From assembly GCA_965649295.1 (NCBI GenBank), contig CBFGKH010000010.1, forward strand, positions 1 through 64,000: a stretch of 64,000 nucleotides of DNA, read 5' to 3'. A program made the position numbers and the translations under genes. Below are positions 1-64,000 of the stretch, one piece after another; position 1 is the stretch's first letter; each line of letters begins with the position of its first letter. The stretch is from a candidate division WOR-3 bacterium. GTDB lineage: Bacteria > Hydrothermota > Tepidihabitantia > Tepidihabitantales > Tepidihabitantaceae. Under the pieces are notes generated by a model. The model was not told the origin of the DNA. It made no database searches and was given only the letters and a program-made list of their open reading frames with translations.

Positions 1-294
1 AGCACTTTTCGTTCTTCCTGGCTAAGCTGCCTGGCTGGCTGAGTGATGAACCCTCTGATGCCGAAAGGCGTTGAGCACACTGGGTAGCGGCCCCCCATTT
101 TCCCTTTCCCTGTTGTGATGAACCCTCTGATGCCGAAAGGCGTTGAGCACGGCCGTCGGCCGCCATCTGCTCGGCGCGCCGCTCGTGATGAACCCTCTGA
201 TGCCGAAAGGCGTTGAGCACTCAAGACTGCCTTGCGGAAGGCATCCTGTCCACCTTCCGTGATGAACCCTCTGGTGCCGAAAGGCGTTGAGCAC
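1..294 (+). CRISPR. CRISPR array, partial (continues past the left edge); 36-bp repeat GTGATGAACCCTCTGATGCCGAAAGGCGTTGAGCAC
   Basis: Partial repeat at 1-5. Full repeats at 43-78, 115-150, 185-220 and 259-294; the last has A>G at 274. Spacers are 37, 36, 34 and 38 bp. GATGCC-GAAA-GGCGTT hairpin and TTGAGCAC 3' end resemble type I-B/MYXAN-like repeats. Confidence 0.97.
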
Positions 295-416
295 AGACTA
301 ACTACCTTACTACAGTGCGGCTCCATCTCCCCATCCTAGGTTATACGCGCCGGCTGCTAGTCTTGAGCAAGAGAAATAAGACCGCCAGTATTGTGTCATA
401 GCATGGAGCATATCGC

Positions 417-775
417 CCTAACTCGCTGTAGCAATGTATCTTGTGATTTGCACTTCGACTTTCCGTCTATCCCACCCTACTGTCCCGGGGATGGTTCCCC
501 AACCTGCTCCTAGGGCCCTCTGGAGCTGCCTTGCTGCGCCTGCTTGGACGGCTGTTGCCGGAGCTCTTGCCAAGTAGGTTCTCGATTCTGCTGGCCCTGT
601 TCTCTATTGCCGAGTCTTGGACTGAGCGAGGTTCGCTCTTTGGACCGACGCGTCCGAACTGGCCTTCTAACATGCCTTCCTCCCGGTCTTACAGTGAGCC
701 ATCCGAGATGTTCTCGCCTAGGTTCGTGCAAGAGTCTTGGCCATTCTTGGCACTGGTGAAGGGTGCTGCCGATTC
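417..775 (+). repeat. Diverged intergenic repeat element, copy 1 (homologous to 18670-19065 on the minus strand)
   Basis: Collinear shared blocks: TCGA(C/A)TTTCCGTC, CCCTAC..CTGTCCC(G/C)GG..TGGTTC, GCTTG...GGC.GTTGC, TAG..TCTCG, CTAGGTT..GCAAGAGT..GGC. Confidence 0.55.
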
Positions 776-810
776 TCCCCCTATTTGGCCGGCGCGGCAC
801 CATCGCTTTC

Positions 811-842
811 GTCATTCCGAGGAGCGCCAGCGACGAGGAATC
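811..842. repeat. Short REP-like palindromic unit GTCATTCCGAGGAGCGCCAGCGACGAGGAATC
   Basis: Imperfect ATTCC..GGAAT palindrome; resembles GTCATTCCGAG-type intergenic repeats (recalled, not searched). Single copy in the window. Confidence 0.45.
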
Positions 843-879
843 GCCGGTGAGCGTGGCCGACCAGCATCCCTGCGTTGCC

Positions 880-907
880 TTGACAGCCGAAAGGCAGGGA
901 CTACAAT
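880..907 (+). promoter_or_regulatory. Sigma70-type promoter of the rnf operon
   Basis: TTGACA-N16-TACAAT, 12 nt before the ATG at 920. Confidence 0.75.
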
Positions 908-919
908 CACGGCCGTTCA

Positions 920-2227
920 ATGTTCAATTTCCGCGGCGGTGTGCATCCGCCTGAGTATAAGAGCTCGACCGAGCACAAGCCGGTCGAGACTCTTCCTTTG
1001 CCGTCGCGCGTGACTATCCCCCTTGTCCAGCACATTGGCGCTCCGTCCCGAGCGGTGGTGAAGAAGGGCGACAGTGTGCGAACTGGAACTGTAATTGGCG
1101 AGCCCGGCGGCCGGGTATCAGTACCCACTCATGCCTCGATTTCGGGCACGGTTGCCGAGGTGAGCGACCTGCCTCACCCGCTGACCGGCAAACGGGTCCC
1201 AACAGTGGTGATTGATTCGGATGGCGCTGATACATTAGAGGAAGGTATCGGCGAGCGCGACTATTCTGGATTCACGCCAGAGCAGATTGTTGAGGCGATT
1301 GCCGCGGCTGGGATTGTCGGGATGGGCGGGGCTGCCTTTCCCACCCATATCAAGCTGTCGCCGCCAAAAGAGAAGCCCATTGATACGTTGATTATCAATG
1401 GCTGTGAGTGTGAGCCGTTTCTGACCAGCGACCACCGGCTGATGCTCGAATCGGCCGACGAGATCGTCGAGGGCACCTCCTTGATGGCCCGAGCCTTGGG
1501 CGTGAACCGGGTCATCATTGCCATCGAGGACAACAAACCCGATGCTATTGCCCGAATGACCGAGGCAGCCACGCCTATGGGATTCACTGTTCGCAAGCTG
1601 CGCACCAAGTATCCGCAGGGCGCTGAGAAACAGCTTATCAAGGCCTGCCTGCGGCGCGAGGTCCCTTCTGGCCGACTGCCGCTTGATGTCGGCTGCGTCG
1701 TGCAGAATGTCGGCACTGCCTTTGCCGTGCGCGATGCTGTCCGTTTCAACCGGCCGCTGTATGAGCGGGTGACAACCGTCACTGGCCCCGGGGTGAAGGA
1801 GCCAAAGAACCTGCGTGTCCGCATCGGCACGCCGACCCGCGTTCTGATTGACTACTGTGGTGGCTATGTCGGTAACCCGGGCAAGCTGATTATGGGCGGC
1901 CCAATGATGGGCGTCACGGTTGATTCTGACTCGGCACCGGTGCTGAAGGGAACGTCTGGCATCCTCGTCCTCGACATCAAGGACACGATTTTTGTCGAGC
2001 ACGACTGCATCCGCTGTGGCGCTTGCATTCGCGCCTGTCCGATGGGACTTGCACCCCAGCGTCTGAACAGTCTGATTCGGCGCGGCCGGCTGGAAGAAGC
2101 CAAGCGTGAGCACGTCACCGACTGCATCGAGTGTGGCTGTTGCGCCTACATCTGTCCGGCCCGCATCCGGCTCGTCCACAACTTCCGCTACGCTAAGGCC
2201 GAATTGGCCGCTCTCGGGAGTAAGTAG
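920..2227 (+). CDS. rnfC: Rnf electron transport complex subunit C
   Basis: FRGGVHP start, GIVGMGGAAFPTH, NGCECEP, YPQGAEKQLI, two C-terminal CxxCxxCxxxCP motifs. Confidence 0.97.
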   Translation: MFNFRGGVHPPEYKSSTEHKPVETLPLPSRVTIPLVQHIGAPSRAVVKKGDSVRTGTVIGEPGGRVSVPTHASISGTVAEVSDLPHPLTGKRVPTVVIDSDGADTLEEGIGERDYSGFTPEQIVEAIAAAGIVGMGGAAFPTHIKLSPPKEKPIDTLIINGCECEPFLTSDHRLMLESADEIVEGTSLMARALGVNRVIIAIEDNKPDAIARMTEAATPMGFTVRKLRTKYPQGAEKQLIKACLRREVPSGRLPLDVGCVVQNVGTAFAVRDAVRFNRPLYERVTTVTGPGVKEPKNLRVRIGTPTRVLIDYCGGYVGNPGKLIMGGPMMGVTVDSDSAPVLKGTSGILVLDIKDTIFVEHDCIRCGACIRACPMGLAPQRLNSLIRRGRLEEAKREHVTDCIECGCCAYICPARIRLVHNFRYAKAELAALGSK

Positions 2228-3283
2228 ATGGCAGCAACTGCACCCGCCACGAACACCGGACTGCCGCCTGACCACCGCTTCATTGTTGCCGCCTCGCCGC
2301 ACCTGCGCGGCCCAGCCACCGTCTCCCGAATCATGTGGCTCGTGGTCATTTGCCTGCTGCCTGCCTTGGGTGGTTCGGTCTGGTTCTTTGGCCCGCGCAC
2401 CCTGCTCGTTGCTGGCCTGGCGGTCGCTTCCACTGTGCTCTTTGATTCGCTTGCCCAACTCGCTTTTGGCCGCAAGCCGGCTCCGCTCGACGGCAGTGCC
2501 GCAGTCACCGGCCTGCTTTTGGCCTACAACCTACCGCCGGGTGTGCCTTGGTGGCTGCCGGTTGTCGGCGGCGCTTTTGCCGCAATTGTGGTCAAGCAGT
2601 TCTTTGGCGGACTCGGCCACAACTTTGTCAATCCGGCGTTGGCTGCCCGGGCCTTCCTGCTTGTTTCCTGGCCCACTCACATGACAACGATGTGGCTGGC
2701 TCCGCGCGGCGGCTCGCTGTCGGGAATTGATGCGATTGCCTCGGCCACGCCCTTGGCCTTGGTACGTCGCGCCGGCGAGCTGGCCCCAGCCGGAATGCCG
2801 GTCAGTGATGTCGTGGCCGCGGCCAACTCGTTTGCCACCCTAAAGCGCCTCTTTTTTGGCAACATCGGCGGCTGTCTTGGCGAAACTTCAGCGCTACTTT
2901 TGCTCATTGGCGCAGCAGTGCTGATTGTGATGCGGGTTGTTGACTGGCGCATCCCGCTCGCCTATCTCGGCACCATGGCAGTATTGGCACTGGTTTTGCC
3001 GGGCAACAACTTCTCACCGCTCTTTCACCTGCTCGCCGGCGGCGTGATTCTCGGCGCTTTCTTTATGGCTACCGACTATGTCACAGTTCCCATCACCAGT
3101 CAGGGCCGGATTATCTTTGGCATCGGCTGCGGCGTGATTACGATGCTCATTCGGCTTTACGGCGGCTATCCTGAAGGCTGCTCTTACTCAATTCTCCTGA
3201 TGAATATCGCGACCCCACTGATTGACCGCCTCACCCGGCCCCGGCTGTTCGGGCAGGTTCGCTCCCAGCGGAGTGCAGCATGA
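2228..3283 (+). CDS. rnfD: Rnf subunit D
   Basis: SPH, KQFFGGLGHNFVNPA, FMN-Thr motif SATPL, FFMATD, GGYPEG. Confidence 0.97.
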   Translation: MAATAPATNTGLPPDHRFIVAASPHLRGPATVSRIMWLVVICLLPALGGSVWFFGPRTLLVAGLAVASTVLFDSLAQLAFGRKPAPLDGSAAVTGLLLAYNLPPGVPWWLPVVGGAFAAIVVKQFFGGLGHNFVNPALAARAFLLVSWPTHMTTMWLAPRGGSLSGIDAIASATPLALVRRAGELAPAGMPVSDVVAAANSFATLKRLFFGNIGGCLGETSALLLLIGAAVLIVMRVVDWRIPLAYLGTMAVLALVLPGNNFSPLFHLLAGGVILGAFFMATDYVTVPITSQGRIIFGIGCGVITMLIRLYGGYPEGCSYSILLMNIATPLIDRLTRPRLFGQVRSQRSAA

Positions 3284-3816
3284 ACCAAAGCCGCGTCTGG
3301 ATGGTGCTCTCGCTCGTGCTCGTCTGCGTGCTGGCAGCATTTGCCTTGGCCCAGGTCTATCGGGTCACCAAGCCCCGCATCGAGCAGCAAGCTGCTATTG
3401 ACCTCGAAGCATCGCTCCGTTCGGTCCTGCCTGCGGCGGCAACTTTTGTCCAGGTCGAAACCGGCACGGTCTGGCTTGGCCGGGCAGACGATAGCACCCT
3501 TGTCGGCATCGTCTTCAAGGTTGCGCCCCGCGGCTATGGCGGCCCAGTGCCAGTCGTGGTCGGGCTTGATACTGCCGGACTGGTCACCGCCATCAGCGTC
3601 GGCGCTGGCGGTATGAAGGAGACTCCCGGCTTAGGCATGAAGGCACAGGAAGAGTGGTTTCGTCGCCAATTTATCGGCAAGGGCAGCGCCGAGGTGCGCC
3701 TCCGGCGCGATGGCGGCACTGTTGACGCCATCTCGGCTGCCACCATCACTTCCCGGGCTGTGGCCGACGGCATCAGCCACGGCATCGAACAGTATCGCCA
3801 CTATCTCGAACAATGA
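3280..3816 (+). CDS. rnfG: Rnf subunit G
   Basis: N-terminal TM helix, GYGG, ETPGLG, DAISAATITS FMN motif. Confidence 0.95.
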   Translation: MNQSRVWMVLSLVLVCVLAAFALAQVYRVTKPRIEQQAAIDLEASLRSVLPAAATFVQVETGTVWLGRADDSTLVGIVFKVAPRGYGGPVPVVVGLDTAGLVTAISVGAGGMKETPGLGMKAQEEWFRRQFIGKGSAEVRLRRDGGTVDAISAATITSRAVADGISHGIEQYRHYLEQ

Positions 3817-4433
3817 AGAAGGATCAATCTCGCCTAGACTATTTCCTCTCCGGTATTCTCAAGGAGAACCCGATTCTTGTACTGATGATTGGCCTCTGCC
3901 CCACCCTGGCAACAACTGTGACTGCCCGCGATGCCCTGGGAATGGCAGCAGCCGCGTCGTTTGTCCTCATCTGCTCGAACATTGTCGTCTCCTTGATTCG
4001 CAAGCTGGTGCCGAGCTCGGTGCGGATACCGATATTCATCATCGTCATCTCGACCTTTGTGACGATTATTGATTACGTGCTGCAGGCCTATCAGCCGGCC
4101 CTCTATCGGGTGCTGGGGGTGTTTGTGCCGCTGATTGTGGTCAACTGTATCATCCTCGGCCGGGCCGAGGCATTTGCCTATGGCCACGGTGTCTTCGACT
4201 CGCTGCTCGACGCCCTTGGCAAGTCACTGGGCATGGCAATTGTATTTTTCATCATGGGTGCCCTGCGCGAACTCTTCGCTGCCGGCACCATCTTTGGCCG
4301 GGCTGTCACGCCTGATTTCTACCGCGCCTCGCCGCTCCTCTTTATGGTCTTTCCGCCGGGTGCGTTCTTTCTCATCGGCGTGCTCAAGGCCCTGCTCAAC
4401 CGGCTGACCACTCGCAGCCGGGGAGCGAGCTGA
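3813..4433 (+). CDS. rnfE: Rnf subunit E
   Basis: ENP..GLCP, VRIPIFI, PLIVVNCIILGRAEAFA, PPGAF. Confidence 0.97.
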   Translation: MKKDQSRLDYFLSGILKENPILVLMIGLCPTLATTVTARDALGMAAAASFVLICSNIVVSLIRKLVPSSVRIPIFIIVISTFVTIIDYVLQAYQPALYRVLGVFVPLIVVNCIILGRAEAFAYGHGVFDSLLDALGKSLGMAIVFFIMGALRELFAAGTIFGRAVTPDFYRASPLLFMVFPPGAFFLIGVLKALLNRLTTRSRGAS

Positions 4434-5017
4434 TGAACGCCGGCAAGATTTTCTTTGGTGCCTTTCTCGTCAACAACATTCTGCTGATGCGCTTCATCGG
4501 CCTCTGTCCGTTCTTTGGTGTCTCCAATGCGGTCTCGACATCGGTCGGGATGAGCGCAGCGGTCTTCTTTGTGATGCTGCTTGCGGCCTGGGTCTCCTGG
4601 CTGCTCTATCACCTCTTCTTGCTGCCGTTTGGGCTCGTCTTTCTGCGCACCGCTGTCTTTATCCTGGTGATTGCCGGCCTTGTTCAGTTTGTCGAGATGG
4701 TGCTCAAGAAGCACGTTCGCGCCCTCTATTCTTCGCTTGGCATCTATCTGCCCCTGATTACCACCAACTGCGCCATCCTTGGTGTCACTTTCCTGAACAT
4801 TGACTACCGCTTCAACCTGCTCCAGGCAACGATTTTTGCTGCCGGTACTGCGCTCGGGTTTGCGCTGGCAATTGTCCTCTTTGCTGCCATCCGCGAGCGG
4901 CTTGAGGACGCGCCCATCTCCCCGAGCTTCCGTGGCTACCCGATTGCCTTCGTTGCTGCGTCGCTGCTCTCCCTCGCCTTCCTCGGTTTCACCTCGCTCT
5001 TTGGCATCTCAATGTAG
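4433..5017 (+). CDS. rnfA: Rnf subunit A
   Basis: NNILL..FIGLCPF, LGIYLPLITTNCAILG, IRERL. Confidence 0.97.
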   Translation: MNAGKIFFGAFLVNNILLMRFIGLCPFFGVSNAVSTSVGMSAAVFFVMLLAAWVSWLLYHLFLLPFGLVFLRTAVFILVIAGLVQFVEMVLKKHVRALYSSLGIYLPLITTNCAILGVTFLNIDYRFNLLQATIFAAGTALGFALAIVLFAAIRERLEDAPISPSFRGYPIAFVAASLLSLAFLGFTSLFGISM

Positions 5018-5026
5018 CTGGGTGCA

Positions 5027-6037
5027 ATGGACTGGGCACTGATTCTCAAAGCGGTTCTTGGCCTGGGCGGCATCGGTCTCTTGATTGGCATTATTCTTGT
5101 CATCGCCTCGGTCAAACTGGCAGTCAAGGTAGATGAGCGCGAGGCAGCGGTTCGCGCCGTTCTGCCGGGTGCTAATTGCGGTGCTTGCGGCTATCCTGGC
5201 TGCGACGGCTATGCGGCCGCGGTTGCTGCTGGTGCCGCACCGGTCAATGCCTGCTCAGTCGGCGGCCCCAATGTCGCTCGCGCTATCGGCGAGATTATGG
5301 GCCAGAATGCTGGCGCGATTGAGCCCAAGGTGGCAGTTCTTATCTGCCGCGGCGGCCGTAAGGATGCGCCGCATCGGTTCCAATATAAAGGAGCGCAGGA
5401 CTGCCGGGTTGCTGCCCTGCTGCTTGGCGGGCCCAAGGCTTGCGCCTATGGCTGTGTCGGCCTCGGCCATTGCGTCCGAGTCTGCCCAGTACGAGCCATC
5501 ACCATGGGCGCTGACGGACTGCCCGACATTGACGAGAAGAAGTGCGTCGGCTGCGGCAAGTGCGTCAAAGAATGTCCGAAACAGACGCTGGTTCTCATCC
5601 CGCGAACCAAGCTCGTCTATCTGGCCTGTGCGTCCCACGACCGGGGACGGGCGGTCAAGGACGTCTGTCGCGTTGGCTGCATCGGCTGCGGTCTTTGCGT
5701 GAAGGCCTGTCCGGAAGGTGCCCTGACCCTGGTCAACAATCTGCCGGTCATGGACTTTGCCAAGTGCACCGACTGCGGCATCTGCGTCGGTCGCTGTCCG
5801 ACCAAGTCGTTTGTTGACCGGGCTCCTGGCCGGCCCAAGGCAGTTATCAATCCCAAGTGCACCGGCTGCCAGGCCTGTGTGCCGGTCTGCCAGTTCAAGG
5901 CCATTCAGGGCGAGGCTGGCGAACAGCACCGGGTGATTGCCGAGCGCTGCATTGGTTGCGGTGCCTGCACCAAGGTCTGCCCCGAACGGGCCATTGACCT
6001 GGTTGGCGCACTCGGCCACTCAGTTCGGGCGGTCTAG
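5027..6037 (+). CDS. rnfB: Rnf subunit B, polyferredoxin form
   Basis: N-terminal TM helix, LPGANCGACGYPGC, multiple CxxCxxCxxxC motifs. Confidence 0.95.
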   Translation: MDWALILKAVLGLGGIGLLIGIILVIASVKLAVKVDEREAAVRAVLPGANCGACGYPGCDGYAAAVAAGAAPVNACSVGGPNVARAIGEIMGQNAGAIEPKVAVLICRGGRKDAPHRFQYKGAQDCRVAALLLGGPKACAYGCVGLGHCVRVCPVRAITMGADGLPDIDEKKCVGCGKCVKECPKQTLVLIPRTKLVYLACASHDRGRAVKDVCRVGCIGCGLCVKACPEGALTLVNNLPVMDFAKCTDCGICVGRCPTKSFVDRAPGRPKAVINPKCTGCQACVPVCQFKAIQGEAGEQHRVIAERCIGCGACTKVCPERAIDLVGALGHSVRAV

Positions 6038-6055
6038 CACCACCCATTCCAACCC

Positions 6056-6237
6056 TTGACAACCGGTCAAACCCGGCTAGGATTGTTCTGCCAGATAGCA
6101 AGGGGTCAGCATCTGGCAGTTCCAAACCGTTGACCCCGCAACAACCCGCTTGAGGCACCTGCGGAGCTTGCGCTGAATTCGCAGCCTGGTCCCGTTGAGC
6201 ATTTCAAGCAAAGTGTCCGTTGACCGGAGGTAAGAGG
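6056..6237 (+). promoter_or_regulatory. Promoter and structured ~150-nt 5' leader of the RRM gene
   Basis: TTGACA(6056)-N16-TAGGAT(6078); 6088-6096 pairs with 6111-6119 and 6102-6110 pairs with 6129-6137. Confidence 0.65.
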
Positions 6238-6594
6238 ATGGCAAAGCGCATCTTCGTGGGCAACCTGCCCTTTAGCGCTACCGAGGACCAGCTGCGGCAG
6301 CTCTTCAGCCAGCACGGCGAAGTCAGTTCCGCCAGCATCGTGACCGATAAGTTTACTAACCGCTCCCGTGGTTTTGCATTCGTCGAAATGCAGGACGACG
6401 CAGCAGCCGGCGCCGCCATTACGGCGCTGAATCAGTATCAGCTCGACGGCCGGGCCCTGACCGTGAATGAGGCCCGCGAGCGTCGTGAAGGCGGTGGCGT
6501 TGGTGGCCATCGCGGTGGCTACGGCAATCGCGGCGGAATGCGTCGCGGCGGCCGCGACGACCGCAAGCCCAACTACGACCGACCGCGCTGGTAA
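6238..6594 (+). CDS. RRM-domain RNA-binding protein with Gly/Arg-rich tail
   Basis: RNP2 IFVGNL, RNP1 RGFAFVEM, RGG-rich C-terminus; purine-rich SD-like sequence before ATG 6238. Confidence 0.95.
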   Translation: MAKRIFVGNLPFSATEDQLRQLFSQHGEVSSASIVTDKFTNRSRGFAFVEMQDDAAAGAAITALNQYQLDGRALTVNEARERREGGGVGGHRGGYGNRGGMRRGGRDDRKPNYDRPRW

Positions 6595-6615
6595 CCGACC
6601 AGTAGCGAAAAAGAC

Positions 6616-6701
6616 TGAGGGGCAGGCACCAGTGGTGCCTGCCCCTCACCCTTACGGCTCAATCGCAGGCGGGCAGCCAACTGGCTGCCCGCCGCTTTCT
6701 T
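6616..6701. terminator. Two intrinsic terminator hairpins between convergent genes
   Basis: Perfect IR 6616-6630/6634-6648 with a T-tract on the minus strand; IR 6668-6679/6682-6693 followed by GCTTTCTT on the plus strand. Confidence 0.85.
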
Positions 6702-6711
6702 ATAACCCGGG

Positions 6712-8742
6712 CTAGCGGCTAACCACGAAGGTTCGTCGCAATTCTAGGTCGCCAGCAGCCACGCGTACTACATAGCTACCATTAGCCAGGTCTTTAGGCA
6801 TTGCCAGCCGGAGATTGCCGGCTCCATAAACACCGTCAGCAAGAGCCGCAATCACACTACCCCTGATGTCATAGAGCACAATCGAAACCGGCCCGGCCAC
6901 GGGCAGCGCCAGAACGACTTCCTGCGGATTGACGCTCTTCAACTGCAGTGCTGACAGCGGCCGCGCCGCGCCTTCGGCAATCGCACCAGATGGGTCGCAG
7001 TAGAATACATAGTAGCTGTTTGGCGCATTTGCCGGGTCAGTAGCTGGGTTGCGGTTCTGCGAGTTGTCCCAGGCTTTCAGGTAGTAGCGCACCGACATCG
7101 GCGAGGTCACCCTTGGGATTGTGAAGGAGTAGGTATTGCCGCGGAACGAGTCGGCTGGCAGACTATCCCAGGGCAGGCTCCCAAACTTGAAGTAGATGCT
7201 GGCTGCGTAGATGCCGGAGACGTCGGTAATCTGCGAGCTGATGTAGAACGGCCCAGCAAAGGTCGTGTCGTAAAGCTCGGTTGTGCCGGCAAAGGTCGGC
7301 CCGGTTCCGTCAATTACGTTGAACGAGTAGTAGCCTGAGGATGGGTCGTAGGCGCTGTTGCGGTTGGGCGAGCCGTCAACTGCCCGAATCCGGTAGCGAA
7401 CGAAGGTGTTCAGACCAGCCTGCGGTATCCGGAAGTAATAGGTACTGCCCCGCACGCTGTCCGGAGCGACTGACTGTTCGGCACCAGTGTTGAACCGATA
7501 GAGCAGGCGCACAGTGTCCACCGAGCAGGAGTCAACCACAACGGTCGAGACGGGGAACGGCCCAGTATAGGTGGTGTCGCCATATTGAGTCGTCCCGCTG
7601 ATGACCGGTGGGAAATGGTCGTCAGCCGGGTCGCGGGCATAGAAGCTGTAGTAGGCAGTCGGCGCACCAACTGGATCAGTTCCCCGATTGCGATTGGTCG
7701 TGTTGTCGCTAGCCGCCAGATAGTAACGAACCGAGTCAGCCCCAGTCAGGGCCGGAAGGGTGTAGTAATAGACGCCGCTGCGCAACGAGTCGCGGCCAAC
7801 CGCTGCCCACGAGCCGGAACCAATCCGGAAATAGAGCGAGTCACGGATGACGCCACTCGGGTCGCTGATTCGCGAAGAGACAACGAACGGCCCCAGATTG
7901 TAGCCCGAGGGAATCTGTGTCGTCTGAGCAAAGGCTGGCGGCATGTTGTCGAATGTCGAATGGAACTCTTTCATTCGAAATACATGCTCGGCATCAGTGA
8001 ACTCCGGTGATGTTGCGCCATTCTGACTCTGAATCACACAGACCGAGCCGCCAACCGTGCCATGATCGGCAACAACCCATTCATGGACTATCCGGCGTTC
8101 GTTGATCAGTCCCATCTCATCGGTCGTTGTCGAATATGTCCTGATAACCAGGCAGGGATAATATCGCGTCGTATCGGCCTGAACCTTGACCCAGCCCTGG
8201 GCTACGACGTAGTTCTGCCGCTGCTCATAGACTTCATCCACTCCTAGGTAGTTCCAGCTCCAGTTGCAGCTCCAGGAATTGCCAAGCCGCATCGGAAATT
8301 GATAGACCTGCTGATAGGGCGGGTCGTAATTGATTTGGGTGCCCTGCGCATAAAAGCCGTATAGCCACATGTTCTGCACACTGCCGGTTGTGTCCATGTG
8401 CTCATAACCCCAAGAGGTCTGACCGCCCTGAATCTGTTTCTCAGCGAAGGTACAGAGCGAAGGCGGTGTGCCCTGGGCAGCCGAGCGGTCCATGATCCAC
8501 GATTCGGCGTTGCGGTTAACCTGGCTACCGCCAATATTGGTCATGTCCCAGATAGTGTCGTCAGGATTGAACGGCGGAACGGTCACATGACTGCCGTCCG
8601 GACTCATCCACCACTTCGAGTAGCTACCAATGTAGCGAACACCATAGGGCCATTGGTCCCAGGTGATTGTTACGTCCACCGCTCCGGCCAGACCGAAGAG
8701 GAGCGCTAGCGCGAGCAAGAGGGTAGTTGGCTTCATCTTCAT
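6712..8742 (-). CDS. Secreted hypothetical protein with three ~100-aa tandem repeats and a T9SS/FlgD-like C-terminal domain
   Basis: Signal peptide, SD GGAGG, repeated GPF.V/I...D.S....VRY...A.D..NRN...DP units, C-terminal GSYVVRV. Confidence 0.8.
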   Translation of the reverse strand: MKMKPTTLLLALALLFGLAGAVDVTITWDQWPYGVRYIGSYSKWWMSPDGSHVTVPPFNPDDTIWDMTNIGGSQVNRNAESWIMDRSAAQGTPPSLCTFAEKQIQGGQTSWGYEHMDTTGSVQNMWLYGFYAQGTQINYDPPYQQVYQFPMRLGNSWSCNWSWNYLGVDEVYEQRQNYVVAQGWVKVQADTTRYYPCLVIRTYSTTTDEMGLINERRIVHEWVVADHGTVGGSVCVIQSQNGATSPEFTDAEHVFRMKEFHSTFDNMPPAFAQTTQIPSGYNLGPFVVSSRISDPSGVIRDSLYFRIGSGSWAAVGRDSLRSGVYYYTLPALTGADSVRYYLAASDNTTNRNRGTDPVGAPTAYYSFYARDPADDHFPPVISGTTQYGDTTYTGPFPVSTVVVDSCSVDTVRLLYRFNTGAEQSVAPDSVRGSTYYFRIPQAGLNTFVRYRIRAVDGSPNRNSAYDPSSGYYSFNVIDGTGPTFAGTTELYDTTFAGPFYISSQITDVSGIYAASIYFKFGSLPWDSLPADSFRGNTYSFTIPRVTSPMSVRYYLKAWDNSQNRNPATDPANAPNSYYVFYCDPSGAIAEGAARPLSALQLKSVNPQEVVLALPVAGPVSIVLYDIRGSVIAALADGVYGAGNLRLAMPKDLANGSYVVRVAAGDLELRRTFVVSR

Positions 8743-8808
8743 TCCTCCGTGAGTTGAAAGACAGGCCGACAGATGATGCTAGCTTACGTCAGAAGCAAAG
8801 TCAATCGC

Positions 8809-11475
8809 TCACCGACCAGTAACGATGACCAGTTTCTGCCGCCAACTGATACCAGCAGTGCTCAATTCGACAACGTACACGCCTGGTGGCAACCGGCCCA
8901 GTAGTGACCATAGCTGCTGGTGGCCAGGACCCGCATCCAAGCATTGTTTCGTCACAAGTCTGCCCGCCGCTGAAAATACTCGCAGCATCGCACCATCTTC
9001 AGTCGGCGCGGGAAACCGAGGTTCTGCCGACCGGCTGACAACCGTCGGCAGGAACACTGGTTGCCGCCGGGTAGTTGTCGCCGGCAGCGGCTCAGCTGTT
9101 CCCGGCAGCGCCTCACCAAAGTAGGCGAGCACGCGCCGCAAGAACTCAGCCCGCTGCAGGTATCGAGACGGTGAATGGTCAAGGGCCTCGAAAGGAATCG
9201 AGAGGAAGACTAGCCGATAGCTGCCAGCATAGCGAATCACACCACTGACTGTCGTGTCGGCAAACCCGACATAGCGCGCAGAAGCGCTCGCACCGTTGAT
9301 CGGCCGGATACCATCAAGCGAAAAGCCATTACCAGCGCCACCACTGCCGCCAGCCACCAGTGTCTCGGCCCGGGTTATTGGGTCATCAGGCAGACCGGCA
9401 AGGAAAGGCTGACCAGTAGAATCGGTGACGAACTCCGCGCGAAGGTAGTCGCCAAGAAAGGCGGACTGCCGGTTGTGTAGGTCCCGAGCAACACTCTGCC
9501 CGGAGAGCATCAGGTTGCCCCCGTTGCGCAAGAAGGAAACAAGCGCTGACCGGTCTTCTGGCTGCAGGGTTGTCGTCGAATCATCACCACAGAACCAGAT
9601 AACAACCGGATAGTTTCGCAGAGTCTCGGCCAAAGGCGAACCCTGAGTGGCCCGGTCATGAAAACGATAGAGCAGTCGGTTCGAATCGGCTGCCGCTAGA
9701 TAGTAACGCTCGTACCCTGCTCCGTTGTCATCGTCCACAATCATTATTCGCGCCTGGCCACAAGCGATTGGCAGGGCCGTGTCTGGCGACCGCGCTGACG
9801 GCGAGGCCTGAACTCGCAACCGGATGTCCAACCGTTGCGGCGCCGCACCGTTCTCCGCTGAGATTACAAATGAATCGGCTGAACAACTACCACTGGCACC
9901 GGCAGGGATATCTGGAAACCCGGCTACATCGCGCAAGACCCTAATCCCGCTACCCTGACACGTCAGTGTTGCCCGAACGTTAGCCGCATTGCGCCAACCG
10001 CTGGTGTTTGAGTAGGTAACAATCAAGGCAACGGTCTCGCCTGGGTCAAGTCGGCCATTGTTGTTACCGTTCGCGTCATTTATCCGCAGGTCGGTCAGTC
10101 GTAGGTCGCAATACATCAGTGGCATAGCCACCTGACTGAGGCTGATGCGGCCCCGCCCCATCAGCCCCTGTTGGTAGAGAGTCTCGGGTATCGGCTCACA
10201 CCCGGCATAGAGAGTACTCTCAATCTGGGCGGGGCTGTATTCAGGGTGAACCGACCAGATCCAGGCCAAAGCGCTGGCTACCAGCGGAGTGGCCATCGAG
10301 GTTCCGCTCATCCATGCATACCAGTGATTGGCCATTGTCGAGAGAATCGTGTTACCAGGGGCAGTCACGCTGACCCAGTCCCCGAAGTTCGACCAATAAG
10401 GCCGCAGGTCCGCCTCATCACTGGCTGCTACTGCTATCACGCTATCATAAGCTGCCGGATAGAATCGGTTGGAGTTACCACTGTTACCTGCGCCAGCAAC
10501 CACCAGGCAACCCGAAGCACGGGCGAAGTTACAGGCATCCTCCATCGGCGGACTGGCACTCGTTGACCCGAAGCTGAGTGAGAGAATGCGTGCACCACGC
10601 CCAACAAGATAGTAGATACCGCTGATAACCGCTGCTGGCGACATTATCTGCCCGGTGCCACCGCGCACACCGATGGCACGACAGTTCCAGCAGGCAGCCG
10701 CCACACCGATGCCGTTACCGGTCACGGCGTTGGCGATTCCCCAGGTGTGAGTCCCGTGCGAGTGAGTGAGGGTGGCAGACTCTGGTGCCGGATTGGGCGT
10801 GTTCTGAATGAAGTTGTAGCCGACCACATCATCAGCAACGCCGTTACTATCCTGATCAATGCCGTCGAGGTCACCGGCTGGCGGCGGCAGAGTGTCGAAC
10901 CGACCATTGCGGTTCAGGTCCTCAGCCGCATTGAGCTTGATGTTTGCCTGAATATCCGGGTGGTGCCACTCATAGCCGTTATCAACCAGACCGATTATCA
11001 CCGTCGTATCACCGTGACGATAGTCCCAAGCCACCGGTGCGCCAATTCGCGGTAGGTGCCACTGCTGGGAATAGTAGAAGTCGTTTGGAACCTCGCACGT
11101 CCGTAACGGCACTTCCGGCCCGGCCCAGGCAACGGTTGATAGTCGGCCCAGTGCGGCTGCCGCGGCATAGGCATCGACTGCCGCACTAAACCGCAGACCA
11201 AAGGCCAGGTCACATCCATACTGCTGAGCAGTCGGACCTGGTTTGCCGACGTAGAGCGGCCAGATGCTGTCCACACCCAGCCGCTCGCATTCGGCATCAA
11301 TATCGGCAATACCGAACCGCGTCTTGGTAAGCAAGAGTTGATTACGGACACCAGCTGCCAGTTTGACTAGCAGCCGACCACCGAGGTACTCGCCATTACC
11401 CGGGCTGTAAGAGACCGTCATCGCCCAAGCCCCGGCAAACGGTAAGAGAATTGCTAGCAGATACCGGCGCGTCAT
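8809..11475 (-). CDS. Secreted S8 subtilisin-like serine peptidase with accessory domains and C-terminal sorting-like domain
   Basis: Triad motifs VDNG, HGTH, GTSMA; NGRLDPGE module. Start placed at 11475 because ATG 11484 overlaps the -10 box. Confidence 0.9.
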   Translation of the reverse strand: MTRRYLLAILLPFAGAWAMTVSYSPGNGEYLGGRLLVKLAAGVRNQLLLTKTRFGIADIDAECERLGVDSIWPLYVGKPGPTAQQYGCDLAFGLRFSAAVDAYAAAAALGRLSTVAWAGPEVPLRTCEVPNDFYYSQQWHLPRIGAPVAWDYRHGDTTVIIGLVDNGYEWHHPDIQANIKLNAAEDLNRNGRFDTLPPPAGDLDGIDQDSNGVADDVVGYNFIQNTPNPAPESATLTHSHGTHTWGIANAVTGNGIGVAAACWNCRAIGVRGGTGQIMSPAAVISGIYYLVGRGARILSLSFGSTSASPPMEDACNFARASGCLVVAGAGNSGNSNRFYPAAYDSVIAVAASDEADLRPYWSNFGDWVSVTAPGNTILSTMANHWYAWMSGTSMATPLVASALAWIWSVHPEYSPAQIESTLYAGCEPIPETLYQQGLMGRGRISLSQVAMPLMYCDLRLTDLRINDANGNNNGRLDPGETVALIVTYSNTSGWRNAANVRATLTCQGSGIRVLRDVAGFPDIPAGASGSCSADSFVISAENGAAPQRLDIRLRVQASPSARSPDTALPIACGQARIMIVDDDNGAGYERYYLAAADSNRLLYRFHDRATQGSPLAETLRNYPVVIWFCGDDSTTTLQPEDRSALVSFLRNGGNLMLSGQSVARDLHNRQSAFLGDYLRAEFVTDSTGQPFLAGLPDDPITRAETLVAGGSGGAGNGFSLDGIRPINGASASARYVGFADTTVSGVIRYAGSYRLVFLSIPFEALDHSPSRYLQRAEFLRRVLAYFGEALPGTAEPLPATTTRRQPVFLPTVVSRSAEPRFPAPTEDGAMLRVFSAAGRLVTKQCLDAGPGHQQLWSLLGRLPPGVYVVELSTAGISWRQKLVIVTGR

Positions 11476-11566
11476 CCCTGCCATTCTAGTCAGTTGGTCT
11501 AAGCAATGTCAAACACGCCTTTGCGGCTTCCTTTGCCTTTCTCGGAAACAAGACTACAATCAATCC

Positions 11567-12913
11567 TTGCCCTACCAAGAGAAACCCACCAGTACACCAG
11601 CCAACGGCCTCTCAACCGTGCCAATACCAGCACCGGACGAGGCCGACGCCACCTTCGTGCCGACAACCACTGCTCAAACTGCGGCTAACAAAGTCGGCCG
11701 GCTCAGTCTGCCGCCAACCTTTGCCGCCTTCGCTCACCGCAATTTCGCCCTCTACTGGTTTGGGGCTTTCACCTCCCTTATCGGCACCTGGATGCAGAAC
11801 ATCGCTGCCAACTGGCTAGTGCTTTCCCTTACGAACTCAGCGTTCTATGTCGGCCTGAACTCAACTGTCACTTGGCTACCGGCCTGGCTCGTGTCGCTGC
11901 CGGCTGGTGAGCTTGCCGACCGACTGAGCAAACGGAAGATTCTGCTAGTCACCCAGAGCCTGCTTGCCGTTTTCGCCCTGCTACTGGCAATCCTAACCTG
12001 GACCCGAATCGTTACTGTCTATCATATTCTGGTCCTTGCCGCTATAACTGGAACAATCGTCAACATCAACTCACCGGTAATCCAGTCGTTCGTACCCGAA
12101 CTTGTCGGCCGCCGGGATGTCCTCAATGCCATCGCTCTGAACTCGGCCATGTTCAATGCCGCTCGCATCGTTGGCCCCAGCATTGCCGGTGTGCTGCTTG
12201 GGGTCATCGGCCCAGCGGGCTGCTTTGGCCTGAACAGCCTGAGCTTCCTAGCCATCATTGCTGCGCTCGCCCTGATTCGGAGCGATGCTCCCAAGCCTGG
12301 CCCGAGTCATGATAAGCCTTGGCAGCGAGTTGTCACTGGTCTCCGATTTGTTCGAAGTCATCAGGACATCCGAGTCCTGATACTGCTGGTTGCTGTCTTC
12401 AGCTCATTCGGGATTGTCTATCTGCCATTGATGCCGGTCTTCACCCGTGATGTGTTTCGGGCCGATGCCCGTAGTTATGGCCTGATGATGGCCTGTATCG
12501 GCATCGGCGCAGTAGCCGGTGGCCTCGGCCTTGCCACACTCAGCCGTACCCGCCACAAAGGACGGATACTGATCGGCGGAACTACACTGCTCGCATTGCT
12601 GCTCATCCTTTTCTCGTTCACTCGCAGTCTGCCGTTGGCCCTAGCTCTGCTAGTCCTTCTCGGACTGTGCCAGACCACGATTGCGTCGCTGACCAATAGT
12701 CTTATTCAGACCCTGGCCCCGGATGACGTCCGCGGCCGAGTAATGAGCGTCTTCACCCTTGCCTTCAATGGAATGTTTCCGATTGGCAGCTTTATCGCCG
12801 GCCTGATTGCCCAGAAACTGAGTGCTCCGGCCGCCACGCTGGTCGGCGGTTGCTTTGTGTTTGCCAGTCTCGGATTGCTGCTTCGGCTCCGACCCGAACT
12901 GGCAAAGCTCTAG
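11567..12913 (+). CDS. MFS transporter (MFS_3/DUF894-like)
   Basis: About 12 TM segments, IGTWMQ, GELADRLSKR, AIALNS..FN.AR..GP, RGRVMS. Confidence 0.92.
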   Translation: MPYQEKPTSTPANGLSTVPIPAPDEADATFVPTTTAQTAANKVGRLSLPPTFAAFAHRNFALYWFGAFTSLIGTWMQNIAANWLVLSLTNSAFYVGLNSTVTWLPAWLVSLPAGELADRLSKRKILLVTQSLLAVFALLLAILTWTRIVTVYHILVLAAITGTIVNINSPVIQSFVPELVGRRDVLNAIALNSAMFNAARIVGPSIAGVLLGVIGPAGCFGLNSLSFLAIIAALALIRSDAPKPGPSHDKPWQRVVTGLRFVRSHQDIRVLILLVAVFSSFGIVYLPLMPVFTRDVFRADARSYGLMMACIGIGAVAGGLGLATLSRTRHKGRILIGGTTLLALLLILFSFTRSLPLALALLVLLGLCQTTIASLTNSLIQTLAPDDVRGRVMSVFTLAFNGMFPIGSFIAGLIAQKLSAPAATLVGGCFVFASLGLLLRLRPELAKL

Positions 12914-13681
12914 CTACTCTAATCCTTCCAACTTATACCCGTACCAGCGCCCGACCGCGCCATCAGTACCACCATCAGCATCGCTTGCTACCCAGAGCAG
13001 CCCATTGCAATAGGAGAGCGAGAACCCAAAGCCAGGATTGGGTAGGTCGAAACTAGTAATGTACCTGCCGGTCAGGTCATAGACGTTGATCTCTTTCTCG
13101 TTCTTCCAAGCAAAGATGAACCGGTCAGATGCGGCAATCGAGTAGGCGTAGCCGCCCTCCTCCACCTCGCTATAGTGCTCGAGTTCGTAGCTGTCCAACT
13201 CATCACCCTCAACCGCGTCATAGACGATAAGCTCACCATCATCCAGTTCATAAATGAACCGACCATCAGGTGAGAAGCCGACCGAGGTCTGCTCCTGAGC
13301 AAACAGGAGCTCGTGCTCAATATCCGCTTCCTCAGTATCGAAATTAAGCAACAACAGGTCCTCGCCAAAAGCCTTGGCATAGATGCGACCCTCACTCGGA
13401 TCGCAACCAATGGCCCGGCCGTCAATGCCGAAATCGTAGCTGCGAACGAACGTGCCTGCCCGATCATACTGATTTACGACCGAGTACTCTTCGTTACCAC
13501 CGTTGATTGTGTAGTAGTACTGCCCGTCGAACGTGATGCCGACATTGTGAAATGGAACTCGGTCAGCAATTATGTGACGCAGGACTGGCTTCACCCCGCC
13601 AGCTCGCCGCGGCCCGCACGTTGCCCGAGTGAACAGAAACACCGCTACCAGACCAAGGACGAGTTGCATCAATCTTCTCAT
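12914..13681 (-). CDS. Exported acidic hypothetical protein, probable beta-propeller
   Basis: Signal-like N-terminus, GITFDG and YDLTG-type blade motifs; follows the C25 gene. Confidence 0.7.
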   Translation of the reverse strand: MRRLMQLVLGLVAVFLFTRATCGPRRAGGVKPVLRHIIADRVPFHNVGITFDGQYYYTINGGNEEYSVVNQYDRAGTFVRSYDFGIDGRAIGCDPSEGRIYAKAFGEDLLLLNFDTEEADIEHELLFAQEQTSVGFSPDGRFIYELDDGELIVYDAVEGDELDSYELEHYSEVEEGGYAYSIAASDRFIFAWKNEKEINVYDLTGRYITSFDLPNPGFGFSLSYCNGLLWVASDADGGTDGAVGRWYGYKLEGLE

Positions 13682-13690
13682 TTCTTACTC

Positions 13691-16600
13691 CTACCGAATC
13701 AGGACTGCTTTACGATCAACAGTTCCGGCCGGACTTACCAGACGCAAAAGATAGACACCGTTGCCAACTGGCATACCACGACTATCCCGACCATCCCACA
13801 CGAGCTCGTGTCTGCCTTGAGTCAAGTTATCAGCAAGCACCCGAACCAGTCTTCCAGCCGCATCGTGAATCGAGATACGCGACCTGCCAACGCCAACAAT
13901 CGAAGCCCGCACCAACACATTGCCGCGAATTGGGTTCGGACCAAGACCCAGCTCGCAACATGCCTGTTTCGGGCCTGTTCCTTCAGCTAAACCAGTCAGC
14001 AGTGGATCGGTTGTATAGCGAATACAGCGTCCAGCGCCGATGCCTGCCGCTGCCCGATGGTAACGGCCATTGAAGAGGTACTGAATGCCAATTCCTGCAC
14101 TGGGGTCCTGCAGGCCGACTGTACTTGATGTGTAGCCGTTGCCACTGGCATACTGCACGTCTATAACATTGTCACCAGTCTGGCTATGCCGACTTGTGTC
14201 GTAGATGACTATTTGGAACCAGTCGAAGGTTGTTCGGCTCGAGTAGTATGGCATCGATTCCCACTCGACAACGAAACGTCGGCCGGCCGTGTCGTGCCAG
14301 TACCAGATGCCGCCTCCGGCTGGCGGATACAGGTCATCCCAGTTAGCTGCAACAATCGCCGGCACCGTGGCGCCGGGCAGTGACTCATTGGTATAGTTCG
14401 ACCGTGTCGTACTGCCGGCAGCAATCCAGCCGTTCGAACAGATTGAGATTTGGCCGTAGTTCGTTCCGTAGTAACGCCACGGGCCAAAGCCCGTCGGCAG
14501 AGTCACAACCTGAGTCTGGTCATCAGCGAGGTTGAGTCGTGTTCCTCGGCCCCGAACCTCAACCCATTCGTAATCCGGACAGGCCACATAGAACGAGTCA
14601 ACATCGTCATAGGCATAATACCGAGTCGGACTGCGCGGCCCGTCTGGAATCGGGTCAACGCTCGTGAGCACGCCGACGTCAAGCAAGACGATTCGAGTTA
14701 CTGCGTACTGGTCCCCGGTCACACGAAGCGTACAGGCAACCCGAGTCTCCGGCGGGATTGCTCCGCTTGCTGCCACTCGGAAGCGGTCATCGTTGTTGAA
14801 CACGGTTGATTCTGGCCGCACCTGACCATACGTGCCTGTCGAATCGAGTACAACCAACCGAGAGTCGCCTGACCGCAGCACGGCAGTGACGCCATTGCAG
14901 CTACCAAGCCCAACATTCGTCAGGCCAAGCGCAATATCAGCCTCATCGCCTGGGTCGAGTCGGCCGTTGCCGTTCCCACCCGGTCGCGAATCCCAACAGC
15001 GGCTGCCGCTGACCACCAGTTGCGGAGCTCCAACAACTAATCCGAGGTTTGACACATAGGTCGAATCGAGAGTATCAATCAGTACAAGCTGCAGCGGCAA
15101 GACATAGCGATTGGTACAGGCTTGGGCAACCCGGAATCGGAATCCGTCCGGGCCGGTGAATGACGAATCACCAGCACCTACTTGGCCAAAGTAACGTCCT
15201 GAATCAGTCACTGTCACGAGCGTGTCGGTTCCAAGCCGACGCAGTATTCCCCGCACCCCGGTTGCCGAGCGGTCGCCTCGGTTTACTACCCACAACGGCA
15301 GGTTGATGTTCTCGCCCGGGTTGATTATCCCATCGCCATTACCGCCAGTGACGTCATCAACTGTCGAACGAAGGTAACAGAGACCATTTGGCATTAGATT
15401 GTCGTACCACCACTGGGCTGAATCGGCATTGGCACGCAGTAGCGCCAGCGAATTGCCGCCGACGAGTGCAAAAGCAACCCGGGTTCGCGCCCCTGGCGCA
15501 AGCGTAATCGGCCCCGCCGAAGCAACACACGACCAGTTTGCTGCTCGATTTGAACTCGGTCGGCTGATGAACCCGCGCAGAAAACTGTCCTTCACTGCTT
15601 CGGTCATCATCGTGCCCGGCGTCACGTAGATAGCATGGTCAATCGCCGACAGATTCGCCGCTGTGCTCGGCCAAAGCAGCTTGATGCCAACCGCGTTCTG
15701 CTCACTCGAAGCCTGCGTCATATAGACGAGTCGGCGGCTAGGATCAGTACCGACATTGTTGCTCGTCGTGTTCATCACGTCGAAGTCTGAGAATATGCCG
15801 CAATACAACCCCTCGATTGGCTGCGAACCCTGGTTGACAAGATTGTACTGGATGATTACAAAGTCACGCCGACCGGCTCGGGCAATCGCTCCTGACCATT
15901 GCGTAACGGTCAGCCCTTTCGGTGCCGGGTGCGCTCCATCATCGAACACTGCCTGATACTCCTCATCAGCAGCGATTGGCGGCAGAACTGGCCGCAACGA
16001 ATCAAGAGTACGCCAATCTGCTTGCCATGTCGAAGTCGGCCTTCCGTACCAACGATCAACAACGTAGTCCGGACCAGTGCCACAAGCAAGACTGGTGAAG
16101 TAGAGCGAGCCATAACCGGCGTCCCGCGGGTATTTCAGTCCTGAACCCTCTCGATACGGGCCTAGCGTGCCAATCGAGCCGACAGCAGTGACTGAAAGTA
16201 TCATCTCCCCGGTGTCGTGGTCAGCCCAGGTCCGACCGGGTCGCGGCTCAGTTCCAACCTTGATTCTGACAAAAGGCTCCCAGTAGCCCTCAACGGCAGT
16301 ACAGGCGGCAATCAGCTCGGCCGACGCACCGGCTGGTGTGTGCGAGGCAGCGGCCAGCAGGAAACCATCACCCTCGCTCGTATCGCCGGTGCCGATTGTG
16401 CCGTAGCTAGCCGTCGAGTCAATCAGACTGAGGTAAGGACTGTTTGTTCGCAGCACACTCTGAACGCCGGTGGCGGCAATCGAACCCAGGTTCGCAATCC
16501 GGATGAACACGTGCGCGGTCTCACCTGGGTCGAGCCGGCCGTTGCGGCCATCATCAATCCGCAACCCGGCCAGCACCAGGGCCGGCGCCGACACTGCACC

Positions 16601-18574
16601 TCGCACGGGCACAGTGCTGGAATAAGGGAAGTAGTTCTGCAGGCTCGCCGAAACGGTGAGAAATCCGGCACTAGTTGGCTGCACGAACAGGTCAACCCAA
16701 CCCTGGGAGTTAGTCCAGCCACGGGCATAGGTCTCGCTGCCCTTTGCTAGACAGACTAGGGCTCCAGCCTTGGGCAGTTCGCCGTCCCGGACTGTTACGC
16801 GCAAGACCTGCGGCCCGACGAGGGCCGAATCAGGCAGCGTCACTGCCAAGGTGCGCGGCCGCTCTGACCAGACCGATAGTGTTGGGTCGCCCATCAGGTT
16901 CAGCTCATACACGCACCAGCGCCAGACCTCCTGACCTTGCAACATGCTCAGGTAGTAGTCCTTGCACATCGCCCCAAGTGTACCAAACTGGCTCGCATTC
17001 CTAGCAAGGAAACTCCGATACCAGTGAATATCAATCACTTCTGAAGGCCCAAACCCGGGCGGGTAGCCAAACCCATACCGCGAGTTGAGCATCAAAGCGA
17101 TGCAACCGCCAGTTGTACAGTTCATCAGGGCCTCAGCCAGACAGTCTTGGCCGTCAAACCAGCCTGGCTGACAGGCAATTGAATTGATGAAGTTCAGCTT
17201 GCGAAAGCCATTGGTGAGACCCGCCACTTCGGACTGATTCAGCACCGAAATCGTCGAAGGGCTGCCGTGCGCAGCAACGTGCGCCAGAGCAAAACCGCGG
17301 TTCATCGAATCGGCATAGACTCCTGACCCTGGGTCCTCAAGATGAGCATGCGACCAGCCGCTGGGGAACATTTCGGCAATTAGCCGGTTCGGCACCCGGC
17401 CATGATAGGGGTCGAAGAGCATTGTCGAGCCATACAGCACCTTCTTGATGAAAGCGGAGTCTGGGTGTCGCTCATAAGTTGTGCACTTGGCGAAGAACGT
17501 CTGGACCTGGGCTGCATTGTCAATTGGTGCTCTTCCTACGAAAACGTCATGTAGAAAATCTACCGAGTCCTCCATCTCACCGAACAGGTTGTTGCGATTC
17601 GAATCCCAGGAATACTGTAGGTCGGCATAGTACATGTCGGTCGCGATGTCCTCGGTATAGCCTTCAACGGTCAGCCTAGCTGTCCGAACCGGCACAATCT
17701 GATCATCTCCACCCAGCAATACCCACTTCAGACCGTGATTCCGCCAGTAGTCAATGATGCAGTTCCGAATCTTTTCAGGATTGTCCCGTCCCGGGTAAGT
17801 TGAGTAGATTGATTCGGTTCGGACAATCACTGTCTTGTACCCAGCCAAGGTCTTCCACTCGGCAAAAGGCACAAAGCTCGGAGCCATCGCGGTCGAAGTG
17901 ATGACCATCATATCGCACAACCAATCATCGAGCTCAGCAACACACGGCCGGAACCGAAGAATGTCAGCTCGATTCTCTACCAACCCGTCCAGATACTCAG
18001 CCATCACTTCAGCTTGGCCTGGCTCGACGCGCGCCGGCGTAACCCGACCGGTCACATAGTTCACATCAACCACAAGCCGGGTGACAAGACGCAGCTCGCG
18101 CCGGGCCGGCAAATAGCGCAGCGGCGCCACCACAAGCCCGCAAACTCGATAACCACCGGCAGTGCCAGTATTCGAAACTCGAACCATCTCAGCTGGATAG
18201 GTCTTCGCCGAGGCGTAACTCGCCCAGTCTGGTGTTACAAGACCTGGCTTAGGCTTGGAGAACACATAGGGTCGCTGCCCAGGATGAATCAAATATGAAC
18301 CCGGCAAGACCTCTTCAACAAACGAGCTGACCGTCACATTGAGAACTTCGGCATCAGCCGGAATTACCACGTTGAACAAAACAACTGGCAGACACGGCTG
18401 GCCCGGTTCTGAGATTGTCAGCCCGCCAGGGAGAAGCACCACATCGAAACCGTTCTCCTTTGTGAACACCAGGTCACCAGCCGAGAACTCAAATGTCGAA
18501 CTCACCGAGCCGCTTGCTGCCAGTCCTATGGCTGGAACTAGCGCCGCCAACAGAACAAACAACCTACGGAACAT
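13691..18574 (-). CDS. Gingipain-like C25 cysteine peptidase, multidomain, with FlgD/T9SS-like C-terminal domain
   Basis: Propeptide, VLLGGD, TDMYYAD, VGRAP, catalytic AHGS and SIAC, NLMGDP, three NG..D/NPGE modules, WDGRD..G..V.NGVYLL. Confidence 0.92.
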   Translation of the reverse strand: MFRRLFVLLAALVPAIGLAASGSVSSTFEFSAGDLVFTKENGFDVVLLPGGLTISEPGQPCLPVVLFNVVIPADAEVLNVTVSSFVEEVLPGSYLIHPGQRPYVFSKPKPGLVTPDWASYASAKTYPAEMVRVSNTGTAGGYRVCGLVVAPLRYLPARRELRLVTRLVVDVNYVTGRVTPARVEPGQAEVMAEYLDGLVENRADILRFRPCVAELDDWLCDMMVITSTAMAPSFVPFAEWKTLAGYKTVIVRTESIYSTYPGRDNPEKIRNCIIDYWRNHGLKWVLLGGDDQIVPVRTARLTVEGYTEDIATDMYYADLQYSWDSNRNNLFGEMEDSVDFLHDVFVGRAPIDNAAQVQTFFAKCTTYERHPDSAFIKKVLYGSTMLFDPYHGRVPNRLIAEMFPSGWSHAHLEDPGSGVYADSMNRGFALAHVAAHGSPSTISVLNQSEVAGLTNGFRKLNFINSIACQPGWFDGQDCLAEALMNCTTGGCIALMLNSRYGFGYPPGFGPSEVIDIHWYRSFLARNASQFGTLGAMCKDYYLSMLQGQEVWRWCVYELNLMGDPTLSVWSERPRTLAVTLPDSALVGPQVLRVTVRDGELPKAGALVCLAKGSETYARGWTNSQGWVDLFVQPTSAGFLTVSASLQNYFPYSSTVPVRGAVSAPALVLAGLRIDDGRNGRLDPGETAHVFIRIANLGSIAATGVQSVLRTNSPYLSLIDSTASYGTIGTGDTSEGDGFLLAAASHTPAGASAELIAACTAVEGYWEPFVRIKVGTEPRPGRTWADHDTGEMILSVTAVGSIGTLGPYREGSGLKYPRDAGYGSLYFTSLACGTGPDYVVDRWYGRPTSTWQADWRTLDSLRPVLPPIAADEEYQAVFDDGAHPAPKGLTVTQWSGAIARAGRRDFVIIQYNLVNQGSQPIEGLYCGIFSDFDVMNTTSNNVGTDPSRRLVYMTQASSEQNAVGIKLLWPSTAANLSAIDHAIYVTPGTMMTEAVKDSFLRGFISRPSSNRAANWSCVASAGPITLAPGARTRVAFALVGGNSLALLRANADSAQWWYDNLMPNGLCYLRSTVDDVTGGNGDGIINPGENINLPLWVVNRGDRSATGVRGILRRLGTDTLVTVTDSGRYFGQVGAGDSSFTGPDGFRFRVAQACTNRYVLPLQLVLIDTLDSTYVSNLGLVVGAPQLVVSGSRCWDSRPGGNGNGRLDPGDEADIALGLTNVGLGSCNGVTAVLRSGDSRLVVLDSTGTYGQVRPESTVFNNDDRFRVAASGAIPPETRVACTLRVTGDQYAVTRIVLLDVGVLTSVDPIPDGPRSPTRYYAYDDVDSFYVACPDYEWVEVRGRGTRLNLADDQTQVVTLPTGFGPWRYYGTNYGQISICSNGWIAAGSTTRSNYTNESLPGATVPAIVAANWDDLYPPAGGGIWYWHDTAGRRFVVEWESMPYYSSRTTFDWFQIVIYDTSRHSQTGDNVIDVQYASGNGYTSSTVGLQDPSAGIGIQYLFNGRYHRAAAGIGAGRCIRYTTDPLLTGLAEGTGPKQACCELGLGPNPIRGNVLVRASIVGVGRSRISIHDAAGRLVRVLADNLTQGRHELVWDGRDSRGMPVGNGVYLLRLVSPAGTVDRKAVLIR

Positions 18575-18669
18575 GTGCCTCCCTACTGCTGGGTTGTCAC
18601 TTGCCGGAATATGAACACGCCCAGAGATTCTAGCCTTGCATCAAACGAGGTCAATCTCAATACGAGCAA

Positions 18670-19065
18670 ACACTCGGTGCCGAACTCTTGCCATCAAAAC
18701 CTAGCAAGAGCTCTCAGAAATGGACCGTAGAACGATGGTGCAAGTAGACCCGACAAGGCAAACGCTATTAGCATGAGAAGCACAGGCCGAGACCTAATCG
18801 CCAAACTTGCCGCAGGTCGGTTTACAGAAGACTCCGACCACATCCCCACGACTGGCTAACAAGACTTGCTAGCGAGTCCTGCCAAGGGCTGCGCCGAGAG
18901 TCTAGTCCAGGACGATATCAGCAACTGCCCATCAAGCCGGTCACAGAATAACCCCAGAAGCACACATCCGAACCACTCCGGGGACAGTCCCCCGGTAGGG
19001 CCCTCCACATGTGCCCGCATAGCCTAACTTCTGATGAGACAGATCGTTACGACGGAAATTCGACG
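18670..19065 (-). repeat. Diverged intergenic repeat element, copy 2
   Basis: Blocks collinear with 455-775. Also contains the GGGGACAGTCCCC palindrome (18980-18992) and CCTAAC-N17-GTTACG (19023-19051). Confidence 0.55.
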
Positions 19066-19250
19066 CCGACATTTGTGTACTTCAAAGTACACAGCCGCTC
19101 AGTCGCGCTACCGGCTGTTTCCACTGCCAATTGGAATCGAACATAGACAGAATGAAACAAACGGCAGTCGGGGACTAGAACGGAGTTGAGTTGCTTAGAG
19201 GACCAATCCGGGCAGGTCAGACGACTGACCGGCGGACGGCCGAGCCACAG

Positions 19251-21698
19251 CTACGACTTGGTCTCGGGCAGTGTGGTCTCTTCCTCAATCAGCGCCACGT
19301 CAACGACCGCGTCGCCCTTCTCGACCGCCATCACCTTCACACCAGTAGTAGCACGCCCACACTGCCTAATCTCCGAACACTTCACCCGAATTACAACACC
19401 CTGCCGCGACGTGACGATAATCTCCGACTGATTACTGACCGCAATCGCCGCGGCCAGCTTGCCTGACTTCTCAACTGGTTTGGCAGCGATAACCCCAGAC
19501 CCGCCGCGGCTCTGGGTTCTGAACTCCTCAAAATCAGTACGTTTGCCAAAACCGTTTTCAAACACCGTAAGGAGCGAGTAACCTGGACGAACCACAACCG
19601 CACCGATTACCGAATCACCCTTGCCGAGACGGATGCCGCGCACACCGGCCGCAGTTCGGCCCATATCCCGAACATCCTTCTCGCTGAATCGAATGCTCTG
19701 GCCATTTCGGGTGACAAGCAGGACATCATCCTTGCCAGACGTCAGCAAGGTAGCAACCAAGGCATCGCTGGGGTCAATACGCATCGCGATAATACCCTTC
19801 CGCCGGGGGTTGGCGAATTGGTCCAGGGAGACGCGTTTGACCTTGCCCTGGCGCGTCACGAAAAAGACAAACTGCTTGGCTGAGAAGTCACGCACCGCCA
19901 GATACGAAGTTGTGACTTCGTTCTTCTCCATCTCAACCAGATTGGCGATTGACCGCCCCTTGGCTGCGTGACTGCCTTCTGGAATCTCATACACCTTCTG
20001 CCAGTAGCAACGGCCGCGGTCAGTGAAAAACATCATGTAGTCGTGGGTCGAGGCAATGAACAGCCCCTCGACAAAATCCTCATCCTGCACCGATACGCCA
20101 GTTCGCCCCTGACCGCCTCGCCCCTGACGACGATATACCGAGACCGGCATCCGCTTGATGTAACCACGATGGGTCACGGTCACGGCCATATCCTCTTCCT
20201 TAATCAGGTCTTCGATTGAGAGCTCCTCAGCTTCGCCACGGACAATTTGGGTTCGACGCTCGTCACCATACCTGCGCTTGATTTCAAGCAGCTCAGAACG
20301 AATCTCAGCCATCATCAGCGAACGTGAGCCAAGCAGGCCCTTGAACCGAGCAATCTCCTTGATGAGCTCCTTGTACTCTTCGTCAATCTTCTCGCGTTCA
20401 AGCCCGGTCAACCGCGCCAGTCGCATTTCAAGAATAGCGTCAGCCTGTCGCTCTGAGAGCTTGAACTTTGTCTGCAGGCCGTTGCGGGCGGTTTCGGTGT
20501 TGGCTGACCTCTTGATAAGCTCAATCACCGCATCAATGTTGCGCAGGGCGATCTTCAACCCTTCGAGGATGTGTGCCCGCTCCTCAGCTCTGGCCAGTTC
20601 AAACTTGGTGCGCCGCGTGACCGTCTCAAAACGAAACTTCAGGAACTCATCGAGCAAACCACGCAACGGCAAGACTCGTGGCTGGCCGTTCACCAGCACT
20701 AGCAATATCACACCGTAGGTCGTCTGCAGGTCGGTGTACTTGTAGAGCTGATTAAGAATGACTTCCTTGACCGCATCACGTTTTAGATCAAGGACAATGC
20801 GCATACCATCGCGGTCTGACTCGTCGCGTAAGTCAGCGATACCAGAAATCCGCCGCTCACGGACCAGTTGAGCTATCCGCTCAATCAGCGTGGTCTTGTT
20901 TACCTGGTAGGGAATCTCGGTGATGACCAACCGGTCTTTGCCGGCCTTGACCTCTTCAAAGACAACCGTGCCGCGCAGAACCAGCGTGCCCCGGCCAGTC
21001 TCATAGGCTTCCCTGATTCCTTCAGTGCCAACAATGGTCGCCCCGGTGGGGAAATCGGGCCCTTTGATGTGACGAAGCAAATCCCGGGTAGTTATGTTCG
21101 GGTCGTCAATGATGGCAACCAGTCCGTTGATGAGCTCGGCCAGGTTGTGGGGCGGAATATTGGTCGCCATTCCGACCGCGATGCCAGATGCGCCGTTTGC
21201 AAGAAGATTGGGGAACGCGGCTGGGAGCACCTTCGGCTCTTTCAGCCGCTCATCAAAGTTCGGCCCAAACTCAACCGTGTCCTTGTCGAGGTCGCGCAGC
21301 AGCTCAGTTGCCAGCGGCTGGAGCCGAGCTTCGGTGTAGCGGTAGGCAGCCGCCGCGTCACCATCAATCGAACCAAAATTACCCTGGCCCTGAACGAGCG
21401 GATAGCGAAGGGAGAAATCCTGAGCCATCCGCACCATCGCATCATAAACTGCGCTGTCGCCATGGGGATGGTATTTGCCCAAGACATCGCCGACGACCGT
21501 CGCCGACTTGCGGAACGGCCGGTTGGGCAATAGCCCCATCTCGTTCATCGTGAAGAGGATACGGCGCTGGACCGGTTTCAGGCCATCACGAACGTCCGGC
21601 AGAGCCCGGGCCACGATCACCGACATTGCATAGTCAAGGAATGACCGCCGGACTTCGTCTTCTATATATACTGGGACGACCGACTCGTCACTTGGCAT
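19251..21698 (-). CDS. gyrA: DNA gyrase subunit A
   Basis: [37 protein letters not shown], GyrA-box QGRGGQG, C-terminal pinwheel repeats. Confidence 0.98.
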
Positions 21699-21816
21699 AA
21701 GGGCATACTATAGCCTTGTCGCCATCGAAGTCAATCAGGCCGCCGTCTGGTTGACAGTATCAGCGAAATGGCTAAGATACTGCACCACCAGTGAACTTGT
21801 CCCAAGGAGGACTGAA

Positions 21817-23445
21817 ATGTCAAAGTTCCGCTCGGCAGGTCTGCTGATATTGACGGTAACGTTAGTGGTCCCACTCATCGGCCAGACCATGCCGCTTGAT
21901 GCACTACTACGCGGCGGCAGGATTCATTACGACGGCCAGCGCTACGAACGGGCCCGCGAGCAGTTTCAGAAAGCGCTCGACCAATACGGGCCGACCGCTG
22001 ACAACGCAACCTTTGCTATGATTCAAGTGTGGCTGGGACTCTGCGAAGCCCAGCTAAAGAACTATCCGACCGCTGCCGAGCATTTTGCTTTGGCGCTCGA
22101 ACGGGATTCGGCTATCGCCCGCCGCATCCAGGAAAACGAACAATGGCTATACCATGCCAGTGTCTCCCTGCTGAATACAGCCCGCGACGGCTACTTTGCT
22201 GGCAATTACGAACCGATGCTTCGCTACGCCCTCGCCGCAGTCAAAATCGACCCAACGAAACCGGCTATCTACACGCTGATAGCCAACATCTTTAGCCAGC
22301 TTGGTCGTTATGAGGACATGCGGCGAACCGCTGAGGACCTTCTCAGGCTTGATCGCCGCAGCGCTGAGGCCTTCAGCCTGCTCGGACTCTACTTTCTACA
22401 GAAACCAGATAGCCTCTGGGCTGACAAGATTCTCAGCCAGACACGGTGGGATTCGGCTGCCGCCTACTACGATTCGGCCATCGCTATTTACTCTGAACGC
22501 TTCAGCCGCGCTCGTCAGGACCTGGCCGGCATGCTGAAAATCAATGACTCGGTTGCCATCGACGGCCATGTCTGGCAGCTCATTAACCGCAGCCGAAGTG
22601 CCAACAGCCAGGCGGAACTGAAGGACTACATCGAAAAGACTCTCAAGGCAGGAAAACAGCTGGCTGAGTACGCCGGCATTGCTGGTCGGCTCGCGACAGC
22701 TGCCACCCAACTGAACTCAGCCAATTCTCGGGCTGGGTCAGCGATGCTCTCCGCTGCCGCCCAAACTCCAGAATCGCTCTCGAACCGTTTTCGAGCCCGC
22801 GCCGAGAACTACTTCCGGACAGCAATTGCCTACGACTCGGCCGACTTCACCGCCATTTTCGATTTGGGGATTGCCTACTACCAAGGGCGCAATGACAGCG
22901 GAGCTGAACAGGCGCTGCTCCTAGTCACCCAGGGATCGATTGTCCGGTTAACTGAGCTACCCCCAGCGCTCCAGGAGTCTCTCATCAATCAGATTCGACC
23001 CGAGGTTCAGTCCCAAGGTAATCTACAGCTTTCGGGCCCGCTCGTCGCCAGCGTCGATTCGGCGGCGACCGCGCTCGGACGCCGCGGCATCGGCTACAAC
23101 TGGTTCTATTTCACCGAACTTAGAGACCGACCAACACCACCAACTGCTGCTGACCGCAATTCAATGTTTGTCTCACTGCTTCAACCCGAATTGCTGGAGC
23201 AGGCCTTCCTCTGGCTTGGGTCGAGTCAGACTGGGCTGGGTACAACTTTAGCAAACTCCAAACAAACCGATGCAGCCCGAGCTAAGTTCCGCGCCGCCAT
23301 TGACAATCTACTGATGGCCACCAAACTCAATCCCCGTAACGCAGATGCCTACCAAAATCTTGGCATCTGCTATCGTGAGTTAGGTGATAAACAGAAGGCG
23401 CTGAATGCCTTCGAAACGGCTGACCGAATTCGCAAAGGCAAGTAG
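21817..23445 (+). CDS. Exported tetratricopeptide-repeat protein
   Basis: SD GGAGG before ATG 21817, signal peptide, TPR motifs (NPRNADAYQNLGICY); promoter TTGACA-N16-TAAGAT at 21751. Confidence 0.85.
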   Translation: MSKFRSAGLLILTVTLVVPLIGQTMPLDALLRGGRIHYDGQRYERAREQFQKALDQYGPTADNATFAMIQVWLGLCEAQLKNYPTAAEHFALALERDSAIARRIQENEQWLYHASVSLLNTARDGYFAGNYEPMLRYALAAVKIDPTKPAIYTLIANIFSQLGRYEDMRRTAEDLLRLDRRSAEAFSLLGLYFLQKPDSLWADKILSQTRWDSAAAYYDSAIAIYSERFSRARQDLAGMLKINDSVAIDGHVWQLINRSRSANSQAELKDYIEKTLKAGKQLAEYAGIAGRLATAATQLNSANSRAGSAMLSAAAQTPESLSNRFRARAENYFRTAIAYDSADFTAIFDLGIAYYQGRNDSGAEQALLLVTQGSIVRLTELPPALQESLINQIRPEVQSQGNLQLSGPLVASVDSAATALGRRGIGYNWFYFTELRDRPTPPTAADRNSMFVSLLQPELLEQAFLWLGSSQTGLGTTLANSKQTDAARAKFRAAIDNLLMATKLNPRNADAYQNLGICYRELGDKQKALNAFETADRIRKGK

Positions 23446-23457
23446 AGGACTGACAAA

Positions 23458-24423
23458 ATGACCAACCTGCTGAACGTTCTAATCGTCTTGCTCGCCGCAT
23501 TGCTGGTGTTTGTAATCGTCTATCCACAAGTAAAGCAGAACCGACCGATCCCGGTTCGCATTGCCTGCGACAGCACGATTGCGGCGTTACCGATTCTGAT
23601 GGGCATCGAGGAATCGCTTTTCATCAAAGAGAAACTGGTGCCGACCGTTACCTTCTACTCAGACCCGGATCAGGCCCTAGCCGACCTTTTTGCTGGTCAC
23701 ATTGACGTGGGAGTCTTTCCTTGGAGCACCGTGCTGCGTCGTGTTGCCGAGCAGAACGAGACACTCAAAGTATTCCTCTCGCTGGAATACCGGCAGTCAC
23801 TACCAGTCGATGCGCTGATTGCTCCGGTAAAATCAAAGGTTAAGACCGTCGCTGATCTCCGTGGTCGTCGCCTGGCCTATCCGCCACAGTTACGTGACTA
23901 TCTTAAGCTAATAATGCTCAATCTCGGGCTCGGCCCGAACGAACTGAAGGCTACCGAGGTTCCGATATCGGATATCATGAACCAGCTCGCGGCTGGCAAC
24001 TTCGACGCGGCGCTGATCATCGAACCGCTCCTCTGCCCTCTCGATACGACCAAGTACCGCATTGTCCAACCCGCTTTTACACCGCGCTACATATCATCAC
24101 CGTTTCCCGGTGCTGCTGTCGGTGCCTCACCCAAGCTGCTGAAGGAGCACCGCCTAGCTGGCGGCCGTCTCAAGGTGGCAATCGATGCAGCGGTGGCACT
24201 AAGCGAATCCAAGCCGGACATGGCACGTGCACTTATTGGTCGCTACTTCCCTTACTGCTCTGACTTCTGTGGTTTCTGTCGGCTGCCGGAAATGCAGCGA
24301 CTGGCCGAAATCAACCGCAATTCGATACTCGCCCTGATCGCTCGTCTGCGCGCGGCGGGAGTGCTAACAGCCGATGTTGAGCCTAAAGGGATATACGTTG
24401 ATCCGGCAACGATCAAGCGCTAG
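23458..24423 (+). CDS. ABC-type substrate-binding protein (NitT/TauT/SsuA-like)
   Basis: N-terminal anchor, G.IDVG, VKTVADLRGRRLA, GNFDAALIIEP. Confidence 0.8.
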   Translation: MTNLLNVLIVLLAALLVFVIVYPQVKQNRPIPVRIACDSTIAALPILMGIEESLFIKEKLVPTVTFYSDPDQALADLFAGHIDVGVFPWSTVLRRVAEQNETLKVFLSLEYRQSLPVDALIAPVKSKVKTVADLRGRRLAYPPQLRDYLKLIMLNLGLGPNELKATEVPISDIMNQLAAGNFDAALIIEPLLCPLDTTKYRIVQPAFTPRYISSPFPGAAVGASPKLLKEHRLAGGRLKVAIDAAVALSESKPDMARALIGRYFPYCSDFCGFCRLPEMQRLAEINRNSILALIARLRAAGVLTADVEPKGIYVDPATIKR

Positions 24424-24435
24424 TAGGAAATCTGA

Positions 24436-24710
24436 CCGGTCGTGCTAGACGGGGGGGCGGCGGTCCCCTGTAACCCGAAACCCGCCTGTGCGGGGTTGAA
24501 AGAGCGTATTGAGTTGTTACCGATGCGAAACCGGCGTACCGGACCGCTGACGATGAAAGCTGGGTCTGGCGATGATGGTTGCCGTGAACCCCGCCAGGGC
24601 CGGAAGGCAGCAACGGTAAACGGAGGGACTGTCAGTCACCAGGTTGCCTGGCTCGAGCCAGCTTCCGGTAAGCCCTCGCGTCTGTACTGCGAATGCGCTC
24701 GCACGACCGG
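24436..24710 (+). ncRNA. ffs: Signal recognition particle RNA, large bacterial type with Alu domain
   Basis: Terminal helix CCGGTCGTGC/GCACGACCGG, Alu-like CTAGACGGGG..CTGTAACC, S-domain GCCAGGGCCGGAAGGCAGCAAC; lies upstream of dnaX. Confidence 0.93.
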
Positions 24711-24742
24711 CTCGCCTGCCGACGTATTTCTACCCTAAGAGC

Positions 24743-26221
24743 ATGAGTAGCCGGCGCGTTCTCACGCTGAAATACCGGCCGCAGACCTTTGACGAAGTCT
24801 GGGCTCAAGAGCACGTTCGGACCACACTGAAACGGGCTATCGAAACCGACCGACTGGCAAATGCTTATCTTTTTGCCGGGCCGCGTGGCGTCGGCAAAAC
24901 AACCTGCGCTCGAATCCTCGCCAAGAGCCTGAACTGTGAGCAAGGCCCAACCGTCACCCCCTGCAACAGGTGCACATTCTGCCTTGACATAACTGCTTCC
25001 CGCAGTCTCGACGTAATCGAACTCGACGGCGCCTCCAATCGCGGCATCGAACAGATTCGTGAGCTGCGTGAGAACATAAAGTATGCGCCTGCTGCTTCTC
25101 GTTACAAGGTCTATATCGTGGACGAAGTCCACATGCTGACCAAGGAAGCCTTCAACGCCCTCCTCAAGACCCTCGAAGAACCGCCACGCCACGCCAAATT
25201 CATCTTTGCTACAACCGCTGCCCATGCCGTACCAACAACAATCATCTCCCGCTGCCAGCGTTTTGATTTCCGAAAAGCAACACCACTCGAAATCCGCGAT
25301 CGACTCGCCTGGCTGGCCAAACAGGAAAACATCAAAATCAGCGACAGCGCGCTGATGGCAATAGCCCGTCGCGCTGATGGTGCCATTCGTGACGCTGAGA
25401 GTATTCTCGATCAGACCGCTGCCTATCGTCCCACAGGGATTGACCTGGCCGATGTTGAGGAACTACTCGGTCTGGTACCGTCCGAACGTTTCTTCGACTA
25501 TGCTCAACTGCTCGCTGCCGGTGACAGTGCCGGATTGCTACGCTTTCTCGACAGCATCTTCGAATCCGGCTATGACCACATCGAGTTCTTCACTGGCTTG
25601 GTCGAACATTTCCGCAACCTGCTGCTGCTGGACATCACCGGCGCCGCCACCAGTTTCGGACTGCTACCCGAAGAGGCAGAACGGTTCTCCGCCCAGGCCC
25701 GTAGCTTCGGCCGCGACCGGCTGCTGCTCACACTTGCTCGCCTGACCGAGGTCGAACCGGTCCTGCGCCGTTCCCAGCTTCCGCGTGTCCAACTCGAAGT
25801 CATGACACTCGACCTCCTAAACCAAGGGAGCCACGGAACGGCTGCTACGAAACCGAAGAAACTCCCAAACAACGAGACGAGTCCACCACAGCCTCGCCAA
25901 ACATCGGTTGACCAGACGCTAGTCTGGTCAGAGGTCCGTCGCCTCGCCAATGAACGTCAGCCGTTTCTCGCCAGCTTACTCGATCTTGCCAGCGCGGGCC
26001 AGTTCGACGGCAATATCCTCACCATAGCGTTTCCAACGAAACAACAGCTTGTCGCTGCCAAAGTCGAAAGCGAATCAGCCTTTCTAAATAGGTTGCTAAC
26101 CGAAGTCGTCGGTCACACCTGCGTCGTCCGAGTCGTGACAGCGACCCAGCCGGCTTCAGACCCAATCAAGGAACGTCTCGCCCGTGTTTACGGTCGGGTC
26201 GAGGAGGAACGTCCCGAGTGA
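24743..26221 (+). CDS. dnaX: DNA polymerase III subunit gamma/tau
   Basis: KYRPQTF, GPRGVGKTT, Zn-binding cysteines, DEVHML, SRC. Confidence 0.97.
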   Translation: MSSRRVLTLKYRPQTFDEVWAQEHVRTTLKRAIETDRLANAYLFAGPRGVGKTTCARILAKSLNCEQGPTVTPCNRCTFCLDITASRSLDVIELDGASNRGIEQIRELRENIKYAPAASRYKVYIVDEVHMLTKEAFNALLKTLEEPPRHAKFIFATTAAHAVPTTIISRCQRFDFRKATPLEIRDRLAWLAKQENIKISDSALMAIARRADGAIRDAESILDQTAAYRPTGIDLADVEELLGLVPSERFFDYAQLLAAGDSAGLLRFLDSIFESGYDHIEFFTGLVEHFRNLLLLDITGAATSFGLLPEEAERFSAQARSFGRDRLLLTLARLTEVEPVLRRSQLPRVQLEVMTLDLLNQGSHGTAATKPKKLPNNETSPPQPRQTSVDQTLVWSEVRRLANERQPFLASLLDLASAGQFDGNILTIAFPTKQQLVAAKVESESAFLNRLLTEVVGHTCVVRVVTATQPASDPIKERLARVYGRVEEERPE

Positions 26222-26805
26222 AGCGGTCACTAGACGAGCTTGTCACCGCACTCACTGAGCTGCCCGGCATCGGTCGTAAGACAGCCCAGCGGATTGCCTT
26301 CTATTTGCTGAAACGACCTGACTCTGCGCGTCAACTGGCTACAGCCATCAACACCGCTATCAACCGGCTGCACCCTTGTTCTATTTGTCACAGCCTGACC
26401 GAAGATGACCCGTGTTCAATCTGCAGCGACGCGAGCCGTGATCACAGCATTGTCTGCCTTGTCGAGGAACCAGCCGACGTACTGACACTGGAACAGTCCG
26501 GTCAGCACCGTGGCGTCTATCACGTACTTGGTGGCGTATTGTCGCCGATCGACGACATCGGCCCGGACGACCTCCACATCAAGGAACTAATCGCCCGCGT
26601 CCGCTCAGGTACGATTGCCGAAATCATCATTGCTACCAACCCAACAACCGAGGGCGAGGCAACCGCTGTTTACATCAGCCAGCAACTCCGCGACACTCCA
26701 GTTCGAGTGACACGCATTGCCCGTGGGCTGCCAGTCGGATCAGATTTGGAACTGGCCGACGCGCCAACCATCTCGCGGGCATTTGAGGGCCGCCGTGAGC
26801 TCTAG
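26218..26805 (+). CDS. recR: Recombination mediator RecR
   Basis: LPGIGRKTAQR, C4 zinc finger, YHVLGG, ATNPTTEGEATA. Confidence 0.97.
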   Translation: MKRSLDELVTALTELPGIGRKTAQRIAFYLLKRPDSARQLATAINTAINRLHPCSICHSLTEDDPCSICSDASRDHSIVCLVEEPADVLTLEQSGQHRGVYHVLGGVLSPIDDIGPDDLHIKELIARVRSGTIAEIIIATNPTTEGEATAVYISQQLRDTPVRVTRIARGLPVGSDLELADAPTISRAFEGRREL

Positions 26806-26862
26806 TCGTCTTGACCCGTCTCGGCCGTTATTCTATCATCAATTAGGTATCCAGGAGGAAAC

Positions 26863-27174
26863 ATGAACCTGACCCTGACCGGCAGGCACTTTGAGATTAC
26901 GCCCAACCTAAAGAAACACATTGATACCAAAATTGCTCGACTCGAACATTATGCTGATCGCATTACCCGGGGCGAAGTCGTGCTGTTCCGCGACAGCATC
27001 AACGATATCGCTGAAGGCAAAATTCACGTCGGCCACACCATGCTCACTGCCCGCGGCCGGGGCAAAGACATGTACCTTGCCGTCAACGACCTTGTTGACA
27101 AGCTGGTTGCTCAGCTCAATCGCTATGAGGGTAAGTTGCGCGACCGCAAGCGCCACAACAGTCGGAACGCCTAG
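26863..27174 (+). CDS. hpf: Ribosome hibernation factor HPF/RaiA, short form
   Basis: TGRHFEIT, DMYLAVN..DKL..QL; SD GGAGG; promoter TTGACC-N17-TATCAT. Confidence 0.9.
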   Translation: MNLTLTGRHFEITPNLKKHIDTKIARLEHYADRITRGEVVLFRDSINDIAEGKIHVGHTMLTARGRGKDMYLAVNDLVDKLVAQLNRYEGKLRDRKRHNSRNA

Positions 27175-27180
27175 TCGGAC

Positions 27181-28170
27181 GTGACCACGAACAAACGACT
27201 GACTGTCAACGAACTACTAGCCGAAAAACAAGAAGAATGGGGCCTAGTCACCATTGCTGGCATGGCGCGGGCTGACGCAATCTCTATTGCTACCAGTGAT
27301 ATTAATAGGCCGGGTATGGCTCTTGCCGGTTACACCGGGGTTTTCCTTCGTGAACGGATTCAGATTGTCGGCGCGACTGAGCTATCCTACCTGTCAACGC
27401 TTAGTACAGAAGCAGCACAAGCCGCCGTTCAGCGACTCTTCAGCCTGGAACCGACCTGCATCATCATTACCAAGGGACTGACCTTATCTGACGTCTGGCG
27501 TGAATCCGCCGACAAGTTCCAGGTACCATTATTACGTACGCCCATTGACACGACGCCATTCATCCACCAACTCTCGGCTTTCCTTGACTACCGTCTTGCC
27601 CCCGAGGACTTCATCAACGGCGAACTGGTTGACGTCTTCGGTATCGGCCTATTGATTACTGGCGAATCAGGAATTGGCAAAAGCGAATGCGCCCTGGACC
27701 TTGTTGACCGCGGCCATCGGCTGATCGCCGACGATTTAGTGAAAGTCATCCGCCGCGGCAACGGTATTCTGATGGGCTACTCATCGGCGCGCACCCCAGT
27801 ACTAGCACACCACATCGAGATTCGCGGCGTTGGCATTGTTGACGTCTATAGCCTCTACGGTGTTCGTGCCATCCGTGTCCAGAAGCGCATTGAGGTTGAA
27901 GTCCGTCTAGTGCACTGGAAACAAGGCATGGACTATGAACGAGTCGGCATCGAAGACCAGATGTCAGAAATACTCGGCGTCAGGGTACCACGGGTGACGA
28001 TTCCCGTGATTCCAGGCAAGAACCTCGCTCTGGTTCTCGAAGTCATCGCTAAGAACCATATTCTCAAAGTGTTTGGCTACCATCCGGCCAAGGTCTTCGA
28101 TGACGAACTAATGCGGATGATGTCACGTTCTCCCAAGATCGATCCATTCATCACTGATGATCAAGAATGA
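27181..28170 (+). CDS. hprK: HPr kinase/phosphorylase
   Basis: INRPG, P-loop GESGIGKSE, LIADD, IEIRGVGI, PGKNL. Confidence 0.95.
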   Translation: MTTNKRLTVNELLAEKQEEWGLVTIAGMARADAISIATSDINRPGMALAGYTGVFLRERIQIVGATELSYLSTLSTEAAQAAVQRLFSLEPTCIIITKGLTLSDVWRESADKFQVPLLRTPIDTTPFIHQLSAFLDYRLAPEDFINGELVDVFGIGLLITGESGIGKSECALDLVDRGHRLIADDLVKVIRRGNGILMGYSSARTPVLAHHIEIRGVGIVDVYSLYGVRAIRVQKRIEVEVRLVHWKQGMDYERVGIEDQMSEILGVRVPRVTIPVIPGKNLALVLEVIAKNHILKVFGYHPAKVFDDELMRMMSRSPKIDPFITDDQE

Positions 28171-28579
28171 ACAGCCCGGGCTGGTACGCGGCATCATAAT
28201 CGGTCATGGCAGCCTGCCGCGAGCGCTGCTCGATGCGGCCGCCGCCATTGTTGGCAACGCCAGCGACGTCACCGTCATATCCAATGAAGACTGCTCCGCG
28301 CCAGAACTGGCCACTCGGCTGAACGAAGCGGTTGCCGACTACGGTACGGACAAGGTCATCGTTTTCGTTGACATGTTTGGGTCAAGCTGTTCAACGGCTA
28401 GTGCCCAGGTGTTACGCAAGCGGACGGACCTGGCCGTCATCTGCGGCGTGAATCTACCAATGCTGATACGCTTTCTCAGTTACCGTGGCCGGCTGAGTTT
28501 TGATGAACTAGTAAGGGTAATTCAGGAAGCAGGACAGGCAGCCGTTCGGCCGATAGTCAACCGTCTGCCTGACGCCTAG
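28157..28579 (+). CDS. PTS EIIA component, mannose/fructose family
   Basis: IIGHG, VDMFGSS, GVNLPML. Confidence 0.9.
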   Translation: MIKNEQPGLVRGIIIGHGSLPRALLDAAAAIVGNASDVTVISNEDCSAPELATRLNEAVADYGTDKVIVFVDMFGSSCSTASAQVLRKRTDLAVICGVNLPMLIRFLSYRGRLSFDELVRVIQEAGQAAVRPIVNRLPDA

Positions 28580-31437
28580 AGTTTCTTCGTCAGAGCCCGC
28601 TGCCAGACCGACTCGGCCGCCGTTACTTCCAGTCTTACAATCGTGTCGCCACTACGGCCAGCAACCGATATCAGACCATCGGCCCGCGTCCGCCCGATTG
28701 GCGCATAAGGAATCCGTCCCAGCAATCGTTCAAACGCACTGCGCTGCCTCAATCCTACCTCACACAAAAACCGGCTATTCGATTCCGAAAAGAGCAGGAA
28801 ATCATCGCGACGGAAACGATGCGCACCCGGCACACGGTCCAGCCTGATGCTCGCACCAATACCACCGCCGATCGCCATTTCCGCTAACGCTACGCCCAGC
28901 CCCCCCTCACTAAGGTCGTGACAGGCCCTGACTAGGCCCGCGCGGATGGCCCTGCCCACCCGCGACATCGCCTGCCGAGCAGGGCCAGGATTGACCCGCG
29001 GAACCTCCCGACCTAGCCCTTGATTGATACGAAAGTATTCGCTACCACCCAGCTCATTGAAGGTCTCGCCGACAATGTAGATGATTGAATCGTTGCTCTT
29101 GAAATCGCTCGTTGTCGTCTTGCTTGCGTCTGCAATTACCCCGATTGCCGATATCAAGAGCGTTGGTGGAATCGACATTATCGAACCCGAATCGAGCCGA
29201 AACTCATTATACAACGAATCCTTACCAGAAATGAACGGCGTCCGAAAGTGCCGGGCGATGTCATAGCAGGCCTGCGCCGCTCGAACAAGACCACCAAGCA
29301 GTTCAGGTTGCTCTGGACTGCCCCAGCAGAAGTTGTCAAGCAGGGCTATTCGGTCGATGTCGCCGCCCACCGCTACACAATTGCGCAATGCCTCATCAAT
29401 TGCCGAAGCCGCCATCCAATAGGGGTCAATCAACCCATAACGTGGACAGATACCGCAACTGACTATACTGGCGCGACGTGAGTGTGGCAATGGAGTAATT
29501 ACACAAGCGTCGGTTGGCCCCTTGCTGCCAACGCCACAGAACGGCTTCACGACGCTTTGACCCTGCACCTCGTGGTCGTACTGCCGCACCACCCACTCTT
29601 TGTTGGCAATATTTGGTGCCTGCAGCAACTGAACTAGCGAATCGGTCAGGTCGCGGCGGAAAGGAACTGCTGGATCGGCAGTCTCGGGCCGCTGCCAGCG
29701 CGCCGTCCTGCTCAAAGCTCGCCAGCCAGTAGCAAGGAACTTCATATCAATGTCACCGACAAGGTGCCGGCGGAATCGCAGCCTGAGACGGCCATTCCCG
29801 GTCAAACGGCCAATGACAGTCGCCTCAACATTGTGTTCACGGCACAACTTTAGCAGACGACCAACATTACTCCGCTCAACAAAGGCCACCATCCGCTCCT
29901 GTGCTTCCGAAATCCAAATCTCTGCTGGCGACAGCCCGACGTACTTCAGCGGCACACGATCAAGCCAAACGACACAACCCACGTCTCGCGCCAACTCACC
30001 GATGGCGCTGGAAAGGCCACCGCCGCCACAGTCAGTAATCGCGCTGAACAGCCCCTCGCTACGAGCTGCCAGCACGACATCGAGAACCTTCTTCTCTTCA
30101 ATCGGATTCCCAATCTGGACCGCTCCCCCCGACATCGAGCTGGTATCATTCCCCAACCCCAACGACGCGAAAGTAACGCCGTGAATGCCATCACGTCCGG
30201 TTCTACCGCCAAAGAGGACTATCGCCTGCCCCTTACGCGGACTCTTTCGGAGCAGCGACTTCGGAATTAGGCCGACAGTGCCACAAAAAACCAGGGGGTT
30301 GCCAACAAAGCCCGGATCAAAATAGACCGCACCATTGGCCGTCGGTATGCCCATACGGTTGCCATAGTCACGAACTCCGGCGACAACCCCTTTCATCACC
30401 CGTCGCGGATGGAGAGCCCCCTGCGGCACGTCCTCAGGTCGCATGTCCACTGGGGCGAAACAGAAGACATCGGTGTTCAGAATTGGCTTCGCACCCAAGC
30501 CGGTTCCTAAGCAGTCGCGCACAACCCCACCGATGCCAGTTGCCGCTCCACCATATGGCTCAAGCGCCGAAGGGTGATTATGGGTCTCAACCTTGAAGCT
30601 AAGCCCATAGTCAGCGTCAAACTCAATTACGCCAGAGTTATCCTCAAACACCGATAGGCACCACCGCAGTCCCAGTTCCTTGGTCACCCGAAAGATCGTT
30701 GACTTGAGTAGATTGCGAATGACGCTATCACCGAAACGTATTCGGCCGCGGAACGTCTTATGTTGACAGTGCTCAGACCAGGTTTGGGCAAATGTCTCCA
30801 GCTCAACGTCGGTAGGATCACGGCCGATTCGCCGATAGTAACGTTGCAGAGCAAGCATCTCCTCTCTGCTCAGCGCCAGCATTCCCTTTCGCGAAAGTTC
30901 ATCAAGCGCTGCCGGCGTCAGGGTTCGTATATTGATAATCGTTTGCCGGAAACGGTATTGCCGCGGCTGGACAAAGACCGCTTCGCCTGGCCTAGCAATA
31001 TGCTGGATCACCGGATTAGCAACCAGCATCCGCACGCTTGGCGCAACTTCATTTTCACCAAGAGGCCGCTGCCCATCCTTTGCCCGAAAGCTGTAAAGTT
31101 TGCCAGTACGTACCCGAACAGTGCTGTAGCCCATGACAGCAAGCGCCCGCACAATACTATCGACACTCGGGTCCATTACGCCGGGATTAAAGAGCACCTC
31201 GATGCCCCCGCGCCCAGGCCTACCCTGCAATACGGTGAATCGTTCAGTCACGGGATCACTGAGCAGACTACTCGCAATTCGCAAGACATCACATTCATCC
31301 AGCTGCCCCTCAAGGTAGTAAAGCCGGGTGATGCGGACCGCTACAATTGTTCTAACGTGAAGCTCGCGAATGTCTGCCTCGAGAGCCTTAGCTTCAGGGT
31401 CGACGGTCGTCTTATCTACTGCAACGCACCAGAGCAT
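28576..31437 (-). CDS. purL: FGAM synthase PurL with N-terminal PurS-like regions and no glutaminase domain
   Basis: QTWSEHCQHK, KVETHNHPS, GAATG.GG, SEAQERM, QYDHEV, SGKDS. Confidence 0.95.
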   Translation of the reverse strand: MLWCVAVDKTTVDPEAKALEADIRELHVRTIVAVRITRLYYLEGQLDECDVLRIASSLLSDPVTERFTVLQGRPGRGGIEVLFNPGVMDPSVDSIVRALAVMGYSTVRVRTGKLYSFRAKDGQRPLGENEVAPSVRMLVANPVIQHIARPGEAVFVQPRQYRFRQTIINIRTLTPAALDELSRKGMLALSREEMLALQRYYRRIGRDPTDVELETFAQTWSEHCQHKTFRGRIRFGDSVIRNLLKSTIFRVTKELGLRWCLSVFEDNSGVIEFDADYGLSFKVETHNHPSALEPYGGAATGIGGVVRDCLGTGLGAKPILNTDVFCFAPVDMRPEDVPQGALHPRRVMKGVVAGVRDYGNRMGIPTANGAVYFDPGFVGNPLVFCGTVGLIPKSLLRKSPRKGQAIVLFGGRTGRDGIHGVTFASLGLGNDTSSMSGGAVQIGNPIEEKKVLDVVLAARSEGLFSAITDCGGGGLSSAIGELARDVGCVVWLDRVPLKYVGLSPAEIWISEAQERMVAFVERSNVGRLLKLCREHNVEATVIGRLTGNGRLRLRFRRHLVGDIDMKFLATGWRALSRTARWQRPETADPAVPFRRDLTDSLVQLLQAPNIANKEWVVRQYDHEVQGQSVVKPFCGVGSKGPTDACVITPLPHSRRASIVSCGICPRYGLIDPYWMAASAIDEALRNCVAVGGDIDRIALLDNFCWGSPEQPELLGGLVRAAQACYDIARHFRTPFISGKDSLYNEFRLDSGSIMSIPPTLLISAIGVIADASKTTTSDFKSNDSIIYIVGETFNELGGSEYFRINQGLGREVPRVNPGPARQAMSRVGRAIRAGLVRACHDLSEGGLGVALAEMAIGGGIGASIRLDRVPGAHRFRRDDFLLFSESNSRFLCEVGLRQRSAFERLLGRIPYAPIGRTRADGLISVAGRSGDTIVRLEVTAAESVWQRALTKKL

Positions 31438-31480
31438 TGGCTGTGAACACTATTGGCAAGGCCAGAGCATCCACGCCCTG

Positions 31481-31987
31481 CTACTGATTCAAGAGCTTGA
31501 AGAGCTCTTGTTCATCGAGCGTGTCTGCTTCGAGGTCAGGCCGGTTCAACGACCTAGTGAAAGCAGCGACTGCCTCTTTCGCCCTGTCATAAACAACTTC
31601 GCCCGAATCAAGTAGTCTCCGCTTATCTCGAAGCTCTGCTGTACCGTCGATAACAACACGGAGCTCAGCAAGCTCTCGCAACAACGAATCGGCGCGAGCC
31701 AGAAGTTGGGACTGGTCACTAGCCAAGGCGCCAACCGCTTTCCGGTGGCGAGTGATCCGACGTTCGAGACTGGCAAGCCTTCGACCGAGTCGATAGACAC
31801 GACCAGCAATCGCCGTCTTTTCGTCAATCGGTCGTAGTGAAGCTGGGACTGGCCCCGGTCTGACCTTACTCACATTGCGTAGGACAAGCCAGCCTGCCGG
31901 CAAGAAGAAAGCTATTGCTAGTACCAGAAATAGCAGTGGCCAGTTTGGCCGTCGCTCGTGTCCAGGTTGAGTTTGGCCATCGTCCAC
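31481..31987 (-). CDS. Hypothetical single-TM coiled-coil protein
   Basis: ORF fills the gap upstream of purL; one TM helix followed by a heptad-rich region. Confidence 0.65.
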   Translation of the reverse strand: MDDGQTQPGHERRPNWPLLFLVLAIAFFLPAGWLVLRNVSKVRPGPVPASLRPIDEKTAIAGRVYRLGRRLASLERRITRHRKAVGALASDQSQLLARADSLLRELAELRVVIDGTAELRDKRRLLDSGEVVYDRAKEAVAAFTRSLNRPDLEADTLDEQELFKLLNQ

Positions 31988-32155
31988 AGGGAATTAGACC
32001 TAATCCGCGTCCTGCTGTCAAGAAAACGAGCAATATGACAACGGCTCTGTATCAGCGACACTCAAAGGATTACCGCCGCAGCCGCACTACGCCTACCTAG
32101 TCACCACCCTAGACTGCTGTTTAAGGTGAACCAAGACCACAAACAGTGGGCTGTC

Positions 32156-32776
32156 TCAGTAGCCCCACTGCTCAGTTAGGTAGGTTCTACGACGACACTC
32201 CGGGCAAAGGACACGCATTGTGTCCGATCGGTATGGCGCAAACGTGCCTCGGCGTCCAGTTAGCTCAGTGGTGTTGCCAAGTTCCTGCTGCGCTACCAGC
32301 AATAGTGTTGGGTTCGAATTGACAAGGTCACCAACACGCCGACCGATCCAGAGCAGCTGTTCACGAGTTGCGAATGGCTCGCCACAGACCTCGCAATAGA
32401 CAATGGTTTTCTCAACGGTCGTTTTCCAGTCGGCGCTGCGCTCAGTTCGCGCCGTGTCGAACTCGGTCGAATGTCGGATACCCTCACCGGTCGAGCAGTA
32501 ACGAACACACTGCCCGCAATAGATACAGCGGTCTGCGTGATGGCAGTTGCGCAGTACCATCTTCTCGCTATCAATCACAATCTCTCGTGCATTGGTCGGG
32601 CAGACCTGCACACAGGCTCCACAACCAATGCACTTATCCGGATTGAACTGGAGAATGCCCCGAAAAGCCGGATCGACTGAATCCACCGCTGCTGGGAACT
32701 TAGTTGTGAAAGGCCCGCGTACCACAGCGCTGACCGCCTCAATCAGCTCACGGACTTTGGGCAATGGTATCCGCAT
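32156..32776 (-). CDS. NuoI/HycF/MbhN-like 2[4Fe-4S] subunit
   Basis: FRG..F..DKCIGCGACVQVCP, CIYCGQCVRYC, extra CxxC pair. Confidence 0.9.
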   Translation of the reverse strand: MRIPLPKVRELIEAVSAVVRGPFTTKFPAAVDSVDPAFRGILQFNPDKCIGCGACVQVCPTNAREIVIDSEKMVLRNCHHADRCIYCGQCVRYCSTGEGIRHSTEFDTARTERSADWKTTVEKTIVYCEVCGEPFATREQLLWIGRRVGDLVNSNPTLLLVAQQELGNTTELTGRRGTFAPYRSDTMRVLCPECRRRTYLTEQWGY

Positions 32777-32779
32777 CTG

Positions 32780-33127
32780 CTATTCCTCGATAATACTCGG
32801 TCGCCCGCGGTCAGCGGTAAACTGATCCTTGACTGTATGCTTCCAGAGCTTGACACCAAAGATGAGCGAACCACGTGCCAACGCGTGAGCTGCAATTGGG
32901 ACCGTGATCAATACGAAGCCAGCGCAGAGCAATGCCTTAATGCCCAAAGCCGTGAACCCAGATAGCAAAAATACACCGAGCAGAATACCGCACGTACCCA
33001 AGGTGACACACTTGGTAGCCGCCTGCATCCGATTGTACAAATCTGGGAATCTGACCAGTCCGATACAGCCAAGCAGAGTGAAAGCGACACCAGTGGCGAT
33101 GGCTGCCCAGCCAAGTACGCTAGTCAT
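32780..33127 (-). CDS. mrpG: MrpG/MnhG (MbhC-like) subunit
   Basis: GLVRFPDLYNRMQAATKCVTLG, PIAAHALAR. Confidence 0.93.
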   Translation of the reverse strand: MTSVLGWAAIATGVAFTLLGCIGLVRFPDLYNRMQAATKCVTLGTCGILLGVFLLSGFTALGIKALLCAGFVLITVPIAAHALARGSLIFGVKLWKHTVKDQFTADRGRPSIIEE

Positions 33128-33374
33128 CGAGACTCCTTCCTTCCAAGTACTTGGCCAGCGCCAACGTACCCACAAAGGAGATAACCGCCAGTGCGATTGA
33201 AAGGTCCATCAAATAGGACAGCCGGTAACGCAAGGCCATCAAAGCAGTAATACTCGTGAAGATAACCGACATAATATCCACTGCTATCGCCCGATCTGGT
33301 ATGCTCGGCCCTTTGAGAGCACGGTAAAGGCAGAAGAACGCCCCGCCGACAAGAATCACGACCAGCGTTGTCAT
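33120..33374 (-). CDS. mrpF: MrpF/MnhF (MbhB-like) subunit
   Basis: GPSIPDRAIAVD, FVGTLALAKYL; SD GGAGG. Confidence 0.93.
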   Translation of the reverse strand: MTTLVVILVGGAFFCLYRALKGPSIPDRAIAVDIMSVIFTSITALMALRYRLSYLMDLSIALAVISFVGTLALAKYLEGRSLDD

Positions 33375-33385
33375 ACTCGCCTCCG

Positions 33386-33877
33386 TCAATCGAAAATCCG
33401 TTTGAGGAAGAACTCAAACGGCCCTATTATCCGTTTGGCCGCGGCATCCGGGTCGTCAGTCGTGACTTCGATCCAGTGGATGTACAAGGTGTCCTCTACC
33501 AGTTCGACTGACATAGTACCAGGTGTCAGCGTTATTGAGTTAGCTAAGAAGACACGGGCGATATCAGACTTCAACGATGTTTTTATTCGAACAATCCCTG
33601 GGCGGAGCTCAAGCCCAGGCGCAAGAACCCGAAGAGCGACGTCAACGTTAGCCCTGAGGCACTGCCACACAAAAACTGGAACGTAGACAAGTAACCAGAA
33701 CCATCTAACCGGGTTCAGCAATCTTGCAAGGCCAACTGGGAAAACGTTTCCAAAGAAGATAGCAGCGAGCACCGCCGCACCGAGTCCGAAGACTAACTCC
33801 TGCCAACCAGTACTCCAGACCAGCAACAACCACACTCCAAGACACAGAACTAGGAGTGCGACCCGGCGCGCAATCAC
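33386..33877 (-). CDS. mrpE: MrpE/MnhE (MbhA-like) subunit
   Basis: ANVDVA, PGIV, LANSITLTPGT, LYIHWI. Confidence 0.95.
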   Translation of the reverse strand: MIARRVALLVLCLGVWLLLVWSTGWQELVFGLGAAVLAAIFFGNVFPVGLARLLNPVRWFWLLVYVPVFVWQCLRANVDVALRVLAPGLELRPGIVRIKTSLKSDIARVFLANSITLTPGTMSVELVEDTLYIHWIEVTTDDPDAAAKRIIGPFEFFLKRIFD

Positions 33878-33880
33878 TTG

Positions 33881-35386
33881 CTAACCTCCCAGCACTCCAA
33901 CTGCGTAACGAGAACCATCAATGATGGCTTGGGCAGCTGGCCCGATTAGCCAGTCGAGCAGCGGCTTGAAGCCAACTCCGCCTACTAGCGAAAGCAGGAC
34001 CAAGAACAACATAGCAGCTACCATTAGCACTGGTGATTCCCTGGCCGGTGTTGGCTCGGTTCCGGGCCGACTGAAGAAAGCACGGTCGACGACAGTTACA
34101 AAATAGCCAAGCGTCACGACCGAAAACACTGCTGCAAAGACAGCAAGCCAGTACATTCGCGCATGGATTGCCGCGACGATGATGAACACCTTAGCAAAGA
34201 ATCCAACAAACGGTGGAACACCAGCAAGTGAAAAGGCTGACAATATGAATGACCACGCCGTGAATGGCATTGTTCGCTCAAGGCCACGCAGGCCGCCGAT
34301 ATCGCGGCAACCGGTAGCATCTTGTACCGAACCGGCCGACAGAAACAGCGCACCCTTGCCAAGGGCATGGGCCAGAACCAAAAACAATGCACCAACGACA
34401 CCCCAGTAGTTGCCGATCCCAAGTCCGATAACCACGTAACCAACCTGGCTGATGCTCGAGTACGCCAACAATCGCTTCTGGTCGCGCTGAGCGTATGCCA
34501 AGACACCTCCGACAACAACTGAAACCACGCCCAGCGCAACAAGCAGATCGAAGAACTGCGGTGCGCTTACGCGCGTCAGGCCGAAAACGTTGAACATCAC
34601 TCGGCTCAGCGCATAAACGCCCAGCACTTTAGAAAACACACCGGCTAGCATTGCCGCGACCGGCGTTGGTGCCGACGGATAGACATCAGGCAGCCAGGCA
34701 TGGAACGGAACCAGAGCCATCTTTATCGCAAAGCCGAAAACGAGTGTCGCGGCAATAAGCCAGAACAACGGCGTACGCCCAGCCGCATCAAGAGCCGTAG
34801 CGACCACTGCCATGTTCAATGCTGAGACCCGCGCATAGAGAAGCGCTATTGCTAACAAGATAGCCATCCCGCCGATCTCGCCGAGCACCATGTACTTGAA
34901 AGCAGCCTCCAACCCTTCTGCTTCGGTGCTGAAAGCGACGAGCGCGTAGGATGCAACCGCCGAAATCTCAACAAAGACGAAGAGATTGAACATGTCACCC
35001 GAGACCGCGACACCGTTCAAACCTGTCAGCATCAACATGAGCAGCGTATAGAACTTCCAGCGTCCTGTGTAACGATCAAGATAGCGCACGGCATAGACAG
35101 TCGCGGCCAATCCAACTAGCGTAACTACCAAAACGACTAGTGCAGTGAGGCTGTCGTACACCAAAGTTATACCAAGATGAGAAGGCCACCCACCCATTCG
35201 ATACACAACCGGAGCCTCACGGAGAATGACGTCGGATACACCCAAACCGGCAAGACCGACTAGCACCGCAGCGGCTGCACTGGCGACAACATCTGATCCT
35301 CGCGGCCACAACTTAGAAAGCAGGGGAATCAGAAACGCCACCGCCATCGGCAGCAACACCAAAGTTGGCACATAACGCGGATCCAT
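33881..35386 (-). CDS. mrpD: MrpD-like antiporter subunit (MbhH-like)
   Basis: DMFNLFVFVEI, EAAFKY, KMALVPFHAWLPD, LLAYSSISQVG. Confidence 0.9.
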   Translation of the reverse strand: MDPRYVPTLVLLPMAVAFLIPLLSKLWPRGSDVVASAAAAVLVGLAGLGVSDVILREAPVVYRMGGWPSHLGITLVYDSLTALVVLVVTLVGLAATVYAVRYLDRYTGRWKFYTLLMLMLTGLNGVAVSGDMFNLFVFVEISAVASYALVAFSTEAEGLEAAFKYMVLGEIGGMAILLAIALLYARVSALNMAVVATALDAAGRTPLFWLIAATLVFGFAIKMALVPFHAWLPDVYPSAPTPVAAMLAGVFSKVLGVYALSRVMFNVFGLTRVSAPQFFDLLVALGVVSVVVGGVLAYAQRDQKRLLAYSSISQVGYVVIGLGIGNYWGVVGALFLVLAHALGKGALFLSAGSVQDATGCRDIGGLRGLERTMPFTAWSFILSAFSLAGVPPFVGFFAKVFIIVAAIHARMYWLAVFAAVFSVVTLGYFVTVVDRAFFSRPGTEPTPARESPVLMVAAMLFLVLLSLVGGVGFKPLLDWLIGPAAQAIIDGSRYAVGVLGG

Positions 35387-35389
35387 CAG

Positions 35390-35728
35390 CTAACCCCGCA
35401 ACTTCCTAATCTCAGCGATATCGAATGTTCGATACTTCTCGTAGATGCGCATCGCTATGGCTAGCATCAATGCAGTGGTGGCGAGGCCAATGACAATTGA
35501 TGTTAGTACCAAGGCCTGCGGCAGGGGGTCAACGAAGTTACGAACTGCGCTCGACTGCGTGACGATAGGCGGCAGTGCGTCGCGTTTGAACCCCACAAGA
35601 GCAAAAAGGAGGTTCACAGCATACTCAATCAGTGTGAAACCGATGACAATCTTCAACAAGTTGCGTTTGGCAACAACTGTGTACAGCCCGATGAGAAACA
35701 TGAGCACACAAGCAATTAGTGGTACCAT
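35390..35728 (-). CDS. mrpC: MrpC/MnhC subunit
   Basis: NLLKIVIG, DPLPQALVLTSIVIG. Confidence 0.95.
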   Translation of the reverse strand: MVPLIACVLMFLIGLYTVVAKRNLLKIVIGFTLIEYAVNLLFALVGFKRDALPPIVTQSSAVRNFVDPLPQALVLTSIVIGLATTALMLAIAMRIYEKYRTFDIAEIRKLRG

Positions 35729-35730
35729 GG

Positions 35731-36171
35731 CTAGTCCTTCATGACGAAACGGGACGCTCCCAGTGCCAAGAAGATCGCAAGCAGACCCGCACCAACTTTG
35801 ATTCCGATCGCAATATTAGCTGGCATTATCAAACCACCGGATAGGAGCTGCAACGGCTGTCCGATACCGAATACCGGCTTGTTGGAGAAGAACTCGACGC
35901 CGACCATGGCCCCGGCTACTGCCAGACCTACGAACGCAAGCCCACCAACGCTCTCCAGCGCCGACGAGAAGGTGTAGGAACTCTTCTCGACCTTCTCGAC
36001 CGAACCAAAAGCAAGAGACTCCATTATGAACGCTGCCGCCACAAGCACACCTCCGGCGAATCCACCGCCCGGAGTCAAGTGACCATGCAAAATTATGTAG
36101 CAACCGTAAAGGAAGACGATACCAGCCAGCAGTCTGACGATGACTTGGACAATTGTCGACATCCCCCGCAT
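35731..36171 (-). CDS. mrpB: MrpB/MnhB subunit
   Basis: GHLTPGGGFAGG, IGIKVG. Confidence 0.93.
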   Translation of the reverse strand: MRGMSTIVQVIVRLLAGIVFLYGCYIILHGHLTPGGGFAGGVLVAAAFIMESLAFGSVEKVEKSSYTFSSALESVGGLAFVGLAVAGAMVGVEFFSNKPVFGIGQPLQLLSGGLIMPANIAIGIKVGAGLLAIFLALGASRFVMKD

Positions 36172-36172
36172 A

Positions 36173-36715
36173 CTAACTCCTCTCTCCAAGAATGCCGGCT
36201 CGCCGGACTACGGTTAGCACGCCCACGACCGCGGTGAAAAGGACTGTCGCCTCGCCAAGCGTGTCATAGCCACGGAAGTCTAGGATAATTGCCGCAACAA
36301 CATTCGCCGCGCCTGTCCGCTCGAGTCCAAGAGCAATATACTCTGTAGCAACTCGCAGCAGTGGACTTCCGAAAGCAGGTAACTCAGCGAAGGCCCTCGC
36401 AGCGAGGACAACTAGCAGGATTGCAAAAACGGCATAGGCAGCGGTGGCGCTCACCGACTCCCGACGGACGGAACTAGCCACAGTTGAATCGACGCTAGTC
36501 GAACGCAGAACAACAGCAGCAAAGAAAACAACCGTGAGGATTTCAACAAGGATCTGAACGATCGCCAAATCCGGCGCTTGTAGCAGTATGAACATAATCG
36601 CCACACTAAAACCGACGATCCCGAGCGCCACCGCTGCGGCAAGCAGGTCCCTAATCTCGATAGCAATGACTCCCGCAACCAGCATCACCGCGAGCAGCAC
36701 ATAGAGCTCAATCAT
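36173..36715 (-). CDS. MbhD-MbhE-like fusion (MrpA C-terminal region)
   Basis: APDLAI.Q..VE plus NVVAAIILDFRGYDTLGE. Confidence 0.9.
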   Translation of the reverse strand: MIELYVLLAVMLVAGVIAIEIRDLLAAAVALGIVGFSVAIMFILLQAPDLAIVQILVEILTVVFFAAVVLRSTSVDSTVASSVRRESVSATAAYAVFAILLVVLAARAFAELPAFGSPLLRVATEYIALGLERTGAANVVAAIILDFRGYDTLGEATVLFTAVVGVLTVVRRAGILGERS

Positions 36716-36718
36716 CCG

Positions 36719-38623
36719 CTACCTCGCCGCAAGCACAAGATATACTATCAATGCCCCCAAAAATACCCAACCGACGTACAACGGCAGAATACCAGTATGA
36801 ATCATAGCAAGTGCCCGCCCAGTAGAGCGAACAAGCCTGCCTGAGGCCGACACAATCCAGTTAATGACATCGTGAACTGCCTCACGTAGTACAAGTCCGG
36901 CTCCGCGACTGACCGCCACCACCCATGAATATAGATCAAAAGCGCCAGCTTCACCGAACCGCAGCAGCTCACTGAGCAATGGTAGCTGCTTCACCGAGGT
37001 ATAGAACGCCGTCCCCGTCACACGACTCTCCTCGTTGTCGGCGATTGATTCTCCACCAACGAACGTACGACCAACAATCGGCTTACGCGCTGTCCCCAGC
37101 AGGTAAAGGATCGCACCAACGCCTAAAGCTATCACCAGCAGCACTGTCGCCTGCCGTGGCTCCCACCATCCAGGCAACATCACGCTGAACGGCAGTCCTG
37201 GATAGATAAGTGCTGACAACGCCACTGGAAAAGCGAAAACACCAAACAGCACGCAAGTAGCAGCAAGCAGTACCGGCGGGAGCCACATTGCAAAGCTAAC
37301 TTCATGCGCCCGAGCCAAAGATGCCGGCCGCTGACCGAAAAAGATAGCGTGCAGCAACTTCAGAAACGACGCAAGCGTTAAAACACTGCCCAACATTGCC
37401 GCTACGAGGTAGAACGGGAAAACGCTGTTGCCTTCCCGCGCCAGCTCAATCACCCCCTGATAGACCATCCATTTGGAAACAAAACCATTTAGTGGTGGCA
37501 TACCCGATATTGCCAGCGCCGCGACTAGGAATGAAAGCATCGTTAGAGGCATCTTTACTGCCAGCCCGCCAAGTTGATCAATTTCATCTGTCTTCGCGAC
37601 ACTTTCAACCGAACCAGCAGCAAGAAACAACCCTGTCTTGTATATCGAGTTGTTGAGCATATGAAACAGCCCCCCAGCGATACCCACCGGGACACCGGTA
37701 CCGATCCCCAACACCATGTAGCCGACTTGAGACACAGCATGGAATGAGAGCAAGCGCATTACCCGTTTCTGAACTAAAGCCATCAGCACGGCACCAAGGA
37801 TCGTCACTGAACCAGTAACCATCAGCAGGGTGCGAACAGTCTGGTTGGTTGCAATGTCAAACAAACTAGTCGATATCCGAACAAGAAGGTATATACCAAG
37901 CAGCTTGTCAAGGGATGCTGGAATGAACGCCATCACCGTGGCGGGTGACGATTCTGATGCCTTGGGAATCCAAGAATGGAATGGCATCGAACCTGCCTTG
38001 GCAAGCGCCCCCACCGCAACCAGCAAATAGGCAAGGACTGTTAGCGGTTCAAGTAACGGCCAAGGAGCTATCGGCATTAAGTCAATCCAATCGTGAACAA
38101 TGAGCAATACCACACCCAACAGCATAGCGAAGTCAGATAACCCAATTACCACCAGTGCCTTTGCTGCTGCTTGGCTGGCACCAGCGCGTCCGCTCAGTAG
38201 CAATCCGTAGGTTACGGCAAGCAGAGAACCCCAGAAGAAGAGTAACACCGGCAGATTGGCCGAAGCCAATACTCCATTTGCGCAGGCAAGTGCCAACAAC
38301 ATGAAGAGGAAGTGATTGCTGGCCTTAGGCTCACCACGAAGGTACCGCAAAGAATAGGTAAGTATCAGCACAGCGAAGATAGCAACGAACAACAACACAA
38401 AGCCTGACAAAGCGTCGAGTCGGAACGACAGCGGCAGACCACTGAGCCAACCGATATCGTACACTACGATCGTAGTCCGCGTCTTGATGAAAAGCAGCAC
38501 CGCATAGAACAGCGATGCAACTGTCCCGATGAAGCAGAATTCGTTGCGCAGACGCCGCACAACGAAACCAGCCACCCCAGCAGCGGCCGGAACCAGTAAC
38601 AACATCAATATCGGGTGCGGCAT
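36719..38623 (-). CDS. NuoL/MrpA-like proton-translocating subunit
   Basis: KAGSMPFHSWIP, LLSFHAVSQVGY, ISGMPPLNGFVSKW, long C-terminal helix region. Confidence 0.9.
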   Translation of the reverse strand: MPHPILMLLLVPAAAGVAGFVVRRLRNEFCFIGTVASLFYAVLLFIKTRTTIVVYDIGWLSGLPLSFRLDALSGFVLLFVAIFAVLILTYSLRYLRGEPKASNHFLFMLLALACANGVLASANLPVLLFFWGSLLAVTYGLLLSGRAGASQAAAKALVVIGLSDFAMLLGVVLLIVHDWIDLMPIAPWPLLEPLTVLAYLLVAVGALAKAGSMPFHSWIPKASESSPATVMAFIPASLDKLLGIYLLVRISTSLFDIATNQTVRTLLMVTGSVTILGAVLMALVQKRVMRLLSFHAVSQVGYMVLGIGTGVPVGIAGGLFHMLNNSIYKTGLFLAAGSVESVAKTDEIDQLGGLAVKMPLTMLSFLVAALAISGMPPLNGFVSKWMVYQGVIELAREGNSVFPFYLVAAMLGSVLTLASFLKLLHAIFFGQRPASLARAHEVSFAMWLPPVLLAATCVLFGVFAFPVALSALIYPGLPFSVMLPGWWEPRQATVLLVIALGVGAILYLLGTARKPIVGRTFVGGESIADNEESRVTGTAFYTSVKQLPLLSELLRFGEAGAFDLYSWVVAVSRGAGLVLREAVHDVINWIVSASGRLVRSTGRALAMIHTGILPLYVGWVFLGALIVYLVLAAR

Positions 38624-38643
38624 AGACTATGACTCGCTTTCGT

Positions 38644-40026
38644 TCAAGACAAACCCCGCTCTAAGACCCCAGCCAGGAGTGGATAGAGTAACCCGAGACC
38701 TGTGGAAACAAGCGCTAGCAGCACAACGCAGAACGCCAATAGCCGATTCTCACGGGCTTCAATGCTAATAGTCGAAGGGCCGACAAAGACCCGGAATAGC
38801 CGCAACAAGTAAAGGACCGTCAGCACCGCTGCCGCGATTGCACCAATACCAACAAGAAGATTGATTCGCACGGCCGCGGCTAGCACATAAAACTTACCGA
38901 AGAATCCAAGCAATGGTGGAATACCAACTACTGATAGCATTAGGAAGGCAGTCGCGACGGCGGTTACAGGCATCTGTCGGCCCACGCCGTTGAGTTCGTG
39001 GATATCGCGCTTGTGCGTGCTGTGTTCGACAACCCCATAGGCCAGAAACAAACCAGCCTTGGCTATGGCATGTCCAACAAGATAAACCAAACCAGCCAGC
39101 AGCCCGAGGATTGAGGGCAAGGCGAAACCAATGAACACGTAACCGAGCTGACTAACAGTCGAGAACGCCAGGACGCGCTTGACGTCTCGCTCTCGAAGCG
39201 CACAGCCACCAGCAATCAAAGCACCACCGATCCCCAGACCGGCGACAAGCCAAGGCCACCACCAAGGCATCATAGCGCGGCTTTGGATGAATAGCTTGAC
39301 ATAAGCGACCAAACCCGCCTTGGCCACGACACCCGACAGCACCGCGCTCACTGGCGACGGCGCCGCCGAGTGTGCATCAGGTAACCAAACGTAAAGCGGT
39401 AGGCTAGCTGACTTTGTCACCATACCAACCAACAAGAGGATCGCAATCCAAGGCTCAATAGCGATACCGGCAAGCCCTGTCCAATCTAGCACACCGTAGT
39501 TGATATAGAGCGCCCCCAACCCAACAAGCATCAACGCCGAGCCAAAGAAGGTAATGAGCAAAGTCCGACTCGCAATTGCGATCTCGGCATCACGACGGTA
39601 GAAAGCAGTCAGACGCCAAGTCGAGATTCCCACAAGCTCCCAACAAAAGTACAAAACAATGAGGCTCCGCGAGAGACATAGTCCTACCATTCCCCCAAGC
39701 ATCAGCAGCAGAAAACCATAGTAATCATCAAGCGGGTCATAGGTACGGATGTACTCAAGCGAATAGACAGTGACAATCAACCAGATGCCAGCAAACACTG
39801 CGGCGAGCAACAGGCCAAGACTGTCAAGTCCGAAAAGTCGGCCGGCATCAACAGTTGCACCGTTTTGCCCGCCCAATGCCATGATGATGGCTACGATAAT
39901 GGTTGTGACTGCCGCCCCAACGACAGCTATCCACTGCAGCAATCGCCGACTCAGACGTCGCAGCACTAGCGCGGTTAGCCCCAGCAGCAACGGCGTCAGA
40001 ACAGCGGTAACCAGCAGCTGCCTCAC
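38644..40026 (-). CDS. Antiporter-like proton-translocating subunit (NuoL/M/HyfB family)
   Basis: WELVG, KSASLPLYVWLPDAH, LAFSTVSQLG, GIPPLLGFFGK. Confidence 0.9.
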   Translation of the reverse strand: MRQLLVTAVLTPLLLGLTALVLRRLSRRLLQWIAVVGAAVTTIIVAIIMALGGQNGATVDAGRLFGLDSLGLLLAAVFAGIWLIVTVYSLEYIRTYDPLDDYYGFLLLMLGGMVGLCLSRSLIVLYFCWELVGISTWRLTAFYRRDAEIAIASRTLLITFFGSALMLVGLGALYINYGVLDWTGLAGIAIEPWIAILLLVGMVTKSASLPLYVWLPDAHSAAPSPVSAVLSGVVAKAGLVAYVKLFIQSRAMMPWWWPWLVAGLGIGGALIAGGCALRERDVKRVLAFSTVSQLGYVFIGFALPSILGLLAGLVYLVGHAIAKAGLFLAYGVVEHSTHKRDIHELNGVGRQMPVTAVATAFLMLSVVGIPPLLGFFGKFYVLAAAVRINLLVGIGAIAAAVLTVLYLLRLFRVFVGPSTISIEARENRLLAFCVVLLALVSTGLGLLYPLLAGVLERGLS

Positions 40027-41210
40027 TTGCCGAACCTCTCCCTGATTGCCTCAGTCTTTGCCCAGGAAAGCTGCAAAAGCTCTCGCCCTGAGTAACGCAT
40101 CCGACCATCCTCAAACGCAGCCATTCGTTCAGTGCAACAATAGCACGGGTCAACGGCTGCCAAGGTCAAGGCAGCATCAGCTATTGAGCCACCACGAACC
40201 GCCACAACATTTGAGGCAATATTCATATAGCTCGGAGCTCGAACCTTGTGACGCAACGGTCGGTTGGTCCCATCTGAGCGAATATAATGAAATACCTCCC
40301 CACGTGGCGCCTCGGTTCTGCCAATACCCTCACCAGGGGGCACTTCGTCGATTCTCGTCTCGATTGGACCATCAGGTAGGTCTCTAAGACACGCTCGAAT
40401 GATCTTAATCGACTCGAATATCTCAAGGAAACGGACCCTGGCCTTGGCAAAAACATCGCCCTCATTGAGGACAATCACATTCCATGGCACCCGGTCATAG
40501 GCACAGTGAGGCTCGTCCCGGCGAACATCGATGTCGACACCGGACGGCCGCGCAGTTGGGCCAACAACTGAGTAGGCGACTGCCTGCTCCCGTGTCAACC
40601 GCCCCACACCCTCAAGCCGAGCCCGAATCACCGGATCATCGAGTACGGCATTTGTAAGCATCATCGTCTTCCTCTCGACAATTGCCAACGCCGCCTCAAT
40701 CTGCGGTATCTGTTCTGCTGTGATATCATGTCGAACACCGCCGGGCTTGTTCATGGCATAGTGGTTGCGGTTGCCGGTTATCGACTCGAAAACCTGCAGA
40801 ACATGCTCACGGTAACGCCAAGCCCACATCCAGACTGTGTTATAACCGATGAAATGACCGGCAAGACCCACCCAAAGTAAATGGGAGTGAATTCGTTCTA
40901 GTTCATGGACGATGGTCCGGAGGTAGTCTGCTCGTGGTGGCGGCTTGATACCAGCACAATCCTCGATTGCCAGTACGCAGGCAAGTGGGTGCGAATTCGA
41001 GCAGATACCACAGATTCGCTCAACCAGAAAAGGAATCTGGTCGTAAGTTAGTTCAGGGGAAATGAACTCGTGTCCTCGATGATTGTACCCCAGATGAATC
41101 TCCAAATCCACAACCTTCTCGCCCTCGACGATAAGCTTGAAAAACTCAGGTTCTTCCTGAAGCGGATGATAGGGACCAATCGGCACAATTCGTCGCCCGT
41201 TACCGCTCAT
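40023..41210 (-). CDS. Group 4 [NiFe]-hydrogenase large subunit
   Basis: GPYHP..EEP, HRGHE, L1 motif RICGICSNSH, EAPRGE, L2 motif DPCYCCTER with C-terminal extension. Confidence 0.95.
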   Translation of the reverse strand: MSGNGRRIVPIGPYHPLQEEPEFFKLIVEGEKVVDLEIHLGYNHRGHEFISPELTYDQIPFLVERICGICSNSHPLACVLAIEDCAGIKPPPRADYLRTIVHELERIHSHLLWVGLAGHFIGYNTVWMWAWRYREHVLQVFESITGNRNHYAMNKPGGVRHDITAEQIPQIEAALAIVERKTMMLTNAVLDDPVIRARLEGVGRLTREQAVAYSVVGPTARPSGVDIDVRRDEPHCAYDRVPWNVIVLNEGDVFAKARVRFLEIFESIKIIRACLRDLPDGPIETRIDEVPPGEGIGRTEAPRGEVFHYIRSDGTNRPLRHKVRAPSYMNIASNVVAVRGGSIADAALTLAAVDPCYCCTERMAAFEDGRMRYSGRELLQLSWAKTEAIRERFGK

Positions 41211-41652
41211 GAAACTCACCTCGACGTTCGTAGTCACGGCGCAAAGGACGTTGACTGGCATCCCAATCGGTATCAGAAGTGAGCAACGGTTTCAGACCAG
41301 GATGGCCGACAAAGTCAATGCCCAATAGCTCATGCATCTCACGTTCAATCCAATCGGCGGCGGGAAACCAGGTTGCCTGTGACTCCACTGATGGATCATC
41401 CTTGGGTAGTAGAACTTTAAGAGTATAGATTATGCCCGTATTATCGTCCGAGAAGTGATAAAGAACCTCGAAACCATCGCGGGTATCAATACCCGTGCAG
41501 ATCGATAATCGCATGCCACAGTCACAGTGCAAATATCGTGCGGCAGCAGTTACGCTTCCGCGCGGTATTCGGATATATAGACGGCGCGGGTTGTGTTCAA
41601 GTACATCAAGTTGGGGAACGAAACGACGGAGACCATCGAGGATCGAACTCAT
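41200..41652 (-). CDS. NuoC/MbhK-like subunit
   Basis: TGID, FEVLYHF, ADWIEREMHELLGIDFVGHP, PLRRD. Confidence 0.92.
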   Translation of the reverse strand: MSSILDGLRRFVPQLDVLEHNPRRLYIRIPRGSVTAAARYLHCDCGMRLSICTGIDTRDGFEVLYHFSDDNTGIIYTLKVLLPKDDPSVESQATWFPAADWIEREMHELLGIDFVGHPGLKPLLTSDTDWDASQRPLRRDYERRGEFHER

Positions 41653-42065
41653 AGTTTACTCAGTGCCTTGACCACTCCGAGAATCATCGCCTCCGGCTTG
41701 GGCGGGCAGCCGGGCACATAAGCGTGCACCGGAATGTGTCTATCATACGGGCCAACGACATTGTAGGAATTTCGGAAAATGTGGCAGTTGCAGGCACATG
41801 AACCGATTGCAATCACCAGGCACGGTTTGGCAGTCTGCTGATACACTTCAAGTACCCGAGGCAGTGACTTTCGGTTGACTACCCCAGTCACAAGCAGCGC
41901 ATCAGCGTGGCGCGGTGAACCCACCAGCACTACCCCAAATCGTTCCACGTCATAACGTGGAGTAAGCAGTTCAAGTATCTCAATGTCACAGTTGTTGCAG
42001 GGCGCCGCCGCCAAATGATACACCCAGGGTGACTTCTTAAGACCCCAGAGTTTCGCCCGGCTCAT
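41649..42065 (-). CDS. Group 4 hydrogenase small subunit (NuoB/MbhJ-like)
   Basis: CNNCDIE, SPRHAD, GSCA, YVPGCPPKPE. Confidence 0.95.
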   Translation of the reverse strand: MSRAKLWGLKKSPWVYHLAAAPCNNCDIEILELLTPRYDVERFGVVLVGSPRHADALLVTGVVNRKSLPRVLEVYQQTAKPCLVIAIGSCACNCHIFRNSYNVVGPYDRHIPVHAYVPGCPPKPEAMILGVVKALSKL

Positions 42066-42991
42066 AGTCCTACCCATGCCAAACCAACTGCAACTACTCC
42101 TAACAGGCCGAGTCCAAGCCAGAAAAACCTCAGCGCGTGATCAATCTTGAACCGAGGATTGGTGTTCTTTAACAGAATCATTAGCACGACAACAGCAAGC
42201 ACCTTGGGAATTGCCCACCAACTTGCAAGACCGCCCCACAGCAATGTTACCAGGAAGACCGGCAGTAGTAAGAACATCATCGCCTTTGTTAGTCGGAAGA
42301 CGGCTAGCGGCGCTCCCGAGTACTCAACCATCACGCCGGTCATGATCTCCTGCTCCGCCTCGGCGATATCAAACGGAACGTAGCCAAGTTTGGCCTGGAA
42401 GCAGATTAGCACGATTATAGTGGCGAGCAGACCGGAAATGGAGTACAGGAAAGGTCCAGCATCCATCTGCAGCAGCACAAGCTCGCCGAGCTTTATTGCA
42501 CCGCCACTCTTGATAATCGGCACCGCCAAGGCTAGCAAAAATGGTAGTTCGTAACCCAAGTACAGTGTCATTTCGCGAGAAGCACCAACCGCACCAATCG
42601 GATTGCGTGATGCTGAGGCCCCTATGATTGTCGCGAGCGGCGGCAGCGCGAGCAGGTAAACAAGCACCAGCACGTCGCCAACGAACGACCGGTTAGGAAC
42701 AAAACTTGCCGCGAAAAGCATCACTGCAATAACGCACATTGCTGCCAAACCAAGCAGTGGTGCAAACAGAAAAGTAGTTCGGGCAGCCCCAGTTGGTACA
42801 ATCGTTTCCTTGACAAGGAGCTTCAGCATGTCCGCAAAAGGCTGGTAGAAAGGCGGTCCCTGCCGCCACTGGACACGCGCCGAGACGAATCGGTCCACCC
42901 AAGTGAGCACAAGCCCAAGTGTAGCCGTGAACACAAAACCAGGAAAGACGAGAAAGGCGAAAACCAATCCCCAACCGGCAAGCCAGTTCAC
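42062..42991 (-). CDS. NuoH/HycD/MbhM-like membrane subunit
   Basis: ARVQWRQGPP..QPFAD..KL, GASRE, PFDIAEAEQE..G..EYSG, NPRFKID. Confidence 0.95.
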   Translation of the reverse strand: MNWLAGWGLVFAFLVFPGFVFTATLGLVLTWVDRFVSARVQWRQGPPFYQPFADMLKLLVKETIVPTGAARTTFLFAPLLGLAAMCVIAVMLFAASFVPNRSFVGDVLVLVYLLALPPLATIIGASASRNPIGAVGASREMTLYLGYELPFLLALAVPIIKSGGAIKLGELVLLQMDAGPFLYSISGLLATIIVLICFQAKLGYVPFDIAEAEQEIMTGVMVEYSGAPLAVFRLTKAMMFLLLPVFLVTLLWGGLASWWAIPKVLAVVVLMILLKNTNPRFKIDHALRFFWLGLGLLGVVAVGLAWVGL

Positions 42992-43455
42992 TGGCGCCTC
43001 CCGTGCGGGGAACGAGCAACAAAGCCAACCCCAACCCTGACCTCATCGGCCGGTTCTGCCTCGACAAACTGCAACGCTCCGGTGGGACAAGTAGTGGCGC
43101 AGCGCGGGCCTTCCGGACGATCACCACAAAGGCTGCACTTTTGGCTCACGCGCCGTAACAGTGTTGTCTCAATGGCACCGAATGGACAGGCAAGCGCACA
43201 TGAACGGCAGCCGATGCAATGGAAGCTTGAACGCAAAACAAGACCACTCTCTGGATCGCGCCTGATCGCCCCAGAAGGACAAGCCGCAAGACAAAGTGGT
43301 TCCTGACAATGACGGCAAGACATCGGCAGCAACACGGCTGAGGCAACTTCGGCGTGTCGAACCCGAGCTTCCCCCTTGAAGCGACTGCGACAAGCTGCTT
43401 CGCAAGCTCGACAGCCGATGCAGTAGTCCAGCCTCAGTTGAAGCCTTCTCGCCAT
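42988..43455 (-). CDS. HycB/CooF/DmsB-like 4[4Fe-4S] electron-transfer subunit
   Basis: CIGCRACEAAC, CRHCQEPLC..ACP, CIGCRSCALACP, KCSLC..PRC..CPTGAL. Confidence 0.92.
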   Translation of the reverse strand: MARRLQLRLDYCIGCRACEAACRSRFKGEARVRHAEVASAVLLPMSCRHCQEPLCLAACPSGAIRRDPESGLVLRSSFHCIGCRSCALACPFGAIETTLLRRVSQKCSLCGDRPEGPRCATTCPTGALQFVEAEPADEVRVGVGFVARSPHGRRQ

Positions 43456-45065
43456 CAGTAAGCTGCCTCCAGTGGGTAGCGACGGGAAGATGTTGTCGGC
43501 CGAATTTCTACTGCGGCTGGAGGTATTGCTGGAGATCCAGCCGCATCAGCAACAATTCCGAACAACGCTCGGTTCTCACGTGCGTTGACACCGACTACTG
43601 CCGTACCGGCTGGTACGGCCGGCGTGCGCCGTAGCCGCAGCGTTCGCTCACTTGTACTAGTTCTGAGAACAACCTCATCAACGGTCTGCCCCAACTCATT
43701 GTCGGGACCCACCGTAACGTCTTGTTCGTCAACGTAAAGACCACCAAGACCGATGGCCCGCTTCTCACCAACGAGCCGCAGTGAAGAAGGATTCTGCCAG
43801 CGCGCCAGTTCAGTTTGAGCTAGGTCGGCAATAGCTTCGACTCCGGCTGGAGGGACCGTTGACTCGCCCAGCGGAGCGATGGGGGCGAACTCTTCTAGAA
43901 TCTGGCCCACCCGACGACTACCACTAAACGGTGCAGCCAGTGGCCATCGTCGCACCGCTCCCCAATAGCCAACTCCGGTTGATTCCTTTTCCAGCTCACT
44001 CGGAACCGGTAGAACTAATCCACGTAATGGCCGGATCGGTCGGAAAATGCTAGTAACCACGATATGCTCAATCTGAGCAGTCTCTGGAAAAAGCTCGGGA
44101 TAGCTCAAGGGATGGAGCGAGCCAAACCAGAACAGCGTTCGCAACGTATTGCTGGCCGCTGCCTGACGCAACTGCTCAAACGTATTCGGCCCCAGCCGCA
44201 CGCGTCCTTCTGCAAAACCGGTAAACGTTGCTTTCGCCTGCACAGCCAAAAGCTGAGAAGCGTAGCTGTGCAAAGTTGGAAGAGCGGTTCTACCGAGACC
44301 GGCAGCACTACCGACAAAGGCCAATCCGGTCTTCAGCATGTTTGCCGCCGCCTGTAGTTGTCCAAGTTCGACACCGGCAGCCGCGGCAAGTTGTTCAGCC
44401 CCAAGACCGATCTTTGCACCCAACAGAGCAGCGATTCCGAGCAAAGCAAACGGTTCAGCCCCGGGCCGAACTAGAATACTCAAGTGAGCAAGAGTATCCT
44501 GGGCTGTTCGCAGCGAGTCGATAACGATCAAGCGGTTTTGGCGATTAGCGTAGCGCCATTCCACAATCATTCCGCCGGCAACTGGCGACGTCGCAAAAAC
44601 GTCGCCAACCAGCAAAATCGTCTTGGCGCCGCGAACATCGTCCAGACCAGCCTCGCGCACTCCAGCAACTTTCTGGCCGAACAGGTTGCCAGGTTCGATA
44701 TAGCCACACACAAGCAGCTGCGCCCTGACAGCTCGAGCGAATCCCCAAACCAAGTCAAGCTCGTCGCCAGTTAGCCCACGGCTGTAGGCAACGGCAAGAC
44801 GGCCGTCCTGACCAGCAGCCAAAGCCCTACGACAGTACTCCAACGCCTGCCCCCAGCTCACTTCCCGACCATCGAGCAATGGATAGCCGAGTCTTCGCGG
44901 ATGGTCGAGCACAATGCTGGCACTGTTCCCACGCGGACACAGCCGACCGCGATTGACCACCGCGTCAGACGGATACTCCATTCGGTACTGATAGCCATCG
45001 AAAACAACCTCGGACTCGCACCCGTTCAAACAAAACGGGCAGGTAGTCCTGTTCCGCGTCAGCAT
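43455..45065 (-). CDS. Molybdopterin-oxidoreductase-like (FdhA/NuoG C-terminal-like) Fe-S protein, short and divergent
   Basis: N-terminal TTCPFCLNGC..VNRGRLCPRG..RLGYPL..SW..AL; about 536 aa. Confidence 0.8.
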   Translation of the reverse strand: MLTRNRTTCPFCLNGCESEVVFDGYQYRMEYPSDAVVNRGRLCPRGNSASIVLDHPRRLGYPLLDGREVSWGQALEYCRRALAAGQDGRLAVAYSRGLTGDELDLVWGFARAVRAQLLVCGYIEPGNLFGQKVAGVREAGLDDVRGAKTILLVGDVFATSPVAGGMIVEWRYANRQNRLIVIDSLRTAQDTLAHLSILVRPGAEPFALLGIAALLGAKIGLGAEQLAAAAGVELGQLQAAANMLKTGLAFVGSAAGLGRTALPTLHSYASQLLAVQAKATFTGFAEGRVRLGPNTFEQLRQAAASNTLRTLFWFGSLHPLSYPELFPETAQIEHIVVTSIFRPIRPLRGLVLPVPSELEKESTGVGYWGAVRRWPLAAPFSGSRRVGQILEEFAPIAPLGESTVPPAGVEAIADLAQTELARWQNPSSLRLVGEKRAIGLGGLYVDEQDVTVGPDNELGQTVDEVVLRTSTSERTLRLRRTPAVPAGTAVVGVNARENRALFGIVADAAGSPAIPPAAVEIRPTTSSRRYPLEAAY

Positions 45066-45877
45066 CACCAGGGATCCTCGATATCCTTGACCTGTTCCCA
45101 CGTGAGAACTGGGCCATCCTTGCAGGCGAGATAAGGACCCACACGACAATGACGGCACTGACCAACACCACAAGACATGTTCTTTTCCATTGAAAGATAG
45201 ATGTTGTTACCGGCGAAACCAGCCTCAACCAAGCGCATAGTAACGAACTTCATCATAATCGGTGGCCCACAAACGACTGCCACGGCCGTCTTCGTGTCGC
45301 AAGGGACTTCATCCATGAGACAGGTAACCACACCTACCTTGCGCATCCAGCGTTCGTCGCGTACGTCGACCGATAGGTCGATATCAACCTTGGGTAGCTT
45401 CTCCCACTCCTTCAACTGTGTCTTATACACGATATCATCAGGTGTCCGAGCTCCGTACCGAAGGTAGATCCGTTTGTACTTATCAATCTCGTGAACCAGG
45501 GCAAGAAAAAGCGCCCGCAATGGGGCCAGTCCAACACCGCCCCCGACAATATAGACCTCACGGCCCTCGAACTTCTCAAGTGGATAGCGCTTTCCATAAG
45601 GACCGCGTACGCCAACTTGAGCACCTGGCCCCAACTCAAACAACGCACCTGTCGCCCTACCGACCTTCATAATCGTCATCTCAAAGGTATCGCGGACAAA
45701 GTGCGATGACGACGGTGTGAACGGTGCTTCGCCGAAGCCGGGAATGGTGAGTTCAACGAATTGACCGGCAAGGAATGGTATTTCCTTCTCCGGCTTCAGG
45801 ACAAAAGTTCGGATGTTTGGCGTTTCCTGTACCACGCTCAAAATAGTCGCTGGCACTGGTTGGTAAGGATTGATCAT
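45065..45877 (-). CDS. FAD/NAD(P)-binding [2Fe-2S] subunit (HydG/AsrB/FlxA-like)
   Basis: GQF, GEAPF, RGPYG, GGGVGLAPLR, CGPPIMM, MSCGVGQCRHC..CKDGPV. Confidence 0.92.
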   Translation of the reverse strand: MINPYQPVPATILSVVQETPNIRTFVLKPEKEIPFLAGQFVELTIPGFGEAPFTPSSSHFVRDTFEMTIMKVGRATGALFELGPGAQVGVRGPYGKRYPLEKFEGREVYIVGGGVGLAPLRALFLALVHEIDKYKRIYLRYGARTPDDIVYKTQLKEWEKLPKVDIDLSVDVRDERWMRKVGVVTCLMDEVPCDTKTAVAVVCGPPIMMKFVTMRLVEAGFAGNNIYLSMEKNMSCGVGQCRHCRVGPYLACKDGPVLTWEQVKDIEDPW

Positions 45878-46899
45878 ACCTCTGCCAACACCTTCCGAAT
45901 ATCAATACCGCCCATGCAAGCCCGGAAACACCGTCCACAACCAGAACAGGCATAGAAGCCGTGGTCGTTCTTGAACTGATTCCACTTGCAGTCGAAGCGA
46001 TTGGCGAAACGTTTAAGGAACTTACCCCGGTCGTTAGCGCCACCACCAACTCGGGCATAAGCCGCCTCATAGCATGCATCCCAGACCCTGATGCGCTCAA
46101 AGCCTGAATCGCTGGCTCGATCATAGAGCAAGAAACAGTAGCAGGTCGGACAGCCAAAAAGGCAGCCGTAGCACTCAACGCAGTGCTGGGCATGTCGTTC
46201 CCAAAAAGCGGCGTCAAGGAGACGCTTCTCTATCGCTCGCGACAAATCGCTGTTCCAGGGCTGGGGATTGATCTGTTGCAGTTGTTGCTCAGCGCGCCGG
46301 CGCTGTTCAGCGCGTTGTTCTAATTCAGCTTCGGTCGCCGGACGGAACAAACCCGGAGCTACCTTCACGAGTCGCTCTCCCACCTCGGTCAATGTCTCAA
46401 TCAACAACCGGTCTACCAACGCAGTAACGACAGCATCAGCGCCTTCGGTCGAGTAGGGCTTATTGCCAAGAAGATTACAAAAACAACTGGGCTCGGGTTT
46501 CGGACAATCGGCGACGACCTTCACTGTTCCCGCAATTCGAGCCAAGTAGAACGGATCCGCATACTCGCCCTGACCAAGTATCCGTTCATGCACGCGGAGC
46601 GGCACAAGGTCGCAGTTCTTCATGCCAAAAACAACCTGATGCGCGGCAACCGGCTCTGGCGCCTTTGGCATCCCAGCCACAACTGCACGCGGGCTGAAGA
46701 GAAACGACTTTACTGGTTCGGCAGCCCGAATACCGCCAAGGGCCCGAAGCAACTCAGTGCCGTCAACAATCGCTCCGGCGGTATACCTCTGCCAGTGAAC
46801 TTGAGAATCAACTATCGTGGGGACGTATACCGTAGCGCCGTCAAGCAGGCTCGCAAGCCACGTTTCCATCTTGGAAGCTTCGATTGCGAACCTGCTCAC
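45874..46899 (-). CDS. [4Fe-4S] subunit (HydB/AsrA/FlxB-like)
   Basis: K.FLFSP, CD, CFC, CVECYGCLFGCPTCYCF, R.WDAC, CSGCGRCFRAC; GTG start 8 nt after the -10 box. Confidence 0.9.
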   Translation of the reverse strand: MSRFAIEASKMETWLASLLDGATVYVPTIVDSQVHWQRYTAGAIVDGTELLRALGGIRAAEPVKSFLFSPRAVVAGMPKAPEPVAAHQVVFGMKNCDLVPLRVHERILGQGEYADPFYLARIAGTVKVVADCPKPEPSCFCNLLGNKPYSTEGADAVVTALVDRLLIETLTEVGERLVKVAPGLFRPATEAELEQRAEQRRRAEQQLQQINPQPWNSDLSRAIEKRLLDAAFWERHAQHCVECYGCLFGCPTCYCFLLYDRASDSGFERIRVWDACYEAAYARVGGGANDRGKFLKRFANRFDCKWNQFKNDHGFYACSGCGRCFRACMGGIDIRKVLAEV

Positions 46900-46907
46900 G
46901 GATAGCA

Positions 46908-46935
46908 AAAATAGAGACCCTTCTTCATTTGTCAA
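46908..46935 (-). promoter_or_regulatory. Sigma70-type promoter of the hydrogenase operon
   Basis: TTGACA-N16-TATTTT on the minus strand. Confidence 0.65.
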
Positions 46936-47144
46936 GTTCGACTTTGCGTTTTGTTAGTGCCGCTGAGAACTCACCATCCGAATCTTCGGTCGCCGTTCTG
47001 AGAGACAACGCTGTGAACGGATCGATGATCGTGGCAATAGCTCCCCAGCTTGTCCCTCGCCACAATCGACATGCCGATGGCTTGGTTCGATGAACGACCA
47101 CTGGCTCTTGACCCGCCGAGTTGTTGGCCTAGAATCCTGCGCCA

Positions 47145-47987
47145 ATGAGATTCGGCAGCTTTGAACTGATCTCCCTGAATGATGGCTTCTTTGGTCTTGA
47201 TGGTGGCGCGATGTTCGGGGTAGTACCTAGACCGATCTGGCAGAAGCTCAGCCCGCCCGATGAACTCAACCGCATCCGTCTCGCCCTACGTCCACTGTTG
47301 GTAGTCACAACAACTGAACGCATCCTTATCGAAACTGGAATCGGCGACAAGGGTGACTCTAAGTTCAATGACATCTACCGAATCGAGAAGCCAGACAATC
47401 TGAAGGCTTCGCTAGCCCGCGCTGGTTTTGCTCCAGCCGATATCACCAAGGTTGTACTGACCCATTTGCACTTCGACCATTGTGGTGGATCAACCGAACG
47501 CGACACGTCGGGCAATCTGCGGCCAACATTCCCCAAGGCCCGCTACTATGTTCACCAAGCTGAGTGGGAACTGGCATTGAACCCAAATCGCCGCTCGCGC
47601 GCAGCCTATCTGCCGGAAAACTTCTTGCCGCTGCGGGAGCATGGGCAACTGGAGTTAGTGACTGGCGACCGCGAACTTGTTCCGGGCATCGAACTGGTCC
47701 GCGTCGGCGGTCACACCCCCGGTATGATGCTCCCTTTCATCCGTACCAGTGGCAGCACCGCCTTGTACTGGTCTGACTTGCTACCCACAAAGGCGCATGT
47801 TGCCACACCTTACATAATGGGGTATGATTTGTTACCGCTCGAGACAATGGAACAGAAAGAACGCTTGGTCGAAAGGGCAGTTACCGAACAATGGCTCTGC
47901 TTCCCAGGTCATGATACCGAATTTGCCTGCGGTAGGCTGGGCATCACTGACGGCAGGCCCGCGCTGGTTCCGTTGACCGAGCACTAA
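47145..47987 (+). CDS. MBL-fold metallo-hydrolase (YtnP-like)
   Basis: LDGGAMFGVVP, THLHFDHCGG, GGHTPG, MGYD. Confidence 0.92.
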   Translation: MRFGSFELISLNDGFFGLDGGAMFGVVPRPIWQKLSPPDELNRIRLALRPLLVVTTTERILIETGIGDKGDSKFNDIYRIEKPDNLKASLARAGFAPADITKVVLTHLHFDHCGGSTERDTSGNLRPTFPKARYYVHQAEWELALNPNRRSRAAYLPENFLPLREHGQLELVTGDRELVPGIELVRVGGHTPGMMLPFIRTSGSTALYWSDLLPTKAHVATPYIMGYDLLPLETMEQKERLVERAVTEQWLCFPGHDTEFACGRLGITDGRPALVPLTEH

Positions 47988-48022
47988 GTGTCTGAAGGGA
48001 TGCTATTTGATTGGAGGAGCTG

Positions 48023-49897
48023 ATGGTCAAAACCGACTGGCGTGACAAGTATAAGGCCAAGATCAAAACCGCCACCCAAGCCCTGGATGTGCTCCGACCG
48101 GGGCACCGACTATTCATTGGCTCAGCCTGCGGCACACCGCAGAAACTTGTCCAGGCTCTTGCCGACTGCCCGACCGAGGATGTCGAGATAACCCATCTGC
48201 TTACGCTCGGCGTCGCCCCCTATGCCCAGGAGAAACTCGCCAGTCGCTATCGCGCAAATGCCTTCTTCATCAGCGCCAATGTCCGGCCTGCTGTTTGGGA
48301 GGGTCGTGCCGACTACACGCCCATCTTCCTGTCGGAAATCCCGGCACTGTTCAAGAGCGGCAGGCTACCCATTGACGTTGCACTGATTCATGTGACTCCT
48401 CCCGATGAGCACGGATTTTGCAGCTATGGGGTGTCGGTTGACATAACTAAACCAGCTGCCGAGTCAGCTCGCTACGTCATTGCTGAAGTGAATCCGCAGA
48501 TGCCACGCACGCTTGGCAACAGCTTCATTCATATCGATGAAATAGACTGCCTGGTCGAGAACGACGCACCACTCTACGAGTTCATAACGCCGGGCGAGAG
48601 CGAGGTCGCTCGCCGGATTGCCAAGAACGTGGCCGACCTGATCGAAGATGGTTCAACTATCCAGGTTGGCTACGGCGGCATTCCGAATGCGTTGCTGTCC
48701 TATCTCAAGGACAAGCGTGACCTTGGTGTCCACACCGAGGTGTTTTCAGATTCGGTAATTGACCTGATCGAGGCCGGTGTTATCAACAACCGCCGCAAGA
48801 CGCTCCATCCGGGCAAAGTGGTCGCATCGTTCGCCATGGGCAGCCAGCGACTGTTCGACTACATCGACAATAACCCAATGTTTGAGTTCCATCCGGTCGA
48901 CTACACGAACGACCCCTTTATCATTAGCCAGAACGACAAGATGGTCTCGATCAATTCAGCACTCGAAGTGGACCTTACCGGGCAAGTCTGTGCTGATTCA
49001 ATCGGTTACCACTTCTATTCCGGTATCGGCGGACAAGTTGACTTTGTACGCGGTGCAGCTCGCGCTCACGACGGCAAGGCAATTATCGTTCTCCGCTCAA
49101 CCCGCGATAACGACCGCTATTCCCGAATCGTACCAACTCTTACTGAAGGTGCTGGAGTCGTAACCTCCCGCGGCGACGTCCACTATGTCGTTACCGAATG
49201 GGGTGTTGCCTATCTCCACGGCAAGTCAATCCGTGAAAGGGCGCTTGCCCTAATCTCAATCGCCCATCCCAAGTTCCGGGCCGAGCTGTTCAAGCTGGCC
49301 AAGGACAAACACTACATCTACGCCGACCAACCCGAACTACCCCTGGTTCATGCTCGCTATCCAGAAGAATTCGAAGCTCCCGCAACAATGAAGGACGGCA
49401 CGCCAATCTTCCTCCGGCCGATCAAGCCGACCGACGAACCAGCGATGCGTGAACTATTCTACTCCTTTTCCAAAGACACTGTCTTCTACCGGTTCTTCAG
49501 CTATCTCAAAGCGATGCCCCACGAGAAACTATCCAAGTTCGTCAACGTTGACTACGAATCGGAAATGGCGATTGTCGCCGTCCTCAAACAAGCTGGTGAG
49601 GAACACATCATCGGCTCGGCACGGTACTATGTTGACCGCGCCACTGGCCTAGCCGAATACGCGATCGAGGTGCGGGACGATTTCCAGAACAAAGGCGTCG
49701 GCAACGCGCTCTTTAGCCATCTCATCCGCATCGCCAAGATGAAAGGCATCAAGGGTTTTGTCGGCTACGTTCTCGACTCCAATACTCGTGCCTACCGCCT
49801 GATGACTCGCACCGGCTACCCGATCGAAACAAAGTGGGAAGACGGCGTTTACACGTTGACGATGCGCTGGTCAGACCAGACAACCAAATCCAAGTAA
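48023..49897 (+). CDS. Acetyl-CoA hydrolase/CoA-transferase fused to a GNAT domain
   Basis: LGVHTE, EVDLTGQV, SGIGGQVDFVRGA, VVTEWG, then FLRPIKPTD..FQNKGVG; SD GGAGG. Confidence 0.93.
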   Translation: MVKTDWRDKYKAKIKTATQALDVLRPGHRLFIGSACGTPQKLVQALADCPTEDVEITHLLTLGVAPYAQEKLASRYRANAFFISANVRPAVWEGRADYTPIFLSEIPALFKSGRLPIDVALIHVTPPDEHGFCSYGVSVDITKPAAESARYVIAEVNPQMPRTLGNSFIHIDEIDCLVENDAPLYEFITPGESEVARRIAKNVADLIEDGSTIQVGYGGIPNALLSYLKDKRDLGVHTEVFSDSVIDLIEAGVINNRRKTLHPGKVVASFAMGSQRLFDYIDNNPMFEFHPVDYTNDPFIISQNDKMVSINSALEVDLTGQVCADSIGYHFYSGIGGQVDFVRGAARAHDGKAIIVLRSTRDNDRYSRIVPTLTEGAGVVTSRGDVHYVVTEWGVAYLHGKSIRERALALISIAHPKFRAELFKLAKDKHYIYADQPELPLVHARYPEEFEAPATMKDGTPIFLRPIKPTDEPAMRELFYSFSKDTVFYRFFSYLKAMPHEKLSKFVNVDYESEMAIVAVLKQAGEEHIIGSARYYVDRATGLAEYAIEVRDDFQNKGVGNALFSHLIRIAKMKGIKGFVGYVLDSNTRAYRLMTRTGYPIETKWEDGVYTLTMRWSDQTTKSK

Positions 49898-49909
49898 GGG
49901 CGTCGCACT

Positions 49910-52042
49910 ATGGAAAGTAGCAACCTCGATTGTATCTTCCGCCCGAAATCGGTTGCAGTTATTGGCGCATCCAACCGTGAAGGATCAGTCGGCCGAGCCC
50001 TTTTCGCCAACATTCTGATGAATGGTTACACCGGTGTCGTCTATCCTGTAAATATGACTGCCAAGAGCGTGCTCGGCGTCAAGGCCTATGAGTCGGTCCT
50101 ACAGGTACCAGACGAAGTCGAACTTGCCGTTCTCATCGTACCGGCCTTGGCAGTTCCGGCAACTCTGGCCGAGTGTGGCCAAAAGAAAGTAAAAGGCGCT
50201 GTTGTCATTTCCGCCGGTTTCAAAGAACTCGGCCCCAGCGGTGCCCAGCTCGAACAAGCGGTCCGTGACCGCGCTCGCAAGTGGGGCATCCGTCTCATTG
50301 GACCCAACTGTTTTGGCGTAATTGACGGCAGTCCTCAGGTCAGACTCAACGCAACGTTTGGGCGGTCAATGCCGACCTTCGGTAACATTGCTCTCGTCTC
50401 TCAATCCGGAGCAATTGGCGTCAATGCTCTGGAATATGCGATCGCCGAAGAAGTCGGACTGTCGAAGTTTGCTTCCATCGGCAACAAGGCTGACATCAAC
50501 GAAAACGACTTACTCGCCTACCTGCGCGACGACCCTGAAACCGATGTCATCATGCTCTATCTCGAAGACCTGGTGAACCCAGCCGAGTTCCTGCGCATCG
50601 CCCGCGAGACCACATCGCATCCTCAGAAACCAAAACCGATACTTGCCATCAAGGCTGGTCGCACCAGCGAGGGGGCTCGTGCTGCCAGTTCACATACCGG
50701 TGCCTTGGCCGGCTCAGATGAAGCCTACAATGCCTTTTTTGCTCAAGCCCGCATCCTCCGTGTCGAAACGATCAATGAACTCTTCGCCAAGGCGGCAGCG
50801 CTCGCGTATCAACCACGGCCGCGTGGTCGCCGCGTTGCAATTCTGACCAACGCTGGCGGCGTCGGAATAATGGCTACCGACGCGGCTGTGCGCTATGGTC
50901 TTGAACTCGCCAAGCTAAGTGACAAGACCCGTGCCGAGCTGAAGAAGCACCTGCCGGTCACTGCCGCAACTGCCAACCCGGTTGATGTCATCGGTGACGC
51001 CGATGCCAAACGTTATCGCACCGCCCTTGAGCTGCTCGTTGCCGATGAGAATGTTGACGGGCTGATACCCATCTGGACTCCGACGTTGATGGCCGAGTCA
51101 ACCGAAATCGCTGGCATCATTGCTGACGTCGGCCAGAAGTCCGACAAGCCAATCCTCGCTTGCGTCCAGACGATGATGGGTTCAGAACAGGTACGCCGGC
51201 AACTTTTGCGCGACCGCATCCCTCACTACCAGTTCCCCGAAAACGCAGCCCGGGCAATGGCAGCGATGGCCGAATTCAGCGAGTGGAGTCGCCGACCGCA
51301 AGGTGAGGTCCGCCACTTTGAACATACCAATCCGGAAACAGTGCGTGCGATCATTGCTCGCGCCCGTGAACGCGGCGGCAAGAACCCGGCCTTCGTTTCC
51401 GAACCAGAAGGGCATGAGATCCTACGCGCCTACGGAATGCCAGTACCGCCATCACGGCTGACCAAAAGCGCCGATGAAGCGATTGGATTTGCTCGTGAAA
51501 TCGGTTACCCAGTCGTCATCAAGATAGTCTCGCCGCAGATTCTGCACAAGACCGATGTCGGCGGGGTGCGCGTCGGCATTACCGACGACGACAGCCTAAG
51601 CAAGGAATACGCCGGCCTGCTCGAAGCAGTCAAGCTGCGCAAACCGGATGCAGAGGTCTGGGGAGTCGTCGTCCAGAAGATGGTTCCCAAGGGCACCGAG
51701 ACTATTATCGGAATGAAGCGTGACCCCAGCTTCGGACCGTTACTGATGTTCGGCCTCGGTGGTATTTTGGTCGAGGTGCTCAAAGACGTGATGTTTCGAG
51801 TGGCGCCTGTCAATGACCTATCGGTAGAATCGATGGTCACCGGCATCAAGGCCGCGAAGATACTCCAGGGTTATCGCGGTGAACCACCGCGTGACGTGCC
51901 AGCAATCAAAGAAGCCATTCAACGGCTCTCACAGCTTGTAACCGACTTCAAGGACTTTGACGAAATTGACATCAATCCGTTGATGGTCTACGAAGTCGGC
52001 AAGGGCGCCGCAGTTCTCGACGCTAGATTCCTGATCCGCTAG
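49910..52042 (+). CDS. acdAB: ADP-forming acetate/acyl-CoA ligase, alpha-beta fusion
   Basis: PKSVAVIGAS, GPNCFG, SQSG, phospho-His SHTG, NAGG, HKTDVGGV, DINPL. Confidence 0.92.
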   Translation: MESSNLDCIFRPKSVAVIGASNREGSVGRALFANILMNGYTGVVYPVNMTAKSVLGVKAYESVLQVPDEVELAVLIVPALAVPATLAECGQKKVKGAVVISAGFKELGPSGAQLEQAVRDRARKWGIRLIGPNCFGVIDGSPQVRLNATFGRSMPTFGNIALVSQSGAIGVNALEYAIAEEVGLSKFASIGNKADINENDLLAYLRDDPETDVIMLYLEDLVNPAEFLRIARETTSHPQKPKPILAIKAGRTSEGARAASSHTGALAGSDEAYNAFFAQARILRVETINELFAKAAALAYQPRPRGRRVAILTNAGGVGIMATDAAVRYGLELAKLSDKTRAELKKHLPVTAATANPVDVIGDADAKRYRTALELLVADENVDGLIPIWTPTLMAESTEIAGIIADVGQKSDKPILACVQTMMGSEQVRRQLLRDRIPHYQFPENAARAMAAMAEFSEWSRRPQGEVRHFEHTNPETVRAIIARARERGGKNPAFVSEPEGHEILRAYGMPVPPSRLTKSADEAIGFAREIGYPVVIKIVSPQILHKTDVGGVRVGITDDDSLSKEYAGLLEAVKLRKPDAEVWGVVVQKMVPKGTETIIGMKRDPSFGPLLMFGLGGILVEVLKDVMFRVAPVNDLSVESMVTGIKAAKILQGYRGEPPRDVPAIKEAIQRLSQLVTDFKDFDEIDINPLMVYEVGKGAAVLDARFLIR

Positions 52043-52166
52043 TCCACTACTCCTGCCGGCCACAAAGCGACGAGGCCGAGCAGAAAATGCCCGGCCCCGT
52101 ACCAATCGCGCCCGAAGCGCGATGTTCAGCACTAACCCGTACCCCCTGGGTGCTCTGTGGTGCTGA

Positions 52167-52239
52167 TGGAGCTGACCAGAGTCGAACTGGCGACCCCCTG
52201 CTTGCAAAGCAGGTGCTCTCCCAACTGAGCTACAGCCCC
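52167..52239 (-). tRNA. tRNA-Ala(TGC)
   Basis: GGGGCTG acceptor with G3:U70, anticodon TGC, TTCGA T-loop; CCA not encoded. Confidence 0.97.
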
Positions 52240-52347
52240 GGATGTATTCGTCTGCCTGAATCTTAGTCTGCCAAGCGATTATGGTCAAGCTACTCGGTTC
52301 GACGTCTGGAAGTTGACTCAATACCGTCCGTGATTAGATTGATTCTA

Positions 52348-53304
52348 ATGGCAGACCCGACCGCAGTTCAGCTGCGCAAAGAACGCGGCGTCACCATCTG
52401 GGGAATGGTGGTCAACCTCCTTCTCAGCGTGGGCAAGATTGCTGTCGGGCTGCTTGCCCGTTCGAGCGCAATTGTTGCGGATGGCCTACACAGCGCTTCT
52501 GACTTAGCCAGCGACATCGCCGTCCTCTGGGGAATTCATGCGGCCAAACAACCGGCGGACGATGACCACCACTATGGTCACGCACGCTACGAACCAATAG
52601 TCACACTCTTTGTCGGTGTTTTGCTTATTGCCGCGGCACTTGTCGTCGGCATTGAAGCAGTCGCGACCATTGGCCAACGTCATGCCGGCATTGCCAATTG
52701 GTGGCCATTCTGGCTTGCCATCGCCTCAATCGTTGTCAAAGAGTCACTCTACTGGTGGACAAGGTCCGTCGGTCGCCGTTTCCGCAACCCGGCGCTACTG
52801 GCCAACGCTTGGCATCATCGGTCAGATGCCTTCTCGTCAGTCGCAGCTGCGATTGGCATCGGCGGCACATTGCTCGGCGGCGCACGATGGGCATTTCTCG
52901 ATCATCTCACCGCAGTTGTGCTGGCGGCGTTCCTTGTTGTTATCGGCATCCGTATCTGTCGCGACTCATTACGCCGGCTCTCTGATCGAGCGCCCGACCC
53001 AGCGGCAGTCCGTCAACTCCAAGACACCATCCGCCAGATTCCCGGAGTCATCGATTTCCATGCCCTGCGGGCACGCCACGCCGGCGCCGGCGACCTAATT
53101 GAAATGGACGTTCATGTCCAAGTTGACCCTAACCTGACCGTCCATGCTGGCCATCTCATCGCCACAGCGGTTGAGGAACAGCTCTATGCCAGCAACGCTG
53201 ATGTTGCCAACGTCGTTGTCCACATCGAACCCGCCGCGGCCGAAGCCGCGAGCCTAGAAGCGCCCGCCAATACCGAAAAGCGGAATAAAAGGAATACCGG
53301 TTGA
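52348..53304 (+). CDS. Cation diffusion facilitator (FieF-like)
   Basis: ADGLHSASD, HHYGH, AWHHRSD, VVVHIEP. Confidence 0.93.
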   Translation: MADPTAVQLRKERGVTIWGMVVNLLLSVGKIAVGLLARSSAIVADGLHSASDLASDIAVLWGIHAAKQPADDDHHYGHARYEPIVTLFVGVLLIAAALVVGIEAVATIGQRHAGIANWWPFWLAIASIVVKESLYWWTRSVGRRFRNPALLANAWHHRSDAFSSVAAAIGIGGTLLGGARWAFLDHLTAVVLAAFLVVIGIRICRDSLRRLSDRAPDPAAVRQLQDTIRQIPGVIDFHALRARHAGAGDLIEMDVHVQVDPNLTVHAGHLIATAVEEQLYASNADVANVVVHIEPAAAEAASLEAPANTEKRNKRNTG

Positions 53305-55452
53305 CTGACCGGTGATAATACGACCGTCACGATCCTCAAACTGCACCAGATAGTAGGCATTCTGGCGATTATAGACGTTGAGAATCTCCAAGTAGATATG
53401 AGGTCGCAGAGGCAACTTAGGTAAGTCACGCCGCAGCTTCAGGTCCAGCCGGTGATACAGCGGAACGCGAGCCGAATTCTTCTCACCGACGATCACGTGT
53501 CGTGAAGTGCCCCGGTTCAGGTCAGCATTACCGACACGCTCCTGCGGGGACTGAGTGTATAGCAGCGGCGTGTACGGCACACCGCTGTTGAGGTTGAAAG
53601 TACCGGACAGTGTCCAACCACTGCCCAAGTCCTTCTCCACCGACAACCCAAACTGGTGGCGCCGATCATTGCGGTCCCAATAGAGCATCGTGTCAGTACC
53701 CTGCTGCTTGCGAGTTGCTGCCAGTGTATAGCTCAACCAGCCGCTCCAGCCATTGACCGGCCCCTGCTCGAGTGTTAGCTCCATCCCGCGAGCAAAACCT
53801 CGGCCCGCATTGCCAACTCCGTCTATTCGACCTTGGTCACTAGCCCGCCAGGTCGGCAACCGCTCGTACTCCTTAAGATATAAATCAACGGTCAGCCGCG
53901 TGCGTTCAAACAGCCGCAGTTCACTTCCGAGCGAATAATGGTCGGCCAGTTTTGCGCCGAGCAAGCCATTCTCAAAAAGCTGATAACTCTCATACTCCCG
54001 GTCAAAGACAAAAGCAGCACACGAACTCCGCAAGAAACTGTAGGAGTGCTGAAAGTGCCGCCGATACCCGGCCCGCAGCGTGATTCGATCACGCACGAAC
54101 ACACTAAGTACGGCACGCGGCGACAGTACCTGATCCTCTGCCCAGCGAACATTCTCATAACGCAATCCGAAGTCTAACCGCGCCAAGGGCAGCGGCTGAA
54201 ATCCTAGCGAACCGTAAAACGCGTAGCCATTGTCACTTCTCAGTAGAACGGTCGGCTTCATCAAATTGCCCCGATAGGTCTGACGACTGAGTTCACCACC
54301 GAATGCGGTTGTCATGAGCGGGCCCACCGGCATTGTCACTCCAACGCGCACCCCGTACTCATGCTGTCGAGTCACGGCCGTACCCCACCAGACTGCTGGC
54401 GTCAGCACGAAGTCGTGGGTATTCGAAAAGAGCGTCGCCAAGGACGTTCCCTTGCCCAGTCTTGACTCAATCGTCGCACCCAACGAAAAGCCAGACTCGG
54501 TCATTTCCGTTGGAATCCCACGCAGCGTGGATGTGATGTGGTCAGAACCCTGGACCGCTGTGGCTCTCAGCCGACTGCTTTGTCCCAACGGCAGACCCAC
54601 CTGACCGGTGAAATCCGAATAGCTCGGCCGATTGTAGGTACCACCGCCGATTGGTCCGAACAACACGTTGTAGTACGTCCGCCGCACCGAGCCAAGGAAA
54701 CCGATGTCTGCCAGATTCCCGACATAGGCCGCTTTGAGATTAAGCGGGTCATAGGCCCAGAAACCCTCGTTCTGCTCCTGCTCCTTGGGCCGCATCACCG
54801 CGATGCTTGACAAGACTCCTCCATACTCCGTCGGCAGCACACTGGGATAGAACGATATCTTGCCAACGATGTCGGGATTGATGACAGAAGAAAAACCCAG
54901 CAGATGATATGGCCAGAGTAGCTCGAGGTCGCCCAGCCAAACTGAGCTCTCATCAGGGTCACCGCCCCTTACAACATAGGCACCGCTCCACTCTCCCCGC
55001 GAGCTCGCTGCCACGCCGGGCAAGAACGACAACGAACGAATCGGGTCCTGCACGAACCCGCCGGCCTGACGTTCGAGCCGCTGCGCTGGTATCTCGCGCA
55101 CTGTCAATTTCTCCTCAGCCTCGCGCCTTGCCGACCTCGTCCGTACCTCCGGCATCGGAATCACTTTGGGTGTAAGTGACAGCACTTGCCGAGATGTGTA
55201 GTCGGCGAACACCTCGACCACGGTTGTCTCGGACTCATAGGCAATGTGACTTGCAACCAGCCGATACCTGCCCGGCGCCAGCGGCCCAAGCACAAAAGTA
55301 CCGTTGTCAGCGGTAGCAGCACCAAGACTGCTGCCGACAATTGTGAGGCTTGCGCCCGCGATGGGCGCTCCGTTCAGCCGGTCTTCAACGCGGCCACTCA
55401 AGAGGCCGGTCGCGCCAGCCGCCAAAATGATTGTAATGAGACTAGCGAACAA
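53254..55452 (-). CDS. TonB-dependent outer-membrane receptor
   Basis: CarboxypepD-like N-terminal domain, plug LPGV..VRGG, RLDL..NVYN, terminal Phe; TTG start. Confidence 0.88.
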   Translation of the reverse strand: MFASLITIILAAGATGLLSGRVEDRLNGAPIAGASLTIVGSSLGAATADNGTFVLGPLAPGRYRLVASHIAYESETTVVEVFADYTSRQVLSLTPKVIPMPEVRTRSARREAEEKLTVREIPAQRLERQAGGFVQDPIRSLSFLPGVAASSRGEWSGAYVVRGGDPDESSVWLGDLELLWPYHLLGFSSVINPDIVGKISFYPSVLPTEYGGVLSSIAVMRPKEQEQNEGFWAYDPLNLKAAYVGNLADIGFLGSVRRTYYNVLFGPIGGGTYNRPSYSDFTGQVGLPLGQSSRLRATAVQGSDHITSTLRGIPTEMTESGFSLGATIESRLGKGTSLATLFSNTHDFVLTPAVWWGTAVTRQHEYGVRVGVTMPVGPLMTTAFGGELSRQTYRGNLMKPTVLLRSDNGYAFYGSLGFQPLPLARLDFGLRYENVRWAEDQVLSPRAVLSVFVRDRITLRAGYRRHFQHSYSFLRSSCAAFVFDREYESYQLFENGLLGAKLADHYSLGSELRLFERTRLTVDLYLKEYERLPTWRASDQGRIDGVGNAGRGFARGMELTLEQGPVNGWSGWLSYTLAATRKQQGTDTMLYWDRNDRRHQFGLSVEKDLGSGWTLSGTFNLNSGVPYTPLLYTQSPQERVGNADLNRGTSRHVIVGEKNSARVPLYHRLDLKLRRDLPKLPLRPHIYLEILNVYNRQNAYYLVQFEDRDGRIITGQSTGIPFIPLFGIGGRF

Positions 55453-55533
55453 ACACGGTGACTACTCGATAGTGTCTCAGTCTAGCAGATTCAGTCCAAT
55501 TGGTCAACTGTACGTGTAGCCGCAGAGCGATAT

Positions 55534-56838
55534 TGTCATAGGGTAATGGCAAAGCGATTATGTCATACCCCGGGGTGGAAGCCGCTATGCTGGTAGCATG
55601 TCACAGCCAGCCAGCTTCTCTGAGCGAGACATGAGACGCTACAGCGTCATCCAGCAGACCATCCAGGCCGCACTCAGCACTGCCGTTGCCGCCAGGTTGC
55701 TCGACCTCAGTCGCCGCCAAGTCTTCCGTCTCAAGGCCGACGTCCGCAGACACGGTCCCGATGGTGTCCGCCACGGCAACTGCGGCCGTACCCCGGCCAA
55801 TGCCAAGCCGCAGCGTCTTCGCCGCCAGGTCGTCGATGGCTACCGTAAGGAATGCTCCGTCTTCAACTTCGCCCACTTCACCGAGACCTTGGCCGATGAG
55901 TTTGCGATCAACCTGAGCCGCGAGACCGTCCGGGCCTGACTCCGAGCCGAATCGCTCGGTCCAAAGCAGCACCATGACCATCACCATCGCCGCTTCCGTG
56001 AGCGCAAGCCTCGCTTCGGGATGATGCTGTTCCTCGACGGCAGCCTGCATCCCTGGCTCGGCACCGATCGGCCGTCACTCACTCTCATCCTTGCCACCGA
56101 TGACGCCACCGGCCGGCCCCTGCAGGGGCTCTTTGTACCCGAGGAGACACGCGATGCCTGCTTCGAAGTGCTCCCCCACGTCTGCCGTCGCCACGGCCTG
56201 CCCGAGAGCCTCTACCTCGACCGCGCCGGCCAGTTTAACACTACCCGCCACGGCGGCACCCATGCCTTCCAGCGCGACGACAAACCCACCCATTTCGAAA
56301 TCGCCATGGACCGACTCGCCGTCCAGCTCATCTTTGCCAACAGCCCCCAAGCCCGCGGCCGCGGCGAGCGGATCAACGGCACCTTTCAGGGCCGGCTGGT
56401 CGCCGAGCTGCGCCGAGCCGGCATCAGAACCGCTGCCGCTGCCACCGACTATCTCAACCGCGTCTTCATCCCCAACTACGCCCGGCGGTTCGGAGTCAAA
56501 CCCCGGGACCCGGCACCCGCCTTCCTTAGGCTGCCGGCCGGTATCAACCTGCACGCCATCCGCTGCGCCCACCACCGCCGCAACGTCGACAATGACAACA
56601 CCATCAGTCTCCACGGAGCCCGCTACCAGTTGCTGCCGTCACGGCGGACCGTCCGGCTCGCCGCAACCGACGGCGACGTCCCGCAGTGGTTTGACGGCAT
56701 GATCCGCGTCCGGCACGAACGGACCGAAGCGATAGCAGCCGTCCTACTGCCAGACAGGCACATGCCGCAGTGTCGCCCAAAGCGGACTCTCTATGACGTT
56801 TCCGCTGCGGTGGCGGTATTATACGCTGCAGTTTGACA
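55534..56838 (+). mobile_element. ISNCY/IS1202-like insertion sequence, inactivated
   Basis: TGTCA...TGACA ends, repeated (T)GTCATA subterminal motifs, DDE transposase; no target duplication seen. Confidence 0.8.
55598..56836 (+). pseudogene. DDE transposase interrupted by one in-frame TGA (55937-55939)
   Basis: HTH LSRRQVFRL, HGN.GR, ETVRA*LR, then in-frame LDGS, DDATG, LYLDR, RGERINGTFQGRL. Confidence 0.88.
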
Positions 56839-56919
56839 GAGTAGCAACCGAGGTCTATGTGCAGCGGGAGTGCCAGTTCTGGACAACTGGCAGCTGACGA
56901 CTATACTTGAGCCAGTGAC

Positions 56920-56994
56920 GGTGAGTGTAGCTCAACTGGTTAGAGTACCTGACTGTGGCTCAGGATGTTGGGGGTTCAAGTCCCCTCACTCACC
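56920..56994 (+). tRNA. tRNA-His(GTG)
   Basis: G-1, GTGAGTG/CACTCAC acceptor, anticodon GTG, C73. Confidence 0.96.
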
Positions 56995-57061
56995 CTTTGT
57001 CAGTCGTGCTGCGGGCAACTGTTGCAAGAACCGTTTCGCGTGCTAGAATGCACGCCGCCAA

Positions 57062-57135
57062 GCGCCCGTAGCTCAACTGGACAGAGCGCCGGGCTTCGAA
57101 CCCGTAGGCTGCGCGTTCGAGTCGCGCCGGGCGCA
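57062..57135 (+). tRNA. tRNA-Arg(TCG)
   Basis: GCGCCCG/CGGGCGC acceptor, anticodon loop CTTCGAA. Confidence 0.93.
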
Positions 57136-57196
57136 ATGGTGTCTTTGACACCGACGGCCTGAAGCGCTATGATTCGCTTCGGGTCTGACAATCTGT

Positions 57197-57270
57197 GCCC
57201 CGCTAGCTCAACTTGGCAGAGCAACGGATTCTTAATCCGTGGGTTGCAAGTTCAATTCTTGCGCGGGGTA
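57197..57270 (+). tRNA. tRNA-Lys(CTT)
   Basis: GCCCCGC/GCGGGGT acceptor, ACGGA-TTCTTAA-TCCGT anticodon arm. Confidence 0.93.
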
Positions 57271-57302
57271 TTCTCTGCTTGCCTTCTCTAAAAGGAGTCT
57301 CT

Positions 57303-57605
57303 CTGGCCGAACCGGTATTGCAACTCCAAGACGTTGACAGTAGGCTCAAATCGCGCTGGCTTGCCATCATCGATATCCTCTACCTCACCCAGGTCACCTG
57401 GCTCTATCTTCTTGCTGCCATCTACCCGTTTGTCGGTATCCTGTATGGAATCCTACTGCTGGCTGGTGGAATAGACCCGAAAACCAAGCGCATTGGCCGC
57501 GTCTGCTTGATAATTGGCATCATCAATACAGCCTTGGTCATTGCCATCCTAATTGTCGTCGTAATCGTTGGTCTAGCCGGTACGCTCGCAGCCGTCAGGA
57601 GTTAG
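57303..57605 (+). CDS. Small hypothetical membrane protein
   Basis: Two or three hydrophobic segments; SD AAAGGAG precedes an in-frame CTG at 57303. Confidence 0.7.
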   Translation: MAEPVLQLQDVDSRLKSRWLAIIDILYLTQVTWLYLLAAIYPFVGILYGILLLAGGIDPKTKRIGRVCLIIGIINTALVIAILIVVVIVGLAGTLAAVRS

Positions 57606-57612
57606 TCGAACC

Positions 57613-60519
57613 ATGAATCTCCTGGCGCTGCTCCTGTTACAGACCATCCCCTACGTTCGAATACCAGACAAGACAGCACTTCCCAACCTTCCCGATGGAC
57701 CAGTATGGGTCCACTTCACTGACAAGGGCATATTCAACGAACAGAGCCTGAACGCCGCACTCGCGGCTCATAGCCGAACAGTTTCTCCGCTGACATCGGC
57801 ACGCCGACTGCTGACCGCTCACGCCCAAGCTGACTTCGCCGATCTGCCGATTCGCGATGCCTACATCCGCGCGATAGAACAACTCGGCGGACGGCTCCGT
57901 CACAAGTCAAACTGGCTCAATGCAGCAAGCTTCGACATTCCCGCCAGCGCTCGCGCAGCGGTCTATCGTCTGCCATTTGTCTATTCCATTGAACCGGTCA
58001 TGGCCGGCACAACCAGCGAGCCTACCCCTGTTCCCCTTGACAAGGACTCGCTAATCGCGACTTACCGACTTGATACTTCCGCGGCTCGTCGCTTCTACGG
58101 GCCCTCCTATGATCAAGCACAGTTGATGGGTGTGCCCGCAATCTTCTTCCGTGGTCACTTCGGAGCCGGCGTCCGGCTTGCCATTTTCGACACCGGCCTC
58201 AGGCTAACACACCAGGCCGTCTCCAGAATGCGCATCTGGAAGCAATACGACTTCTTGTCCGGCGACAATGCATTCGTCTGCCACTCCGCAGACGGCTGGT
58301 CGCCACTACCAGTTGCCAATATTGCCGGCTTCGGTCTTGTCCATAGCCCAGTACTTTTGGCCCATCCGCGCGCCGCTGGCAGCGACACGACCGTCCTAAC
58401 CTTGCTGTTCGTGGCTGACAGTTTTGACTACACTCGTGGCCAGCCTGCTCGCGCCATCTTCGTATCACTGAGCTACGACCGCGGCTATTCTTGGACTAAT
58501 CCCCAGCCAATACTGAGAACTGCACGCCCTTGGGACGTCACCTACCAGGACCTCTTCGGTTGCCATAATCGTAACGTTGGCTATCTCGCCTATGTCGAGC
58601 TCACCGCCAACCCATCCGGCCCAGCGACAACGACTATCAACCTCGGACTGCTCGTCAACGGCCTCTGGCAGCACTCACCAGGCTACGTTGCTGCTGGCCG
58701 CAACCCCGCCCTCGCTGTCCAACGCGACACGCTCTACTTGACTTACGTGAAGCAGGACTCGATGGTAGCCCTACGACGCTACAACGTGGCAGGCACCCAG
58801 CCATCGTGGCTTGTCCCCGAGGTCACACTCAACGCTGGTGAACCGTTGACCAGCATCAGTGTTATTGCTGCAGCCGGCCGGCTTGATGCTCTTGCCCGCG
58901 GCCGTACTACTGGCCGACTCCTTCACTGGCGTTCAGAGGACGGCGGGCAGACATTTGGCGTCGCCAGTGTTCTCCTCGATTCTGCTGTTCAAGAGTTCGC
59001 TACCTTGGTAACGGGCGACACCTACTTCATCTGCTACACCGCATCCGCTGGCCTGCCGTTTACTCGTCTTGCCTGCCTGCGTTCGACTGACGGCGGTCAA
59101 AGCTGGACTCACGCAACTCCGATTGTTGACAGTGTGCTAACGATTGGCAGCTTCTCGACTCACTTCCAATCTGGCACTGTCACTGTCTTCTGTGAGATTG
59201 CCGGCCATATCTATCGCGTCTCTTCCTCCGACCTCGGGATATCATGGACAACCAGTGCATCTCTTGACAGCTCCGGATTCTGCTATCTACCGGCGTCAGC
59301 CAGCACTGCTGACTTCGCCATTGCCACTTGGTTCAAGCGCGGCGATGGCAACGCAGTGTGGGAAGACTCTGACAACCTGCGTTTCAGTTGGGAACAGCCC
59401 CATCACGGTACCAGAATGGCTTCAATCATCGCTGGCTATGATCCACACGGCATCATCGGGATTGCTCCCGGTGTCGATCTCTTGATTGCCAAGACCGAAC
59501 TCTACAAAACGCGCTCCGGTCACTACTACGAATACAATATGGAAGAAGACACCTACGTCGAGGCACTCGAATGGGCCGAAGCTTGTGGCGCCGATATTGT
59601 CTCGACATCGCTCGGCTATCACGGCTGGTACGGAGACGAGCAGCTCGACGGCCGCACAGCGCCAGTCTCGATCGCCGCCGAGATGGCGGCCCGCCGCGGC
59701 CTGATTATCGTTGCCGCCATGGGCAACCGCGACACGACCCTATACCGTTGGCCACGTCCTTTCATAACAGCACCCGGTGATGCCGAGCACGTGATCACTG
59801 CTGGTGGAATTCAGAACAACGGCGCCATGTGGCGGCTGACCGGCTCAGGGCCCACTGCTGACGGCCGCATCAAACCTGATCTGGTAGCGCTGAGTGATGT
59901 CGTAACCGTTGCCGCCCCGGACTCAGTCTCTGCGCTCGAAGGCAGCTCGGGTACTTCCTGCGCCACCGCCCTGATTGCCGGCGTCTGTGCACTCGTCAAA
60001 GAAATCCGTCCCGACTGGAATTCAGATTCAATCCGCGCCGCCCTCTTTGCTACTGCCACTCGTTCGGTCAAGAGCTGCACTTTCGGGTTTGGTGTACCTC
60101 GGGTAGATTCAATCTACAAACTCTATCCGCCAGGGCCGGACAATCCTGACGTAACCAGTGACCGTATCAGCCTTGTTTATCCCAATCCGTTCGTTATCGG
60201 ACAACACTCCCGAGTCTATTTTGCCCTCGATCTGACCCAGCCGGCACCGCTGCCTGCCGGTTCGGCTGCCGCCTCGCCTGCCAGCATCTCGATATACTCG
60301 GCTTCCGGGGCATTGATAAAGGAATTACCGCTGAACACCGTGCCGCTAGGACGCCCTGGCCATTATGGTACCAACGGCGACACGGAAATGCTTGAAACGA
60401 TCGGCGCCTTCTGGGACGGACAGAATACTGCTCGCCGGCCGGTGGCCGCTGGCATCTATGTTGCAGTGCTACACACGACTTTCGGCCGCAGCGTTACTAG
60501 ATTTGCCGTTGTGCGCTAG
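57613..60519 (+). CDS. Secreted S8 peptidase with inserted Asp-box propeller and FlgD-like C-terminal domain
   Basis: IFDTG, HGT, GTSCA triad; four SxDxGxxW/F motifs; YPNPF..WDG..GIY. Confidence 0.88.
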   Translation: MNLLALLLLQTIPYVRIPDKTALPNLPDGPVWVHFTDKGIFNEQSLNAALAAHSRTVSPLTSARRLLTAHAQADFADLPIRDAYIRAIEQLGGRLRHKSNWLNAASFDIPASARAAVYRLPFVYSIEPVMAGTTSEPTPVPLDKDSLIATYRLDTSAARRFYGPSYDQAQLMGVPAIFFRGHFGAGVRLAIFDTGLRLTHQAVSRMRIWKQYDFLSGDNAFVCHSADGWSPLPVANIAGFGLVHSPVLLAHPRAAGSDTTVLTLLFVADSFDYTRGQPARAIFVSLSYDRGYSWTNPQPILRTARPWDVTYQDLFGCHNRNVGYLAYVELTANPSGPATTTINLGLLVNGLWQHSPGYVAAGRNPALAVQRDTLYLTYVKQDSMVALRRYNVAGTQPSWLVPEVTLNAGEPLTSISVIAAAGRLDALARGRTTGRLLHWRSEDGGQTFGVASVLLDSAVQEFATLVTGDTYFICYTASAGLPFTRLACLRSTDGGQSWTHATPIVDSVLTIGSFSTHFQSGTVTVFCEIAGHIYRVSSSDLGISWTTSASLDSSGFCYLPASASTADFAIATWFKRGDGNAVWEDSDNLRFSWEQPHHGTRMASIIAGYDPHGIIGIAPGVDLLIAKTELYKTRSGHYYEYNMEEDTYVEALEWAEACGADIVSTSLGYHGWYGDEQLDGRTAPVSIAAEMAARRGLIIVAAMGNRDTTLYRWPRPFITAPGDAEHVITAGGIQNNGAMWRLTGSGPTADGRIKPDLVALSDVVTVAAPDSVSALEGSSGTSCATALIAGVCALVKEIRPDWNSDSIRAALFATATRSVKSCTFGFGVPRVDSIYKLYPPGPDNPDVTSDRISLVYPNPFVIGQHSRVYFALDLTQPAPLPAGSAAASPASISIYSASGALIKELPLNTVPLGRPGHYGTNGDTEMLETIGAFWDGQNTARRPVAAGIYVAVLHTTFGRSVTRFAVVR

Positions 60520-60561
60520 CTTGACTGCAGCCTCGTCGCTCGATAACATCACTCAGTTTAT

Positions 60562-60634
60562 TCCAGCGTAGCTCAACCGGTAGAGCATCCGGCTGTTAAC
60601 CGGAGGGTCACAGGTTCGAGTCCTGTCGCTGGAG
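60562..60634 (+). tRNA. tRNA-Asn(GTT)
   Basis: TCCAGCG/CGCTGGA acceptor, anticodon GTT. Confidence 0.97.
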
Positions 60635-60636
60635 CT

Positions 60637-60713
60637 GCCCGCCGCCATCAGGCGGCGGGCCTTTTTGAGAAGGAAAACAGATGTGCCGGGCCGCCACATC
60701 TGACGGCCCGGCA
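60637..60713. terminator. Terminator hairpins between tRNA-Asn and the convergent gene
   Basis: GCCCGCCGCC-ATCA-GGCGGCGGGC-CTTTTT; second IR 60684-60693/60704-60713. Confidence 0.85.
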
Positions 60714-60733
60714 GCACTCCAGCTCAGAACTGG

Positions 60734-63088
60734 CTAATCGAGCAGTACCGTCTTGCTACCAACCGAAATACCATCAGCAATCAACTGAACGAAGTAGGTG
60801 CCTGCTGCAAGTCGTTGCCCAGAGTTGCTGGTACGGTCCCAGACTAGGCCTCTTAACCCTGCCCCCTGAACCCCGACATCAAGAGAACGGACAAGCTTGC
60901 CAGTCGCGTCATATACCTGCAGTGAGACTCTGGCACAGGTAGCCAGGTAATAACTAATGCTAGCCTGACCGCGAACTGGATTCGATATCCGGAATAGCTG
61001 GGGCAGTCGGGACACTTCGTGTCTCTCAGCCACGGCAACTTCGGGATTGAAAATCATGGTCCCGTAGTACCGGGGATTGGCCCAATTCGTCATCATCAGG
61101 CTTTGCGGCCACCAGCCAAGATAGTTTGAACCAGCAGCCGCAGTATATTGGAAGTAGCCAACAGTATCGCCAGGCCGAACTGAGTAATCACTCTTTCGGT
61201 CACCGAAAGGCACCTTGGCTTCCATCTGCAAACGTCCACTAGCAACTGAAATGGCCGACACCGCGTCAAGACCCGGCCCCATCCGCCAGATACTAGGCAC
61301 AGTGTCGAGGATGGCTCGATAAAGGGCACTATCACCGCCAACGTACTCCATCCAGTAGTTACCTTCACTCGAATCGCTCGCCCAGGAACGGCTATGGTTT
61401 TCGTCCATGTATGGCCCAAATTGGTCATAGTTCGAACGCACCGTTATACCCGGACAGTCCATTGCGTAGTACATGAATGCGTCGTCGTATAAGAAGTAAG
61501 CAATACTCGAGTTCGGCGGCTTGGGAGTACCCGACCGGCCAGCGATGTCGGAGATGTCATACACCCGCGAACGCGACCACTCGCCCGGCGCTATCATACC
61601 ATCAATCACCGGTGCGTCCAACGCCGGTATCCGAGTGACAACAATTGTCTCGCTGAAAACTGCGGCCGAAACCAACGTGGCGGCCCGGACAGTGTCATTG
61701 CGCCGGTTCTCGTCACCGGCGAGCGAAGTAAACATCGTCACCGCGTAGTTGTTACCAGCCGGCCCCGGCGTCCAGTCGGGCGTGAACTCAACATTGACAG
61801 TGCTCCCCGGCGCCAACGGCCCAGGATAAGTCACAGTCTGCTCATAAACCCGAGCACCCATCGAATCAATCCAGCAGCTCACAGGAATGTCTGTCTGAGC
61901 ATTCGTACCAAAATTCTTCACCTGTGCCGTCGGTCTCAGCGGAACGCCGGGTGGAACGATTGCCGCTGGCAATACCACCGCTTGCACTCCGACATCATTT
62001 GTCGTACCAAGTTCGATGGTGCCACGCTCAACCGACTGAAGAAATGCCGAACCAGTATAGCCGCAGACTGCGTATAGAGTATTGCCATAGATTGCACCGC
62101 CGTGCGAACGGCGAGCCGCCAGTAGTGAATTACATTGAGTCCACGTGCCAGATGCCACGCTGTAGACCCAAGTAGCACCAGTGACTGCGCCGGTAGAATT
62201 GTAGCCACCAAAGACGTATATGAGCCAGCCCTCAACCGGGTCATCGTATGCCGCTGCCCGACCCCAGGTTACACCGAATGGCATTGCAGCCCCAACTGTC
62301 CAAGTGTTGCCAGAGATTGAATACTTCAGAAAGTTAGTAGTCCCGTTGTAGGGTGTGCCGGCAACAGCGTGACCGCCTATCAGATAGATCGTATCGCCGG
62401 CCACTGCTGCTGCCTGGCTGCGAAGTGCAACCGGCATATTGGGAAGAGCCGTAAAGGTATTGCTTACTGGGTCATACCGATAGGCCGCGTTCACGACTGT
62501 CGTGCCGGCCGTGGCACCTCCGAAGACATAGGCCTGGCCACCGGCCGCGGCCATCGCGAAGTAGTTCCAGCTTGACAGCGGCATGGCAGCGGCCTGGGTC
62601 CAGGTGTTGGCGACCAAGTCCAGCTCAGTCATGTAGTTGTAATACTGAGCACTCGAGTCGTATCCACCGCCAACGCAAATCAACTCATCAGAAACAGCCG
62701 CTGCATCACTATTCGACACACCGCCGACAGGGTGACGCAATCCTGTACTCCAGGTGTTCGTTGCAAAATCAAAGATCAACTGCCTTGCTCGCCCGCCGCC
62801 GCTGACTTCGCCCGTAACGATATGGAGCTTGTTACTGGCCACAACGGCTGCGAGGCGGGATATTCCCTGAGGACAGGGAACACCGTTCGTCCACGTAACA
62901 TTGCCAGGATCGATCCCAACCGACTTGTCAACTGGCGCATTCTCAGCAACCAGGTCAGTGTGGGGGTTCACGGCCGGACAGAGCTCTCCGGCAGTCCCAG
63001 CCATCGGTAGGTCCGCCACACTTGCCGCTGCACTGACACTAGCTACAAAGCTCAGCGTCAACGCAGCAATTACTACGACTCTTGCCAT
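60734..63088 (-). CDS. Secreted Kelch-repeat protein with CARDB-like, CBM9/DOMON-like and FlgD/T9SS-like domains
   Basis: Repeated YVFGG..Y..W blades, NDVGV..VKNFG, PVIDG..GEW, WD...G..AGTYF; SD GGAGGAGG. Confidence 0.85.
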   Translation of the reverse strand: MARVVVIAALTLSFVASVSAAASVADLPMAGTAGELCPAVNPHTDLVAENAPVDKSVGIDPGNVTWTNGVPCPQGISRLAAVVASNKLHIVTGEVSGGGRARQLIFDFATNTWSTGLRHPVGGVSNSDAAAVSDELICVGGGYDSSAQYYNYMTELDLVANTWTQAAAMPLSSWNYFAMAAAGGQAYVFGGATAGTTVVNAAYRYDPVSNTFTALPNMPVALRSQAAAVAGDTIYLIGGHAVAGTPYNGTTNFLKYSISGNTWTVGAAMPFGVTWGRAAAYDDPVEGWLIYVFGGYNSTGAVTGATWVYSVASGTWTQCNSLLAARRSHGGAIYGNTLYAVCGYTGSAFLQSVERGTIELGTTNDVGVQAVVLPAAIVPPGVPLRPTAQVKNFGTNAQTDIPVSCWIDSMGARVYEQTVTYPGPLAPGSTVNVEFTPDWTPGPAGNNYAVTMFTSLAGDENRRNDTVRAATLVSAAVFSETIVVTRIPALDAPVIDGMIAPGEWSRSRVYDISDIAGRSGTPKPPNSSIAYFLYDDAFMYYAMDCPGITVRSNYDQFGPYMDENHSRSWASDSSEGNYWMEYVGGDSALYRAILDTVPSIWRMGPGLDAVSAISVASGRLQMEAKVPFGDRKSDYSVRPGDTVGYFQYTAAAGSNYLGWWPQSLMMTNWANPRYYGTMIFNPEVAVAERHEVSRLPQLFRISNPVRGQASISYYLATCARVSLQVYDATGKLVRSLDVGVQGAGLRGLVWDRTSNSGQRLAAGTYFVQLIADGISVGSKTVLLD

Positions 63089-63301
63089 TCCTCCTCCTTA
63101 GGAGTCTGACCTCGATTAGAACTACATCGGCGATTCGCCGCCTAGGCCCGGCTCGCCCTGCCGTCTGGGGCAGCCCGGCGTCAGAACACCCAGACGACCC
63201 AAATGACGCTGTCAGTGTAGAGCCCGCTGCCAGTGTGTCAACAGTTGTGCATGCCTGAGTCGGTGTTGACTGCCAACAGCAACAACCTAGTATGTCAGCG
63301 C

Positions 63302-64000
63302 ATGCGGATTCTTGGATTTCTCGAAACATCGCTACTTGACTGGGACGGGCGAATAACGTCGGTCATTTTCGTTGGCGGCTGCAATTTCGTCTGTCCGTTC
63401 TGTCATAACCACGAGATTGCCAACGACGCGCCGACTATGGAATCGGTGGAATGGCCCGCTATTCAGGTAGCGCTCCTCGGCAAGGACAAATGGCTCGATG
63501 GCGTCGTTATCACTGGTGGCGAGCCGATGATTCATCCTGAGGTCTCCCGACTCTGTGCCGACATCAAACAACTGGGCAAACCAGTCAAGCTCGACACCAA
63601 TGGTTCGTTTCCTTTTCGACTCAAACGGCTCATTGATAGACACCTAGTTGACTTTGTAGCAATGGACATCAAAGCGCCGCTCAGCGATGAACGCTACTCA
63701 ACTGCCGCTGGTCGTCCCGTTGACGTCGCTCCACTACTACGTACCATCAGACTATTGCGGGAGACCGGCATCGAACATGAGTTTAGGATCACGCTTGTCC
63801 GCGACCTGATTCGTCCTGACGACATACCGATGATTGGCGAATCGCTACGTGGTGCTCGAACGGTAGTGCTTCAACGCTACGAACCCGCCCGCGCTCGGAT
63901 ACGTGGCTTCAGCGCCACCTACTCGCGCGCTGAAGCCGAGGCTATGGCTGAGGCGCTCAGACCATTTGTCAGCACCGTGACGTTACGCGGCAACTGGGTC
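63302..64000 (+). CDS. Radical SAM activating enzyme (anaerobic RNR activase-like), runs off the right edge
   Basis: Manual translation MRILGFLETSLLDWDG..GCNFVCPFCHN, ITGGEP, KLDTNG, AMDIKAP; no stop before 64000; not in the ORF track. Confidence 0.9.
   Translation, partial: MRILGFLETSLLDWDGRITSVIFVGGCNFVCPFCHNHEIANDAPTMESVEWPAIQVALLGKDKWLDGVVITGGEPMIHPEVSRLCADIKQLGKPVKLDTNGSFPFRLKRLIDRHLVDFVAMDIKAPLSDERYSTAAGRPVDVAPLLRTIRLLRETGIEHEFRITLVRDLIRPDDIPMIGESLRGARTVVLQRYEPARARIRGFSATYSRAEAEAMAEALRPFVSTVTLRGNWV

What the first reader, a model, noticed from the sequence alone, without database searches (positions are those of the whole stretch)
32156..46935. 18-gene group-4 [NiFe]-hydrogenase/Mrp complex with a co-transcribed NAD(P)-flavin and Mo-oxidoreductase-like input arm
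Seen: one promoter followed by 18 abutting or overlapping genes. The order is HydB/AsrA-like Fe-S, HydG/AsrB-like FAD/NAD(P), FdhA/NuoG-like Fe-S, HycB-like, NuoH, small subunit, NuoC, large subunit (both Ni-binding CxxC motifs intact), two antiporter-like subunits, MbhDE, MrpB/C/D/E/F/G, NuoI. Known: Pyrococcus Mbh has one antiporter-like subunit and uses ferredoxin; HydBG normally serves soluble group 3b enzymes. Inference: a complex-I-like H2/NAD(P)(H) ion-translocating enzyme with three antiporter-like subunits, in which HydBG plus a NuoG-like scaffold replace NuoEFG. This is the best candidate here for an uncharacterised system.
Basis: partly seen in the sequence, partly recalled or inferred. 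Interest (0 to 1): 0.8.

Follow-up and report, generated by a model that had tools for sequence, protein, structure and literature searches.

The report
Three-pump Hun membrane hydrogenase operon
This is a real 18-gene operon for a membrane-bound nickel-iron hydrogenase of the already named but apparently never purified "Hun" family, in a version with a third ion-channel subunit and a matching longer connecting helix, and it likely links hydrogen to NADH rather than to ferredoxin.

Summary
The 18 genes are real, intact and in the stated order. The design is published: 16 genes match the Hun supercomplex (Glass et al., bioRxiv 10.1101/536078) one for one, with its CGIC/CYCC motif. That paper already notes the optional molybdopterin-type gene. 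This scan found the same operon before on other DNA. No biochemistry turned up in my searches.

Added here:
(1) The third antiporter-like subunit likely sits in the membrane arm. The lateral-helix segment of HunH is 47 residues in 20 of 20 three-subunit loci, 21 in 48 of 48 two-subunit loci and absent in both one-subunit loci.
(2) HunB keeps FAD and nucleotide motifs with an NAD(H)-type Asp in 55 of 55 relatives, against the published ferredoxin reading.
(3) The Mo-enzyme-like subunit is a cofactor-less FdhF relic; MoeA was not found in this genome or in 28 same-class genomes.

Best mechanism (inferred): a reversible, ion-coupled H2:NAD+ oxidoreductase, likely venting NADH as H2 at the cost of the ion gradient. 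Direction is untested. Verdict: new variant of a known kind.

The parts
46908..46935 (-). Predicted sigma-70-type promoter (-35, 16 nt, -10); the start codon follows 8 nt later, so the mRNA is likely leaderless
   Evidence: same motif in 16 of 17 relic-bearing loci, control 5 of 800
45874..46899 (-). hunA: HydB/AsrA/FlxB-like Fe-S subunit; likely start GTG 46899
   Evidence: 15 of 16 Cys invariant in 53 relatives; start
45065..45877 (-). hunB: HydG/AsrB/FlxA-like FAD, [2Fe-2S] and nucleotide-binding subunit; Asp171 points to NAD(H)
   Evidence: motifs and Asp171 in 55 of 55 relatives
43455..45065 (-). Cofactor-less FdhF-type molybdopterin-fold relic (536 aa) with one [4Fe-4S] motif; Sec/Cys-His site replaced by Glu124-Pro125
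   Evidence: no MoeA or MoaC in the genome
42988..43455 (-). hunC: HycB/CooF-like subunit with four [4Fe-4S] motifs
42062..42991 (-). hunD: NuoH/MbhM/HycD-like membrane anchor with the acidic loop
   Evidence: acidic loop pattern in 69 of 71 relatives
41649..42065 (-). hunE: hydrogenase small subunit
   Evidence: four cluster Cys in 73 of 73
41200..41652 (-). hunF: NuoC/MbhK-like subunit
40023..41210 (-). hunG: group-4 [NiFe] large subunit, L1 CGIC, L2 CYCC, Glu20 equivalent to MbhL Glu21, C-terminal extension
38644..40026 (-). Extra (third) antiporter-like subunit, absent from the 16-gene Hun; TM5 Glu and TM7, TM8, TM12 Lys all present in this copy
36719..38623 (-). hunH: MbsH'/MrpA/NuoL-like antiporter-like subunit with lateral helix; TM5 Glu replaced by Gly132, Asp-Lys in TM8
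36800..36940 (-). Lateral-helix segment of HunH (residues 562-608): 47 residues, against 21 in two-subunit forms
   Evidence: predicted continuous helix 564-608, pLDDT about 55-72
36173..36715 (-). hunI: MbhD-MbhE fusion (MrpA C-terminal part)
35731..36171 (-). hunJ: MrpB-like
35390..35728 (-). hunK: MrpC/NuoK-like
33881..35386 (-). hunL: MrpD/MbhH-like antiporter-like subunit, charged axis complete
33386..33877 (-). hunM: MrpE-like
33120..33374 (-). hunN: MrpF-like
32780..33127 (-). hunO: MrpG-like
32156..32776 (-). hunP: HycF/NuoI-like 2x[4Fe-4S] subunit with the HycF-type C-terminal metal motif
   Evidence: motif in 42 of 52 relatives
32148..32165 (-). Weak terminator-like hairpin over the hunP stop codon
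   Evidence: consensus match only

Best explanation
The operon encodes an 18-subunit Hun-family membrane [NiFe] hydrogenase that likely interconverts H2 and NAD(H), is predicted to couple this to H+/Na+ movement through three antiporter-like subunits and an Mrp module, and would most likely vent fermentative NADH as H2 at the cost of the ion gradient. Shown by sequence: the subunit set, the intact Ni-Fe site, intact FAD, [2Fe-2S] and nucleotide motifs in HunB, loss of the Mo ligand in the relic, and lateral-helix length tracking the number of antiporter-like genes. Inferred path: NADH, FAD and [2Fe-2S] (HunB), Fe-S clusters of HunA, HunC, HunP, HunE, then Ni-Fe (HunG). The relic is likely a structural cap on HunC at FdhF's place, off the main wire. 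Inferred membrane arm, by analogy with MBS: HunD docks on HunH, whose long helix clamps the extra subunit and HunL, followed by the Mrp Na+ module. Inferred energetics: NADH to H2 costs +3 to +26 kJ/mol at 1e-4 to 1 atm H2, about one to two ions flowing in. Rnf and the Na+-type V-ATPase would supply the gradient. At high H2 the same enzyme would run back and export ions. This needs a net coupling polarity opposite to MBH, the weakest step.
For: Hun match: gene order, taxa and motifs. Maturation genes HypD, HypE, HypF and a HycI-type protease are in the genome. HunB's best solved relative is sulfhydrogenase gamma (E 2.5e-46). At the site where that NADPH enzyme has Thr-Arg, HunB has Asp, like NAD-linked PyrK and NfnA, in 55 of 55 relatives; the Asp rule is recalled. 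The genome's two Flx-type paralogue pairs carry the same Asp. HunB is kept at 63-66% identity in 4 of 4 genomes tested from two families where the operon is broken up. Relic: Cys/Sec ligand in 0 of 19 relatives; present in 28 of 28 same-class genomes, MoeA in 0 of 28. HunC's first cluster motif is intact in 21 of 21 loci with the relic but in 20 of 39 without, so the main wire need not pass there. Helix: 47 residues in 20 of 20, 21 in 48 of 48, 0 in 2 of 2, and consistent in 7 of 7 further loci. Rnf and Na+-type rotor. Energetics.
Against: No assay, transcript or complex model. In MBH and Ech, H2 evolution exports ions (PMC7684303 passages; PMC9356269 listing). If Hun keeps that polarity, NADH to H2 is excluded: at most -10 kJ/mol at 1e-5 atm against 10-17 kJ per ion. 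Published pump numbers scale with driving force (12, 41, 81 kJ/mol for 1, 2, 4 protons), which suits a low-potential donor better than NADH. The genome already has an NADH-dependent [FeFe] hydrogenase with a NuoF-like partner, so it may not need another NADH valve. HunH lacks the TM5 Glu in 70 of 70 close relatives, which could uncouple the arm. The extra subunit evolves fast (median 35% identity) and keeps the TM8 Lys in only 3 of 21 relatives. The NAD/NADP call rests on one residue and a gapped pairwise alignment.
Confidence: 0.45

Rival explanations
1. Ferredoxin-driven H2-evolving ion pump, as Glass et al. proposed: HunABC take electrons from ferredoxin, and H2 evolution exports H+ and Na+ for the Na+-ATPase.
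For: Ferredoxin to H2 yields -17 to -45 kJ/mol, enough for one to three ions, with the known MBH polarity. HydDB lists group 4g as putatively ferredoxin-coupled. The rotor is Na+-type.
Against: HunB's nucleotide-binding and FAD motifs are near-invariant in 55 of 55 relatives, which a pure ferredoxin dock would not need. The argument rests on AsrAB carrying ferredoxin electrons, whereas AsrABC and FlxA are NADH-linked (recalled).
Confidence: 0.2
2. Ion-driven H2 scavenger: with MBH-like polarity, ion influx drives oxidation of trace H2 to make NADH, as Ech and Eha do for ferredoxin.
For: Needs no change of polarity. H2 to NAD+ is uphill below about 1e-4 atm. The family occurs in predicted acetogens (10.1101/765248 passage).
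Against: Many hosts are described as H2-producing fermenters. This genome has an Mvh-type uptake hydrogenase and Hdr. At higher H2 the reaction would waste the gradient.
Confidence: 0.15
3. Two-input confurcating pump: NADH enters by HunAB and ferredoxin by the relic's cluster or HunC, both reduce protons, and ions are exported.
For: The relic keeps its [4Fe-4S] motif in 19 of 19 aligned relatives with HunC's first cluster intact in 21 of 21. Averaging both donors makes H2 evolution downhill at low H2 (inference).
Against: No bifurcating-type flavin subunit (HdrA, NfnB or NuoF type) among the 18 genes. One cluster Cys is lost in 2 distant relics, and 39 of 59 callable loci have no relic.
Confidence: 0.1
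4. Loosely coupled modules: a membrane-tethered H2:NAD+ oxidoreductase working near equilibrium, and an Mrp antiporter that shares the operon without energy coupling.
For: HunH lacks the TM5 Glu in 70 of 70 close relatives. HycC of FHL also has a broken Glu/Lys pair (PMC9474812 passages). Two loci have one antiporter-like gene and no lateral helix.
Against: The NuoH acidic loop (69 of 71), the TM7, TM8 and TM12 lysines of HunH (70 of 70) and an exact helix length are conserved. Two distant HunH keep the TM5 Glu.
Confidence: 0.1

Closest known systems
Hun Ni-Fe hydrogenase-Na+/H+ antiporter supercomplex, hunA-P (Glass et al., bioRxiv 10.1101/536078; section 8 read in full, figures and Table S5 not visible)
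   Same: All 16 hun genes in the same order; CGIC-CYCC motif; optional molybdopterin-domain gene between hunB and hunC; relatives in Omnitrophota, Elusimicrobiota and Bacteroidota.
   Different: A third antiporter-like gene between hunG and hunH and a 26-residue longer lateral helix, neither mentioned in the text I read. Their model uses ferredoxin; the sequence evidence here points to NAD(H).
'Enigmatic' group-4 hydrogenase of Saganbacteria RX5A (PMC6349859; passages of main text and Supplementary Note 5) and 'Mbh-Mrp-oxidoreductase type' of Elusimicrobia (10.1101/765248; passages)
   Same: [quoted passage not shown]
   Different: The RX5A note lists fewer membrane subunits. Neither set of passages gives a donor or shows the Mo subunit to be cofactor-less.
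Pyrococcus furiosus MBH (6CFW) and MBS (6U8Y)
   Same: The large subunit is closest to MbhL among solved chains (E 2e-79). Mrp Na+ module present. HunH has the MbsH'-type TM15, loop, lateral helix, TM16 tail.
   Different: MBH has one and MBS two antiporter-like subunits, and both use ferredoxin with no flavin arm. MBS has no Ni-Fe site. MbsH' keeps TM5 Glu128; this HunH does not.
E. coli formate hydrogenlyase FHL-1 (7Z0T); FHL-2/Hyf
   Same: Soluble arm of FdhF-fold protein, HycB, HycF with C-terminal metal motif, small and large subunits. Hyf has three antiporter-like subunits (recalled).
   Different: FdhF is an active Mo-Sec enzyme; here the ligand and Moco genes are missing. FHL has no HydBG-type diaphorase and no MrpB/E/F/G.
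Sulfhydrogenase I beta/gamma (9NEZ), AsrAB, FlxAB
   Same: HunA and HunB are homologues (E 3e-29 and 2.5e-46), below the curated cut-offs of those families.
   Different: Those serve soluble group 3b hydrogenase, sulfite reductase or Hdr. HunB has Asp where SHI gamma has Thr-Arg.

Membership tests
Hun supercomplex | Sixteen genes hunA-P in conserved order | tested here: met
   All 16 present in order, with two insertions; the 16-gene order recurs in relatives
Hun supercomplex | HunG L1/L2 motifs CGIC and CYCC | tested here: met
   Window and 80 of 80 loci. The count is biased because one of six search patterns held this motif; 2 more distant relatives have CYSC
Hun supercomplex | Optional 4Fe-4S molybdopterin-domain gene between hunB and hunC | tested here: met
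   43455-45065
Hun supercomplex | Placement in a tree with the reference HunG (RXG63129) and HydDB class 4g | not testable with these tools
   No HydDB and no reference sequence at hand; the tree holds only my 80 loci, which include the phyla that the paper names
Group 4 [NiFe] hydrogenase (not Ehr or MBS) | Four Ni-Fe cysteines, MbhL Glu21 equivalent, four-Cys small subunit, maturation genes | tested here: met
MBH (group 4d) | One antiporter-like subunit and no flavoprotein input arm | tested here: not met
   Three antiporter-like genes and HunAB present
Formate hydrogenlyase / Fdh-Mrp-Mbh (groups 4a, 4b) | Active Mo/W-bisPGD formate dehydrogenase with Sec/Cys-His | tested here: not met
   Glu124-Pro125 at that site; Cys or Sec in 0 of 19 relatives; MoeA and MoaC not found in a genome rated 100% complete
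Complex I N-module (NuoEFG) | FMN-binding NuoF and a NuoG with N-terminal [2Fe-2S] and [4Fe-4S] domains | tested here: not met
   No NuoF family hit; the relic has only the N7-like cluster motif; TM-score 0.75-0.78 to the top seven FDH hits against 0.64-0.70 to NuoG chains
Any ion-translocating hydrogenase | Redox-coupled ion translocation and identity of the electron carrier | not testable with these tools
   Needs biochemistry

The most novel reading that the evidence does not exclude
Hun is a hydrogen-run counterpart of complex I: a membrane H2:NAD+ oxidoreductase whose net coupling polarity is opposite to MBH, so that H2 oxidation charges the membrane and the gradient can force NADH to H2. 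Nature has built it with one, two or three antiporter-like subunits on the same redox core, set by a lateral-helix ruler of 0, 21 or 47 residues. This window carries the three-subunit form.
Probability: 0.25. Interest if true: 0.75.

Novelty: new variant of a known kind. Interest (0 to 1): 0.38.

Why it matters
The operon itself is not a discovery: it is named, widespread (large subunit in 53 of 121 sampled genomes of this phylum) and was seen before by this scan. Two points matter to a bioenergeticist. First, I found no biochemical account of an NAD(H)-linked, ion-coupled hydrogenase of this family, and the published ferredoxin model ignores an intact diaphorase site. If NAD(H) is the partner, thermodynamics forces either a reversed coupling polarity or a gradient-driven H2 scavenger. 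Second, Yu et al. ask whether adding or removing a pump changes the energy conserved (PMC7684303). The Hun family offers that series naturally: one, two or three antiporter-like genes on one core, with a helix that lengthens by exactly 26 residues for the third. A cultured host of the family (Kosmotoga, named) makes the basic assays feasible.

Tried and rejected
1. Co-occurrence of the relic and the third antiporter-like gene as a functional link: rejected. Counts were 18 both, 39 neither, 2 relic only, of 59 callable among 80 loci, but all relic-bearing loci fall in one clade (SH-aLRT 98, quick tree). Two further loci have the relic with two antiporter-like genes.

2. Membrane-free 'soluble Hun' in G044, G015, G049 and L056: not supported. 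These loci lack NuoH and Mrp neighbours, but 4 of 4 genomes tested hold antiporter-like ORFs of matching sizes and a close HunB elsewhere. I read them as scattered operons; orthology was not tested.

3. Active Mo or W enzyme: rejected. PF00384 also missed the relic itself, so that search is insensitive here.

5. Expression: no RNA holder was listed; this is no evidence either way.

6. A first regex measure of helix length gave spurious values and was replaced by an alignment-column measure. A first NuoH pattern was mistyped (0 of 71) and corrected. A first count of HunC cysteines was unreliable and redone.

7. Literature: ten searches showed no biochemical study of Hun and no mention of helix length in this family. 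Most subscription papers, all figures and bioRxiv supplements were out of reach, so Fig. 3A or Table S5 of Glass et al. may already show the third antiporter-like gene.
Full report
OBSERVATION. Eighteen intact ORFs run on the minus strand from 46899 to 32156. Pfam and NCBIfam give, in order: HydB/AsrA-like, HydG/AsrB-like, an Fdh-alpha-like protein with a weak N-terminal match, HycB-like, NuoH, small subunit, NuoC, large subunit, two antiporter-like subunits, MbhDE, MrpB, C, D, E, F, G, and HycF/NuoI. With refined starts, 9 of 17 junctions overlap and 8 have gaps of 1-20 nt. GC content is 53-57%, like the flanks. The promoter-like site at 46935-46908 is not significant alone (13 found, 9.7 expected). 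It is positionally conserved in 16 of 17 relic-bearing loci and 7 of 23 others, against 5 of 800 control windows, with a start codon 7-13 nt after the -10 box in those 16. The first gene therefore likely starts at GTG 46899 on a leaderless mRNA.

IDENTITY. An earlier scan note pointed to the Hun complex, and I checked this against the paper (bioRxiv 10.1101/536078, passages, section 8 in full; figures not visible). It describes a 16-subunit operon: HunAB similar to AsrAB, HunEFGP as the Ni-Fe core, HunG of group 4g with CGIC-CYCC, HunDHILK and HunIJKLMNO as membrane modules, and in some genomes a molybdopterin-domain gene between hunB and hunC. Removing genes 3 and 9 from the window gives exactly that order. 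Of 525 GTDB stretches that encode a relative of the large subunit, the best 80 were kept. They include Omnitrophota, Elusimicrobiota and Bacteroidota with the 16-gene order, and Ca. Stahlbacteria records with the 18-gene order. hunABC lie upstream in 48 of 50 loci with enough flank. CYCC occurs in 80 of 80, a count biased by the search pattern; two more distant relatives have CYSC. The same design is described as 'enigmatic' in Saganbacteria (PMC6349859, passages of the main text and supplement file 11) and as 'Mbh-Mrp-oxidoreductase type', function unknown, in Elusimicrobia (10.1101/765248, passages). In a sample of 121 genomes of this phylum the large subunit is found in 53, and in all 28 others of the same class.

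HYDROGENASE CORE. The large subunit is closest to MbhL and HycE among solved chains. The equivalent of MbhL Glu21, named as key for proton reduction (PMC7684303 passage), is kept in 80 of 80, and the small subunit's four cysteines in 73 of 73. A 31-49 residue tail follows L2 in 81 of 81 sequences. The genome has HypD, an adjacent HypE-like ORF (read by eye), HypF and a HycI-family protease. This is a true hydrogenase by sequence, not an Ehr or MBS type.

INPUT ARM. HunB matches sulfhydrogenase gamma (E 2.5e-46), then PyrK and NfnA. Its flavin motif, glycine loop and four [2Fe-2S] cysteines are invariant or nearly so in 55 relatives, and Asp171 is invariant. In the FNR family Asp at this site marks NAD(H) and Ser/Thr-Arg marks NADP(H) (recalled, from cytochrome b5 reductase and FNR). 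The NADPH-dependent gamma subunit has Thr-Arg there; PyrK and NfnA have Asp. Gene 3 folds with pLDDT 88.7 into the DMSO-reductase-family fold, with TM-scores of 0.75-0.78 to the top seven formate dehydrogenase hits and 0.64-0.70 to NuoG chains. Its [4Fe-4S] cysteines are invariant in 19 of 19 aligned relatives, but FdhF's Sec-His aligns with Glu124-Pro125 and no relative has Cys there. MoeA and MoaC were not found in this genome, rated 100% complete. Across the 28 same-class genomes the relic is found in 28 and MoeA in none. HunC keeps its first cluster motif in 21 of 21 loci with the relic and 20 of 39 without by a strict pattern (22 of 39 counting altered spacing); four have lost a second cluster too. 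That cluster is the one nearest the Mo subunit in related enzymes (recalled). Two distant relics have lost one cluster cysteine. HunP carries the HycF-type metal motif in 42 of 52 relatives (motif described in PMC9474812 passages). So the arm looks like a formate hydrogenlyase arm whose dehydrogenase has decayed into a scaffold, with a diaphorase entering downstream. Where HunA docks is not shown.

MEMBRANE ARM. HunL has a complete charged axis (TM5 Glu, TM7 and TM12 Lys in 54 of 54; TM8 Lys in 53 of 54). The extra subunit keeps TM5 Glu, TM7 Lys and TM12 Lys in 21 of 21; TM8 Lys is present in the window but in only 3 of 21 relatives, 17 having Glu-Asn there. HunH lacks TM5 Glu in 70 of 70 and has Asp-Lys in TM8 in 69 of 70; MbsH' has Glu128, and two distant HunH do too. 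The three subunit types form separate groups in a quick tree of 64 selected sequences. The clearest new result is the lateral helix. Between two conserved anchors in the HunH tail there are 47 residues in the window and in 20 of 20 loci with the extra gene, including one Omnitrophota locus from another part of the large-subunit tree; 21 residues in 48 of the 50 loci without it; and none in the other 2, which have a single antiporter-like gene. Seven further loci agree: 47, 47 with the extra gene, and 22, 22, 21, 21, 21 without. AlphaFold predicts one continuous helix at 564-608, at moderate confidence. Twenty-six residues are about 39 angstrom of helix. [quoted passage not shown] The third subunit is therefore likely an in-line part of the arm. 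Most three-subunit loci are kin, so the counts overstate independence.

GENOME CONTEXT. RnfCDGEAB lies in the window at 920-6037. The V-type rotor subunit matches the Enterococcus Na+ rotor and keeps its Thr, Gln, Tyr, Gln and Glu ligands (ligand list recalled). The genome also has HdrCBA with a Flx-type set, a second Flx-type set, an Mvh-type hydrogenase, and an NADH-dependent [FeFe] hydrogenase with a NuoF-like partner ('Flx' is my label from gene order).

MECHANISM. With potentials of -280 to -320 mV for NADH, -500 mV for ferredoxin and -414 mV for H2 (PMC9304861, abstract start; -320 recalled), NADH to H2 costs +18 to +26 kJ/mol at 1 atm and yields at most -10 kJ/mol at 1e-5 atm. One ion is worth 10-17 kJ/mol, and ferredoxin to H2 yields -17 to -45 kJ/mol. 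An NAD(H)-linked Hun therefore cannot export ions while making H2. Either ion influx drives NADH to H2 and H2 oxidation exports ions (my choice, 0.45, since many hosts are fermenters and this is the only energy-conserving use of the couple), or influx drives uptake of trace H2 (0.15). The ferredoxin pump of Glass et al. (0.2) fits the energetics but not the invariant nucleotide site. Confurcation (0.1) lacks a known bifurcating flavin. Loose coupling (0.1) fits the missing TM5 Glu. Family membership is near certain (about 0.95) and NAD(H) linkage likely (about 0.7); direction is the weak step.

NOVELTY. The system is named, and eight earlier scan reports describe it on other DNA. Ten literature searches showed no biochemical study and no note of the helix series; figures and bioRxiv supplements could not be seen. 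Other papers seen only as passages or listings: PMC8542988, PMC5037454, PMC9585477 (nothing relevant). I class it as a new variant of a known kind, interest 0.38.

Noticed in passing
window 43-294: CRISPR-like array: four copies of a 36-nt repeat with 34-38 nt spacers, close to the contig start.
   Followed up: partly
window 920-6037 (+): Complete rnfCDGEAB operon about 26 kb from the hun operon.
   Followed up: partly
window 47108-47145 (+) and about 32021-31987 (-): The divergent metallo-beta-lactamase-fold gene has a promoter-like site ending 9 nt before its ATG, and a TTGACA lies about 34 nt upstream of the 168-aa orphan gene. Leaderless transcripts may be common in this lineage.
   Followed up: partly
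L005 11161-12765; L006 10584-12263: Hun loci with the relic but a single, shortened antiporter-like gene: no lateral helix, no hunL between hunK and hunM.
   Followed up: partly
L118 (G044:C33), L119-L122 (G015, G049), L056: Hun gene set broken into pieces: relic-hunC-hunE, hunF-hunG-hunP and hunAB at separate places, with antiporter-like ORFs of matching sizes elsewhere.
   Followed up: partly
L114, L115 (G031, G096): 17-gene form: relic present with one cluster Cys lost, two antiporter-like genes, and HunH retaining the TM5 Glu.
   Followed up: partly
L036, L047, L052, L064: HunC homologues that have lost two of their four [4Fe-4S] motifs, which limits where HunA can feed electrons.
   Followed up: partly
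L126 (G000:C2), L127 (G000:C3): Two further HydB/HydG-like pairs in Flx-type order, one behind hdrCBA and one without hdr genes nearby.
   Followed up: partly
window 48011-52042 (+): Acetyl-CoA hydrolase/transferase fused to a GNAT domain, followed by an ADP-forming acyl-CoA synthetase-like gene.
   Followed up: no
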